Shown: piece after piece, positions 1 through 24,527 of the stretch | Layout: each line of letters opens with the position of its first letter | How positions within the stretch are numbered: position 1 is the stretch's first letter | DNA from: a virus | Lineage: Duplodnaviria > Heunggongvirae > Uroviricota > Caudoviricetes | Virus record (IMG/VR): IMGVR_UViG_2537562172_000002 | Span: 1-24,527 of that record | Direction: 5' to 3' (one strand) | Length of the DNA stretch: 24,527 nt | Made by a program: the position numbers and the translations under genes | The notes under the pieces: model-generated | Databases searched by the model: none | What the model saw: the letters and a program-made list of their open reading frames with translations, nothing else | Told to the model about the DNA's origin: nothing

Positions 1-1254
1 ATGCTGGAACAAATGGGCATTGCCGCGAAGCAAGCCTCGTATAAATTAGCGCAACTCTCCAGCCGCGAAAAAAATCGCGTGCTGGAAAAAATCGCCGATG
101 AACTGGAAGCACAAAGCGAAATCATCCTCAACGCTAACGCCCAGGATGTTGCTGACGCGCGAGCCAATGGCCTTAGCGAAGCGATGCTTGACCGTCTGGC
201 ACTGACGCCCGCACGGCTGAAAGGCATTGCCGACGATGTACGTCAGGTGTGCAACCTCGCCGATCCGGTGGGGCAGGTAATCGATGGCGGCGTACTGGAC
301 AGCGGCCTGCGTCTTGAGCGTCGTCGCGTACCGCTGGGGGTTATTGGCGTGATTTATGAAGCGCGCCCGAACGTGACGGTTGATGTCGCTTCGCTGTGCC
401 TGAAAACCGGTAATGCGGTGATCCTGCGCGGTGGCAAAGAAACGTGTCGCACTAACGCTGCAACGGTGGCGGTGATTCAGGACGCCCTGAAATCCTGCGG
501 CTTACCGGCGGGTGCCGTGCAGGCGATTGATAATCCTGACCGTGCGCTGGTCAGTGAAATGCTGCGTATGGATAAATACATCGACATGCTGATCCCGCGT
601 GGTGGCGCTGGTTTGCATAAACTGTGCCGTGAACAGTCGACAATCCCGGTGATCACAGGTGGTATAGGCGTATGCCATATTTACGTTGATGAAAGTGTAG
701 AGATCGCTGAAGCATTAAAAGTGATCGTCAACGCGAAAACTCAGCGTCCGAGCACATGTAATACGGTTGAAACGTTGCTGGTGAATAAAAACATCGCCGA
801 TAGCTTCCTGCCCGCATTAAGCAAACAAATGGCGGAAAGCGGCGTGACATTACACGCAGATGCAGCTGCACTGGCGCAGTTGCAGGCAGGCCCTGCGAAG
901 GTGGTTGCTGTTAAAGCCGAAGAGTATGACGATGAGTTTCTGTCATTAGATTTGAACGTCAAAATCGTCAGCGATCTTGACGATGCCATCGCCCATATTC
1001 GTGAACACGGCACACAACACTCCGATGCGATCCTGACCCGCGATATGCGCAACGCCCAGCGTTTTGTTAACGAAGTGGATTCGTCCGCTGTTTACGTTAA
1101 CGCCTCTACGCGTTTTACCGACGGCGGCCAGTTTGGTCTGGGTGCGGAAGTGGCGGTAAGCACACAAAAACTCCACGCGCGTGGCCCAATGGGGCTGGAA
1201 GCACTGACCACTTACAAGTGGATCGGCATTGGTGATTACACCATTCGTGCGTAA
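1..1254 (+). CDS. proA: Gamma-glutamyl phosphate reductase (glutamate-5-semialdehyde dehydrogenase), complete 417 aa
   Basis: Full-length ORF starting at window base 1; translation matches enterobacterial ProA as I recall it ([20 protein letters not shown]... ending ...GIGDYTIRA). Confidence 0.95.
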
Positions 1255-1368
1255 ATAAAACCGGGTGATGCAAAAGTAGCCATTTGATTCACAAGGCCAT
1301 TGACGCATCGCCCGGTTAGTTTTAACCTTGTCCACCGTGATTCACGTTCGTGAACATGTCCTTTCAGG

Positions 1369-1444
<76 letters not shown>

Positions 1445-1458
1445 TTTAAATCAACAAG

Positions 1459-2622
1459 TTACACATCATTAGTACCTTCCTTATTTCTTGACTGGGACAA
1501 ATTTGGGACCGATGGGTTCAGAATTGAGTCTATTTGCCGTGCGTGTTCGGTAAGGTGATTAGGTGCGAGGTGAGCATATCGACGAACCATTTCGATAGAC
1601 TCCCAGCCTCCCATTTCCTGTAACACTGACAACGGGACTCCGGCTTGAACCAGCCAACTTGCCCAGGTGTGTCTCAAGTCGTGAAATCTGAAATCATCAA
1701 TACCTGCTCGTCTCAGCGCCGCTTTCCAGGCTGTGTTTGCGTCATACCGCATCTTCCTGACTGTTGGTGCTTTCGTTCCGTCTGGTTTGGTACAGCTTTC
1801 CTTATACACAAATACCCAACGGTGATGATTCCCGATTTGTTTTTTCAATACGCGACATGCAGTATCATTCAGCGCAACGCCAATTGCACGGTTTGATTTA
1901 CTCTCTTCCGGGTTTATCCATGCCACCCGGCGCTGCATGTCTATTTGTTGCCATTCAAGGTTGATGATGTTCGAGCGTCTTAAGCCTGTTGCAAGTGCAA
2001 ATTCAACAACAGACTTTAATGGCTCCGGACATTCATCAATCAGCCTTTGTGCTTCATGAGGCTCCAGCCAGCGGATCCGTTTATTCTTTGGTTGAGGCAC
2101 TTTAATAATTGGTGCCTTATCCAGCATTTTCCATTCACGCTCTGCAGCTCTTAGCAGGGCCTTTATAAATGAAAGATGCGTTGCCTTCGTTGCAACGGAC
2201 GCTGGTTTTGGCGTGTATTCTGGAACTGGTTTCCCTTTTTTTCTGCATGCTTCTGCCCTGAGTTTCCAGTTTTCCTCATGACGCCGGTTCGTCATTTTCT
2301 GCATTGCTGAATAAATTTTTGATTCAGTAATGTCTCTTAGTTGCATTCCTGCGAAATGTTGAAGCCAGAATCCGATCCGGCTTTTGTCATCGTCCAGTGA
2401 TTTTTTATGTGCTTTCTCTTCGAGCCACCTGATACACGCCTCCTCGAACGTCATATCAGGTATTTCACCAAGTTTGCTGACCCGCCATGCTTCAGCCTTT
2501 AGCTTGTCATGGAGCTCTGTCGCCTGCCTTTTGTCCTTTGTTCCAAGAGACTGTTTAAATCTTTTACCGTTCGGCAATGTGAAACTGGCGTACCATATTT
2601 CACCTCTGCGGAAGAGTGACAT
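1459..2622 (-). CDS. int: Tyrosine-type site-specific integrase, 387 aa
   Basis: C-terminal catalytic signature [11 protein letters not shown] ... VRRYAHL typical of tyrosine recombinases; RBS agagga upstream of the ATG; adjacent to tRNA. Confidence 0.9.
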
Positions 2623-2849
2623 TTTCTTTCCTCTGTTATGCCATCACCCGCGCTCACCTGGACAGTATGCAGCGGAGACTGAAGCGCCGCAATGCAGGCT
2701 TGTCGTGTTGTGAGGTAAGGAGATTTATTCTTAGTGGGATCTTTGCGTGTTGCCTGAAGACGCCCTGTGCGTATCCAGTTAATGGCAGTCGGTCTGGATA
2801 TCTTGAGAAAATGACAGGCCTCATCGAGTGTGAGGCTGTATGGCTCCAT
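2499..2849 (-). CDS. xis: Excisionase / AlpA-like HTH protein
   Basis: Start taken at the internal Met ([32 protein letters not shown]), which has an HTH and an RBS gaggtg. The open frame overlaps the int 5' end by about 124 bp, so the true 3' end is uncertain. Confidence 0.6.
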
Positions 2850-3154
2850 TATTTCACCTCTTGCTGTGACATTGTTGAAAAATGGATACCAGCTCGTTGC
2901 TGCCAGACGATCCAACCGAGAGTCATATCCCATGCCATGTATTCGTTATCGCCGTTTTTTGCTCTCCGACGATCTACTAAGTCACCGAAACGCTTTTCCA
3001 TGAATAATTCATAGGCTTCGCGTTCATCTGGCTCTACTTCCAGAGATACGAGTGCGATTTCATAAGCACGGCGCTCAATATCGTCTCGAACCTCTAGGCT
3101 GCTGATTCGTTCTTTGATTTCTTTAATCAGTTCTTTATTGGTAAATGTGGTCAT
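2849..3154 (-). CDS. Hypothetical prophage early protein, 101 aa (YfdT-like by size and position)
   Basis: RBS ggagg before the ATG; stop/start overlap (TAATG) with flanking genes indicates translational coupling in the leftward operon. Confidence 0.6.
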   Translation of the reverse strand: MTTFTNKELIKEIKERISSLEVRDDIERRAYEIALVSLEVEPDEREAYELFMEKRFGDLVDRRRAKNGDNEYMAWDMTLGWIVWQQRAGIHFSTMSQQEVK

Positions 3155-3516
3155 TATGCTCCAGCCTCCGGTGCTTTTGGCATTACTGCCCAGTGAGTGA
3201 TATTGACGTTTTCAAGGTCCCCGACCTGAAATGTCCACTGCCATTCTCCGGTTTCTTTTTGTCCCCAGGTGTACCAGAGAGAACGCCAGCCAATCAGCCA
3301 GCCTTCTCCGTTAGCATCAAATAACAGAACACTTTCATTTGCTGGTGGCAGTTCAGCTGACACTGGTATTATTTTGTTTTCCAGTGCCGCACATTTAGCT
3401 TCAAGCGCGTCGAATTTACGTAACAGGTACTCAGCATTTGTTTCATTCACTTTCAGATCTCGCGGTACACATTTCCCGCGAAGAAACCCTTCCATTTCGA
3501 AAACATTCATGCGCAT
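3154..3516 (-). CDS. Hypothetical prophage early protein, 120 aa, Trp-rich C-terminus (YfdS-like by size and position)
   Basis: ORF with RBS cggag; overlaps neighbours by a few bases in the same operon. Confidence 0.6.
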   Translation of the reverse strand: MRMNVFEMEGFLRGKCVPRDLKVNETNAEYLLRKFDALEAKCAALENKIIPVSAELPPANESVLLFDANGEGWLIGWRSLWYTWGQKETGEWQWTFQVGDLENVNITHWAVMPKAPEAGA

Positions 3517-4043
3517 TTGCGTAACTCCGATAAATCGTTAAAACGTTCCATAAACATCCCGTAGGCATGACCCGGTGCCAGTGGAATCACGTTGAACATC
3601 TCTGTTGCCGGGATGCCTTCCAGTACAGGCCAGAAAGAGCCATCATCAAGCCCGAGATCGCGGCGTTCGGTTGCCAGCATGATGAGATCGGCATATTTCA
3701 CGGGTGTACTCATAACTGGGGGTAACCCGTATTTCTCACGGATTACGGCGTCTATTTTTTCTTCCATCCGTTTATAGTCAGGAAGAAGGCGTTTCAGTGG
3801 TGCGGGAATGTCCTGGCAATACGCTTCTGTTGCATCATGCATTAACGCTTCAAAAGCAAATTCCTGCGGCACCAGCTGGCTGCAAAGAACCGCATGTTGG
3901 GCGACGCTGTAGAAGTGCGAAAGATGACCGGCAAAGCGACAGATATTTGAAAGGGAAACCGCGATATCGTTAATATCGATGTCGTCTTTATTTATCTTGT
4001 CATAATAAAAATGCTTCCCGGAAAAAGTTTTAATAAATGACAT
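3507..4043 (-). CDS. HD-domain phosphohydrolase (YfdR-like 5'-deoxynucleotidase family)
   Basis: Start at the internal Met MSFIKTFSGKHFYYD with RBS ggagaa; conserved H...HD motif (HAVLCSQ ... LMHDATEAY). Confidence 0.8.
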   Translation of the reverse strand: MSFIKTFSGKHFYYDKINKDDIDINDIAVSLSNICRFAGHLSHFYSVAQHAVLCSQLVPQEFAFEALMHDATEAYCQDIPAPLKRLLPDYKRMEEKIDAVIREKYGLPPVMSTPVKYADLIMLATERRDLGLDDGSFWPVLEGIPATEMFNVIPLAPGHAYGMFMERFNDLSELRKCA

Positions 4044-4170
4044 TTTGTTCTCCACGTATATGCACTGCACCGCGCTGAATTCTGGTAAAAGGAAGCCCTC
4101 ACCATCCGGTGATTATTGAGTTAATTACGTTTCCATAAATGCCCCCGCAGGGGCATTTGCAGTAATGAAA

Positions 4171-4995
4171 TCAGGCGGTGAAAGTACCAATAAAGGTTTC
4201 TACTTTGCTGTCTTTGAATTTCTCAACAAGCAGATCACGAAATTCGTTAGCCATTTCTTCCTGCACCGCTTCCAGCTGAATAATGCGCAGAACCAGTACA
4301 GGACGATCGCCAGTGATAATGCTGAGGCGTAATTTAAACGGACGTTCTTTCAGACCTTCAAACGGAACGCATTTAAATTCAAATGCCACTGGCATAATGT
4401 CTTTGGTCTTCGCTTCGACAGACTCCATCAGGGAGCGTTTGCCGCTGAAGTCATTATCTTCAAAATCAGCGGTCTGGTTTGCTTCAATCGTGATTTTACG
4501 GACTGCCGCAGCCGCTTTTGTTGCTTGAATGGCGTCACCATTAGCATCAAAGCCCACAAGGTAGTCGGCCCAGTCTTCGATCCATTCTGCCAGTGACTTC
4601 TGGGAGTTACGCTCGCCGTTAACAGACAACAGAGCAGAGAACGGTGCTGTCTTTTTCAGTTTGAGAGTGGCAGTGTTATCTGCGTGACCTGGTTCATCAA
4701 TAGTACCCAGGTTAAGCACACTGACGGCTCGCATATTATCGGCATCGATAAAGCAGCGGGTGCCTTCATCTGCAAGATCTTTAGAATAACGGGTAAAGTC
4801 ATCGATGCTGGCAGTGGAAAGCGCACCACGGAAACGGAAGCGATTTAAATTAAATTTTTCCAGATCATGAATGCGGAAATTCTCAGGCAATGCCACAGCA
4901 TCGGCACCAATCTTACTGATAATTTCATTAACACCCTGAGCAGAAATAAGGGCATGGATTTGATTAATTGCGGTTGCGTCTAAGTTCTGAGACAT
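4171..4995 (-). CDS. YfdQ-like prophage protein (DUF2303-type), 274 aa
   Basis: Long ORF with RBS gagga; sequence and size recall E. coli CPS-53 YfdQ; same operon order as yfdP-yfdQ-yfdR-yfdS-yfdT. Confidence 0.75.
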
Positions 4996-5060
4996 AATAA
5001 GTCCTCACTATATAAAAATATTCAGTGATGAGAGAAATAATCAGTTTATTAAAAACGATA

Positions 5061-5423
5061 TTAATGACCTGCTGCGCGGAGTTTTCCGTCAGGTTCACCG
5101 GCAAGAGTCAGTAATTGTCCCTGGTCTTCCTGCAGAATAGTCAGGCGACCACCGCGATTGACATACATCGGCGTTTCGGTGGTGTCTTCTTCGGAAATTT
5201 TCCCGCGGTTAGTTGGGCGAACATATGAGAGTTTGTGTTTGATTTTCACACGGTTCTCATCAAACGGTTCGATTTCCAGATTGAGTGAGACCTTCCCTTT
5301 GGTTTTCGTGTTCATCACACCGGAAGCGACCTCACTGAGAACTGCGCCGATTTTGGTTTCAAATACGCCGCCGTCCAGCTCCCCGATAAATGCCTGCACA
5401 TCAGTACTGCGTTCGCTAGCCAT
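5061..5423 (-). CDS. Hypothetical prophage early protein, 120 aa (YfdP-like)
   Basis: Start chosen at MASERSTDVQ, preceded by gaggag RBS; the longer upstream extension in the ORF track has no RBS. Confidence 0.65.
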   Translation of the reverse strand: MASERSTDVQAFIGELDGGVFETKIGAVLSEVASGVMNTKTKGKVSLNLEIEPFDENRVKIKHKLSYVRPTNRGKISEEDTTETPMYVNRGGRLTILQEDQGQLLTLAGEPDGKLRAAGH

Positions 5424-5833
5424 TTTGCTGCTCCTCATCATATCGACCCTGCAAGGTCGGTTGGTTTCTCCACAAAACAGAGAAGAACACCTGCGGTGGC
5501 AGCCGCCCGGATGGATTGGGTTATGAGCCCGTCGTCCGGTGATGCTCTTCTCTGTTTTGCAAAAAAGGACGGTACCAGCCGGAAGCAAGGGTACAAACTG
5601 GTACCGCCAGGACTACACACAGCATAAAGTTGTGGTGCCGGGTGCCTCCCGGTGCCTGGCGAAGGTTGCACACCAGGCGGGTGGGTATCCACAGAAGGTC
5701 GACTGTCAGCCTCAACCTTAACCCGCGTGCGCTGAGCCGCATTCACCACAACGCTAAGGATTCTCTCTGGTTGAAAATACTTAGCTGTTATGTGCCTGCT
5801 TTTAGCCACATCAGGCGAGGTGGACCTGGTTAT

Positions 5834-5879
5834 TCCCCAACAACAAGGATTCGGTTAATCTGGATATCCCCAACAACAA
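5834..5879. repeat. Two copies of the 13-bp direct repeat TCCCCAACAACAA (5834-5846 and 5867-5879), 33 bp apart
   Basis: Exact repeat seen in the sequence, immediately upstream of the plus-strand gene starting near 5894. Confidence 0.7.
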
Positions 5880-5893
5880 TAAGAGTATTCAAT

Positions 5894-6409
5894 GTGATCG
5901 CTGAATTAACGGCAGCAATGACGGCTATTCGTGAAACAGCCCAGATTGCAAAACTAATGAACGAGGCAAAAACTCAAGCTGAAGTAAATGCGGCTATTGG
6001 TGAGCTGAACTCAAAGCTTGCGTCTATTCAGCGCGAATGCGTGTCTCTCGTTGAACTGGTGGGCTCTTATCAAGAAATAAATGCTTCTCTCAAAGCTAAA
6101 ATTGCAGAATTCGAAAACTTTGAGGCTCAGACGGAAGGCTATATCCTTAACCAACTTGAGTCGGGTACTTTTGTATACTCGAAGGAGGTAATCGTGAACG
6201 GTGGCAGCATAACCATGCATCTTTGCCCAAAATGTTTTGGACAAAAGATAGTATCGATACTTCAACCATTCCCGGTTAGCGAAGATGAGCTTTTTCATAA
6301 AAGCAGGTGCCTCCACTGTGAAAATAAGTTTCTGATGAATAAAAATCCGGATTACGTATCGCCTCCATCCATTGAGGAGTTGTCCAGAAAACTTAACGGC
6401 AATCTGTAG
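5894..6409 (+). CDS. Coiled-coil / zinc-ribbon protein of unknown function (alternative start 5918)
   Basis: N-terminal Ala/Lys/Glu-rich helical region, then CPKC ... CLHC motif pairs; opposite orientation to the surrounding leftward operon; followed by its own terminator. Confidence 0.6.
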   Translation: MIAELTAAMTAIRETAQIAKLMNEAKTQAEVNAAIGELNSKLASIQRECVSLVELVGSYQEINASLKAKIAEFENFEAQTEGYILNQLESGTFVYSKEVIVNGGSITMHLCPKCFGQKIVSILQPFPVSEDELFHKSRCLHCENKFLMNKNPDYVSPPSIEELSRKLNGNL

Positions 6410-6447
6410 ATTACTACTGTTGTGGATATCCAGATTGCTAAAGAGCT

Positions 6448-6472
6448 AAGCGTCCTGTAGGGCGCTTTTTTG
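6448..6472 (+). terminator. Rho-independent terminator for the 5894-6409 gene
   Basis: Hairpin aagcgtcc-tgta-gggcgctt followed by a T-run. Confidence 0.6.
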
Positions 6473-6637
6473 TTGCTAACGAATCATCCTGGACTTCATA
6501 TGCCCCAGGCGGCTACTTCGTGGGCGTCCTGCCTGTTCGTTTTTGACATTTACTGACTGCTTACGACACATGCACCGTGTTGCAACCAGATTTTGTTGTA
6601 ATCCTGTAGTTGGTCTGGAACAAAAGATAAAATTAAA

Positions 6638-6674
6638 TTGCGAGATATGCAAGTGATATTTGCGAGGTATGCAA
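6638..6674. promoter_or_regulatory. Putative left operator: two 15-bp sites TTGCGAGATATGCAA and TTGCGAGGTATGCAA, 22 bp centre to centre
   Basis: Near-identical pseudo-palindromic sites (TTGC...GCAA) matching the site TTGCGTGATAAGCAA upstream of cro. Confidence 0.55.
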
Positions 6675-6687
6675 ATTTATAGGTAGT

Positions 6688-6708
6688 AAAAAGCCACCTT
6701 TCGGTGGC
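6688..6708 (-). terminator. Rho-independent terminator downstream of cI (minus strand)
   Basis: Hairpin gccacc-tttc-ggtggc with an adjacent A-run on the plus strand (U-run on the minus transcript). Confidence 0.55.
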
Positions 6709-6728
6709 CGATGGATGGGATATTGAGG

Positions 6729-7421
6729 TTAATTATGTCTCTTAAGGGTTTGCGACTGACTGATTAAGACCTTTCCAAAGACCATGAATCGGTGTTCGTT
6801 TTCGCTAGTAATTCCCCATTCACGGTAAATCTGGTTATCAGAAATCACCAGCAGTTTGTCAGGAATCATTTGAAGTCTTTTAACGTATATTTTGTCATCA
6901 AAACCAAAGACATATATACCATCACCATCAAACTGATTGATGCTGACATCAACGAAGATGAGATCTCCTGGCTCAATGGTTGGACACATACTGTCCCCAC
7001 GAACGTTGATAACTTTGATGTGATTGGCTGGTCGTCCGCCGAACATTGATACAGCATTATCAGTTCTGTATTCGATGGCATGAATCACATCAATGACATC
7101 ACCGCCCTGGATAAGGCCATTTCCCGCACTGGCACTGATATCCAGCATTTCAATACGGAACACATCCTTCACCTGCGCAACATCCTCATTATTACTGTTT
7201 TTATATACAGTATTACTTTTGTGGGCAGAGGTAAAGAGATCAGCAATATCAACACCTAAGCTCTTGGCAATATTACTCAGTGTTTGTTCGGTAAATTGTT
7301 TTTGCTTACCCGTTTCTAAGCGCGAGATGTTCGCCGCATCTACTCCTATTGCTTCAGCGAGATCGGCGATTTTCATGTTCTTCGCTTGGCGAAGTTGTCT
7401 GACTCGGTTTCCTATGTTCAT
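6729..7421 (-). CDS. cI: CI-like phage repressor: N-terminal HTH (XRE) plus C-terminal S24/LexA-like peptidase domain
   Basis: HTH MKIADLAEAIGVDAANISRLETG; S24 signature VRGDSMCPTIEPGDLIFVD; divergent from a cro-like gene. Confidence 0.9.
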   Translation of the reverse strand: MNIGNRVRQLRQAKNMKIADLAEAIGVDAANISRLETGKQKQFTEQTLSNIAKSLGVDIADLFTSAHKSNTVYKNSNNEDVAQVKDVFRIEMLDISASAGNGLIQGGDVIDVIHAIEYRTDNAVSMFGGRPANHIKVINVRGDSMCPTIEPGDLIFVDVSINQFDGDGIYVFGFDDKIYVKRLQMIPDKLLVISDNQIYREWGITSENEHRFMVFGKVLISQSQTLKRHN

Positions 7422-7518
7422 GCGTTTATTACATTTCTTTATTGCGTGATAAGCAAATCAACTTGCGCAAAATAATTGCGTGAAATAACATGCATAACGC
7501 GCAATATTTGGAGGGCAT
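7422..7518. promoter_or_regulatory. Right operator / divergent promoter region between cI and cro
   Basis: Operator-like site TTGCGTGATAAGCAA (7442-7456), self-complementary TTGCGCAA (7463-7470), further TTGCG/CGCAA half-sites; candidate -35 TTGCGC and -10 TAACAT; RBS ggaggg before cro. Confidence 0.6.
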
Positions 7519-7779
7519 ATGCAATCACCATTACGAAATGTGCGTAAGGCGCATGGTTTCACTTTGCAGCATGTTGCTGCGGGTGTTCAAGTCAATCCAG
7601 CGACGTTGAGTCGTATTGAGAGGCTGGAGCAGATTCCATCTATCGAGCTTGCAGAACGTTTAGCCAATTTTTTTAAGGGTGAAGTCAGCGAAATGCAGAT
7701 TCTTTATCCGGCACGTTTTCAATCTAGCCAAAACCAGAATGGGTTTAAACCACAGGAACAGGAGGTGAACCGTGGGTAA
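7519..7779 (+). CDS. cro: Cro-like HTH regulator, 86 aa
   Basis: HTH GFTLQHVAAGVQVNPATLSRIERLEQIPS; divergent from cI with intervening operators. Confidence 0.8.
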   Translation: MQSPLRNVRKAHGFTLQHVAAGVQVNPATLSRIERLEQIPSIELAERLANFFKGEVSEMQILYPARFQSSQNQNGFKPQEQEVNRG

Positions 7780-8329
7780 GCATCACTGGAAAGTAGAAAA
7801 ACAGCCTGAGTGGTACGTGAAAGCTGTCAGAAAAACTATCGCAGCGTTGCCGGGGGGTTACGCTGAAGCAGCTGACTGGCTGGATGTAACAGAGAACGCA
7901 TTATTTAACCGCCTTCGTGCCGATGGCGATCAGATTTTCCCGCTGGGATGGGCAATGATTTTGCAACGTGCTGGTGGAACTCACTTCATTGCTGACGCTG
8001 TGGCGCAGTCTGCAAATGGCGTCTTTGTGTCTCTTCCTGACGTCGAGGATGTGGACAACGCCGATATTAACCAGCGTCTGCTGGAAGTCATTGAACAGAT
8101 CGGCAGTTATTCAAAACAGATTCGTTCAGCAATCGAAGACGGTGTAGTGGAACCGCATGAGAAGACAGCAATTAACGACGAGCTGTATCTCTCAATTTCG
8201 AAGCTGCAGGAGCATGCAGCACTTGTCTACAAAATTTTTTGCATTTCAGAAAGTAATGACGCCCGCGAGTGTGCAGCTCCGGGCGTCGTGGCGTCGATTG
8301 CTTCTGGTTGTGGAGAAACTAACGCATGA
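7772..8329 (+). CDS. Putative CII-like phage regulatory protein, 185 aa (family assignment tentative)
   Basis: GTG start preceded by caggagg RBS; position directly after cro; sequence recalls CP76/CII-type regulators, not verified. Confidence 0.55.
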
Positions 8330-8664
8330 ACAGTTTAACAACACACTACCGTCGCTCGCAACTGATTGCGCTTCCTGTACCGGGTGGAAAAGCGAAGGTG
8401 GAGTATTGCTATGCAGTAAATGTACCAGGTGACAGGGAAATTGTAACCCACAGCTTTGCAGAGTGGGCTGTGGGTGATTTCAACCGGCAGAAGGAGACAG
8501 TCCTTTGCGACAAGTTAACCGCTGGTTCAAAGATCACTACGGAGTGCCCGTCAGAGTCATTCGTTGGGAACCGGAAACACAATGGGTTATCTACCTCCGC
8601 GAAGGCTATGAGCATGAGTGCTTCAGCCCGCTCGAACAGTTTCGTCGTAAATTCAGGGAAATAG
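8326..8664 (+). CDS. Hypothetical protein, 112 aa; C-terminal third may be out of frame
   Basis: ATG overlaps the preceding stop (ATGA). The last ~50 codons overlap a better-looking ORF in another frame. Confidence 0.4.
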
Positions 8665-8684
8665 AGGTCGGTCATGAGCACTAA
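8505..8684 (+). CDS. Small ORF (59 aa, TTG start), possibly the displaced C-terminus of the upstream gene
   Basis: aaggaga RBS 7 nt upstream of TTG; translation [59 protein letters not shown] is protein-like with typical E. coli codons. Confidence 0.4.
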
Positions 8685-9090
8685 ATTAACCGGCTATGTA
8701 TGGGATGGTTGCGCTGCATCAGGCATGAAGTTATCCAGCGTGGCAATTATGGCCCGCCTGGCTGATTTCAGTAATGACGAAGGTGTGTGCTGGCCATCAA
8801 TTGAAACCATTGCCCGTCAGATTGGCGCGGGGATGAGTACCGTCAGAACGGCTATCGCACGGCTGGAAGCAGAAGGCTGGTTAACGCGTAAGGCGCGTCG
8901 CCAGGGTAACCGGATCCGCGATCTGGACAACTATAACAAGGCGCTGTTTGACGCCCTGACCCACGCGGGTGTGTGGGAAGACGACAGCCAGGTGAAAAGA
9001 ATGCTGGTGGAGTGGGGACCGGTTATCCCGGAAGGGAAGGTCGAGATCACTATCAGTAAGTACGAGAAAACGGCGGGTGCAGCCGCCTGA
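8674..9090 (+). CDS. HTH-domain protein resembling the N-terminal domain of phage replication-initiation proteins, 138 aa
   Basis: Winged-helix-like segment SIETIARQIGAGMSTVRTAIARLEAEGWL; position where lambdoid phages carry O/P. Confidence 0.65.
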   Translation: MSTKLTGYVWDGCAASGMKLSSVAIMARLADFSNDEGVCWPSIETIARQIGAGMSTVRTAIARLEAEGWLTRKARRQGNRIRDLDNYNKALFDALTHAGVWEDDSQVKRMLVEWGPVIPEGKVEITISKYEKTAGAAA

Positions 9091-9109
9091 TCAAGAGGAG
9101 AAACGAAGT

Positions 9110-9919
9110 ATGAATAATCTGATGGTCATTGATGGTATTGAAGTTCGTCGTGATGCTTATGGGCGTTACAGCCTGAACGATCTGCACAGGGCAGCCGGGG
9201 GAGAACAAAAAAACCGCCCGAAATACTGGCTCTCCAATAAGCAAACCTGTGAATTGATTGAACAACTTTTCACCGAGGGTGGAATTCCGCCTCTGGAACA
9301 AAATCAACCAGTTAGCGTCATTAATGGCGGAAATAACCAGGGGACGTATGTCTGCAAAGAACTGGTGTATGCCTATGCAATGTGGATCAGCCCGTCATTC
9401 CATCTGAAGGTGATCCGTACTTTCGATATGGTAACCAGCGCACCGGAAAAATTATCCGGGCAGGCTGCTGACAAGATGCAGGCTGGAGTGATTCTGCTGG
9501 ACTTTATGCGCAGGGAGTTAAACCTGTCTAACTCTTCAGTGCTTGGGGCCTGTCAGAAACTCCAGGAGGCTGTTGGCTTACCGAATCTGGCACCGCGCTA
9601 TGCCATTGATGCTCCTGCTGACGCGCCTGATGGCTCAAGTCGCCCGACACTGTCGCTGAGTGCACTGCTGAAACAGTATGGTATCCGCCTTACGGCTAAT
9701 CAGGCATATCACCAGATGGCGAAGCTGGGGATCGTCGAACAGCGCGAACGATACAGCCGTACAGCGATTAACAACATCAAAAAATTCTGGTCGCTGACGG
9801 CGAAAGGCTGCATGTTCGGCAAGAACATCACCAGTCCTGCAAATCCGCGCGAGACGCAGCCGCATTTCTTCGAATCCCGATTCCCTGAGCTGTTAAAGCT
9901 GCTCGATACCGTTCATTGA
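9110..9919 (+). CDS. KilA-N domain protein
   Basis: ATG with aagaggag RBS; N-terminus MNNLMVIDGIEVRRDAYGRYSLNDLHRAAG...KYWLSNKQTCELIEQ resembles the KilA-N fold consensus. Confidence 0.7.
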   Translation: MNNLMVIDGIEVRRDAYGRYSLNDLHRAAGGEQKNRPKYWLSNKQTCELIEQLFTEGGIPPLEQNQPVSVINGGNNQGTYVCKELVYAYAMWISPSFHLKVIRTFDMVTSAPEKLSGQAADKMQAGVILLDFMRRELNLSNSSVLGACQKLQEAVGLPNLAPRYAIDAPADAPDGSSRPTLSLSALLKQYGIRLTANQAYHQMAKLGIVEQRERYSRTAINNIKKFWSLTAKGCMFGKNITSPANPRETQPHFFESRFPELLKLLDTVH

Positions 9920-9920
9920 G

Positions 9921-10916
9921 GTGACCGTGAGAGCACTACTGACCCCTGAAATTGCCCCGCGTATGGGGATCGTATTGTTCAGGCCAGGTTCAGAGTTGAT
10001 GCCCCTGTTTATGCAGGGGCGTGTACTGCTGGAGCCTGAGCCGGAACGTTATTCATCTTTCGCCAGTGGTGCCGTTCCGGCGGCATCACAACCGCTGGCG
10101 GATGATCCTGCCGTTCGGGCCGTGTTCCGCAATGAGGCAGTGATCCGTCGTGCTGGTGGCGTGGAATGTCTTGAAAGCTGGTTACTTCGTGAAAAAGGCT
10201 GCCAGTGGCCTCATTCCAACTGGCACAGCGAGAACATGACCACAATGCGACACGCGCCTGGCGCAATCCGTCTGTGCTGGCACTGCGATAACCAACTGCG
10301 CGATCAGTTCACGGAACGGCTGGAATCAATGGCAACGGATAACTGTGCCCGCTGGGTGTTGTCTGTTGTGCGTCGGGATCTCGGTTTTGATGATAGTCAC
10401 GTTGTGACAATGCCGGAACTGTGCTGGTGGCTGGTTCGTAATGATCTGGCGGATGCCTTACCGGAAAGCGCAGCCCGTAAGGCACTGAGATTACCGAAGC
10501 CTGTTGTGCCGTCTGTCACCCGGGAAAGTGACCTTGTGCCTTCGGTTCCAGCCACCAGCATCATGCAGGATAAAGCGAAAAAGGTGCTGGCGCTGAAAGT
10601 GGAGCCGGAGTCGCCGGAGTCTTTTATGTTACGCCCCAAACGTCGCCGCTGGGTTAATGAAAAGTACACGCGCTGGGTTAAGACACAGCCGTGTGCATGT
10701 TGTGGAAAGCCTGCTGATGATCCCCACCACCTGATAGGCCACGGTCAGGGGGGAATGAGTACAAAAGCGCATGACCTCTTTGTGTTGCCTTTGTGCAGAA
10801 AGCATCACGACGAGCTGCATGCGGATACCGTGGCATTTGAAGAGAAGTATGGCTCCCAGCTGGAGCTGATATTTCGTTTTATCGACCGTGTGTTGGCAAT
10901 TGGTGTGCTAGCCTGA
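9921..10916 (+). CDS. Phage protein with C-terminal Cys/His-rich (HNH-like / DUF968-like) motif, 331 aa
   Basis: GTG start just after the previous stop; C-terminus CACCGKPADDPHHLIGHGQGG...LCRKHHDELH. Confidence 0.65.
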   Translation: MTVRALLTPEIAPRMGIVLFRPGSELMPLFMQGRVLLEPEPERYSSFASGAVPAASQPLADDPAVRAVFRNEAVIRRAGGVECLESWLLREKGCQWPHSNWHSENMTTMRHAPGAIRLCWHCDNQLRDQFTERLESMATDNCARWVLSVVRRDLGFDDSHVVTMPELCWWLVRNDLADALPESAARKALRLPKPVVPSVTRESDLVPSVPATSIMQDKAKKVLALKVEPESPESFMLRPKRRRWVNEKYTRWVKTQPCACCGKPADDPHHLIGHGQGGMSTKAHDLFVLPLCRKHHDELHADTVAFEEKYGSQLELIFRFIDRVLAIGVLA

Positions 10917-10933
10917 TTTGGTGGAGAAAGTTG

Positions 10934-11299
10934 ATGCGTGATATTCAGATGGTTCTGGAGCGTTGGGGGGCATGGGCGGCGAGTGATAGTTCAGGCGTTG
11001 ATTATTCACCTATAGCCGCTGGGTTTAAGGGACTTCTTCCCTATACAAGCAAGAAACGCTTGGCTTGTTCGGATAGTGATGCCTTAATTATTGAAGGTTG
11101 TCTTGCTCGTCTAAAGCAAAAAAGGCCGGACGAACATTCGCTTCTTGTTGCCCATTACCTATACGGTATCTCTAAAAGAAAGCTCGCCAAGGCTCGTAAA
11201 AAAGATGAGAAATTGATACGTATAGAAATACAGCTAGCCGAAGGATTTATTGATGGCTGCCTTTCCATGCTAGATCTAACATTAGATTTGGACGTTTAA
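10934..11299 (+). CDS. Q: Late-gene antitermination protein Q (QuuD-like)
   Basis: Begins MRDIQMVLERWGAWAA, as I recall for E. coli QuuD; ggag RBS 7 nt upstream; positioned before the late/lysis region. Confidence 0.85.
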   Translation: MRDIQMVLERWGAWAASDSSGVDYSPIAAGFKGLLPYTSKKRLACSDSDALIIEGCLARLKQKRPDEHSLLVAHYLYGISKRKLAKARKKDEKLIRIEIQLAEGFIDGCLSMLDLTLDLDV

Positions 11300-11300
11300 T

Positions 11301-11326
11301 AATACGCCCCTGCATGGGGCGTATTA
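11301..11326. terminator. Perfect 10-bp hairpin between the convergent Q and KAP genes, possibly a bidirectional terminator
   Basis: aatacgcccc-tgcat-ggggcgtatt followed by T-rich sequence, with A-rich sequence upstream. Confidence 0.6.
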
Positions 11327-11327
11327 T

Positions 11328-12659
11328 TTACTGGATGAATGACATTTGATTAATATATTTTATCAATAACTCTCTGGGTGTAGTACTCCAAAAATTTATG
11401 TGTTCATAATCAGTATAAACATTTGTGAATTTTTTAAGTTCTTCATCACTTTTAGGGGCAAATCGCTCATTAAGAGTAATACTGTCTTTAATTATTCCGA
11501 AGAATACAATCGATATTTCAGGGATTTGCGATCTTCTCTCATAAGAATAAGGTATTTCTTTTATGTTAAGCAGGTCTGCTAAATAAGATATAGATTCAGC
11601 GGTAATTTCTTGTTTTAGTTTTTCCTTGTTACCAAAGCAATGTATGAAGGCAGCTACGACAAAGATCATATTTATTAAAGGATCACTGCTTTTGTTCTCA
11701 TCGTCGTTTAACAGTTGGAAAATGTTAAGATTGCGTGAAAATGTTTGTGTTTCACGTAATGATAAGTTGGTTCGTTGAATTAAATCACGGATAAAGTAAC
11801 CTGATAATCTATTGATTTTATTCAATAAGCTTGTTTTTTCTACAAGGTAATCCCAATATATAACAGAGGCTTTACATACGTTGTGACCATTTATCAAACA
11901 TGTATCTGGAAGCGTGATGGTATATTTTATAAACTTGTCAAGATACTTTTGTGAGTTAATGCTATAACCATAAATATGATTTATAGATGCTTTTAATTGT
12001 TCTGTGTTTGTAACTAAAATAAAAAAGACATTATTGATGTCAAAAATGTGTTTTATTGTTTCAATGACATTTGTTGAAAAACTCGGCTTACATCGGTCTA
12101 ATTCATCAATTATAATTACGATTTTTTGATTTTTTGATATGCTTTCGATGCAGGATTTAAGTGAATTTATGTTTTTCTCTGAGTCCATATGGTCTTCAAG
12201 CAAATTTTCAATAGTCCCATCTATTGCTGCATTGCTTGCTTTCTTCATCGCATCTTGGAATTCTTCGGCAACTTCACTAGCCTCCTGTCGTAAAAACCAA
12301 CCTGCACCAGCTTTTAGTACCGTTTTTAAACCAAAGCGAATTGCAGGAAGAGATCTCTTAATGAAGTGTTGTTTTTCTTCCTCAGGCAAAATGCTGGCAA
12401 TTGCAGAGGTTATGAGAAGTAATGGAGATTCTGCATGATCCCCTTTAAAGGCATCAATATAAACAACTTTAGATTCAGTTTCTTGCTCAATAATGAGATT
12501 TTTCAGTTTGATACTAAATTCTGTTTTCCCTGTTCCCCATGCGCCGTCTATTACCAGTGGTGAAATGTCTGCCTCTGGTTTTAGCAACTTGATGATATTT
12601 TCAGCGATGTTTCTTCGTTGGAACTCGTCACGTTCAGTGAAAGATAGTGTATCTAACAT
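11328..12659 (-). CDS. KAP-family P-loop NTPase (PifA-like), 443 aa
   Basis: Walker A GAWGTGKT (aa 39-46) and Walker B VIIIDELD (aa 181-188); visibly AT-rich compared with flanking phage genes; opposite orientation to Q and the late genes. Confidence 0.85.
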   Translation of the reverse strand: MLDTLSFTERDEFQRRNIAENIIKLLKPEADISPLVIDGAWGTGKTEFSIKLKNLIIEQETESKVVYIDAFKGDHAESPLLLITSAIASILPEEEKQHFIKRSLPAIRFGLKTVLKAGAGWFLRQEASEVAEEFQDAMKKASNAAIDGTIENLLEDHMDSEKNINSLKSCIESISKNQKIVIIIDELDRCKPSFSTNVIETIKHIFDINNVFFILVTNTEQLKASINHIYGYSINSQKYLDKFIKYTITLPDTCLINGHNVCKASVIYWDYLVEKTSLLNKINRLSGYFIRDLIQRTNLSLRETQTFSRNLNIFQLLNDDENKSSDPLINMIFVVAAFIHCFGNKEKLKQEITAESISYLADLLNIKEIPYSYERRSQIPEISIVFFGIIKDSITLNERFAPKSDEELKKFTNVYTDYEHINFWSTTPRELLIKYINQMSFIQ

Positions 12660-12781
12660 AATATAAACCTATTAACTCCTACAGTAAAAAACGAATAATA
12701 CGACTTTGGGATTAAAAATCATTAACGCGGTCCGCAAAAATTCTTGTAATCTGTTAAGAGTGTTACTTCGCCACACAGCTT

Positions 12782-12808
12782 AAACCCGCTGTCGAGCGGG
12801 TTTTTTTG
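12782..12808 (+). terminator. Plus-strand intrinsic terminator (candidate tR'-like element)
   Basis: Hairpin aaacccgct-gtcg-agcgggttt followed by a run of seven T; no plus-strand ORF immediately upstream. Confidence 0.55.
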
Positions 12809-12930
12809 TACCTGTAAACCTGGTGCAGTACGGTAAACACGCTGGTGGTAGTGAATACTGATTTTTTATCTTGCTGGCTTTTTAGACAAGAGTTATTGGT
12901 ATGTCATGTTAACCATGAAGGTAAAAAGAC

Positions 12931-13125
12931 ATGCTAAAACAGCAAGATATGACAGAAACGGCGAAAGTGGTTTTTAATGAATTAAGCATCGAACCGGCAA
13001 CAGTCGGGGAGATTGCACAAAACACATACCTTTCACGCGAACGCTGTCAGTTAATACTGACCCAGTTGGTTATGGCGGGGCTGGCAGATTACCAGTTCGG
13101 CTGTTACAGACGCCTTCAGCAATGA
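12931..13125 (+). CDS. Small hypothetical protein, 64 aa, possible winged-helix
   Basis: ATG with weak gaaggt RBS; helical-looking translation; function unknown. Confidence 0.4.
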   Translation: MLKQQDMTETAKVVFNELSIEPATVGEIAQNTYLSRERCQLILTQLVMAGLADYQFGCYRRLQQ

Positions 13126-13274
13126 AGGGCTTTTAATTTGTGAAAATGGGCGGCTGGTGGGTGTTGGTAGCACCTGCCAGCCATTCGCTCATGCTTACTG
13201 GTCACAAGCGAACCACGGCCCACTGCTTTAGCGCAAAAGCAGAGTGAGCCTACCAGAGTTACGCTTACTGATCC

Positions 13275-14327
13275 ATGAAAAATACTGTAAAAATAAACAG
13301 TGTTGATTTAATCAACGCTGATTGCCTGCATTTTATTCAGTCCCTGCCTGATGATTCCATTGACCTGATTGTTACCGATCCGCCGTACTTCAAGGTGAAA
13401 CCCAACGGCTGGGACAATCAGTGGAAAGGGGACGAAGATTACCTGAAGTGGCTGGACCACTGTCTGGCTCAGTTCTGGCGGGTGCTGAAACCTGCCGGAA
13501 GCCTTTACCTGTTCTGTGGACATCGCCTCGCATCTGATATCGAGATCATGATGCGTGAACGTTTCAACGTTCTTAACCATATTATCTGGGCGAAGCCGTC
13601 CGGACGATGGAACGGGTGTAATAAAGAAAGTCTGCGCGCATATTTTCCCGCAACAGAACGCGTTCTGTTTGCTGAACATTACCAGGGGCCATATCGCGGC
13701 AAAAGTGACGGCTATGCGGCAAAAGAAAGTCAACTCAAACAGCACATAATGGCACCGCTGATTTCGTATTTCAGGGATGCTCGTGCCGAACTGGGTATAA
13801 CGGCAAAACAGATTGCCGAAGCCACTGGTAAGAAAAACATGGTTTCCCACTGGTTTGGTGCCAGTCAGTGGCAGTTGCCGAATGAGGCTGACTACCGGAA
13901 GTTGCAGGCACTGTTTTCCCGTATAGCGGCAGAGAAGTTTCAGGAACAACAACTGGAACAACCACACCACCAGCTGGTGGCATCTTATGATTCACTGAAT
14001 CGCAAATATTCTGAATTGCTGGATGAGTTTAAAACTCTCCGGCGCTATTTCTCCGTATCAGTTTCCGTGCCTTATACCGACGTCTGGACGCATAAACCCG
14101 TTCAGTTCTACCCGGGTAAACATCCGTGTGAGAAGCCTGCGGATATGCTCCGGCAAATAATCAATGCCAGTAGTCGACCAGGCGATCTGGTTGCTGATTT
14201 TTTTATGGGATCCGGTTCCACAATAAAAGCAGCAATGGCGCTGGGGCGTCGGGCCTTAGGTGTTGAGCTTGAGTCAGAGCGGTTTAACCAGACGGTGAAA
14301 GAGATAAACGAGCTGGTGGGGAAATAA
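13275..14327 (+). CDS. DNA methyltransferase, beta-class N6-adenine/N4-cytosine type, 350 aa
   Basis: Motif IV DPPY (IVTDPPYF) near the N-terminus and motif I FFMGSGST near the C-terminus; no adjacent restriction endonuclease gene. Confidence 0.9.
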
Positions 14328-14333
14328 TCTGGT

Positions 14334-14356
14334 GGCCACGTCAGGTGGCCTTTTTA
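14334..14356 (+). terminator. Hairpin plus T-run between the methylase and the holin
   Basis: ggccac-gtcag-gtggcc followed by ttttta. Confidence 0.5.
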
Positions 14357-14394
14357 TTTCCATTACACAGCACCCGCATCTGCGAGGTGGGGTT

Positions 14395-14610
14395 ATGAAA
14401 TCAATGGATAAGTTAACAACAGGTGTCGCCTATGGCACCTCTGCAGGCAGTGCTGGCTACTGGTTTTTACAGTTGCTCGATAAAGTCACGCCATCACAGT
14501 GGGCGGCAATAGGTGTGCTGGGTAGTCTGGTATTTGGCCTGCTGACGTACCTGACAAACCTTTATTTCAAGATTAAAGAAGATAAGCGTAAGGCTGCGAG
14601 AGGTGAATAA
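14395..14610 (+). CDS. S: Class II holin of the phage-21 S21 pinholin type, with dual-start motif MKSM
   Basis: [71 protein letters not shown] closely resembles S21 as I recall it; two transmembrane segments; RBS gaggtgggg. Confidence 0.85.
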
Positions 14611-15107
14611 TGTCGCCATCATTACGCAAGGCTGTTGCTGCTGCTATTGGTGGTGGGGCTGTTGCCATAGCGTCTGTGCTCATCACTGGTCCGAGTGGTA
14701 ACGATGGTCTGGAAGGTGTCAGTTACATACCATACAAAGATATTGTTGGCGTATGGACTGTATGTTACGGACACACTGGAAAAGACATCATGCTCGGTAA
14801 AACGTATACCGAAGCAGAATGCAAAGCTCTCCTGAATAAAGACCTTGCCACGGTCGCCAGACAAATTAACCCGTACATCAAAGTCGATATACCGGAAACA
14901 ACGCGCGGCGCTCTTTACTCGTTCGTTTACAACGTTGGTGCTGGAAATTTCAGAACATCGACGCTTCTTCGCAAAATAAACCAGGGTGATATTAAAGGCG
15001 CATGTGATCAGCTACGGCGCTGGACATACGCTGGCGGTAATCAATGGAAAGGACTGATGACTCGCCGTGAGATTGAGCGTGAAGTCTGTTTGTGGGGGAA
15101 ACAATGA
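14610..15107 (+). CDS. R: SAR endolysin (T4-lysozyme-like muramidase with N-terminal signal-arrest-release segment)
   Basis: Gly/Ala-rich N-terminal segment [20 protein letters not shown] followed by lysozyme catalytic region (E...D...CYGHTG); start overlaps holin stop (TAATG). Confidence 0.9.
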
Positions 15108-15562
15108 GCAGAGTAACCGCGATTATCTCCGCTCTGGTTATCTGCATCATCGTCTGCCTGTCATTGGCTGTTAATCATTACCGTGATAACGCAATCGCCT
15201 ACAAAGAGCAGCGCGATAACAAGGCCAGTGAACTGGAGAAGGCGAACGCCACCATCGCTGACATGCAGAAGCGTCAACGTGATGTAGCAGAACTCGACGC
15301 CAGATACACAAAGGAGCTTGCTGATGCTAACGCGACTATCGAAAGTCTACGTGCTGATGTTTCTGTTGGGCGTAAGCGCCTGCAAGTCGCCGCCACCTGT
15401 GCAAAGTCAACGACCGGAGCCAGCGGCATGGGCAATGGAGAAAGCCCAGGACTTACAGCAGATGCTGAACTCAATTATTACCGTCTCCGAAGTGGAATCG
15501 ACAAGATAACCGCGCAGGTTAACTACTTGCAGGAGTACATCAGGACGCAGTGCTTAAAATAA
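15104..15562 (+). CDS. Rz: Rz i-spanin
   Basis: N-terminal transmembrane anchor [18 protein letters not shown] then coiled-coil periplasmic domain; ATG overlaps endolysin stop (ATGA). Confidence 0.85.
15324..15509 (+). CDS. Rz1: Rz1 o-spanin lipoprotein, embedded in the +1 frame of Rz
   Basis: aaggag RBS 7 nt upstream of ATG; signal peptide with lipobox (FLLGVSAC) followed by Pro-rich sequence [13 protein letters not shown]. Confidence 0.75.
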
Positions 15563-15602
15563 TTTTAATTTCACTGAAATTTAACAAGTGACTTTCAGGA
15601 AA

Positions 15603-15631
15603 ATGCCTCGCAGATGCGGGGCATTTTTGTA
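15603..15631 (+). terminator. Rho-independent terminator after the lysis cassette
   Basis: Hairpin atgcctcgca-ga-tgcggggcat followed by ttttt. Confidence 0.6.
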
Positions 15632-15920
15632 CAGGTATTTCACCGCGCACCGCAGCGCACTCAACCACGTCGAACCAAACCCTTTGGAATGAGCCTTTGA
15701 GTAGTCAGTTAGTGCTGGTGAGCCTTGACGGGCTGATCTCCTATGCAGCAAAGGTTCATCTCAAAGTAAGGCGAACGCTATGACAAACCAAGATTCTATA
15801 GACCTATCTGATCTTCGTGGAATGGTCAGTTTTCCAGACAAAAGGTAATCACCATAGTCGTATGGCTATGAATCTTGTTGCTGCAGATAAGCATTTTGTG
15901 ATTGAAGTGGTCAAATCTCT

Positions 15921-15978
15921 CAAATGCAGTAAAATGCAGTGCGCTATAATTCAGTAACGGAGGGAGTAAGGAGAAGTC
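15921..15978 (+). promoter_or_regulatory. Candidate promoter and RBS for the 15979 gene
   Basis: Perfect -10 TATAAT at 15945-15950, preceded by the tandem motif ATGCAGT(aaa)ATGCAGT; RBS ggaggg/aaggag before the ATG; -35 is weak. Confidence 0.45.
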
Positions 15979-16599
15979 ATGAAAGATCAAGATGTTAGGT
16001 TCGCGGTGCATCATAAGCTTTTGAAAGAATCGCATTTAGATCCTGACTGCCTTGTGGTCGATGAATTTTCCATATCCCTTGGCGCCAGTAGAGCAGACAT
16101 TGCTGTAATAAATGGTGTTATACACGGGTACGAGCTCAAAAGTGAATATGACTCTTTGGAGCGTTTGCCTCTTCAAATCAAGCATTATTCTTCTGTAATG
16201 GACAAGGTTACTCTTGTCGTAGCTGAGAAACATCTTGAGGGAGCATTAAAGTTAATCCCAGGTTGGTGGGGCGTTAAAACGGTTTCTGTTGGGCCAAAAG
16301 GCGCCATTCTTATAAAGCACATGCGTGGAGAAAAGCTTAATCGAAACCATAACTCATTGATGCTCGCTCAATTGCTTTGGAAAGATGAATGTATCGACGT
16401 ACTTGAACGATGGGGCTATTCCAAAGGAATCAAAAGCAAGCCCCGATTTGAGTTATGGAATATTATTGCGGAAAATATTCCAATAGCGAATCTCAGGCTT
16501 GAAGTCAGAACAGCCTTAAAGAAACGCGTAGGCTGGAAAGTTAAGGCTTGGCAGGCTGAGTCTGCGCCAACCAATAAAGCTGTCTCACGACTAACGTAA
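15979..16599 (+). CDS. PD-(D/E)xK nuclease-fold protein, 206 aa (recalls the sce7726-type family; not verified)
   Basis: Candidate catalytic residues E29, D40 and E52-x-K54 (VVDEF ... RADIAVINGVIHGYELK); own promoter-like signals; 3' end overlaps the convergent partner gene. Confidence 0.75.
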   Translation: MKDQDVRFAVHHKLLKESHLDPDCLVVDEFSISLGASRADIAVINGVIHGYELKSEYDSLERLPLQIKHYSSVMDKVTLVVAEKHLEGALKLIPGWWGVKTVSVGPKGAILIKHMRGEKLNRNHNSLMLAQLLWKDECIDVLERWGYSKGIKSKPRFELWNIIAENIPIANLRLEVRTALKKRVGWKVKAWQAESAPTNKAVSRLT

Positions 16600-17608
16600 T
16601 ATGGTGCGTATGTGCAACTTTACGCCATTCTTTAGAGCCGCCAGATTTGTTAGCGCCTAATGATCTTTGGTAAATGTAATCATCCCCCCAACTAAATTTG
16701 GAGCCAAAGACGTGATACTCTGGCGAACTAACAAGGGTAGTACATAAGTTTTTAGTTTGGCCCCATCCATTTCCTTTAACTGCGGTACCTTTTACAAAGA
16801 TCCATGAGGTATCGTTCGAATATCTCACTGAGACATACTGAGACATGAAGCGTGGGTCTACGCTCGTAATGGTAGAGCTAGCGGTGGGATAATCACTAAA
16901 ACTTGGCGTTCTTCCATTGCTAAAATTCTGTACTACATACATCCAAAGATCGTATTCATGGCGCGGAATATGATGAACTTGATGTTGCGGTATCCCTGCC
17001 TGTGATGCAGGGTATGCGGTTGAAGATAAAATCAAGTTTCTCCACGGAGCTTGGCCTGATAATGTGTTGACCATGCTTAATGCTTGTTGTTTTAAACTAT
17101 CAGTTGCGTTTTGAATATCTCCAAAATCAATGATTACATCAATTAAACTAGGATGAATATTTAAGTGGTTAACCAGACTTGTGAATTGGTGCCATGTCTG
17201 GGGGGTGATAGATATAGCGAGCCCATTGATTAAGTTGCGTTGAACAGCATGTATATAGTTTGTTGAATATGCGGGAGAGACAACAGGGATAATTTCCTTA
17301 CCATTTACTCTAGCATCTTGGATACACATATCTAGAGGATGATGGCGGCTCGAACCATGTTTATCTAAATATTTAACATCCAGCAAAACAGGACGATTGG
17401 CTTTCCAGGATGCCGCAAGGTTAATACCGAAGTCAGATAAGTAAGAACTCAAACTCTTCTTGTAGCATTCGTTTTCATAATCCCAGTCTATGTCTGGAAT
17501 GGTAATGATCGGAGTAAAACCAGAGAGCGTAGTTTGATCTAAAAGCATCAGAGATTCATATTCAGCAGGCTTCCATTTCAGCTGTGGGTAATATTGATGT
17601 TGACTCAT
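16541..17608 (-). CDS. Uncharacterised 355-aa protein, partner of the nuclease-like gene (recalls the sce7725 / beta-protein family; not verified)
   Basis: aaggag RBS 5 nt upstream of the ATG; -10-like TATACT and a palindrome upstream; no motif I can assign by eye. Confidence 0.75.
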   Translation of the reverse strand: MSQHQYYPQLKWKPAEYESLMLLDQTTLSGFTPIITIPDIDWDYENECYKKSLSSYLSDFGINLAASWKANRPVLLDVKYLDKHGSSRHHPLDMCIQDARVNGKEIIPVVSPAYSTNYIHAVQRNLINGLAISITPQTWHQFTSLVNHLNIHPSLIDVIIDFGDIQNATDSLKQQALSMVNTLSGQAPWRNLILSSTAYPASQAGIPQHQVHHIPRHEYDLWMYVVQNFSNGRTPSFSDYPTASSTITSVDPRFMSQYVSVRYSNDTSWIFVKGTAVKGNGWGQTKNLCTTLVSSPEYHVFGSKFSWGDDYIYQRSLGANKSGGSKEWRKVAHTHHITLVVRQLYWLAQTQPAKP

Positions 17609-17651
17609 TAAAACTCCTTAAAATCTTTACTTATCCTAAGTATAGTGTTAT

Positions 17652-17664
17652 GGCGTAACGCCAA
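17652..17664. promoter_or_regulatory. Palindrome TGGCGTaACGCCA in the promoter region of the 355-aa gene
   Basis: 6-bp inverted arms around a central A, lying between candidate -35 and -10 elements of the minus-strand gene. Confidence 0.45.
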
Positions 17665-17799
17665 TTGTTTTTATACACTTGAAAACATTGGGAAAAGTTG
17701 AGCTATATCTAAATTTACAAAATTGGATGTTATAGAAATCGAGGTTTCAACTAGGCATGGAACTGCAAAATTTTTAATGCCTGCACGCGAAAGTCGTTG

Positions 17800-18020
17800 G
17801 CGGGTCCTTTCCGGCGATCCGACAGGTTACGGGGCGGCGACCTCGCGGGTTTTCGCTATTTATGAAAATTTTCCGGTTTAAGGCGTTTCCGTTCTTCTTC
17901 GTCGTAACTTAATGTTTTTATTTAAAATACCCCCTGAAAAGAAAGGAAACGACAGGTGCTGAAAACGAGCTTTTGGGCCTTTGTCGTTTCCTTTCTCTGT
18001 TTTTGGCCGTGGAATGAACA
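17800..18020 (+). other. Lambda-type cos site (cosQ/cosN/cosB); 12-nt cohesive-end sequence GGGCGGCGACCT at 17832-17843
   Basis: ...GATCCGACAGGTTACG immediately followed by GGGCGGCGACCTCGCGGGTTTTCGCTATTTATGAAAATTTTCCGG..., matching the joined right and left ends of phage lambda as I recall them. Confidence 0.85.
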
Positions 18021-18566
18021 ATGGAAGTCAACAAAAAGCAGCTGGCTGACATTTTCGGTGCGAGTATCCGTACCATTCAGAACTGGCAGGAACAGGGAAT
18101 GCCCGTTCTGCGAGGCGGTGGCAAGGGTAATGAGGTGCTTTATGACTCTGCCGCCGTCATAAAATGGTATGCCGAAAGGGATGCTGAAATTGAGAACGAA
18201 AAGCTGCGCCGGGAGGTTGAAGAACTGCGGCAGGCCAGCGAGGCAGATCTCCAGCCAGGGACTATTGAGTACGAACGCCATCGACTTACGCGTGCGCAGG
18301 CCGACGCACAGGAACTGAAGAATGCCAGAGACTCCGCTGAAGTGGTGGAAACCGCATTCTGTACTTTCGTGTTGTCGCGGATCGCAGGTGAAATTGCCAG
18401 TATTCTCGACGGGATCCCCCTGTCGGTGCAGCGGCGTTTTCCGGAACTGGAAAACCGACATGTTGATTTCCTGAAACGGGATATCATCAAAGCCATGAAC
18501 AAAGCAGCCGCGCTGGATGAACTGATACCGGGGTTGCTGAGTGAATATATCGAACAGTCAGGTTAA
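18021..18566 (+). CDS. nu1: Terminase small subunit Nu1, 181 aa
   Basis: MEVNKKQLADIFGASIRTIQNWQEQGMPVLRGGGKGNEVLYDSAAVIKWYAERDAEIENEKLRR... is near-identical to lambda Nu1 over its whole length. Confidence 0.95.
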   Translation: MEVNKKQLADIFGASIRTIQNWQEQGMPVLRGGGKGNEVLYDSAAVIKWYAERDAEIENEKLRREVEELRQASEADLQPGTIEYERHRLTRAQADAQELKNARDSAEVVETAFCTFVLSRIAGEIASILDGIPLSVQRRFPELENRHVDFLKRDIIKAMNKAAALDELIPGLLSEYIEQSG

Positions 18567-18807
18567 CAGGCTGCGGCATTTTGTCCGCGCCGGGCTTCGC
18601 TCACTGTTCAGGCCGGAGCCACAGACCGCCGTTGAATGGGCGGATGCCAATTACTATCTCCCGAAAGAATCCGCATACCAGGAAGGGCGCTGGGAAACAC
18701 TGCCCTTTCAGCGGGCCATCATGAATGCGATGGGCAGCGACTACATCCGCGAGGTGAATGTGGTGAAGTCTGCCCGTGTCGGTTATCCGACAGGAAACAC
18801 TGAATGA
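18541..18807 (+). pseudogene. A: Terminase large subunit A, truncated after codon 82
   Basis: First 82 residues (MNISNSQVNRLRHFVRAG...KSARVGY) match lambda gpA; the frame then reads PTGNTE and stops. Junction near 18786 at a TATCC microhomology. Confidence 0.85.
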
Positions 18808-19810
18808 ATGCACCCGTGCGGAGCAGTCGGCCAGCGTGGTGCTCTGGGAAATCGACCTGACAGAGGTCGGTGGAGAACGTTATTTTTTCTGTAATGAGCA
18901 GAACGAAAAAGGTGAGCCGGTCACCTGGCAGGGGCGACAGTATCAGCCGTATCCCATTCAGGGGAGTGGTTTTGAACTGAATGGCAAAGGCACCAGTACG
19001 CGCCCCACGCTGACGGTTTCTAACCTGTACGGTATCGGTGCCGGTATTGAGAACACCCCTGACGGCATGCAGAGTCAGGTGCTGCTGGCAGCAGACAGGA
19101 TTGCGATGATTAATCCTGCGAATGGCAACACAAAGCCGATGTTTGTTGGTCAGGGCGATCAGATATTCATGAATGAAGTGTTCCTGAAACGCCTGACGGC
19201 CCCCACCATTACCAGCGGCGGTAATCCTCCGGCATTTTCCCTGACATCAGACGGGAGACTGACGGCGAAAAATGCGGATATCAGTGGCAGTGTGAATGCG
19301 AACTCAGGAACGCTCAACAATGTCACGATTAACCAGAACTGTACGATTAAGGGCATGCTGGAGGCGACCCAGGTCAGAGGAGATTTCGTTAAAGCTGTAT
19401 CAAAAGCCTTCCCGAAAAAAGTCGGTACGTGGGGTAACACGGAAACACCAAACGGTACGGTTACAGTCACCATCAGCGATGATCATAACTTTGACCGCCA
19501 GATTATTATTCCGCCCATTATTTTTAACGGTATAGCGTATGACGATCCGGGGAGCGGAAATAACCCAGGAGGCACGCGATACACGGGTTATGGTTTTGAA
19601 GTTCGCAAAAACGGCGTATTAATCGCATCCAGAGAAACTAAAGGGGCCATTCCCGGTAGTTACAGTGCAGTTATTGATATGCCGAGTGGCAGGGGAAGCG
19701 TCACTCTGGAGTTTAAGATTTTCCAGAAAGGCAATCAGGGGGCAGGCAATATCACCGACTGTACGGTGATTGTGACCAAAAAAGCCGCTTCCGGCATCAG
19801 TATTCGTTGA
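18776..19810 (+). pseudogene. In-frame fusion remnant: tail protein L N-terminus (~86 aa) joined to the C-terminal receptor-binding region of a J-like host-specificity protein
   Basis: ...[35 protein letters not shown]...TLTVSNLYG matches lambda L; the remainder ([22 protein letters not shown]...DDHNFDRQI...[10 protein letters not shown]...[10 protein letters not shown]) resembles the lambda J C-terminus; no RBS at the GTG. Confidence 0.65.
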
Positions 19811-19831
19811 AATATTTATAACCCCAATAAA

Positions 19832-19857
19832 GGGCGTCAGGAATGACGCCTTTTTTA
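19832..19857 (+). terminator. Rho-independent terminator upstream of lom
   Basis: Hairpin ggcgtca-ggaa-tgacgcc followed by tttttt. Confidence 0.6.
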
Positions 19858-19880
19858 TTGCAGAAAAGCGAGAGGTAATT

Positions 19881-20480
19881 ATGCGTAAAGTTTGTGCAGC
19901 AATTTTGTCCGCAGCCATTTGTCTGGCCGTATCCGGTGCGCCTGCATGGGCGTCTGAACATCAGTCCACGCTGAGCGCGGGGTATCTTCATGCCTCGACG
20001 AACGTCCCCGGCAGTGATGATCTGAACGGGATTAACGTGAAATACCGTTATGAGTTTACGGACACACTGGGGCTGGTGACGTCATTCAGCTATGCAGGAG
20101 ACAAGAATCGCCAGCTGACCCGTTACAGCGATACCCGCTGGCATGAAGATTCCGTTCGTAACCGCTGGTTCAGCGTAATGGCGGGGCCGTCTGTGCGCGT
20201 GAATGAATGGTTCAGCGCGTATGCGATGGCGGGTGTAGCTTACAGCCGTGTGTCGACTTTCTCCGGGGATTATATCCGCGTAACTGACAATAAGGGGAAA
20301 ACGCACGATGTGCTGACCGGAAGTGATGACGGTCGCCACAGCAACACGTCTCTGGCGTGGGGGGCTGGCGTGCAGTTTAACCCGACCGAGTCCGTGGCCA
20401 TTGATGTCGCTTATGAAGGTTCCGGCAGTGGCGACTGGCGCACTGACGGTTTCATCGTGGGTGTCGGTTATAAATTCTGA
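19881..20480 (+). CDS. lom: Lom-family outer-membrane beta-barrel protein (Ail/Lom/PagC family)
   Basis: Signal peptide MRKVCAAILSAAICLAVSGAPAWA; C-terminus IDVAYEGSGSGDWRTDGFIVGVGYKF matches lambda Lom as recalled; gagagg RBS. Confidence 0.9.
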   Translation: MRKVCAAILSAAICLAVSGAPAWASEHQSTLSAGYLHASTNVPGSDDLNGINVKYRYEFTDTLGLVTSFSYAGDKNRQLTRYSDTRWHEDSVRNRWFSVMAGPSVRVNEWFSAYAMAGVAYSRVSTFSGDYIRVTDNKGKTHDVLTGSDDGRHSNTSLAWGAGVQFNPTESVAIDVAYEGSGSGDWRTDGFIVGVGYKF

Positions 20481-20506
20481 TTAGCCAGGTAACACAGTGT
20501 TATGAC

Positions 20507-20534
20507 AGCCCGCCGGTTCAGGCGGGCTTTTTTG
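20507..20534 (+). terminator. Rho-independent terminator after lom
   Basis: Hairpin agcccgcc-ggttca-ggcgggct followed by ttttt. Confidence 0.7.
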
Positions 20535-20544
20535 TGGGGTGAAT

Positions 20545-23500
20545 ATGGCAGTAAAGATTTCAGGTGTACTGAAAGACGGCACAGGAAAACCGGTACAGAA
20601 CTGCACAATCCAGCTGAAAGCAAAACGTAACAGCACCACGGTGGTGGTGAACACGCTGGCCTCAGAAAATCCGGATGAAGCCGGGCGTTACAGCATGGAC
20701 GTTGAGTACGGGCAGTACAGCGTTATTCTGTTGGTGGAGGGATTCCCGCCGTCACATGCCGGGACCATCACCGTGTATGAAGATTCCCGACCCGGTACGC
20801 TGAATGATTTTCTCGGTGCCATGACGGAGGATGATGCCCGTCCTGAGGCACTGCGCCGTTTTGAACTGATGGTGGAAGAGGTGGCGCGTAACGCGTCCGC
20901 GGTGGCACAGAACACGGCAGCCGCGAAGAAGTCAGCCAGCGATGCCAGCACATCAGCCCGTGAGGCGGCAACCCATGCGACTGATGCTGCAGGCTCAGCA
21001 CGCGCAGCCAGCACGTCAGCCGGACAGGCCGCGTCGTCGGCTCAGTCAGCGTCTTCCAGCGCAGGAACGGCATCAACAAAGGCCACTGAAGCGGAAAAAA
21101 GTGCTGCCGCTGCAGAGTCCTCAAAAAGCGCGGCGGCCACCAGTGCCGGTGCCGCGAAAACGTCAGAAACGAATGCTGCAGCGTCACAACAATCAGCAGC
21201 CACTTCTGCATCCACCGCGACTACGAAAGCGTCAGAAGCTGCCACCTCAGCCCGGGATGCGGCGGCTTCAAAAGAGGCGGCAAAATCATCAGAAACGAAC
21301 GCATCCTCGAGCGCCAGTAGCGCAGCTTCCTCGGCAGCAGCGGCAGGAAATTCCGCGAAGGCGGCAAAAACGTCCGAGACGAACGCCAGGTCTTCTGAAA
21401 CGGCAGCGGGACAGAGCGCCTCGGCTGCGGCAGGCTCAAAAACAGCGGCTGCGTCGTCTGCCAGTGCAGCGTCAACAAGTGCCGGGCAGGCCTCAGCCAG
21501 TGCCACCGCCGCCGGAAAATCGGCAGAAAGCGCCGCATCGTCTGCTTCAACAGCCACAACGAAGGCTGGCGAAGCCACTGAACAGGCCAGCGCAGCAGCG
21601 AGGTCTGCTTCCGCAGCGAAGACATCCGAAACGAACGCGAAAGCGTCGGAAACCAGCGCAGAATCCTCAAAAACGGCTGCCGCATCGTCAGCCAGTTCGG
21701 CGTCGTCATCGGCATCATCTGCGTCTGCTTCAAAAGATGAGGCGACCAGACAGGCGTCAGCAGCGAAGGGTAGCGCCACGACGGCATCCACGAAGGCGAC
21801 AGAGGCAGCTGGCAGTGCGACGGCAGCAGCACAGAGCAAAAGTACGGCGGAATCCGCGGCAACGCGCGCCGAGACAGCGGCAAAACGGGCAGAGGATATT
21901 GCATCCGCCGTGGCGCTTGAGGATGCAAGTACGACGAAAAAGGGGATAGTACAGCTCAGCAGTGCGACCAACAGTACGTCTGAAACGCTGGCGGCAACGC
22001 CAAAGGCAGTAAAATCAGCCTATGACAATGCAGAGAAACGTCTGCAGAAAGACCAGAACGGCGCTGATATACCCGATAAGGGACGCTTCCTGAACAACAT
22101 TAACGCGGTCAGTAAAACAGACTTTGCTGATAAGCGTGGTATGCGTTATGTGCGGGTTAACGCTCCTGCAGGTGCAACATCTGGAAAATATTACCCTGTT
22201 GTTGTTATGCGTTCTGCTGGCTCAGTAAGCGAACTGGCATCAAGGGTCATTATCACCACGGCAACGCGAACCGCAGGCGATCCGATGAATAACTGCGAGT
22301 TTAACGGATTTGTTATGCCTGGTGGCTGGACTGACAGGGGGCGTTATGCTTATGGAATGTTCTGGCAATATCAAAACAATGAACGAGCCATCCACTCAAT
22401 AATGATGAGTAATAAGGGCGATGATTTGCGCTCTGTGTTCTATGTTGATGGCGCTGCTTTCCCTGTTTTTGCGTTTATCGAAGATGGCCTGTCAATATCC
22501 GCACCTGGTGCTGATCTCGTTGTTAATGATACGACCTATAAGTTTGGGGCAACAAATCCGGCGACTGAATGTATCGCGGCGGACGTTATCCTTGATTTTA
22601 AGAGTGGGCGTGGTTTTTATGAGTCTCATTCGTTAATCGTTAACGATAACTTGTCGTGCAAAAAACTTTTTGCCACAGACGAAATTGTAGCGCGTGGTGG
22701 TAATCAGATTCGAATGATAGGTGGGGAGTATGGGGCATTATGGCGTAATGATGGCGCTAAAACTTACCTGCTGCTTACCAATCAAGGTGATGTTTATGGT
22801 GGCTGGAATACATTAAGACCGTTTGCTATTGATAACGCAACCGGCGAACTGGTTATTGGAACCAAACTGTCCGCAAGTCTGAACGGTAATGCATTAACAG
22901 CAACAAAGCTGCAAACGCCAAGACGGGTTTCTGGTGTTGAGTTTGATGGTTCCAAAGATATTACTTTAACCGCCGCGCATGTGGCTGCTTTTGCCAGAAG
23001 GGCAACGGATACATATGCCGATGCGGATGGTGGCGTTCCCTGGAATGCCGAATCAGGCGCTTATAATGTCACCCGCTCTGGCGACAGCTATATTCTGGTT
23101 AACTTCTATACCGGAGTCGGAAGTTGCCGGACCTTGCAGATGAAGGCGCATTACAGAAATGGTGGTCTGTTCTACCGTTCTTCAAGAGACGGTTATGGTT
23201 TTGAGGAAGACTGGGCAGAAGTTTATACCTCGAAAAATCTTCCACCAGAAAGCTACCCAGTCGGCGCACCAATCCCGTGGCCATCAGATACCGTTCCGTC
23301 TGGTTATGCCCTGATGCAGGGGCAGACTTTTGACAAATCTGCTTACCCGAAACTTGCAGCCGCTTATCCGTCAGGCGTGATCCCTGATATGCGTGGCTGG
23401 ACGATTAAGGGCAAGCCCGCCAGTGGTCGTGCCGTATTGTCTCAGGAACAGGATGGCATTAAATCGCATACCCACAGCGCCAGCGCATCCAGTACGGATT

Positions 23501-23943
23501 TGGGGACGAAAACCACATCGTCGTTTGATTACGGCACTAAATCCACGAATAACACTGGTGCGCATACCCATAGTTTAAGTGGCAGCACGAATGCAGCTGG
23601 TAATCACAGCCATAGAGATGGCCGTCGATTTAACCCCAGTGTTTTTAAAGATACTTATCAATATGGTTATACAAGCTCAGGTCAAAATACCTGGGGTGTA
23701 CAAGGCTCAGTAGGTATGTCTACGGGGTGGTTAGCTAATACCAGTACAGATGGTAATCATAGCCACTCACTGTCCGGCACAGCAGCATCTGCAGGTGCAC
23801 ACGCGCATACTGTCGGTATTGGTGCTCATACGCACTCCGTTGCGATTGGTTCACATGGACACACCATCACCGTTAACGCTGCTGGTAACGCGGAAAACAC
23901 CGTCAAAAACATCGCATTTAACTATATTGTGAGGCTTGCATAA
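20545..23943 (+). CDS. stf: Side tail fibre protein (lambda Stf family), about 1132 aa
   Basis: N-terminus [26 protein letters not shown] and C-terminus ...[31 protein letters not shown] match lambda Stf as recalled; His-x-His repeats near the C-terminus. Confidence 0.9.
20900..21950 (+). repeat. Low-complexity Ala/Ser/Thr-rich repeat region inside stf, with recurring KTSETNA-like units
   Basis: GCN-rich codon repeats; generate long spurious ORFs in other frames and on the opposite strand. Confidence 0.7.
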
Positions 23944-24527
23944 TGGCATTCAGAATGAGTGAACAACCACGGACCATAAAAATTTATAATCTGCTGGCCG
24001 GAACTAATGAATTTATTGGTGAAGGTGACGCATATATTCCGCCTCATACAGGTCTGCCAGCAAACAGTACCGATATTGCACCGCCAGATATTCCGGCTGG
24101 CTTTGTGGCTGTTTTCAACAGTGATGAGGCATCGTGGCATCTCGTTGAAGATCATCGGGGAAAAACCGTCTATGACGTGGCTTCCGGCGACGCGTTATTT
24201 ATTTCTGAACTTGGCTCGTTACCGGAAAATGTCACCTGGTTATCGCCGGAAGGGGAATATCAGAAGTGGAACGGCACAGCCTGGGTGAAGGATACGGAAG
24301 CAGAAAAACTGTTCCGGATCCGGGAGGCGGAAGAAACAAAAAACAACCTGATGCAGGTAGCCAGTGAGCATATTGCGCCACTTCAGGATGCTGCAGATCT
24401 GGAAATCGCAACGGAGGAAGAAAACTCGTTGCTGGAAGCCTGGAAAAAGTATCGGGTGTTGCTGAACCGTGTTAATACAACAACTGCACCTGATATTGAG
24501 TGGCCTACGAACCCTGTCAGGGAGTAA
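23943..24527 (+). CDS. tfa: Tail fibre assembly protein, 194 aa
   Basis: ATG overlaps stf stop (TAATG); position and size match lambda Tfa; the ORF ends exactly at the window end. Confidence 0.9.

Follow-up and report, generated by a model that had tools for sequence, protein, structure and literature searches.

In a Caudoviricetes sequence of 24,527 nucleotides (positions 1 to 24,527 of IMG/VR record IMGVR_UViG_2537562172_000002; this whole stretch is hereafter called the window), a small gene faces against the leftward early operon that surrounds it, and the locus raises the question of what such a gene encodes and what the two short repeats in front of it are. An initial annotation, made from the letters alone, had read it as a moron-type exclusion or regulatory gene in the place where lambda carries rexAB and sieB. 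We propose that it encodes a divergent Rip1-family antiphage protein and that its sieB-type moron cassette is placed immediately downstream of pL in antisense orientation, and we regard this proposal, together with the whole of the working set out below, as probable.

The gene and its protein

The plus-strand open reading frame had been given two possible starts, 5894 and 5918, and an end at 6409. It is present, and the homologues favour the first of these starts, so that the gene runs from a GTG at 5894 to 6409 (stop codon TAG at 6407-6409) and encodes 171 aa. We take this in-frame GTG as the true start because the motif AAGAG lies upstream at 5881-5885, because the majority of the full-length homologues are 171 aa long and begin with MIAEL at the matching position (Klebsiella and Edwardsiella have ATG there), and because PGAP annotates a 516-nt CDS in E. 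coli EC28 and EDL933. The two CxxC pairs noticed earlier, CPKC and CLHC, occupy residues 111-114 and 139-142, and a lack of their conservation among homologues had been named as an observation that would speak against the initial reading. The opposite was found: with 123 close homologues retrieved, C111, C114, C139, and C142 are invariant in 36 of 36 close homologues in one alignment (A1), and they are also invariant family-wide in another (A2), which includes HK446 Rip1, HK620 HkaP, and JBD30_030. A role of the cysteines in metal binding is putative.

The AlphaFold (AF2) model of the protein has a pLDDT of 90.6 and places helices at residues 3-23 and 28-79, where an N-terminal helical segment had been noted. 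The hydrophobic moment peaks at residues 7-24/8-25 with a modest muH of 0.44 (18-residue window), similar to that of HK446 Rip1 (0.42 at 7-24). Searches with Pfam, NCBIfam, and PADLOC (2023) returned only sub-threshold coiled-coil or zinc-ribbon noise, while PHROGs assigns the protein to family phrog_1244 (E=9e-60), whose function is listed there as unknown.

The hairpin terminator that had been seen after the gene is also there (Table 1); comparable hairpins occur in the Salmonella, Citrobacter, and Klebsiella cassettes, and there is none in that of EDL933. In addition, the reading frame is bracketed by an imperfect inverted repeat of 26 nt that had escaped the initial annotation. Its core, AATCTGGATATCC, is kept in the EDL933, Salmonella, Citrobacter, and Klebsiella cassettes and is absent from HK446 and HK620.

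Table 1. Features of the cassette and its surroundings (positions in the window)
Feature	Position	Strand	Remarks
Predicted sas-like antisense RNA	5783..5898	-	Positional and sequence counterpart of P22 sas RNA (PMC13397905 Table 2)
Conserved block GCCTG(T)CTTTTnnCCACnTCAGGCnnGGTGG	5794..5823	-	Predicted 3'-terminal domain of the sas-like RNA
Sas-like stem-loop 2	5825..5850	-	GTTATT... pairs with the first 13-bp repeat; GGGG tetraloop on the minus strand
Direct repeat 1, TCCCCAACAACAA	5834..5846	+	Counterpart ACCCCTACAG conserved in lambda, P22, and HK446
Predicted -10 region GTTAATCT of the cargo promoter	5854..5861	+	Aligned by position with the annotated P22 sieB promoter GATAAACT
Inverted repeat, left arm	5857..5882	.	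26 nt, core AATCTGGATATCC; brackets the open reading frame
Direct repeat 2, TCCCCAACAACAA	5867..5879	+	Predicted first bases of the rip1-like mRNA and predicted target of the sas-like RNA
Shine-Dalgarno AAGAG	5881..5885	+	8 nt ahead of GTG 5894; homologous leaders have equivalent purine-rich motifs
Rip1-like gene	5894..6409	+	171 aa; N-terminal helices, beta-rich C-terminal domain, four invariant Cys
Inverted repeat, right arm	6411..6436	.	In the 3' UTR; 85% complementary to the left arm
Intrinsic terminator of the rip1-like gene	6448..6473	+	AAGCGTCC-TGTA-GGGCGCTT then TTTTTT; 8-bp G+C-rich stem, UGUA loop, U6
OL operators TTGCGAGATATGCAA and TTGCGAGGTATGCAA, with inferred pL	6638..6674	-	Predicted start of leftward early transcription, which would cross the cassette antisense

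Relationship to Rip1

A profile search and structure prediction, which had been recommended as checks on the gene, revealed homology to Rip1 over the full length and the same fold as the Rip1 chain. The profile of 36 homologues matched PDB chain 9oox_L, 'Rip1' of phage HK446, with E=5.7e-20 (query 5-152 of 170 profile positions, chain 15-160), and the single sequence found the same entry with E=2.7e-7 and with both CxxC pairs aligned. When the AF2 model was compared with the PDB using Foldseek, the significant matches were 9oox_L and 9oox_M alone (probability 1.00, 28% identity); for 9oox_M, the values were E=8e-7, a target-normalised TM of 0.72, and an rmsd of 3.5 A over 120 columns, and the next match had E=0.18. 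The title of this entry is 'HK446 Rip1 in complex with T6 small terminase'. Beyond the solved structure, tblastn found genes located between the terminase genes of the Pseudomonas Mu-like phages DMS3, JBD30, MP38, and D3112 (E ~1e-11), as well as HK620 hkaP, HK630, and HK629 (E=3e-13), and hhalign gave 99.2% against JBD30_030. The superfamily comprises 2761 clusters at 50% identity (E<=1e-3), nearly all of them of 145-180 aa.

Rip1 was described by Patel et al. (2026, Nature 651:1060, via PMC13434031) as a pore-forming prophage antiphage protein. According to the review PMC13434031, a meeting report, and the title of the PDB entry, it builds up around phage proteins that form a ring (small terminase or portal) and opens a pore in the membrane; traits ascribed to the family are a 12-mer ring around the small-terminase or portal ring and an N-terminal amphipathic helix that makes the pore. 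The protein studied here is 27-30% identical to the characterised Rip1 proteins, and the phrog_1244 clade is confined to Enterobacterales. Thus, judging from its sequence relationships, the gene is most likely a divergent Rip1-family defence gene of a so far unstudied clade. An antiphage activity and a trigger specificity of the phrog_1244 protein may be extrapolated from Rip1 across this distance of 27-30% identity, and by analogy, the protein would form pores as well.

Locus and distribution

To the right of the cassette lies cI (6729-7421, minus strand), with which the rip1-like gene is convergent, followed by a cI terminator at 6692-6709 on the same strand. A scan for operators of the form TTGC-N7-GCAA gave five matches where 1.17 were expected, and the two OL-type operators resemble the OR operator TTGCGTGATAAGCAA found between cI and cro at 7442-7456. 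Because of the OL-type operators at 6638-6674 and the position of the cI terminator, we place pL on the right-hand side of the cassette, which it would transcribe leftward; its promoter hexamers were judged by eye, and pL is in that sense a predicted element. The gene thus does run against a leftward operon, as had been supposed.

The slot is a hotspot for cargo, with flanks common to SfII, SfIV, SfV, and ST64B and an exchanged middle. The prophage itself is defective and of the CPS-53/SfV-like type; it has no N gene, and because it also lacks the terminase and head genes, self-protection would be needless in this host. The proposed correspondence with the place of rexAB/sieB in lambda is borne out in two ways: the cassette carries the lambda/P22 sieB leader, and a Rac-like prophage of E. 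coli EDL933 has this cassette at its sieB position. In all loci examined, the gene is single, prophage-borne, and antisense to the adjoining phage operon. The cassette is present at 80% coverage or more in 686 of 5426 complete E. coli genomes, which argues against an intrinsic toxicity, and it is also found in the inducible phages PhiR29 and PhiR49.

The leader and its predicted antisense RNA

The 13-mer TCCCCAACAACAA occurs exactly twice, 33 bp apart, at 5834-5846 and 5867-5879, just as the earlier reading had it. A shuffle test over the whole window, allowing two mismatches, gave at least two hits in 23 of 100 shuffles and is uninformative by itself; our own estimate of the chance occurrence of an exact 13-mer pair within 60 bp is about 0.02 for a length of 24.5 kb. 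The decisive point, which tells us that the repeats are not due to chance, is that the pair and its spacing of 33-34 bp are kept in distant phages. Furthermore, the conserved element reaches upstream to 5794, beyond what had been noted before, and amounts to a leader of about 105 nt that is common to lambda sieB, P22 sieB, HK620 hkaP, and HK446 rip1, with the block and both repeats aligning column by column with lambda, P22, HK620, and HK446. The block is unique in the window (0 expected by chance), is present in lambda, P22, HK620, HK446, SfII, SfV, and 120+ IMG/VR contigs, and marks the left edge of the exchanged cargo modules. Among 89 distinct leaders, 15 of the 15 rip1-like cargoes have the two-repeat leader. 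A phmmer search with lambda SieB found nine SieB-like cargoes behind such leaders and did not match the window protein or the rip1-like cargoes, and at the sequence level, the window cassette appears to share with SieB only the slot and the leader.

In P22, the mapped start of sieB RNA immediately precedes the second repeat, and by analogy, transcription of the rip1-like gene would begin at about 5866-5868, with the plus strand of 5825-5850 serving as the -35 region of the cargo promoter, after P22 PsieB. We also considered the block itself as a promoter (-35 TTnACC and extended -10 TGGTATnCT in short-leader variants), a reading that we dropped for two reasons: the 'N' of TATNCT covaries in a hairpin stem, and the annotation of P22 puts both the sieB promoter and the RNA start at a point further downstream. 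Readings of the block as a boxA/nut-like element or as a terminator fit poorly.

The sequence of the P22 sas RNA, as determined by RNA-seq, is the reverse complement of this shared leader (PMC13397905 Table 2). It was detected as a discrete RNA in infected cells, its 3' end corresponds to the block (PMC13397905), and its function is covered in PMC12197685 and PMC7067206. The counterpart predicted in the window is complementary to the start codon, the Shine-Dalgarno sequence, and the 5' UTR of the rip1-like mRNA and extends through both repeats and the block. With pL and OL immediately right of the cassette, this sas-like anti-Rip1 RNA is an expected product of leftward early transcription, although its expression and action at the window locus are deduced by analogy with P22.

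We wrote the structure of the minus-strand RNA by hand on a curated alignment of 28 sequences. For stem-loop 2 and the block together, 93.1% of the cells are paired, compared with at most 47% when the structure is slid along the alignment, and 0 of 500 shuffles reached 93.1%; six pairs are changed on both sides. Within this, helix 1 of stem-loop 2 has 87.6% of its cells paired, with both sides changed in 5 of 11 pairs. On the minus strand, the block forms a GCCUG/CAGGC hairpin and possibly a CCAC/GUGG pseudoknot helix, with one compensatory change, CCGC/GCGG in Edwardsiella. G·U combinations fill 49 cells of the minus-strand structure versus 17 for A·C, and this bias, together with the covariation, points to the minus-strand RNA as the folded strand. 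Support for the fold is limited to stem-loop 2 and the block: the whole sas-like RNA of the window folds no better than shuffles (z=+0.45), the lambda version is likewise unremarkable, and stem-loop 1 has no clear conservation in the window clade. When RNAalifold was run on raw MAFFT alignments of all leaders, the invariant block hairpin alone was recovered, the variable hairpins being misaligned. Rfam had no match to the leader of the window or of P22, and it contains no sas model.

Alternative readings

Several other explanations deserve to be weighed against these results, the closest of which is that the protein has the ancestry and fold of Rip1 and is an exclusion or abortive-infection factor with another mode of action, directed at a different phage target or working as a poreless decoy or inhibitor of packaging. 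The protein is just 27-28% identical to HK446 Rip1, the loop separating the CxxC pairs and the region past residue 150 vary between clades, and the label 'superinfection exclusion' that annotators gave to HK620 hkaP was a guess from position. Nevertheless, the homology is full-length, with the N-terminal helices, the beta domain, and the four cysteines all kept, and the characterised Rip1 proteins of Pseudomonas and E. coli phages are themselves about 32-34% identical to each other, yet are reported (PMC13434031) to share one mechanism. We consider a different mode unlikely. The regulatory half of the original suggestion fares much worse. The two CxxC pairs could make a zinc-ribbon-like knuckle, such as a nucleic-acid-binding prophage regulator might have, and there are weak NCBIfam matches to RNA polymerase subunit P and to the ECs_2282 CxxC family, but these are far under the cut-offs, the Pfam search of the protein found no helix-turn-helix or other DNA-binding domain, and the significant matches in both sequence and fold are to Rip1 alone. 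Thus, the exclusion part of that suggestion stands, through the homology to Rip1, while the regulatory part is without any support and a regulator is very improbable. As for the possibility that the open reading frame is silent and the region matters only as antisense sequence in the pL transcript, a generic sigma-70 scan of 5500-7600 indeed gave no promoter above thresholds. However, homologues with as little as 40-45% identity keep the functional residues invariant, the protein belongs to a family of thousands of clusters, and one of its homologues has a solved structure and a phenotype, so that the chance of a silent frame is practically negligible.

A second set of doubts concerns the leader, where the repeats and the upstream block could be DNA sites for a protein (a repressor, an activator, or a recombinase) instead of parts of an RNA. 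The block is nearly invariant, as is typical of protein recognition; repeat 1 lies over the inferred -35 and repeat 2 over the inferred +1, where a regulator could act; and a block at the left edge of exchanged cargo could be a recombination boundary. Against this stand the detection of the P22 counterpart as a discrete RNA in infected cells (PMC13397905) and two features that would be unexpected for a site in duplex DNA, namely that the stem beside repeat 1 varies in sequence yet stays paired and that many of its pairs are G·U, which exist on the minus-strand RNA alone. We find it rather unlikely that DNA sites are the whole explanation, and protein binding by the direct repeats, which had been put forward as something to check, is less likely than a role in the antisense RNA and in the promoter and 5' UTR. 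The two readings of the leader can nonetheless both hold.

Proposed working and significance

Returning to the reading of the locus as a rip1-like gene under a sas-type antisense RNA, the established basis consists of the homology, the fold, the invariant cysteines, the context, the identity of the leader with the sieB/sas element, and the covariation-backed minus-strand structure. From these, the following working can be proposed. In the lysogen, the gene would be transcribed from its own weak promoter, with a -35 overlapping repeat 1, a -10 at about 5854-5861, and a start at about 5867, and the transcript would end at the terminator at 6448-6473. The protein would stay idle until packaging proteins that form rings (small terminase or portal) are produced by an infecting phage. 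The four-Cys C-terminal domain would dock around such a ring; the assembled N-terminal amphipathic helices would then breach the inner membrane, and the infection would be aborted before progeny mature. Leftward transcription from pL, of the own prophage or of an incoming phage with the same cassette, would read through the cassette and yield the sas-like antisense RNA, from 5898 to about 5790 on the minus strand. This RNA may pair with the CCCC-rich 5' UTR, the Shine-Dalgarno sequence, and the start codon, turning off Rip1 synthesis and letting kin phages escape, in the way that sas works for P22 sieB.

A broader and clearly more tentative idea, possible at best, is that the sas-type leader is a portable 'antidote socket', in which the block and the GGGG-loop hairpins, made antisense from the phage's own early operon, would allow unrelated cargo to be plugged in. 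Phages with the same allele would silence the resident copy and escape, which would make the defence specific to non-kin. In the window clade, distant parts of the pL transcript might pair through the 26-nt inverted repeat, and this duplex would release or regulate the antisense RNA. The cargoes that we can name for such a socket are SieB, the two Rip1 clades, and ECs1072-family proteins, and a shorter, one-hairpin version of the leader precedes at least 20 families of small-protein cargo.

In the literature, as far as we found it, there is no description of Rip1 being coupled to sas or of the wide range of cargo that the leader precedes, and this coupling is a fresher point than membership in the Rip1 family. 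It links the 1993 sas/sieB antisense switch with a new pore-forming defence and suggests how a prophage that carries a sensor of packaging rings escapes its own defence and how its relatives among phages could get past it. In addition, the divergent enterobacterial Rip1 clade is found in about one eighth of complete E. coli genomes, including that of O157:H7 EDL933, so that a likely defence gene is added to a very common class of cryptic prophages, which is of relevance to phage host range and phage therapy. The structure given here is also the first with covariation support for a part of sas RNA, a molecule for which Rfam has no family.

Comparison with known systems

Defence genes beside cI that are expressed in the lysogen and lead to an abortive-infection type of outcome include RexAB of lambda and BstA of Salmonella phage BTP1, and RexB acts on the membrane, as Rip1 does. 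However, rexAB is co-transcribed with cI, whereas the window gene is convergent with it, and we know of no sequence or fold relationship between RexAB or BstA and the window protein.

The resemblance to Rip1 itself (HK446 gp037, PDB 9oox; the JBD30_030/DMS3/D3112 orf25 type of Mu-like phages of Pseudomonas aeruginosa) is much closer. The proteins are alike in size (~165-171 aa), in their helical, putatively amphipathic N-terminal half, in a beta-rich C-terminal domain with four invariant cysteines, and in fold, with homology over the full length; their genes are single, carried by temperate phages, and turned against the surrounding operon; and HK446 rip1 and the window gene both have a sas-type leader. 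On the other hand, identity is 27-30%, and the window protein belongs to a separate clade, phrog_1244, restricted to Enterobacterales. The window gene has cI/OL-pL as its direct neighbour on one side and the remainder of the early-left operon on the other, while HK446 rip1 follows N and the Pseudomonas genes lie between terminase genes, and the 26-nt inverted repeat is an addition around the window frame.

The remaining relative is the sieB-esc-sas module of Salmonella phage P22, with lambda sieB (Ranade & Poteete 1993, Genes Dev 7:1498). The window has the same leader order as P22 and lambda sieB (block, two repeats 33-34 bp apart, Shine-Dalgarno sequence, and start codon), the same orientation against pL, and a predicted antisense RNA over the start codon and 5' UTR. 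The protein that it carries has no relationship to SieB, and whereas P22 sas switches translation to the internal product Esc, an Esc-like internal start is not evident in the window gene. Finally, the repeats differ in sequence, CCCCAACAAC in the window against CCCCTACAG in the sieB module, and pairing by the RNA would therefore be allele-specific.

Identity of the encoded protein

The opposing ORF, its two CxxC pairs (CPKC at residues 111-114 and CLHC at residues 139-142), the repeats and the terminator were all found where the initial annotation had placed them. We take GTG 5894 as the start codon because AAGAG lies 8 nt upstream, because homologues, mostly 171 aa long, start from this residue, where Klebsiella and Edwardsiella have ATG, and because PGAP annotates this 516-nt CDS in EC28 and EDL933. 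Curated domain libraries gave no assignment for the protein, PHROGs assigned it to the functionally uncharacterised family phrog_1244, and a large protein search returned 123 homologues, all unnamed, from Escherichia, Salmonella, Citrobacter, Klebsiella, Enterobacter, Edwardsiella, Arsenophonus and other hosts. The four cysteines are invariant in an alignment of 36 homologues, and the resulting profile had one strong match among solved structures, the Rip1 (ring interacting pore 1) chain L of 9oox, over nearly its full length (E=5.7e-20); this entry is described as [quoted passage not shown]. The single sequence matched the same protein with both CxxC pairs in register (E=2.7e-7). An AlphaFold model (pLDDT 90.6) has a beta-rich domain preceded by two N-terminal helices (3-23 and 28-79), and in a Foldseek search of the PDB, the only significant matches were 9oox_L and 9oox_M (probability 1.00).

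More distant relatives found by tblastn include hkaP of HK620, genes of HK629/HK630, and a gene between the terminase genes of the Pseudomonas phages DMS3, JBD30, MP38 and D3112; hhalign gave 99.2% for JBD30_030. With HK620 and the Pseudomonas phage relatives included, the four cysteines, Y83, Y95 and a SILQ motif are conserved family-wide, and an exhaustive profile search gave 2761 clusters at 50% identity, nearly all of 145-180 aa. Judged by homology and modelled fold, the gene adds a new member to a family first described in 2026, and an antiphage function is predicted for it.

Rip1 is described as a prophage protein that is innocuous alone (PMC13434031, citing Patel et al. 2026, Nature 651:1060). 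According to PMC13434031, escaper phage mutations fall in the portal or small terminase, and cryo-EM showed 12 Rip1 monomers surrounding an 11-mer small-terminase ring, with contact through the C-terminal half and an amphipathic helix in the N-terminal part. The same source reports dye release from liposomes and holes in cells for the complex, and homologues widespread in Proteobacteria, chiefly in prophages; further literature is consistent with this account. Amphipathicity over 18-residue stretches peaks at residues 7-25 in our protein, and HK446 Rip1 has similar but modest values at the same place.

Features of the prophage segment and the rip1-like cassette
Feature	Position	Strand	Remark
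tRNA	1369-1441	+	Integration site; Rfam match above threshold
Integrase	1459-2622	-	
yfdQ-like DUF2303 gene	4171-4995	-	
yfdP-like gene	end near 5061	-	
Conserved block GCCTG(T)CTTTTnnCCACnTCAGGCnnGGTGG	5794-5823		Precedes two direct repeats spaced by 33-34 bp
Direct repeat TCCCCAACAACAA	copies at 5834 and 5867		
Inverted repeat, 26 nt	5857-5882 / 6411-6436		85% complementary; brackets the rip1-like ORF exactly
rip1-like ORF	start GTG 5894, stop TAG 6407-6409	+	
Intrinsic terminator	6448-6473		Canonical
Operator pair	6638-6652 and 6660-6674		TTGCGAG-N-TATGCAA; between cI terminator and cassette
cI terminator	6692-6709		
cI	6729-7421	-	S24/HTH repressor
cro	7519-7779	+	
cII-like gene	7772-8329	+	
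KAP NTPase	11328-12659	-	
DNA methylase	13275-14327	+	
"Beta protein" (PF14350)	16541-17608	-	
Tail-fibre and fibre-assembly genes	20539-24527		
IS009 RNA	24286-24484	+	Within tail-fibre assembly gene region; Rfam match above threshold

Leader and predicted antisense RNA

When the 160 nt upstream were compared among distant homologues, the DNA proved far better conserved than the proteins. The repeat reads CCCCAACAAC in the window clade (the phrog_1244 relatives), CCCCAACAGC in Edwardsiella, and ACCCCTACAG in HK446 and HK620, and the same block and repeat pair precede sieB in both lambda and P22; the upstream sequences of the Pseudomonas rip1 genes lack the element. The sas RNA is an antisense RNA that enables P22 to escape from its own SieB (Ranade & Poteete 1993, as related in PMC12197685 and PMC7067206). 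Its sequence from P22-infected cells, as printed in PMC13397905, is the exact reverse complement of the P22 sieB leader; it extends from a point just within the sieB start codon across both repeats and the block. Since our leader is the same element as this sieB leader, the repeats that the initial annotation regarded as the gene's own are the local allele of the sas/sieB leader. That annotation's interpretation of the gene was essentially right. The annotated P22 record gives a sieB promoter whose RNA start lies directly before the second repeat. By alignment, the predicted -10 is GTTAATCT (5854-5861), and the rip1-like mRNA should start near 5867, with a 27-nt 5′ UTR opening with repeat 2.

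For the minus-strand sense of 28 distinct two-repeat leaders, a structure was written by hand on a curated alignment. In this structure, the complement of repeat 1 supplies the 5′ arm and GGGG loop of one stem-loop, the block folds into a GCCUG/CAGGC hairpin, and a CCAC/GUGG helix is possible. Standard pairs occupy 93.1% of cells, against 34-47% with the partners offset by 1-3 columns; changes on both sides occur at six pairs, and none of 500 shuffles reached the observed values. The stem holds 49 G·U cells versus 17 A·C cells, and since its G·U pairs would be mismatches in the plus strand, the folded molecule is the minus-strand RNA. Save for a single compensatory change, in Edwardsiella, the block is invariant and thus uninformative on pairing. 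HK446 and P22 show a clear first stem-loop, facing the Shine-Dalgarno, but the window clade does not, and the whole-molecule folding energy of our predicted sas-like RNA is unremarkable. Rfam holds no sas family.

A full-length match to the Rfam model of the prophage sRNA STnc100 (5559-5782, minus strand; E=5.5e-7) scores 40.3 bits, below the gathering score of 47. It begins no more than about 10 nt from where the sas-like element has its 3′ end, and lies in the flank common to SfII, SfV and ST64B. A 2026 preprint relates STnc100 to the PasD sRNAs. PGAP annotates this stretch in EC28 as a "frameshifted hypothetical protein", which may really be the STnc100-like RNA.

The core of the inverted repeat around the ORF, AATCTGGATATCC, is kept through the window clade (EDL933, Salmonella, Citrobacter and Klebsiella cassettes) and is absent from those of HK446 and HK620. 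Its arms could pair in the pL transcript across 528 nt as a long-range duplex. Alternatively, the pairing could join the 5′ and 3′ UTRs of the mRNA, which would make the 3′ UTR a mimic of the antisense RNA.

Breadth of the leader element

A block pattern scan of IMG/VR, combined with loci already in hand, gave at least 89 distinct leaders. Among the matches listed, two-repeat leaders precede 15 rip1-like genes, 9 sieB-like genes and 8 other cargoes, and a short leader, whose single covarying hairpin reaches to the Shine-Dalgarno, precedes at least 41 cargoes. The short form has the same block, then GGTAT and the hairpin, with a conserved loop AGTTCTCACACAA and stems such as TACTGG/CCAGTA, TGCTGG/CCAGCA and TTCTTGG/CCAAGAA (IMG/VR loci L021-L140, e.g., L107, L109 and L029; SfII, L002, 3195-3263; SfV, L003, 3195-3270). 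Its cargoes are many unrelated small ORFs of 59-163 aa, several with CxxC motifs; among the matches listed for both leader types, cargoes other than rip1 and sieB form at least 25 families of 59-163 aa. Three IMG/VR loci (L042, L110 and L037) keep the block and first repeat and have a CCCCC...GGGGG hairpin in place of the second, with the cargo gone and no ORF downstream; these leaders look like empty sockets.

Genomic context

In every locus examined, the rip1-like gene is a single unit opposing its neighbours. Its neighbour is cI in SfV-like prophages from E. coli, Citrobacter and Klebsiella, and a Salmonella prophage has it between cro and the replication genes. In EDL933 it takes the sieB position of a Rac-like prophage; HK446 and HK620 carry it between cIII and N, and JBD30 between terminase genes. 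By megablast, the flanks (5600-5823 and about 6480-6545) are common to SfII, SfIV, SfV and ST64B with the middle swapped, and other E. coli strains fill the same slot, which is a cargo hotspot, with an ECs1072-family gene or a different ORF. The cassette is present at ≥80% in 686 of 5426 complete E. coli genomes, and at 99% identity in the inducible ECOR13 phages PhiR29 and PhiR49. In an Edwardsiella prophage (L016/L017, 4962-6279), two more unknown genes (228 and 175 aa) lie on the same strand between the rip1-like gene and N, an arrangement that may be a larger antisense defence island.

The window holds the left portion of a prophage inserted beside a tRNA gene, and its early region matches the SfV/SfII/CPS-53 (yfdP-yfdQ-yfdR-yfdT) lambdoid group. 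The operators between the cI terminator and the cassette are similar to TTGCGTGATAAGCAA in the cI-cro gap (7442-7456), and palindromes of the form TTGC-N7-GCAA (window count 5, expectation 1.17) identify the OL and OR sites for this immunity type at 6638-6674 and 7442-7456. OL/pL therefore lies to the right of the cassette, with an inferred minus-strand pL (-35 TTGCAT, -10 TATCTT, start near 6617). Leftward early transcription must thus traverse the ORF antisense, in agreement with the earlier placement of the gene inside the leftward early operon.

Terminase, portal and head genes were not seen in 8700-24527, and in ORF 18776-19810 the N-terminal part of tail protein L is joined to the C-terminal part of tip protein J; the prophage looks defective. 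The KAP-family P-loop NTPase and the "Beta protein", both opposing their neighbours, and the plus-strand DNA methylase are possible further accessory or defence cargo.

Proposed mechanism and relation to known systems

Beside the homology, fold, conserved residues, gene context, leader identity with the sieB/sas element and minus-strand structure observed here, we propose that a lysogen would make the rip1-like protein at a low level, that its Cys-rich domain could recognise ring-shaped packaging proteins of an infecting phage, and that the N-terminal helices might then form a lethal membrane pore. Transcription from pL, either of this prophage when induced or of an infecting phage that shares the leader allele, would produce the sas-like RNA and block rip1-like translation. 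Owing to the direct repeat, this RNA would carry the complement of the CCCC-rich mRNA 5′ end twice, with one copy exposed in the GGGG loop. Since the head and terminase genes have been lost from this prophage, the gene here, if active, would be purely a bacterial defence. The sas/sieB antisense system was described in 1993 and the Rip1 family in 2026; the part that may be new is the coupling of Rip1 to sas, together with the range of cargo behind sas-type leaders.

Follow-up and report, generated by a model that had tools for sequence, protein, structure and literature searches.

What is an AT-rich, antisense gene doing between the antiterminator gene Q and the late region of a lambdoid prophage: is it toxin-type cargo, a relative of the T7 exclusion protein PifA, or a defence gene of another kind? 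The locus that raises this question lies in the window, by which we mean the whole stretch of 24,527 nucleotides that was analysed. The window represents a lambdoid prophage of E. coli whose integration site adjoins proA and tRNA-Thr. This prophage is defective, with a tail L/J fusion ORF in place of its packaging-to-tail region. Four complete E. coli genomes, strain CRE10 among them, are 100% identical over the interval, and in these genomes the gene bears the RefSeq label 'KAP family NTPase'. The features of the region are as follows.

10931..11299, plus strand: antiterminator Q gene, 122 aa (Pfam Phage_antitermQ, E=1.8e-52), left anchor of the cargo slot
11298..11328: perfect hairpin AATAATACGCCCC tgcat GGGGCGTATTATT between the convergent stop codons of Q and the KAP gene
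11328..12659, minus strand: KAP-family P-loop NTPase gene, 443 aa, ATG start, product predicted to be soluble
12660..12713, minus strand: cassette-specific 5' leader with the putative KAP promoter, assigned from sequence
12714..12810, plus strand: conserved phage-backbone block, right anchor of the slot
12931-13125, plus strand: 64-aa ORF of the late operon, 3' of the conserved block
13275-14327, plus strand: DNA methyltransferase (methylase) of the late operon, about 600 bp from the KAP gene
14332 (start of the holin) onwards, plus strand: P21-type holin, lysozyme and Rz, after the methylase

A sequence-only reading of the window had described a 443-aa ORF with Walker A and Walker B motifs, located in an AT-rich, foreign-looking block on the strand opposite to Q and the late genes. 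These observations were confirmed. The ORF is present at 11328-12659 on the minus strand, while Q and the lysis genes are on the plus strand; the KAP gene is convergent with Q and antisense to the lysis genes. The G+C content is 0.33 for the KAP ORF and for the cassette (11300-12712) in comparison to 0.49 for the rest of the window. With a GC3 of 0.28, the KAP ORF is the most AT-rich 1332-nt stretch of the 24.5-kb window (mean G+C 0.478, sd 0.054).

Family, predicted fold and evolution of the KAP protein

The HMM search that had been proposed as a check placed the protein firmly in the KAP family. Pfam KAP_NTPase (PF07693) matched with E=4.9e-71 and a score of 239.8 bits, for which the curated cut-off is 20; residues 15-317 correspond to positions 1-292 of the 293 in the model, and this profile match rules out a chance ORF. 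The Walker A motif GAWGTGKT comprises residues 39-46 and the Walker B motif IVIIIDELD residues 180-188; the residues G39, G42, G44, K45, D185, E186, D188 and R189 are invariant among 35 homologues. In the PADLOC collection the model PDC-S20 (PDLC04956) matched with 587.9 bits (E=4.8e-177), residues 3-442 being aligned to positions 4-449 of 450, and the models for PifA (E=6e-18) and QatA (E=5e-12) matched the ATPase core only. PHROGs assigns the protein to a family of unknown function.

Transmembrane helices inserted into the NTPase domain are common among prokaryotic KAP NTPases, but they are not universal. The sequence-only reading had asked for a check of this point, and the result was negative: using a 19-residue Kyte-Doolittle window no transmembrane segment was detected in the protein (highest mean 1.53) and none was located between the Walker motifs. 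Judged by its hydropathy, the KAP protein is soluble. An AlphaFold model built on the 35 homologues had a pLDDT of 80 and a pTM of 0.75 and is confident except for residues 113-154, which form an insert between the Walker motifs. Despite the low model confidence this insert is well conserved. It is preceded by a cationic amphipathic segment (residues 99-116), which is conserved as well and has a hydrophobic moment of 0.58 and a net charge of +5. The modelled fold resembles solved KAP-domain proteins; a search of PDB sequences with the family profile gave no match at E<=0.01. Two modules can be distinguished, an ATPase of approximately residues 1-263 and a variable, all-helical C-terminal part of approximately residues 264-443, and no enzymatic effector domain was detectable in the protein.

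The two modules differ strongly in their rate of change. Identity to the homologues is about 60% for residues 1-260 versus 23% for residues 321-443, and a comparison of the E. coli and Salmonella alleles revealed a dN/dS of 0.15 overall, the value being 0.07 for the ATPase and 0.36-0.58 for the C-terminal part. A search of 1.84 billion representative proteins with the C-terminal 126 residues yielded only 5 matches. On the evidence of these alignments the KAP gene is functional and under purifying selection, and its product joins a conserved ATPase switch to a clade-specific, fast-evolving helical C-terminal module.

Boundaries and signals of the cassette

The perfect hairpin that had been seen on the Q side proved to consist of two 13-nt arms (11298-11310 and 11316-11328) with 100% complementarity and a 5-nt loop, and its predicted folding energy is about -22 kcal/mol. 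It spans both stop codons, overlapping that of Q (11297-11299) as well as that of the KAP gene (11328-11330). The hairpin is kept in every KAP-bearing locus examined, and a compensatory change from ACG..CGT in E. coli and Salmonella to ATG..CAT in Citrobacter was found in its arms. A scan for consensus terminators did not flag the hairpin at 11298-11328. As part of the KAP cassette, it probably terminates transcription in both directions.

At the other end of the gene, the 5' leader contains a -10-like element TATTAT at 12700-12695 and an AGG 8 nt 5' of the ATG. The GTAT core of the -10-like element is conserved in the cassettes of E. coli, Salmonella, Citrobacter and Yokenella, and we infer that the KAP promoter is located within 12660-12730. 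A scan of the region for consensus promoters returned 7 sites compared with 7.7 expected by chance, and for this reason the promoters were assigned from conservation and position only. A Rfam search of the whole window detected no RNA family in or near the cassette.

The conserved block to the right of the leader contains a -35-like element TTAACG (12722-12727), a -10-like element TGTAAT (12745-12750) and a second -10-like element AAGAGT (12756-12761), and the terminator scan identified a stem at 12782-12803 followed by a T run. In the consensus derived from 83 distinct copies, AAAAATCAcTAACGCGGTCCGC-AAAAAttaTGTAATCTGTTAAGAGTGGTTACTTCGCCACACAGCTTAAA precedes a GC-rich hairpin that has a T run behind it. 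The block directly abuts the Q stop codon in the empty sites L085, L089 and L130 and in phage PhiR5_1, which has a Q with 73% identity to the Q of the window, and in DLP12 of K-12 it is located about 120 nt upstream of essD. This position against Q in empty sites and upstream of lysis genes, together with the arrangement of promoter-like elements, second -10-like element and terminator, suggests that the block is a Q-dependent late promoter with a short terminated leader. As the block of PhiR5_1 starts at the Q stop codon, the inserted cassette comprises approximately 11300-12713. The earlier delimitation of the insert as 11301-12810 holds for this part, whereas the right 97 nt or so (12714-12810) are conserved phage backbone. 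Being upstream of the putative late promoter and convergent with Q, the KAP gene would not be part of the late transcript.

A variable cargo slot between Q and the block

The analysis of this junction covered 160 loci with relatives of the window Q, which were the best 80 hits from each of two collections and thus a selected sample rather than an unbiased survey. For the typing of cassettes, ORFs were called in a simple way and clustered at 30% identity. Two Yersinia loci with gaps of more than 3 kb and metabolic genes, probably spurious block matches, were left out of the slot statistics. The block was present downstream of Q in 111 of the 160 loci. About 7 of these 111 junctions are empty; the cargo of the others measures 0.46-2.7 kb and falls into discrete size classes, and it comprises 54 protein clusters, which form at least 30 cassette types with one to three genes each. 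Almost all cargo ORFs (156/161, 97%) are convergent with Q, and each of the 76 distinct occupied slots is AT-richer than both flanks (mean G+C 0.374 versus 0.518 and 0.490, p=3.6e-14). Every cassette type has its own GC-rich hairpin directly after the Q stop codon, whereas no such hairpin exists at the empty sites. Q genes with 89-95% identity to the window Q are accompanied by seven different cassette types, and KAP cassettes occur together with Q variants of 82-100% identity.

With 14 loci, the KAP cassette ranks third in frequency among the types. It was found with one ORF and with a constant slot length of 1411-1418 bp, in agreement with the earlier description of a single-gene cassette. 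The KAP gene of the window shows the properties of the other cargo, since it occupies the interval between Q stop codon and block, is convergent with Q and AT-richer than the flanks, and has its own hairpin by the Q stop codon. It is one of at least 30 swappable AT-rich cassettes at the Q-block junction. The other occupants match PD-Lambda-5_A (E=1.5e-164), TIR-TM (E=1e-57) and an HNH effector/PDC-M68A, and furthermore PDC-S42, PDC-S49 (a second KAP-like protein of 564 aa), PDC-M66B and PDC-S33. Domains of the NA37 nucleoid-protein, SDH-protease and DUF6731 types are also present in the cargo, and many cargo proteins are unannotated. The gene order in DLP12 of K-12, quuD, nmpC on the opposite strand, block and essD, corresponds to the same slot in the same orientation. 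Cargo at this site has been known for a long time from lc/nmpC; in the searchable literature we did not find the Q-block junction described as a slot or hotspot for defence cassettes, and the paper of Vassallo 2022 and the HepS and svsR papers mention neither KAP proteins nor the Q-junction site.

The idea that the gene sits where Stx phages carry their toxin cargo was not borne out. The Stx2a phage WGPS2 has the same backbone, in the order DUF968 gene, Q, two minus-strand genes, block, small ORF, methylase, tRNAs and stx2AB. Its Q-proximal slot is filled by the two minus-strand genes, which differ from the KAP gene, and stx2AB is located in sense orientation about 2 kb downstream of the block. 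According to this gene order, toxin cargo is inserted downstream of the block and in sense orientation, and the equivalent position in the window, between the end of the methylase (14327) and the start of the holin (14332), is empty. Stx-type late-operon cargo was consequently rejected as an identity for the KAP gene, whose cassette lies upstream of the block, on the opposite strand and convergent with Q.

Distribution of the KAP gene

An intact KAP gene was found in 50 of 5426 complete E. coli genomes. At the same position after DUF968-Q, Salmonella has a relative with 92% identity and Citrobacter one with 65% identity, and both of these cassettes occur without the methylase. The full-length ORF is retained across E. 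coli, Salmonella, Citrobacter and Yokenella; truncated copies are present at some related loci (L095 and L124). Among 72,556 plasmids only 3 full-length relatives were detected, all other matches being to the ATPase core at about 25% identity. None of the deposited phages contains the KAP gene, and their matches are to the backbone block alone. A paralogous KAP clade is found at the CI-integrase accessory position of P2/186-like prophages. For a Vibrio P2-related phage, a defence hotspot has been reported at a position between cI and int (PMC9122126).

Proposed function and alternative explanations

The explanation that we favor, with a probability of roughly 0.55, is that the locus is a self-contained, horizontally exchanged single-gene KAP cassette encoding an anti-phage ATPase switch expressed in the lysogen. 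The full-length match to PDC-S20 and the known defence systems in the same slot of other prophages argue for a role in defence and make this part of the sequence-only reading plausible. According to this model the KAP gene would be expressed in the lysogen from its own promoter, and its product would protect this host from other phages. The fast-diverging C-terminal helical module may recognise or bind a phage-encoded trigger, and the N-terminal ATPase could act as a nucleotide-dependent switch that oligomerises in analogy to RdrA. The activated assembly would then block the infecting phage, either by abortive infection or by some other mode of exclusion. As no enzymatic effector domain is detectable, candidates for the output are sequestration of a phage or host factor, consumption of ATP, or perturbation of the membrane via the amphipathic segment 99-116, the last in loose analogy to PifA. 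This output step is the weakest part of the model. Taking position and comparison together, the KAP gene is probably a candidate anti-phage defence gene and neither an insert in the toxin slot nor a copy of PifA.

The slot also contains non-immune cargo, the porin nmpC/lc, and many unannotated proteins, which would suit a factor for lysogenic conversion or prophage maintenance without a defence role, acting on host physiology or prophage induction or as an addiction-like module. The breadth of the KAP NTPase family with its diverse roles and the lack of an effector domain in the protein fit such a factor as well. We nevertheless consider it unlikely, because the PDC-S20 model stems from a catalogue of defence candidates, validated or strongly predicted defence proteins are among the other slot occupants, the paralogous clade is situated at the CI-integrase accessory position of P2/186-like prophages, and the combination of a conserved ATPase with a hypervariable C-terminus is typical of sensors in conflict systems. 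Far less probable still is a neutral or decaying passenger gene without current function. The defective prophage, with the tail L/J fusion ORF in place of the packaging-to-tail region, and the truncated copies at L095 and L124 could be explained in this way, but the low dN/dS (0.15 overall, 0.07 in the ATPase part), the full-length ORF in E. coli, Salmonella, Citrobacter and Yokenella, the invariant catalytic motifs of the 35 homologues and the compensatory change in the hairpin all contradict decay.

It is also improbable that the protein is a membrane-associated abortive-infection protein of the PifA type that excludes T7-like phages. The KAP NTPase domain is common to both proteins (BLASTP E=4e-16; PADLOC PifA model E=6e-18), both are without an obvious partner enzyme, and the cationic amphipathic segment 99-116 sits where membrane-bound KAP proteins have their transmembrane helices. 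However, the identity of 24% is confined to residues 11-251, the C-terminal half of the 741-aa PifA is unrelated and its gene forms a pair with pifC, the hydropathy maximum of 1.53 leaves the window protein without a transmembrane segment, and the PDC-S20 model is better than the PifA model by about 160 orders of magnitude. We give hardly any credence to the idea that the gene is part of a multi-gene system with the methyltransferase (13275-14327) or the 64-aa ORF (12931-13125). The methyltransferase is only about 600 bp away, BREX-like and restriction-like systems can combine an ATPase with a methylase, and the structural neighbours of the KAP protein include BrxC; yet methylase and small ORF are on the other strand within the late operon, they accompany different cassettes in the Stx2a phage, and the constant slot length of 1411-1418 bp fits a single gene. 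A link between the KAP gene and the methylase was rejected, as the methylase is absent from the Salmonella and Citrobacter KAP cassettes and present with other cassettes in WGPS2.

Family, fold and position of the KAP gene, its cassette nature, the purifying selection and its company in the slot are established here; the family was already catalogued, and the slot is more interesting than the gene. A tentative interpretation, which we regard as rather doubtful, is that lambdoid prophages of Enterobacterales use the stretch between Q and its putative target promoter as a dedicated site at which immunity cassettes expressed in the lysogen are exchanged. The near-universal layout, with cargo convergent with Q and upstream of the late promoter and with a separate hairpin for each cassette at the Q stop codon, would then have a function. 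In the lysogen it would separate expression of the cargo from the lysis operon. Once the prophage is induced, antiterminated readthrough from Q might, as a speculation, run antisense into the cargo and switch it off, and prophage self-immunity could then be achieved by gene orientation. If this holds, the KAP NTPase would be one of the three commonest modules of the platform, and the commonest unannotated cassettes, one with a DUF6731 protein and a small membrane protein and one with a 336-aa protein, would represent new defence systems. With the validated PD-Lambda-5, the strongly predicted TIR-TM, the porin nmpC/lc and many unannotated cassettes, the slot is a possible discovery site for defence genes in lambdoid prophages, Stx phages included.

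Comparison with known systems

The closest match among catalogued systems is PDC-S20, a single-gene candidate of PADLOC. The KAP protein is a member, as a stand-alone gene with a full-length profile match. PDC-S20 is a computational candidate class, and nothing sets the window protein apart from it; in the searchable literature we found no paper naming PDC-S20 and no published test.

PifA of the F plasmid, whose exclusion of T7 is triggered by the products of gene 1.2 or gene 10, has the KAP NTPase domain with both Walker motifs in common with the window protein and likewise no partner enzyme. The closeness to PifA implied by the sequence-only reading did not survive the comparison, which gave 24% identity over residues 11-251 only (BLASTP E=4e-16). 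PifA, at 741 aa, has a C-terminal half that is not related to the 443-aa protein of the prophage, and it is encoded beside pifC on a plasmid. No pifC-like gene was found near the KAP gene, whose neighbours are Q and the putative late-promoter block.

In structural comparisons of the model, RdrA, the ATPase of RADAR, appears as the closest relative and BrxC as a further neighbour. The KAP protein has about half the size of RdrA and did not match the RdrA model of PADLOC at E<=0.01. The adenosine deaminase RdrB is absent next to the KAP gene, and there is no second gene in the cassette. The similarity to QatA of the QatABCD system is partial and concerns the ATPase core, with an NCBIfam score of 34.4 bits compared to a cut-off of 600, and QatB, QatC and QatD were not detected as neighbours. 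A component of RADAR or Qat was rejected as an identity for the KAP gene, partner genes and profiles being missing. The lc/nmpC porin of phage PA-2 and the cryptic DLP12 occupies the same slot in the same convergent orientation and is an unrelated outer-membrane protein; its presence indicates that the slot has an older and wider use than intracellular defence.

Stand-alone anti-phage KAP-domain proteins were validated only in 2026. A defence function was demonstrated for the single KAP-domain protein EF_KAP and its relatives from Enterococcus, where EF_KAP needs Walker B as well as its C-terminal region (PMC13552941), and for the single KAP-domain protein of Reve, a system from the P4 hotspot (PMC13586616). 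Compared by description, EF_KAP and Reve likewise consist of one polypeptide with a KAP P-loop domain and a C-terminal region of unknown function, and among known systems the window protein would most resemble these in its mode of action. EF_KAP differs by two transmembrane helices and a C-terminal region of 322 aa, whereas the window protein has no such helices and a module of about 180 aa. It adds a prophage-borne, transmembrane-free and minimal representative (443 aa) to the KAP NTPases, and with its conserved ATPase, its clade-specific helical C-terminus and no enzymatic effector it could serve as a compact model for phage-stopping switches.

KAP-like ATPases within and outside the slot next to Q

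The interval between the stop codon of the antiterminator gene Q and the conserved block at 12714-12810, which holds the KAP cassette in the window, contains a distinct KAP/NB-ARC-like P-loop protein of 564 aa in a Pseudescherichia MAG (L023). Within PADLOC, a collection of defence-system profiles, this protein matched the candidate family PDC-S49 (1e-20). Since it differs from the NTPase of the window, KAP-like ATPases have been recruited into this slot at least twice. A further KAP NTPase with 44% identity to that of the window was found in E. coli 186/P2-like prophages (L009-L013), located between the CI repressor, which is accompanied by a 61-aa YdcA-like ORF, and the integrase. All of these genes lie on one strand, and this arrangement suggests that the NTPase is co-expressed with CI in lysogens.

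The 92% KAP allele is carried by a Salmonella prophage (L004). In this locus an LRR-NEL effector (SspH-type E3 ligase; 9062-11428) is located directly upstream of the DUF968-Q module. Assemblies labelled as Bacillus, Actinomycetes, Vagococcus or Chryseobacterium (L014, L020, L027 and L028) also contained Q loci of enterobacterial type; these records probably reflect contamination or mis-binning.

Other occupants of the slot and the adjacent gene

Neither of the two cassettes that most often fill the slot showed a match in the PADLOC search, and both are candidates for uncharacterised systems:

Cluster C0+C1 (loci L105-L110, L116-L123 and others): a 313-aa DUF6731 protein and a 149-aa multi-pass membrane protein
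Cluster C2 (loci L098, L139-L143 and others): a 336-aa protein without a Pfam match

Two minus-strand genes of unknown function fill the slot both in the Stx2a-converting phage WGPS2 (L175 2389-3952) and in the serotype-converting Shigella phage SfIV (L003 960-2382), again without a PADLOC match. WGPS2 additionally contains, at the equivalent position, the ORF that is the first gene past the conserved block in the window:

12931-13125: 64-aa ORF, PHROG 331, function unknown, with weak winged-helix similarity

State of the prophage and a second accessory block

The tail region of the window comprises the following features:

18776-19810: L/J fusion ORF of 344 aa, to which minor tail protein L contributes its N-terminus and J its tail-tip and C-terminal receptor-binding domains
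24286-24484: full-length Rfam IS009 match (226 bits) within the tail-fibre assembly gene (23943-24527)

Because the genes for terminase, portal, capsid and tail tube are absent between Rz and the fusion ORF, the prophage of the window is deleted and defective. The complete morphogenesis region is present in strain CRE10, whose KAP cassette is identical to that of the window.

Downstream of the lysis genes we observed a second accessory block (15979-18461) with a G+C content of 0.39-0.44, which contains:

plus strand: 206-aa protein, PADLOC 'cll' model (3e-31)
minus strand: 355-aa Beta_protein (PF14350), PADLOC 'beta' and PD-Lambda-2_C (5e-32)
minus strand: 179-aa ORF, no match

This block is a possible defence cassette of the gop-beta-cll-like or PD-Lambda-2-like kind.

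Follow-up and report, generated by a model that had tools for sequence, protein, structure and literature searches.

An orphan M.EcoGII-family adenine methylase in a probable late-operon position of a lambdoid prophage remnant

The window, by which we mean the whole 24,527 nt stretch analyzed (IMGVR_UViG_2537562172_000002), contains a lambdoid prophage in which an orphan DNA methyltransferase gene lies just upstream of the lysis genes. Read along the plus strand, the region comprises a gene for a Q antiterminator, an antisense gene for a KAP-family NTPase, a short conserved block, an intrinsic terminator, a small ORF, the methylase gene, a second terminator, and the genes for holin, lysozyme, and Rz (Table 1).

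Table 1. Features from the antiterminator gene to the lysis genes, in window positions
Feature	Position	Strand	Description
Q antiterminator	10934-11299	+	121 aa from ATG; PF06530 (E 1.8e-52); start in ORF list is TTG at 10931
Long inverted repeat	11301-11325	both	folds on both strands; between Q stop codon and KAP 3' end
KAP-family P-loop NTPase	11328-12659	-	PF07693 (E 4.9e-71)
Conserved block, proposed PR' and Q-utilisation site	12714-12774	+	about 60 bp; from alignment
Block A-tract	12714-12722	+	UP-element-like placement
Block element GCGGTCCGCA	12727-12736	+	varies with Q clade
Block -10-like TAATCT	12747-12752	+	TAnnnT signature
Block invariant stretch TGTTAAGAGTG-GTTACTTCGCCAC	12752-12774	+	1-nt deletion in the window
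Intrinsic terminator, proposed tR'	12782-12807	+	scan and folding; common to phage SfV
Small conserved ORF	12931-13125	+	64 aa; PHROG 331 (E 5.9e-35)
Stem-loop, weak terminator or attenuator	13113-13128	+	at stop codon of small ORF; scan and folding
Structured leader before methylase	13129-13274	+	highly conserved; invariant alignment columns
Methylase ORF	13275-14327	+	350 aa, intact; orphan beta-class N6-adenine DNA methyltransferase, M.EcoGII family
Terminator closing methylase cassette	14334-14359	+	just ahead of holin leader; scan and folding
Lysis genes	14395-15562	+	PF04971, PF00959, PF03245
Phage-21-type holin	14395-14610	+	lysis gene
Lysozyme	14610-15107	+	lysis gene
Rz	15092-15562	+	lysis gene

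The translated methylase contains TDPPYF at aa 34-39 (DPPY at aa 35-38, nt 13377-13388) and FFMGSGST at aa 309-316 (FMGSG, an FxGxG motif, at aa 310-314, nt 14202-14216). Motif IV is N-terminal to the AdoMet-binding motif I, which is the beta-class order. The protein matches Pfam PF01555, N6_N4_Mtase (E 1.5e-42, 146.5 bits, cutoff 26.7), over profile positions 1-220 of 221. It is identical at 281 of 349 residues (81% over the full length, 2 gaps) to an M.EcoGII sequence machine-read from the supplementary PDF of PMC11551740, a reference with small errors in it, and at 283 of 350 residues (81%) to the enzyme of phage 1720a-02, named by Murray et al. as very similar to M.EcoGII (PMC5778455). With M.EcoGII and M.EcoGI of E. 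coli O104:H4 C227-11 (PMC5778455) it shares a layout in which DPPY is N-terminal, the target-recognition region central, and FxGxG C-terminal. The window enzyme and M.EcoGII (349 aa) align almost without gaps and both are prophage-borne orphans; among the differing residues, about 19% of the total, many lie in the central region (aa 140-260).

Members of the M.EcoGII family are reported to be prophage-borne, unexpressed in the lysogen, and toxic once expressed (PMC5778455, PMC12707154), and the member that has been tested methylates adenines in any sequence, i.e., it is non-specific (PMC5778455). From its family membership, the window methylase should modify adenines largely or wholly irrespective of sequence. 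The earlier note proposed that a target motif be sought by methylome sequencing; because the characterized family member is non-specific, there is probably no such motif to find.

Pfam scans of the listed larger ORFs and PADLOC scans of four window proteins found no restriction endonuclease partner in the window; some ORFs have no family match, so this absence is not absolute. The genes flanking the methylase encode the 64 aa winged-helix-like protein and the holin, an arrangement that does not fit a Type II restriction-modification system. The 64 aa ORF probably encodes a winged-helix protein: three of its variants yield sub-threshold matches to DprA_WH, TrmB, and MarR_2, and one RefSeq record calls it a “TrmB family transcriptional regulator”. 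A single-sequence AlphaFold model is helical, with a pLDDT of only 65, which is too low for a fold search. Lambda orf-64 was considered as a relative and set aside, as equal length is the sole reason to connect the two and the sequences look unrelated.

The stem at the end of the small ORF is kept across loci by compensatory changes (CCTTCA/TGAAGG, CTGCCA/TGGCGG, CCTCCA/TGGAGG). The leader that follows folds at -58.7 kcal/mol (z -2.4) and includes a 12-pair hairpin (13149-13182) with a Chi site inside. Direct reading of the sequence finds no Shine-Dalgarno ahead of the methylase ATG.

The terminator upstream of the small ORF, placed by the scan at 12782-12803, is built from a 9-pair stem with 5 G-C pairs, a loop of 4 nt, and a run of T (AAACCCGCTGTCGAGCGGGTTT TTTT); it folds at -17 kcal/mol (z -2.46). 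The plus-strand ORFs ahead of it (e.g., 12493-12666) are all antisense, inside the KAP gene. The terminator that closes the cassette consists of GGCCAC-GTCAG-GTGGCC plus TTTTTATTT and folds at -12.2 kcal/mol (z -2.66). These results agree with the earlier note, made from the letters of the sequence, which had described a methylase with DPPY ahead of FxGxG and no endonuclease partner nearby, a strong plus-strand terminator with no upstream gene, and a hairpin just before the holin.

The Q protein belongs to PHROG 79, “anti-termination protein Q-like”. It is 50% identical to QuuD of DLP12 and weakly similar to the solved Q of phage 21 (E 0.005). Its gene is on the same strand as the proposed late unit and upstream of it. 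Between Q and the block is the KAP gene, a candidate anti-phage defense gene judging by its match to PADLOC PDC-S20 (E 4.8e-177, residues 3-442, profile positions 4-449 of 450). The gene is evidently foreign, with a GC content of 33% where the window as a whole has 48%. The inverted repeat at its 3' end (-20.9 and -20.8 kcal/mol, z -5.1 and -6.9 on the two strands) is missing from loci without cargo and is likely to be the terminator of the KAP gene and an insulator.

The slot between Q and the block contains different genes in other loci. In 68 of the 80 block-bearing loci it holds 0.8-3 kb of mostly antisense genes, many of which match known or candidate defense proteins: KAP/PDC-S20, PDC-S42, a PDC-M68A-type HNH protein, TIR-TM, an AriA/OLD-like ATPase, and DUF262/NsnA with a HEPN nuclease. 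The order of Q, KAP, and block, the low GC content, and the other cargo found elsewhere support the earlier suggestion that the KAP gene was inserted between Q and the late promoter.

In 80 of 86 loci with this Q family, the block and terminator follow Q whatever is inserted between, and the distance of the block from the Q stop codon ranges from almost nothing to 3 kb. An alignment of 52 unique blocks is in register, and TAnnnT is kept at T1, A2, and T6 within an otherwise variable 15-nt stretch. Conservation of this kind marks an element that is recognized by sigma-70 region 2. Upstream of it, GCGGTCCGCA is replaced by GCGTACGCA or ACGTACGTA in loci where Q is about 50% identical to that of the window, and the Q proteins of those loci differ from the window's in the C-terminal HTH-like part. 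Each of the three elements goes with one Q clade and may be a Q-binding element; the stretch TGTTAAGAGTGGTTACTTCG is constant across the Q-clade variants. Most of 59 unique related sequences have a hairpin with a perfect stem and a T run 25-37 nt past the block. The stem sequence comes in at least five versions, and retention of a terminator at this place is well beyond chance.

We hold as a tentative proposal, one we would put somewhat below even chances, that the gap is a dedicated and undescribed cargo hotspot of lambdoid prophages with this Q family and that the block represents a new Q-loading layout. The mostly antisense cargo genes may be expressed in the lysogen, and a sigma-region-4-like Q may read the element that covaries with Q clade at the -35 position.

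The promoter hexamers of the block are predicted from conservation. There is no canonical -35 hexamer 16-18 bp upstream of TAATCT; TTAACG, the best that can be proposed, is spaced at 19 bp. A consensus promoter scan of 10800-14700 finds no site in the block, and overall no more sites than in shuffled sequence (7 found, 7.9 expected). The earlier note had likewise seen no convincing -35/-10 pair, and only the conserved TAnnnT can be pointed to. No convincing -10-like, sigma-dependent pause element was found in the first 25 transcribed bases: AAGAGT overlaps the proposed start site, and there is no clear TAnnnT downstream of it. An alternative layout would make TAnnnT the pause element and place the promoter in the A-tract. 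The A-tract is unlikely to be a -10 element because many variants have no T at the last position (AAAAAAC, AAAAAG). The Q-binding element of phage 21 consists of two TGAGCA repeats, at -21 and -13 (PMC6606751); these are absent here, and the window Q is only remotely like Q21. For DLP12, a start site was sought through the primers of PMC7918800 (the forward primer maps to position 4254 of locus L087, which puts the “+1” near 4375) and rejected, as it lies about 350 nt upstream of the block and belongs to an RpoE-dependent promoter, not to PR'.

The lack of a canonical -35 leaves room for the view that the terminator at 12782-12807 ends a small stand-alone RNA, or insulates the late genes from transcription out of the divergent KAP promoter region, with the late promoter elsewhere. 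A promoter-like TTAACT-16-AATAAT is present on the plus strand at 12672-12699, in the KAP upstream region, and a small-RNA role would be compatible with terminated PR' transcripts that act as regulatory RNAs, such as StxS (PMC7547250). We find this account highly improbable. The 12672-12699 match is one of the chance-level scan sites and is in KAP-specific sequence that other loci lack. The block and terminator accompany this Q family irrespective of what is upstream. The block adjoins Q in cargo-free loci and the lysis genes in DLP12, so there is no room for another late promoter, and Rfam gives no match over 11250-14450 at gathering thresholds or at E up to 1.

Comparison with other phages points to PR' and tR' instead. 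Phage SfV, whose Q belongs to the lambda Q family, has the same terminator and the same cassette of ORF, methylase, and terminator about 30 nt past a promoter start site. Both of its terminators are annotated as such, including the one equivalent to 14334-14359. In sequence the SfV promoter copies lambda PR' element for element: TTGCAT-17-TAAGAT, then 6 nt and AACGATGGG, against TTGACT-17-TAAATT, then 6 nt and AACGATGGG in lambda. In the Stx phage 1720a-02 the methylase gene lies between the same block and stx2A. Since stx2 is a Q/PR'-dependent late gene (PMC7547250, PMC6266700), late transcripts must cross the methylase in that phage. The earlier proposals that 12782-12807 is tR' and that the methylase is Q-dependent late cargo thus gain support from comparative evidence: a terminator behind a lambda-type PR' in SfV, the block and terminator that travel with this Q family, and an enzyme family reported to be silent in lysogens. 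We consider it likely that the late operon of a lambdoid prophage begins in this region, with the methylase cassette behind tR' and released by Q.

The cassette also has properties of a moron. It ends in its own terminator, as morons do, and travels as a unit among phages whose Q proteins are of different types. Two stretches, the methylase leader and the 120 nt ahead of the small ORF, are more conserved than the coding sequence and could hide a promoter. Were the cassette to have its own Q-independent promoter in 12808-13274, the methylase could have an epigenetic or regulatory role on the lysogen chromosome. We regard this as very unlikely: the consensus scan finds no promoter-like site in 12808-13274, characterized family members are silent in the lysogen and deleterious when expressed constitutively (PMC5778455, PMC12707154), and the cassette always lies directly behind tR' in the late direction.

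In the late-operon reading, Q would be produced from the early rightward transcript. The block, about 1.4 kb past Q and the antisense KAP gene, would act as a constitutive PR' and as the site where Q is loaded on RNA polymerase. Without Q, transcripts from PR' would stop after about 50 nt at tR', which would keep the methylase and lysis genes, like the small winged-helix ORF, silent in the lysogen. Upon induction, polymerase modified by Q would pass tR', the weak hairpin at the end of the small ORF, and the terminator before the holin, so that the methylase would be co-expressed with the lysis genes. The methylase is probably made only upon prophage induction. It would act on replicating phage DNA and may blunt many restriction systems at once. 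Terminator control, together with probably weak translation (a structured leader and no Shine-Dalgarno), would spare the host chromosome from the toxic enzyme.

The prophage itself is a degraded remnant that lacks head, tail, and replication genes. The earlier note suggested self-methylation against host restriction as the role of the methylase. In this strain, the gene cannot now serve to protect progeny DNA, as the genes to make progeny are lost. With replication and morphogenesis genes gone, the cassette may be decaying, and the architecture could be as we describe in a strain where the cassette is no longer induced or useful. The window block has a 1-nt deletion (GAGTG-GTTAC) that is in none of the other 51 unique blocks and could impair Q loading. 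Elsewhere, the ORF at 8674-9090 joins an HTH_36 N-terminal part to a RusA C-terminal part, and Nu1 runs straight into a fused tail L/J fragment. We nevertheless judge a defunct cassette to be somewhat unlikely. Q, methylase, holin, lysozyme, and Rz are all intact ORFs, and the cI-type repressor is intact as well, S24 peptidase domain included. Four complete genomes of unrelated origin (chicken, food, human, and bongo) carry the same sequence at 99.6-100% identity. DLP12, a remnant too, reportedly retains a working lysis cassette under Q control (Rueggeberg et al. 2013, as cited in PMC7918800).

The cassette of terminator, ORF, and methylase is ordinary and very widespread in prophages: it is found in 2492 of 5426 complete E. 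coli genomes, sometimes in several copies per genome. The principle is not new: the family of enzymes, its place in the late operons of Stx phages, and control by Q are already established. The proposed arrangement would explain how a toxic and probably non-specific methylase is carried safely, behind a late terminator and freed only by Q. Induction of even defective prophages could hypermethylate DNA, which would bear on restriction barriers, m6A-dependent restriction, and the interpretation of methylome data.

The mom gene of phage Mu (PMC12707154) is likewise a phage DNA modification function that is silent in lysogens, toxic on expression, and switched on late. It differs in that the enzyme, its chemistry, and its control circuit (Dam/OxyR/C and Com) are unrelated.

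Other parallels come from lambdoid phages. The cassette of SfV (orf47-orf48, NC_003444) and its equivalents in cdtI, mEp460, and Ayreon have about 95% nucleotide identity to that of the window from the first terminator to the second, and in phage cdtI a central segment of the small ORF is replaced. The SfV cassette is likewise placed between the late promoter and the lysis genes. SfV combines it with a lambda-family Q and a lambda-type PR', whereas the window has a Q of the PF06530 family and a different promoter block.

The PR'-qut-tR' unit of lambda (6S RNA) and the PR'-tR' unit of Stx phages (StxS RNA) resemble the window in having Q, a promoter, and an immediate terminator, with cargo and lysis genes beyond it on the same strand; all of them should give a short terminated RNA in the lysogen. 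That of the window would be about 50 nt, compared with 194 nt for that of lambda and 258 nt for that of Stx phages. Unlike lambda and Stx phages, loci of the window type have up to 3 kb of antisense cargo that separates Q from the promoter.

DLP12 of E. coli K-12 (quuD - nmpC - essD rrrD rzpD) has the related Q, and directly before essD and the lysis genes it has the same invariant TGTTAAGAGTGGTTACTTCG and the same terminator. The antisense cargo gene nmpC lies between Q and the block, as KAP does in the window. Ahead of the -10-like hexamer, DLP12 has the element ACGTACGTA where the window has GCGGTCCGCA. Unlike the window, DLP12 has no methylase cassette, and its terminator is directly followed by the holin leader.

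The window represents a lambdoid prophage of E. coli, and its 10900-14700 segment is identical in complete genomes of chicken, food, and human origin. The genome organization is listed in the table; the tRNA gene next to the integrase is probably the attachment site. This prophage is a deletion remnant. An ORF at 8674-9090 joins the N-terminal part of an HTH_36 (replication-protein-like) gene to the C-terminal part of RusA, and a single ORF directly after Nu1 fuses tail protein L, tail-tip, and J C-terminal domains and is followed by lom (18021-19810 region), so replication and morphogenesis genes have been lost. The window has no head genes and lacks most tail genes, and the late genes of this copy are intact.

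Features of the prophage in the window
Feature	Position	Remarks
tRNA gene	1369-1441	beside integrase; Rfam match
Integrase		left part of window, with tRNA gene
cI-type repressor with S24 peptidase domain		right of integrase
cro-like and cII-like genes		after cI-type repressor
KilA-N and DUF968 proteins		between cII-like gene and Q
Q	10934-11299	Pfam PF06530
KAP NTPase	11328-12659	minus strand
64-aa ORF	12931-13125	
Methylase	13275-14327	
Phage-21-type holin, lysozyme, Rz	14395-15562	
Nu1 and tail remnants		right of Rz
IS009	24286-24484	near right end of window; Rfam, 226 bits

The features that an earlier note had picked out from the sequence are all where it placed them: a textbook intrinsic terminator (12782-12807) with no real plus-strand gene before it, a second terminator before the holin (14334-14359), and a methylase with DPPY (aa 35-38) ahead of FMGSG (aa 310-314). 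The methylase matches Pfam PF01555 (E 1.5e-42). In line with that note, no restriction endonuclease was found by a Pfam scan of the larger window ORFs or a PADLOC scan of four of them. Over its full length the methylase shares 81% identity with M.EcoGII, using a reference sequence from the supplement of PMC11551740 that contains a few optical-reading errors. Identity to the Stx phage 1720a-02 enzyme, described by Murray et al. (PMC5778455) as closely resembling M.EcoGII, is likewise 81%. M.EcoGII modifies adenine whatever the surrounding sequence; its native lysogen does not express it, and constitutive expression is harmful (PMC5778455). A 2025 review classes both M.EcoGII and Mu Mom as toxic and silent in lysogens (PMC12707154). 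Given the non-specificity of M.EcoGII, the proposed search for a target motif would probably yield none.

The terminator, small ORF, methylase, and second terminator form a common cassette of an already characterized kind. Of 5426 complete E. coli genomes, 2492 carry the segment 12753-14360 (coverage of at least 80%), at up to eight places in one genome. Many sequenced phages also have the cassette, among them SfV, cdtI, mEp460, Ayreon, and numerous Stx phages. The 64-aa ORF, a gene conserved among phages (PHROG 331), has sub-threshold winged-helix matches, and a stem at its end (13113-13128) is maintained through compensatory changes. The 146-nt methylase leader (13129-13274) has no Rfam match and is nearly invariant, with higher conservation than the coding sequence on either side. 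It is strongly structured, with a 12-pair hairpin and two further stems, and there is no Shine-Dalgarno sequence before the methylase ATG, which together suggest a further brake on translation. Eleven Chi sites (GCTGGTGG) occur in the window between 3341 and 14319; the expected number is 0.64. The plus strand carries nine, in the active orientation given cos to the right, and four of these nine lie within the cassette (12841-12848, 13153-13160, 13973-13980, and 14312-14319), one of the window's sites being embedded in the conserved leader hairpin. Chi-rich lambdoid phages have been described (PMC12315714).

We compared 80 viral contigs carrying the window's Q family, along with annotated phage and E. 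coli records. Downstream of Q and on the same strand, 80 of 86 loci with this Q family have a conserved block (12714-12774 in the window). Between the Q stop codon and the block lies anything from almost no sequence to 3 kb. This slot (11300-12713 in the window) is empty in 12 of 80 loci, mostly of Stx-phage type, and 0.8-3 kb in the others; its genes vary by locus (L001-L087) and are nearly all on the opposite strand. The variable interval and the low GC content of the KAP gene (33% vs 48% for the window) uphold the view that this gene was inserted between Q and the proposed late promoter. It matches the PADLOC candidate defense family PDC-S20 (E 4.8e-177) and has a strong inverted repeat at its 3′ end (11301-11325). 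Matches among the other occupants are to PDC-S42, an HNH protein of PDC-M68A type, TIR-TM, an AriA/OLD-like ATPase, NsnA (DUF262) accompanied by a HEPN-like nuclease and a cytosine methylase, and an Aga-type REase domain; many of the slot's genes match PADLOC defense or candidate families. The slot of E. coli AR_0011 (L005, 609-3470) encodes a cytosine methylase (plus strand) and a DUF262 protein and HEPN-like nuclease (minus strand), and looks like a restriction-like system adjoining an M.EcoGII-type methylase cassette. Between Rz and Nu1 of the window are two more cargo genes, 15979-16599 (+) and 16541-17608 (-), probably another defense insert; they match PADLOC "cll" (E 3e-31) and "PD-Lambda-2_C"/"beta" (E 5e-32), the latter also Pfam PF14350 Beta_protein.

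The block consensus (52 unique blocks, in register) is an A-tract, (C/T)TAnCG, an invariant GCGGTCCGCA, a 15-nt variable stretch, and an invariant TGTTAAGAGTGGTTACTTCGCCAC. In nearly all variants, TAnnnT is made up of the final five bases of the variable stretch together with the T that opens the invariant one (TAATCT, TACTGT, TAATGT, TATCGT, and TATTAT, with CAGTAT the exception). Conservation of just T1, A2, and T6 is what would be expected if sigma-70 region 2 reads the element. If this hexamer (12747-12752) is the -10 element, transcription would start near 12759 and the terminated RNA would be about 50 nt; the A-tract would fall at -45 to -37, the place of an UP-element proximal subsite, and GCGGTCCGCA at -32 to -23. 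That position fits the Q-binding elements of lambda and phage 21, which sit between -35 and -10 (PMC6606751). Two loci have GCGTACGCA in place of GCGGTCCGCA, and DLP12 has ACGTACGTA; in all three the downstream invariant stretch is unchanged and Q is about 50% identical to that of the window, differing mainly in a C-terminal HTH-like segment. A Q-binding element would show such a swap with Q type. The hexamer has no canonical -35 (TTAACG is 19 bp away) and no clear -10-like pause element past the proposed start site; possibly, TAnnnT is itself the pause element and transcription starts upstream, near the GC-rich element. Under both layouts the promoter would fall within 12714-12774, on the right-hand side of the KAP gene, as first proposed. 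The window block lacks one G (GAGTGTTAC vs GAGTGGTTAC; TGTTAAGAGTG-GTTACTTCG within 12752-12774), a deletion in the otherwise invariant stretch that is unique among the 52 blocks; in L007, a locus whose Q is 100% identical, the block has its normal form. A limited literature search found no paper on the Q-to-block slot, and this slot and the promoter layout are the only parts that might reward further work.

Comparison with SfV, the Q-family loci, and DLP12 supports the identification of 12782-12807 as tR′. A perfect-stem terminator follows the proposed start site by 25-37 nt in most of 59 unique downstream sequences, with at least five different stem sequences, and most of the rest have an imperfect stem; terminator function is conserved, beyond any single sequence. 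Comparison also favors the overall interpretation of the earlier note. In the lysogen, transcription starting in the block would stop at tR′; after induction, Q-modified polymerase would pass tR′, the weak stem-loop at the small-ORF end, and the pre-holin terminator.

The lambda PR′ promoter and its pause-inducing sequence are experimentally defined. SfV Q belongs to the lambda family (35% identity to lambda Q, E 5e-42), and downstream of it TTGCAT-17 nt-TAAGAT-6 nt-AACGATGGG reproduces the TTGACT-17-TAAATT-6-AACGATGGG of lambda, as checked in the lambda record. Homology between SfV and the window starts exactly at the terminator, about 30 nt past the SfV start site, so the shared terminator is the first after an identifiable PR′; identity is about 95% across the small ORF, methylase, and second terminator. 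The methylase separates the block from stx2A in phage 1720a-02, and because stx2 is a PR′-dependent late gene (PMC7547250), late transcription there must cross the methylase. DLP12 of E. coli K-12 shares the invariant block and the terminator, which lie about 120 nt ahead of essD, with the porin gene nmpC antisense between quuD and the block. The DLP12 Q reportedly controls this cassette of lysis genes (Rueggeberg et al. 2013, cited in PMC7918800).

Follow-up and report, generated by a model that had tools for sequence, protein, structure and literature searches.

A convergent, 3'-overlapping beta and cII gene pair in the Rz-cos interval of a lambdoid prophage is probably a minimal, gop-less defense module

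A two-gene cassette between Rz and cos

The window (the whole stretch of 24,527 nucleotides that was analyzed) contains a defective lambdoid prophage with two convergent open reading frames (ORFs) between Rz and cos (Table 1). Their coordinates, lengths, strands, 59-bp 3' overlap, and placement in the Rz-cos interval were reported in an initial annotation and are confirmed on the sequence. Both ORFs are real genes based on full-length family matches. The 206-aa product matches the NCBIfam model sce7726_fam (NF033832; 3e-54, 183.7 bits, curated cut-off of 70), and the 355-aa product matches Pfam Beta_protein (7.5e-56, 190.5 bits, cut-off of 27).

Table 1. Features of the cassette and its surroundings in the window.
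Feature	Position	Strand	Basis or remark
Lysozyme gene	14610-15107		upstream of cassette
Rz	15092-15562		upstream of cassette
Hairpin after Rz	15600-15627		
Conserved block upstream of cII-like gene	15893-15950	+	5-cassette alignment
TGGTCA-N16-TAAAAT	15908-15935	+	reported by sigma-70-like scan
TATAAT	15945-15950	+	sequence; inside the 15893-15950 block
Shine-Dalgarno AAGGAG, 5 nt before cII-like ATG	15968-15973	+	sequence
cII-like gene (sce7726 / Phage_P4_cII family), 206 aa	15979-16599	+	ATG start
Antisense overlap of both 3' ends, 59 bp	16541-16599		
beta gene (Pfam PF14350), 355 aa	16541-17608	-	ATG start
Shine-Dalgarno AAGGAG, 5 nt before beta ATG	17614-17619	-	sequence
TATACT	17639-17644	-	sequence
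Palindrome TGGCGTAACGCCA upstream of beta	17651-17663		sequence
Conserved block upstream of beta: TTAGATATAGCTCAA ... TTTTCA ... GTATAAAA	17669-17714	-	alignment
GGGCGGCGACCT, which we take to be the lambda cosN sequence	17832-17843		
Nu1	18021-18566		
Predicted PD-(D/E)xK nuclease core of cII-like protein	residues ~1-120		
Helical C-terminal domain of cII-like protein	residues ~126-182		
Disordered tail of cII-like protein	residues 191-206		

The same Rz-cos position is occupied in all four further E. coli prophages inspected, which differ in their lysis modules, and the GC content of the cassette (37-44%) is lower than that of its flanks (47-55%); the proposal that this interval serves as a cargo slot is thereby strengthened. 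Among complete E. coli genomes, 127 of 5426 (2.3%) carry the cassette, always on the chromosome and with at least 99% identity, and the PGAP pipeline applies the name sce7726 in 126 E. coli genomes. A megablast search of 50,697 phage records returned a match limited to the cos-proximal ~100 bp, and a plasmid search with the cassette returned none. Within the cassette there was no Rfam match, and the minus strand between the start of beta (17608) and cos holds no ORF of 40 aa or more.

Each gene is preceded by a strong ribosome binding site, as initially annotated. Four orthologous cassettes, each from another genus, mostly keep the cII-side Shine-Dalgarno sequence as a purine-rich GGAG or GGGAG, and in them the AAGGA on the beta side is invariant. 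Relative to the cassettes of Edwardsiella, Klebsiella, Pantoea, and Pectobacterium, the block at 15893-15950 is near-invariant and the sequence further upstream is unrelated. The block contains a direct repeat, ATGCAGT-AAA-ATGCAGT, and is likely a promoter/operator region moving together with the cassette. The block upstream of beta likewise features invariant columns across five cassettes from five genera. No canonical -35/-10 pair was called there by the promoter scan; we consider the block a candidate promoter or regulatory region of beta.

The promoter-like motifs and palindrome of the initial annotation are present as letters, but neither proposed promoter was returned by the scan, and sigma-70-like matches across 15500-18100 did not exceed chance (3 versus 6.5 +/- 2.8 in shuffled sequence). 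Of the signals assigned to the minus-strand gene, neither TATACT nor TGGCGTAACGCCA is conserved in the four orthologous cassettes. On both counts, the argument built on these promoters and the palindrome was rejected. Given this absence, the palindrome is not a conserved operator; as judged from the alignment, it is specific to its own cassette lineage. Read on the plus strand, it scores weakly as a terminator-like hairpin, with a run of T residues, ATTGTTTTTA, after it.

A predicted nuclease and a Beta_protein family partner

The initial annotation called for profile searches of both proteins and likened the pair to the sce7726 and sce7725/beta-protein families. The searches recovered sce7726 and Beta_protein, but sce7725 was set aside as an identity for the larger protein, as no NCBIfam model matched it at E <= 1; nor did any model match eight other beta proteins, including one from Sorangium, at E <= 0.01. 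Sce7726 and Sce7725 proteins are listed as adjacent in a paper on Leptospira, so that co-occurrence does exist.

Structure prediction, also suggested at the outset, yielded a confident AlphaFold model of the cII-like protein with a PD-(D/E)xK nuclease fold. That model was built with an alignment and was used in place of a single-sequence prediction (pLDDT 37.7), which was unusable. It features the alpha-beta-beta-beta-alpha-beta core of restriction endonuclease-like proteins, and the D...(D/E)xK motif is present on strands 2 and 3 as D40, E52, and K54. These three residues and E29, previously noted as a PD-(D/E)xK-like pattern, are invariant in alignments of 35 and 50 diverse homologs, the former including P4 cII. 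The cII-like protein is thus a predicted PD-(D/E)xK nuclease with an intact catalytic-type motif. It also matches the PADLOC 'cll' model (3e-31) and is 26% identical to phage P4 cII.

The nearest structures and viral models to the cII-like protein are MmcB-like 'DNA repair' proteins. Relative to MmcB-like/SPO1766 PD-(D/E)xK proteins (PDB 3dnx), it carries a further helical domain at its C terminus and is obligately paired with beta, and there is no family match at the sequence level. Profile searches of PDB sequences with both cassette proteins gave nothing meaningful; matches to a TFIID bromodomain (E 0.03, domain not significant) and an isoprenoid synthase (E 0.71) were dismissed.

The beta protein of the window matches phrog_9159 at 7e-153 and, over residues 141-344 only, the PADLOC PD-Lambda-2_C model (PDLC03984) at 5.3e-32. 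The PADLOC P4-type 'beta' model matches it weakly (4.7e-10), and its identity to P4 beta is 21%. Across 27 diverse homologs, Y6, E16, P33, D161, P200, D239, G323, W328, and H336 are invariant. Numerous acidic, His, and Arg positions are invariant, so beta could be an enzyme instead of a sensor. The 2TM-beta effector that appears in the literature on 'beta family proteins' is unrelated.

Pairing, distribution, and a phase-locked overlap

Co-occurrence of the two families, noted in the initial annotation, holds broadly. Of 80 loci anchored on cII and drawn from many phyla, 77 have a convergent beta gene, and a convergent cII gene is present on all 18 beta-anchored IMG/VR contigs. Of the three exceptions, two lie at contig ends and the third (L021) is a cII gene that truly stands alone; co-occurrence is almost obligate. 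At least 389 loci were found in 185,579 species-representative genomes, spanning many phyla and including CPR bacteria. The pair occurs both across bacterial phyla and in temperate phages, and its overlap phase is conserved throughout. Separately, about 290 genomes of lytic Herelleviridae encode a solo sce7726-like nuclease domain, the nuclease core only, without beta; these homologs may represent a separate functional branch.

The genomic settings of the pair vary. It lies in the nin region next to hok/mok in phage Rac-SA53, beside a CI-type repressor in Acinetobacter prophages, between the lysis genes and integrase in Gordonia phages, and on a P4-like satellite element. Neighbors at other loci, given here as occurrences and not as an enrichment, include a KAP/AAA_16 NTPase, methyltransferases, RE_CfrBI, NucS, NERD, and serine recombinases.

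In the 59-bp overlap, one strand specifies residues 337-355 of beta, a conserved C-terminal helix, and the other specifies residues 188-206 of cII, a disordered tail that is not conserved. The phase of the overlap is always 2 mod 3, both in 71 of 71 non-redundant overlapping genome loci and in 17 of 17 intact IMG/VR loci. In 63 of 73 non-redundant loci, exactly 30 nt separate the invariant Trp codon of cII from the invariant His codon of beta. Convergent toxin-antitoxin pairs (e.g., type I) and restriction-modification pairs with overlapping 3' ends also have complementary 3' ends. The cassette shares this feature and convergent transcription with them; here, however, both transcripts encode proteins, and a conserved RNA structure was not detected in the overlap. 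RNAalifold predicted zero base pairs across 55 loci, and a conserved RNA hairpin or bidirectional terminator was rejected on this basis. The phase-locked antisense overlap offers a clean natural case for the long-term fusion of convergent protein-coding genes.

Known systems and the probable function of the cassette

The initial annotation knew of no characterized mechanism for the pair. In fact, both proteins are homologous to components of the validated gop-beta-cII system of phage P4 (Rousset 2022, PMC9122126; PADLOC 'gop_beta_cll'), namely beta (PF14350) and cII (sce7726 / PF26915), and the beta homolog of PD-lambda-2 is its essential third component, PD-lambda-2C (Vassallo 2022, PMC9519451). 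The P4 system confers protection from lambda and P1, and its Gop protein is toxic when beta is missing (PMC9122126); the phage gene orf184 triggers its cell-death response (bioRxiv 10.1101/2023.04.06.535777). In P4 and the window alike, beta is 355 aa long and the convergent beta and cII genes adjoin cos of a mobile element as nonessential cargo. The two differ in host element (P4 satellite versus lambdoid prophage), in cII length (264 aa versus 206 aa), and in their gene ends, which in P4 lie 27 bp apart with a terminator rather than overlapping. The gop gene that is directly upstream of beta in the P4 operon is absent from the window, and phmmer and tblastn searches of 95 loci, including the window, found Gop in P4 only. 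Gop is the only demonstrated P4 toxin, and its absence here counts against a defense model. In the accounts of P4 defense that we found, the share of cII was not dissected.

With PD-lambda-2, the window shares the Beta_protein-family component C; no ORFs equivalent to the HigB-like A or Xre-HTH/M78-peptidase B components flank the cassette. Outside E. coli, operons of the PD-lambda-2 type include a convergent cII gene that overlaps beta in the same way. Unlike the window, the one E. coli PD-lambda-2-type locus inspected lacks cII, and tblastn found no cII there. This absence indicates that beta can work with other partners, which leaves cII a candidate effector of beta. DUF6119, which is convergent with beta at that locus, was rejected as a relative of cII or beta (hhalign probability 0.3).

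From homology and genomic context, we infer a role in defense: the cassette is probably a minimal defense module. The reading we favor, and consider fairly likely, is a self-contained, mobile two-gene cargo module that represents the gop-less core of P4 gop-beta-cII, with beta regulating the cII nuclease. A lysogen would produce both proteins constitutively, and the rapidly evolving beta would sense phage or act as a regulator that restrains the nuclease. Superinfection would disturb beta through some phage protein or process; in the P4 system, cell death is set off by a gene that adjoins ral in coliphage genomes. The freed nuclease would then cut nucleic acid, most likely phage or host DNA, and so block infection either directly or by abortive infection. 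Most speculatively, the two mRNAs, being antisense to each other where they overlap, may also be coupled in expression. The lack of a conserved RNA structure in the overlap counts against such regulation. The proposed assignment of beta as sensor/regulator and cII as nuclease effector draws on evolutionary rates and analogy. Mean pairwise identity is 29.1% for beta and 43.7% for cII, and in 99.2% of 2145 pairs cII is the better conserved of the two; faster evolution of beta would be expected if it were the sensor and cII the effector.

These same rates weigh against a restriction-modification-like reading, in which beta would modify or mark self nucleic acid, or make or destroy a small molecule, and cII would attack unmarked invader DNA. 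cII has a restriction endonuclease fold, the convergent genes with putative separate promoters resemble the order of many type II restriction-modification pairs, and E16, D77, R133, D161, R216, D239, Y240, D309, and H336 of beta are invariant or nearly so and typical of active sites. As a rule, however, a modification enzyme is conserved no less than the nuclease it accompanies, whereas beta diverges much faster than cII; searches of Pfam, NCBIfam, and PDB sequences with beta gave neither a methyltransferase nor any other modification family; and in P4 and PD-lambda-2 it acts as a toxin modulator or accessory factor. We regard this reading as quite unlikely. An addiction module that stabilizes the prophage or satellite with no part in phage defense, cII being the toxin and beta a labile antidote, is also unlikely. 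P4 beta does neutralize a toxin, the pair resides on many mobile elements, often adjoining recombinases or toxin-antitoxin genes (hok/mok, BrnT), and it has been retained in the defective prophage of the window. Yet related beta-containing systems have measured anti-phage phenotypes, and moron slots of intact temperate phages, where post-segregational killing is unneeded, carry the cassette. Moreover, toxin and antitoxin of classical type II systems are co-transcribed, whereas the genes here are on opposite strands behind separate conserved upstream regions and do not share such a transcript.

The pair might instead serve the life cycle of its own phage, either as an MmcB-like DNA-processing or repair nuclease with a regulator or, as the old name cII hints, as a modulator of lysogeny, and not be aimed at competing phages. 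The structural proximity to MmcB-like 'DNA repair' proteins speaks for this, as do the solo domains of lytic Herelleviridae, in which defense of a lysogen is impossible, and the naming of P4 cII mutants for a clear-plaque phenotype. On the other side, those lytic-phage homologs are confined to the nuclease core and lack beta, the gene is nonessential in P4, the full-length pair occupies variable cargo slots rather than replication or recombination modules, and few complete E. coli genomes carry it; we think such a role improbable. Still further from our preferred reading is counter-defense cargo that helps the phage beat host immunity rather than protect the lysogen. Phage accessory regions do mix defense and anti-defense genes, but the homologous systems are defensive and the pair is common in chromosomes outside recognizable prophages, where it adjoins defense genes, which makes this explanation highly improbable.

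A broader form of the defense reading is possible, and we advance it only tentatively: beta and cII would constitute an ancient autonomous immune core, of which gop-beta-cII and PD-lambda-2 are elaborations, with a functional overlap and a two-gene form that defends alone. Gop, or HigB with an Xre-M78 peptidase, would have been added upstream of beta in individual lineages; the overlap would let convergent transcription couple the sensor's expression to that of the nuclease; and the two-gene form alone would protect lysogens by a mechanism not yet described. If so, what is conserved in gop-beta-cII and in many PD-lambda-2-type loci would be the nuclease and its beta partner, and Gop, which has been studied as the P4 toxin, would be dispensable. 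PADLOC and DefenseFinder rules require gop or HigB/Xre-M78, so the gop-less form would probably be missed. Clustering of neighbors across loci identified no third gene common to all, the HigB/M78 pair being conserved in a subset only; HigB-like and Xre/M78 genes account for 15-16 of the 126 nearest neighbors of other cII-beta loci (~63 non-redundant loci).

Gene content and family assignment of the cassette

Between Rz and cos of the window prophage, a 206-aa ORF (the cII-like, or sce7726, gene) and a 355-aa ORF (beta) converge and overlap by 59 bp at their 3' ends, exactly as the initial annotation had described; the strong ribosome-binding sites it reported are likewise present, with AAGGAG 5 nt ahead of each ATG. 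Its placement of the cassette between the lysis terminator and cos also agrees with the flanks. The lysozyme gene and Rz (ending at 15562) lie upstream, with a hairpin after Rz, and what we take to be the lambda cosN sequence is found downstream at 17832-17843.

Features of the cassette and its surroundings (window coordinates unless an accession is given)
Feature	Position	Strand	Remark
Hairpin after Rz	15600-15627		13-nt arms
Conserved block upstream of cII-like gene	15893-15950		TGGTCA-N16-TAAAAT, direct repeat ATGCAGT-AAA-ATGCAGT, TATAAT
TATAAT	15945-15950		motif of the initial annotation, found in sequence
206-aa ORF, cII-like	15979-16599	+	ORF analysis
355-aa ORF, beta	16541-17608	-	ORF analysis
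TATACT	17639-17644		motif of the initial annotation, found in sequence
Palindrome TGGCGTAACGCCA	17651-17663		motif of the initial annotation, found in sequence
Conserved block upstream of beta	17669-17714		same cassette alignment
Nu1	18021-18566		downstream of cassette
Solo sce7726-core homologue, Staphylococcus phage Sb-1	NC_023009.1 110666-111100
Solo sce7726-core homologue, Bacillus phage Grass	NC_022771.1

The families that the initial annotation had proposed, sce7726 and beta-protein, proved largely right. The 206-aa protein matches NCBIfam sce7726_fam (3e-54; 183.7 bits, cut-off 70), the PADLOC model 'cll' (3e-31) and phrog_984; it has no match in a local Pfam copy, and its homologues are labelled PF26915, Phage_P4_cII, in the protein database. 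The 355-aa protein is a full-length Pfam Beta_protein (PF14350, 7.5e-56) that also matches PADLOC PD-Lambda-2_C (5e-32, residues 141-344), the P4-type 'beta' model (4.7e-10) and phrog_9159. In RefSeq the two already go by 'sce7726 family protein' and 'beta family protein'.

The P4 record contains gop (133 aa, +), beta (355 aa, +) and cII (264 aa, -; also named sce7726 family). There, beta and cII are convergent and adjoin cos, as in the window, but do not overlap. The window proteins share 21% identity with P4 beta (E 1e-6) and 26% with P4 cII (E 4e-19). The cassette does have known relatives, being the P4 beta-cII pair in a form without gop; the initial annotation knew of no characterised mechanism for it. 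Among the surveyed loci gop was found in P4 only and, gop aside, no third gene is common to all of them.

AlphaFold on the single 206-aa sequence gave no usable model (pLDDT 37.7), whereas a 50-sequence alignment yielded a confident one (pLDDT 90.6, pTM 0.84) in which an alpha-beta-beta-beta-alpha-beta core is joined by a helical domain (~126-182) and residues 191-206 form a disordered tail. In alignments of 35 (including P4 cII) and 50 diverse homologues, E29, R38, D40, E52 and K54 are invariant, and they map to strands 1-3 as a PD-(D/E)xK motif would. Because of this core and these residues, the PD-(D/E)xK proposal (E29, D40, E52, K54) stands for fold and motif only, and the protein is supported as a predicted nuclease at that level. 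Some 290 genomes of lytic Herelleviridae (Staphylococcus K-like, Bacillus SPO1-like and Lactobacillus phages) encode the nuclease core alone, as a homologue matching query residues ~14-150, and tblastn found no beta homologue in these records.

For beta, no relative was detectable among PDB sequences. Across 27 diverse homologues Y6, E16, P33, D161, P200, D239, G323, W328 and H336 are invariant and D77, R133, R216, Y240, Y263, S306, G308 and D309 nearly so, a pattern that would fit either catalysis or the binding of a ligand.

Distribution, overlap phase and PD-lambda-2-type operons

At ≥99% identity, the 1.85-kb cassette is present in 127 of 5426 complete E. coli genomes, always on the chromosome; it was not found in 72,556 plasmids or, at the DNA level, in 50,697 phage records. 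The same Rz-to-terminase slot is occupied in all four other E. coli genomes inspected, in lambdoid prophages with differing lysis modules, and the cassette's GC content (37-44%) is below that of its flanks (47-55%), both in keeping with the cargo slot originally suggested. A scan of one genome per species returned 389 cII-like loci, the best 80 of which span Proteobacteria, Firmicutes, Myxococcota, Bacteroidota, Acidobacteriota, Melainabacteria-like lineages and CPR bacteria. The co-occurrence of both families, also anticipated, holds from either side: a convergent beta gene follows cII in 77 of these 80, and a convergent cII gene is present in 18/18 IMG/VR viral contigs anchored on beta. Two of the three remaining loci lie at contig ends. 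The third, in Xenorhabdus koppenhoeferi (L021, 5001-5567), is a genuine solo cII and the only evaluable locus with no beta within ~2.8 kb downstream.

The genes overlap by 11-158 bp at their 3' ends in 75 of the 77 paired loci (exceptions, L019 and L022). Overlap length equals 2 mod 3 without exception in the 71 non-redundant overlapping genome loci and the 17 IMG/VR loci whose cII gene is intact; in the eighteenth (L112) cII is split and, by our arithmetic from the coordinates, the beta-abutting fragment overlaps beta by 26 bp, again 2 mod 3. From the invariant cII Trp codon (W186 in the window) to the invariant beta His codon (H336) the distance, first base to first base, is exactly 30 nt in 63 of 73 non-redundant loci, and 69 nt in the window's own clade, an in-frame 39-nt expansion. 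On the beta strand the overlap encodes a conserved C-terminal helix; on the cII strand, the end of the conserved domain and then an unconserved disordered tail. All this marks the overlap as ancestral and frozen, not as a local accident. RNAalifold found no conserved RNA structure in it; a regulatory role, if any, would have to act through convergent transcription or mRNA duplex formation.

PD-lambda-2 comprises a HigB-like A, a toxic Xre-peptidase B neutralised by A, and C, which carries PF14350 and is 'related to a P4 phage antitoxin' (Vassallo et al., PMC9519451). At about 63 non-redundant cII-beta loci, 15-16 of 126 nearest neighbours are Xre-HTH/Peptidase_M78 proteins matching PADLOC PD-Lambda-2_B (best 1.8e-150); their genes lie directly upstream of beta, preceded by a HigB-like gene in 11 loci. 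Anchoring on four M78 proteins recovered six loci, all with Peptidase_M78 and beta, then convergent cII with a 50-bp overlap, and four of them also have a called HigB_toxin gene upstream of the peptidase. This fourth gene of PD-lambda-2-type operons outside E. coli (L097-L102, e.g. L099 2629-5874; L051, L058, L066 and others) is missing from the published account, which lists three genes. In E. coli itself, the one locus of PD-lambda-2 type retrieved (L103, AREA_C483, 1619-6168) has HigB, ImmA/IrrE and beta, but cII is absent; there a DUF6119 gene, with no profile similarity to beta, converges on beta in place of cII across a 263-bp gap. Comparison with P4 therefore points to beta/cII as a common core, to which gop (P4) or HigB and M78 (PD-lambda-2 type) would be add-ons upstream of beta; cII has apparently been lost in at least one lineage. 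In the literature searched, the two-gene core as the widespread form, its presence in most PD-lambda-2-type operons outside E. coli, and an antisense overlap phase-locked across phyla all appear to be undescribed.

The Xre/M78 peptidase itself (L058 4709-5941; homologues P0155-P0274) is unusually conserved, showing 63-75% identity across CPR bacteria, Scalindua and Gammaproteobacteria and >7000 database matches at E ≤ 1e-10, which suggests intense horizontal transfer or strong constraint.

Expression signals and proposed role

The initial annotation gave each gene its own promoter-like signals. The motifs exist, but a consensus scan of 15500-18100 found three sigma-70-like sites against 6.5 ± 2.8 in shuffled sequence, and these signals are thus not above chance. 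When upstream regions were aligned with Edwardsiella, Klebsiella, Pantoea and Pectobacterium cassettes (~80% protein identity), one conserved block emerged upstream of each gene; the TATAAT falls within the cII block, whereas TATACT and the palindrome are not conserved. It is therefore plausible that each gene is expressed on its own, though not via the exact signals proposed. In + orientation the palindrome gives a weak terminator-like score, as a hairpin with a 5-bp stem followed by a T-run (17651-17672); it is unconserved in orthologous cassettes and could halt cII-sense transcripts that have read through all of beta in antisense.

The P4 gop-beta-cII system defends E. coli from lambda and P1 (Rousset et al., PMC9122126), and its cell death is triggered by orf184, a coliphage accessory gene adjoining ral (Silas et al., bioRxiv 10.1101/2023.04.06.535777). 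Our search turned up no mechanistic study of beta or cII, and sce7726/sce7725 appear there in genome-annotation lists only. Mean pairwise identity is 29.1% for beta and 43.7% for cII, and in 99.2% of 2145 pairs cII is the better conserved of the two. We consider a defence role for the cassette probable, if by a modest measure. More tentatively, because beta diverges faster, and taking this with the P4 and PD-lambda-2 genetics, beta may be a phage-sensing or regulatory subunit and cII a nuclease effector; beta would restrain cII until infection, and the outcome would be direct or abortive defence of the lysogen.

That the pair persists purely as a selfish addiction module strikes us as unlikely, and a restriction-modification-like enzyme/nuclease pair as slightly more so; a nuclease serving the phage life cycle or repair deserves the same low weight as the latter, and counter-defence is highly improbable.

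Cargo positions and the window prophage

The pair occupies varied cargo positions in varied temperate elements, Rz-cos being that of the window's prophage type. It adjoins hok/mok in phage Rac-SA53 (annotated by its authors as 'CII phage-like' and 'beta'), sits beside a CI-type repressor in Acinetobacter prophages, is carried by a P4-like satellite with a P4-type primase, and, in Gordonia phages, separates the lysis genes from integrase, with a BrnT toxin nearby. In Gordonia phage DumpsterDude (MT024859.1; L096), the + strand cII-like ORF (5001-5615, 43% identity to the window protein) is unannotated; the record instead annotates a 71-aa ORF of the opposite strand, and beta is 'hypothetical protein 33'. 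Chromosomal neighbours include serine recombinases, KAP/AAA_16 NTPase, methyltransferases, RE_CfrBI, NucS, NERD, dCTP deaminase and dGTPase; as they come without a background rate, we do not call this enrichment.

The window prophage is defective. Its terminase large-subunit ORF is cut to 88 aa, the GpA_ATPase N-terminus only (within 18541-19810), and in the next ORF (18776-19810) the N-terminal part of minor tail protein L is joined to the tail-tip and C-terminal receptor-binding domains of gpJ, which implies that most of the head and tail genes have been deleted. Beyond it come Lom (19881-20480) and a tail-fibre gene. Two more cargo genes stand between the Q antiterminator and the lysis genes: a KAP-family P-loop NTPase (11328-12659, -; PF07693, 4.9e-71), itself possibly a further candidate for defence, and an N6/N4 DNA methyltransferase (13275-14327, +). 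Finally, a tRNA gene (1369-1441) adjoins the tyrosine integrase (1459-2622), likely marking the attachment site and left prophage end; a host aldehyde dehydrogenase gene lies at 1-1254, and an Rfam IS009 match at the right edge (24286-24484).

Follow-up and report, generated by a model that had tools for sequence, protein, structure and literature searches.

Evidence for two deletion scars in a lambda-like prophage at thrW, and the recurrence of TA at the breakpoints of lambda-like remnants

Layout of the locus and retained genes

The window, by which we mean the whole 24,527-nt stretch of the viral record IMGVR_UViG_2537562172_000002, opens with proA, thrW and an integrase gene, and its features are collected in Table 1. 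The late region runs in the order Q, lysis genes, cos, nu1, A′, L′, ′J, lom, stf and tfa, at 79–99% identity to lambda. In blastn comparisons with lambda (NC_001416), window 17832–18786 corresponds to lambda 1–956 at 98.7% (cos, nu1 and A codons 1–82), and window 18781–19035 to lambda 13434–13688 at 98.8% (L codons 3–86). Window 19061–19366 matches lambda J 18169–18474 at 79%, downstream of which the J C-terminus loses its lambda match; lom, stf and tfa in the window have lambda matches too. Lambda shares the gene order of the window and is 98.7–98.8% identical to it at cos, nu1 and the 5′ ends of A and L, but lambda is complete, and the J C-terminus, stf and the early region of the window diverge from it.

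The element retains an integrase, regulators, Q, a lysis cassette, cos, nu1, lom, stf and tfa. Relative to both lambda and the intact E. coli prophage described below, it lacks A past codon 82, W, B, C, nu3, D, E, FI, FII, Z, U, V, G, T, H, M, most of L, K and I. Codons 1–906 of J are absent as well, and from 19031 the last 259 J codons follow in frame. The locus thus combines a tRNA-adjacent site and an integrase with a lambda-like late gene order and the loss of essential particle genes, as a defective lambda-like prophage does. Translation agrees with the original prediction that A resembles lambda for 82 codons before running out of frame to a stop (PTGNTE, then a stop codon), and that an L-like part of about 86 codons continues in frame into a J C-terminus.

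Table 1. Features of the window and the blocks it shares with the prophage of E. coli VTB97432v (VTB)
Feature	Window position	Strand	Remarks
proA	1-1254		At window start; thrW next to it
Shared block, left	1-8912		VTB 884-9789; 99.8%
att repeat, 64-nt	1399-1462		Second copy at far end of VTB97432v prophage
Integrase	1459-2622	minus	Follows thrW; layout as in annotated relatives
Third deletion junction	8904-8912		Early region; 2,377 bp gone relative to VTB97432v
Shared block, up to junction 1	8904-18786		VTB 12158-22040; 1 mismatch in 9,883 nt
cos region	17832-18020	plus	cosN GGGCGGCGACCT at 17832-17843, then cosB; kept; identical to VTB97432v
nu1 (small terminase subunit)	18021-18566	plus	181 aa, intact; Pfam Phage_Nu1; identical to VTB gene
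A′ remnant	18541-18807	plus	A codons 1-82, 6 out-of-frame codons (PTGNTE), TGA
L′::′J chimeric ORF	18776-19810	plus	Open, 344 codons; GTG start inside A′
Shared block, L fragment	18781-19035		VTB 34509-34763
Junction 1	18784-18786		TAT common to A and L; 12,474 bp gone relative to VTB97432v
L′ fragment	18787-19030	plus	L codons 4-85; 0 differences from VTB L
Shared block, right	19031-24527		VTB 39299-44795; 76 mismatches
Junction 2	19031-19035		GGTAT common to L and J; 4,540 bp gone
J′ C-terminal part	19036-19810	plus	VTB J residues 908-1165; identical to VTB J; Pfam Phage_Tail_Tip, Ig_GpJ_C
lom	19881-20480	plus	Kept, open
stf	20539-23943	plus	Kept, open
tfa	23943-24527	plus	Kept, open

Comparison with an intact prophage at the same site

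A whole-window search led to E. coli VTB97432v (NZ_CP178694.1), in which 100% of the window is covered at 99.6% identity, across approximately 50 kb. The prophage of this strain lies at the same proA–thrW site and appears to be complete; its late genes are all annotated as whole, namely nu1, A, W, B, C, D, E, FI, FII, Z, U, V, G, T, H, M, L, K, I, J, lom, stf and tfa. Site and genes are the same and identity is 99.8–100% outside one patch: all mismatches in the right-hand block are confined to 20031–21280 (lom 3′ and stf 5′). No differences from VTB97432v were found in the 990 nt to the left of junction 1, in the 244-nt L fragment or in the retained part of J. The VTB97432v prophage has the full A-to-J morphogenesis block and a 2.4-kb early segment, whereas the window is without both. 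The three deletions measured in this way total 19.4 kb, with the parental state taken from a relative in another strain and the window from a draft assembly.

Nucleotide alignment to lambda and VTB97432v places the late junctions, which had been expected near 18786 and 19033, at 18784–18786 and 19031–19035. At junction 1 the parental sequences, aligned side by side, read GGTTATTCC in A and GGATATCCG in L. They divide as GTCGGTTAT^TCC in A and CAGGATAT^CCGACAGG in L (break marked by ^), and the window product is GTCGGTTATCCGACAGG. The parental cores are GGTTAT^TCC in A and GGATAT^CCG in L; the A site on this side of the junction is GTCGGTTATTCC, and codon 82 of the VTB97432v A gene is the TAT at VTB 22038–22040. 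The TATCC microhomology originally proposed for this junction has to be replaced, as the parents instead share TAT, within GG(T/A)TAT with one mismatch. At junction 2, L reads TACGGTAT^GG and J reads GCGGGTAT^CGGTGCC, with TACGGTATCGGTGCC in the window and GGTAT in common. The early junction has the parents GGTAACCG and GGATAACCG, divided as GGGTAACCG^C and GGATAACCG^G with TAACCG in common. It joins an HTH_36 gene to the 3′ part of rusA, and the product has both HTH_36 and RusA Pfam matches. As in short-homology deletions, one copy of the repeat is kept at each of the three junctions, and filler bases and mobile elements are absent.

Because A, L and J are whole in VTB97432v and are cut inside coding sequence in the window, the direction of change is deletion, and three deletions accompanied by almost no substitutions argue that the events were recent. 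We are highly confident, if short of certain, that the region consists of two deletion scars in a lambda-like prophage at thrW beside proA, derived from an ancestor close to the VTB97432v prophage. That recent ancestor, all but identical to the VTB97432v prophage, would have lost three segments: 12,474 bp between codon 82 of A and codon 3 of L, 4,540 bp between codon 86 of L and codon 907 of J, and the 2,377-bp early segment. Each loss would have involved a clean break and rejoining at a TA step, within TAT, GGTAT or TAACCG.

Other parts of the original prediction are borne out by the same alignment. The A–L and L–J intervals are indeed missing, since VTB97432v carries all of the absent A-to-J genes, and cos, nu1, the lysis genes, lom, stf and tfa are intact as stated, being collinear without gaps with the intact genes of VTB97432v and having open reading frames. 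The reading of the region as deletion scars was likewise upheld, by the identical flanks in an apparently complete prophage at the same site and by the arrangement itself, for which none of 50,697 phage records covered at least 80% of 17700–20000. The scars themselves are ordinary prophage decay, and the element is a freshly disabled lambda-like prophage of a well-known kind. Its disabling was rapid, in that three deletions removed 19.4 kb with hardly any point changes.

A 100-nt junction 2 probe had no complete match in any of 5,426 complete E. coli genomes. Exact patterns of the two junctions, with junction 1 in its two SNP types, gave no match in GTDB, with one genome per species, or in JGI metagenomes. 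The 344-residue fusion protein occurs exactly in one public contig only (GCA_000225225.2, AFEA01000004.1), from which the window evidently comes.

Because the large terminase subunit, portal, capsid and tail genes are gone, we infer from gene content that the element is unable to form particles. With the large terminase lost beyond residue 82, together with the head and tail-shaft genes, it would be expected to lyse without packaging, and the early-region deletion may have impaired replication as well. The 88-codon A stub retains the part of gpA to which binding of gpNu1 is attributed in lambda. Translation of the chimeric frame gives L residues followed by J residues in a single frame, with Pfam matches to Phage_tail_L, Phage_Tail_Tip and Ig_GpJ_C. 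A promoter and terminator scan of 17600–20000 found no ribosome-binding site or promoter for this frame beyond chance. The L′::′J chimera, which has no evident translation signals, is probably inert. Fusion of the two parts in frame is a one-in-three chance event.

TA at the crossovers and reuse of breakpoints

Junctions were read in remnants of the form nu1–A′–tail gene in lambda-like E. coli prophages, including DLP12 and Qin of K-12, and all 24 read junctions came from searches starting at the cos–A end of lambda-like prophages. TA lies in the crossover at 19 of the 24, the exceptions being TC, TT, TT, TG and TGG, and at 4 junctions TA is the sole shared sequence. TA is the least common dinucleotide of the late region (3.1%). 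Among 400,000 simulated junctions, TA fell in the shared sequence in 1.7–12%, depending on shared length. Twelve of the first 16 junctions had TA, against 0.63 expected (P = 4e-15), and under a conservative 12% null the probability of 19 in 24 is 7e-14. A separate, evenly spaced draw was made from truncated best matches to cos–nu1–A; 7 of its 10 alignment ends fell within a few bases of a TA, which was the same TA as the crossover in the sequence-checked junctions of the draw. An eighth end was near a TA too, but its read junction crossed at TT.

The sequence around the TA is also biased. G stands two bases before TA at 15 of 18 sites, compared with 36% of all TAs (P = 5e-5), and C two bases after it at 11 of 18 (P = 0.011). 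TA(N)CCG, on either strand, is present at 15 of 27 sites versus 16% (P = 3e-6). Position counts are mirror-symmetric around the TA, in the pattern C-S-G-N-TA-N-C-S-G. In all products of TA junctions, the left parent continues to the base before TA, followed by TA and then by the right parent.

Individual sites appear in more than one combination. The A site GGTTA(T) accounts for at least four of the joins, to three partners: it is linked to L both in the window and in Qin, to J in isolate 38M23CPO015 (GGTTA^GCCGCCAG), which is the closest deleted relative at thrW, and to a tail-fibre segment in DLP12 of strain E15. The J site GGATAG is the partner of the A site GGTTA and also of a nu1 site (GAGTA^GCCGCCAG, isolate AHB21). 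A 12-nt stretch of J, GGGTATCGGTGCCGGTAT, was used three times, with the L site of the window as one partner, a nu1 site as another (CTGATA^TCGGTGCC, in an ETEC lineage) and a further A site as the third (CCGTTAT^TGAGAAC, strain 52F4). The nu1 site CTGATACC is joined to two different J positions and coincides with the alignment end in further genomes. GNTANC sites number 7 in cos–A and 21 in L–J, few enough that, given the preference, reuse of the same pair is unsurprising.

The K-12 remnants provide further examples: the A′–tfaD′ junction of DLP12 reads ACCCTTAT^TCC, and the nohA–stfQ junction of Qin reads GAATATA^ACCGCG. DLP12 (nohD, A′ pseudogene, tfaD′) keeps a lambda-type cos and nu1 and an A stub cut at lambda 1018, which is joined straight to a tail-fibre gene, at TAT like junction 1 of the window. 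It differs from the window in carrying one larger A-to-tfa deletion, with loss of J, lom and stf, in its other integration site, and in being much older and more decayed.

Within this sample the reuse of TA-centred breakpoints is statistically solid; it lies outside what the original prediction claimed. The joins were probably made by homology-independent (illegitimate) recombination with a marked preference for TA steps in a roughly symmetric CSG-N-TA-N-CSG context, a break-and-join process with a 2-bp core. Such a preference would explain the recurrence of the A site and of the A–L junction in unrelated remnants. As a tentative proposal that goes further, which we put forward as possible although we rate it as rather doubtful, loss of the morphogenesis block would not be random slippage but would be driven by a sequence-selective activity that breaks and joins DNA at the TA core, agreeing with none of the enzyme specificities compared below. 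A few sites, located in nu1/A, in L and J and in lom, stf and tfa, would then be reused across unrelated strains, and identical scars such as the A–L junction of the window and of Qin would arise independently. If TA-site reuse is real, identical scars across strains are no proof of shared ancestry, one can predict in part how prophages decay towards the remnants that E. coli retains (nu1, lysis genes, lom, stf, tfa), and there is a specific DNA-breaking or DNA-joining activity to look for.

Deletion by ordinary replication slippage, at short repeats taken at random and without preferred sites, would leave one copy of a short direct repeat; this is the classical signature of slippage and is what the junctions display. 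Slippage fits the five crossovers at TC, TT, TT, TG and TGG, and is a possible explanation for this non-TA minority. As an account of the whole set we consider it unlikely. A dinucleotide that makes up 3.1% of the region is found in 19 of 24 crossovers and is the only shared sequence in 4, whereas annealing would favour GC-rich matches; moreover, at least four joins with three partners were made at GGTTAT, and three in the 12-nt J stretch.

The recurrence of junction 1 in Qin also bears on how the window acquired it. A junction 1 probe is present complete in six complete E. coli genomes, and in the 2 examined it lies in Qin, between rspB and ydfJ. These Qin variants, from ETEC and other E. coli (P13-6, 1332KP and four more), have the identical junction of A codon 82 to L codon 3, but at a different locus from that of the window and on another SNP background on both sides of the junction. 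In 1332KP, Qin carries nohA and A′, followed by L, K and I in full and by a J truncated at the 3′ end only; it is a one-deletion intermediate state. Junction 2 is absent from these Qin variants, and P13-6 has an additional L-to-J deletion at another place (a TC junction). Between the Qin copies and the window there are 15 differences in the 990-nt left flank of junction 1 and 2 more in the L fragment, among them positions 7 nt before and 4 nt after the junction; at each of the 17 the window has the VTB97432v base. As the same junction is found in two haplotypes that are distinct up to the crossover, independent origin is the simplest reading, and junction 1 in the window and in Qin looks like the product of independent events, a recurrence that suggests use of hot spots and not of arbitrary breakpoints.

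Under the alternative of a single origin, the window would have imported the scar by homologous recombination from a resident Qin-type remnant. The same nucleotides are joined in Qin of the six complete genomes, and lambda-like prophages that share a host are well documented to recombine with one another (PMC2669165, PMC3945230). An imported junction would, however, bring the nearest SNPs of its donor, and with the VTB97432v base at all 17 positions of the window we regard import as very unlikely.

Assembly artefacts, in the form of collapsed or mis-joined contigs, would be in keeping with the sole public record of the fusion ORF being a draft WGS contig, but they seem to us exceedingly improbable. 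Mis-assembly is expected at long repeats and not at 3–5 nt matches within unique genes; the fusion ORF sits on a 277 kb contig and is present in two samples; and finished genomes have similar scars, one with the identical junction 1.

That the layout is native to a functional element, such as a cos-bearing satellite relying on a helper phage, is scarcely credible. In its favour, the element has an intact cos and nu1 and still carries integrase, regulators and lysis genes, but three deletions and one recombination patch are the only differences from a complete phage at otherwise near-zero divergence, A, L and J are cut within coding sequence, the layout occurs in no phage record, and the element, at about 30 kb as estimated from the att repeat positions, is outside the lambda packaging range. 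The terminase, portal, capsid and tail set of a complete functional phage is missing from it, and PICI-like cos satellites are an old, compact lineage with helper-exploiting genes, whereas this element is a singleton in public data with three fresh deletions.

Candidate activities at TA sites

Our reading of the literature found no described TA hot spot in prophage deletions, and we compared the TA-site proposal with activities that break or join DNA at preferred sites. Gyrase-mediated illegitimate recombination resembles the events described here: it is homology-independent, and it joins DNA at favoured sites that are roughly symmetric. GGTAT....ATACC forms part of the Topo-Seq consensus for gyrase (PMC6379681, supplement), and many of our breakpoints read GGTAT or ATACC. 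However, the determinants reported for gyrase and topoisomerase IV (-4G, -2A and -1T, with a 4-bp stagger; PMC10117906) put the cut off the TA, and exchange of a 4-bp overhang does not predict the four junctions that share TA only. GNAT or GGTAT is present in about half of the sites, in shifting registers. Among the listed gyrase sites mapped in W3110 are 580520 and 580942 but not 580561 or 580819, the nu1b and A sites, which weighs little against gyrase. Gyrase seems a doubtful candidate, since none of the registers accommodates all sites and in four junctions the exchange would have to fall precisely at TA; topoisomerase IV has the same register misfit.

E. coli topoisomerase I cuts T^A and requires C at -4 (PMC9352719). 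It was rejected because neither strand has this C at sites A, L, J1 and nu1a. IS30 makes a 2-bp target duplication and has hot spots, and its deletions retain the IS (PMC9333248); it was ruled out since no IS copy is present at the junctions. Secondary sites of integron integrases have the form GWTMW. Many of our sites match this motif, but the integron crossover would fall one base to the left of junctions 1 and L002, and this candidate was rejected too. Secondary sites of RusA, RuvC, Xer and lambda Int do not appear to fit.

Site-specific recombinases of the invertase type were also considered. No crossover-like inverted repeats were found near the Pin-type recombinase gene of the closest relative. 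Invertase half-sites, TTATCNAAAACC with the crossover lying 12 bp inward, do not appear to match the junctions, and the flanks of the TA sites do not seem to resemble those of invertase or resolvase sites. An exchange of the serine-recombinase type over a 2-bp core, for which an identical central dinucleotide at both partners and symmetric flanks would be expected, may or may not apply: TA is shared in 19 of 24 junctions and the flanks are symmetric.

Segment exchange between prophages

Haplotypes at window positions 18780 and 18790 were compared with those of the Qin prophages carrying junction 1, the A-to-L deletion scar (L003 and L004), and of the thrW prophage of isolate 38M23CPO015 (L002). 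Qin and 38M23CPO015 have a common nu1-A′ haplotype, agreeing in T at −7 and in nine further SNPs; late-region segments thus pass between prophages at separate loci. Despite such movement, junction 1 in the window was not itself an import. Right of junction 2, the L-to-J scar, all mismatches to VTB97432v (76/76), a strain with an apparently complete copy of this prophage at the same site, are confined to 1.25 kb at 20031-21280, spanning the 3′ part of lom and the 5′ part of stf. Because the flanking sequence is identical in the two, this patch looks like a recombination tract acquired from another prophage.

Early-region deletion and cargo genes

The third deletion cost an HTH gene its 3′ part and rusA its 5′ part, took out perC-like yfdN together with genes for an adenine methyltransferase and a LexA-family protein, and left an HTH_36::RusA fusion ORF. 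Three cargo loci, possibly comprising defence or moron genes, are interspersed with the late genes of the window.

Cargo loci and early-region deletion in the window
Feature	Position	Strand	Context
Third clean deletion, 2,377 bp vs VTB97432v	8904-8912		TAACCG repeat
KAP-family NTPase gene	11328-12659	(-)	after Q
N6/N4 DNA methyltransferase gene	13275-14327	(+)	before holin
Gene pair, Phage_P4_cII-like/'sce7726' and 'Beta protein'	15979-17608		between lysis genes and cos

Decay in related prophages

Classical K-12 remnants have the same junction type as the window, a crossover at a TA step: ACCCTTAT|TCC in W3110 DLP12 (L014 4883-4885), from A′ to tfaD′, and GAATATA|ACCGCG at the nohA/stfQ boundary of MG1655 Qin (L015), from the nohA end and A start to stfQ. 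E. coli FCI54 carries a thrW prophage of the same family as that of the window, in which decay took a distinct path: GGTTA marks a join of A to C (L017 22065-22074) and CATTAAC one of Z to stf (~25401), so that D, E, FI and FII are retained while the portal and all tail genes are gone. In E. coli TA8571 (NZ_AP024205.1, L008 3742-6084), A up to lambda 2179 is fused in frame to J from 18024 at TAA. The annotation presents this A::J fusion as an intact protein of 780 aa, a 'terminase gpA endonuclease subunit', and so is a trap.
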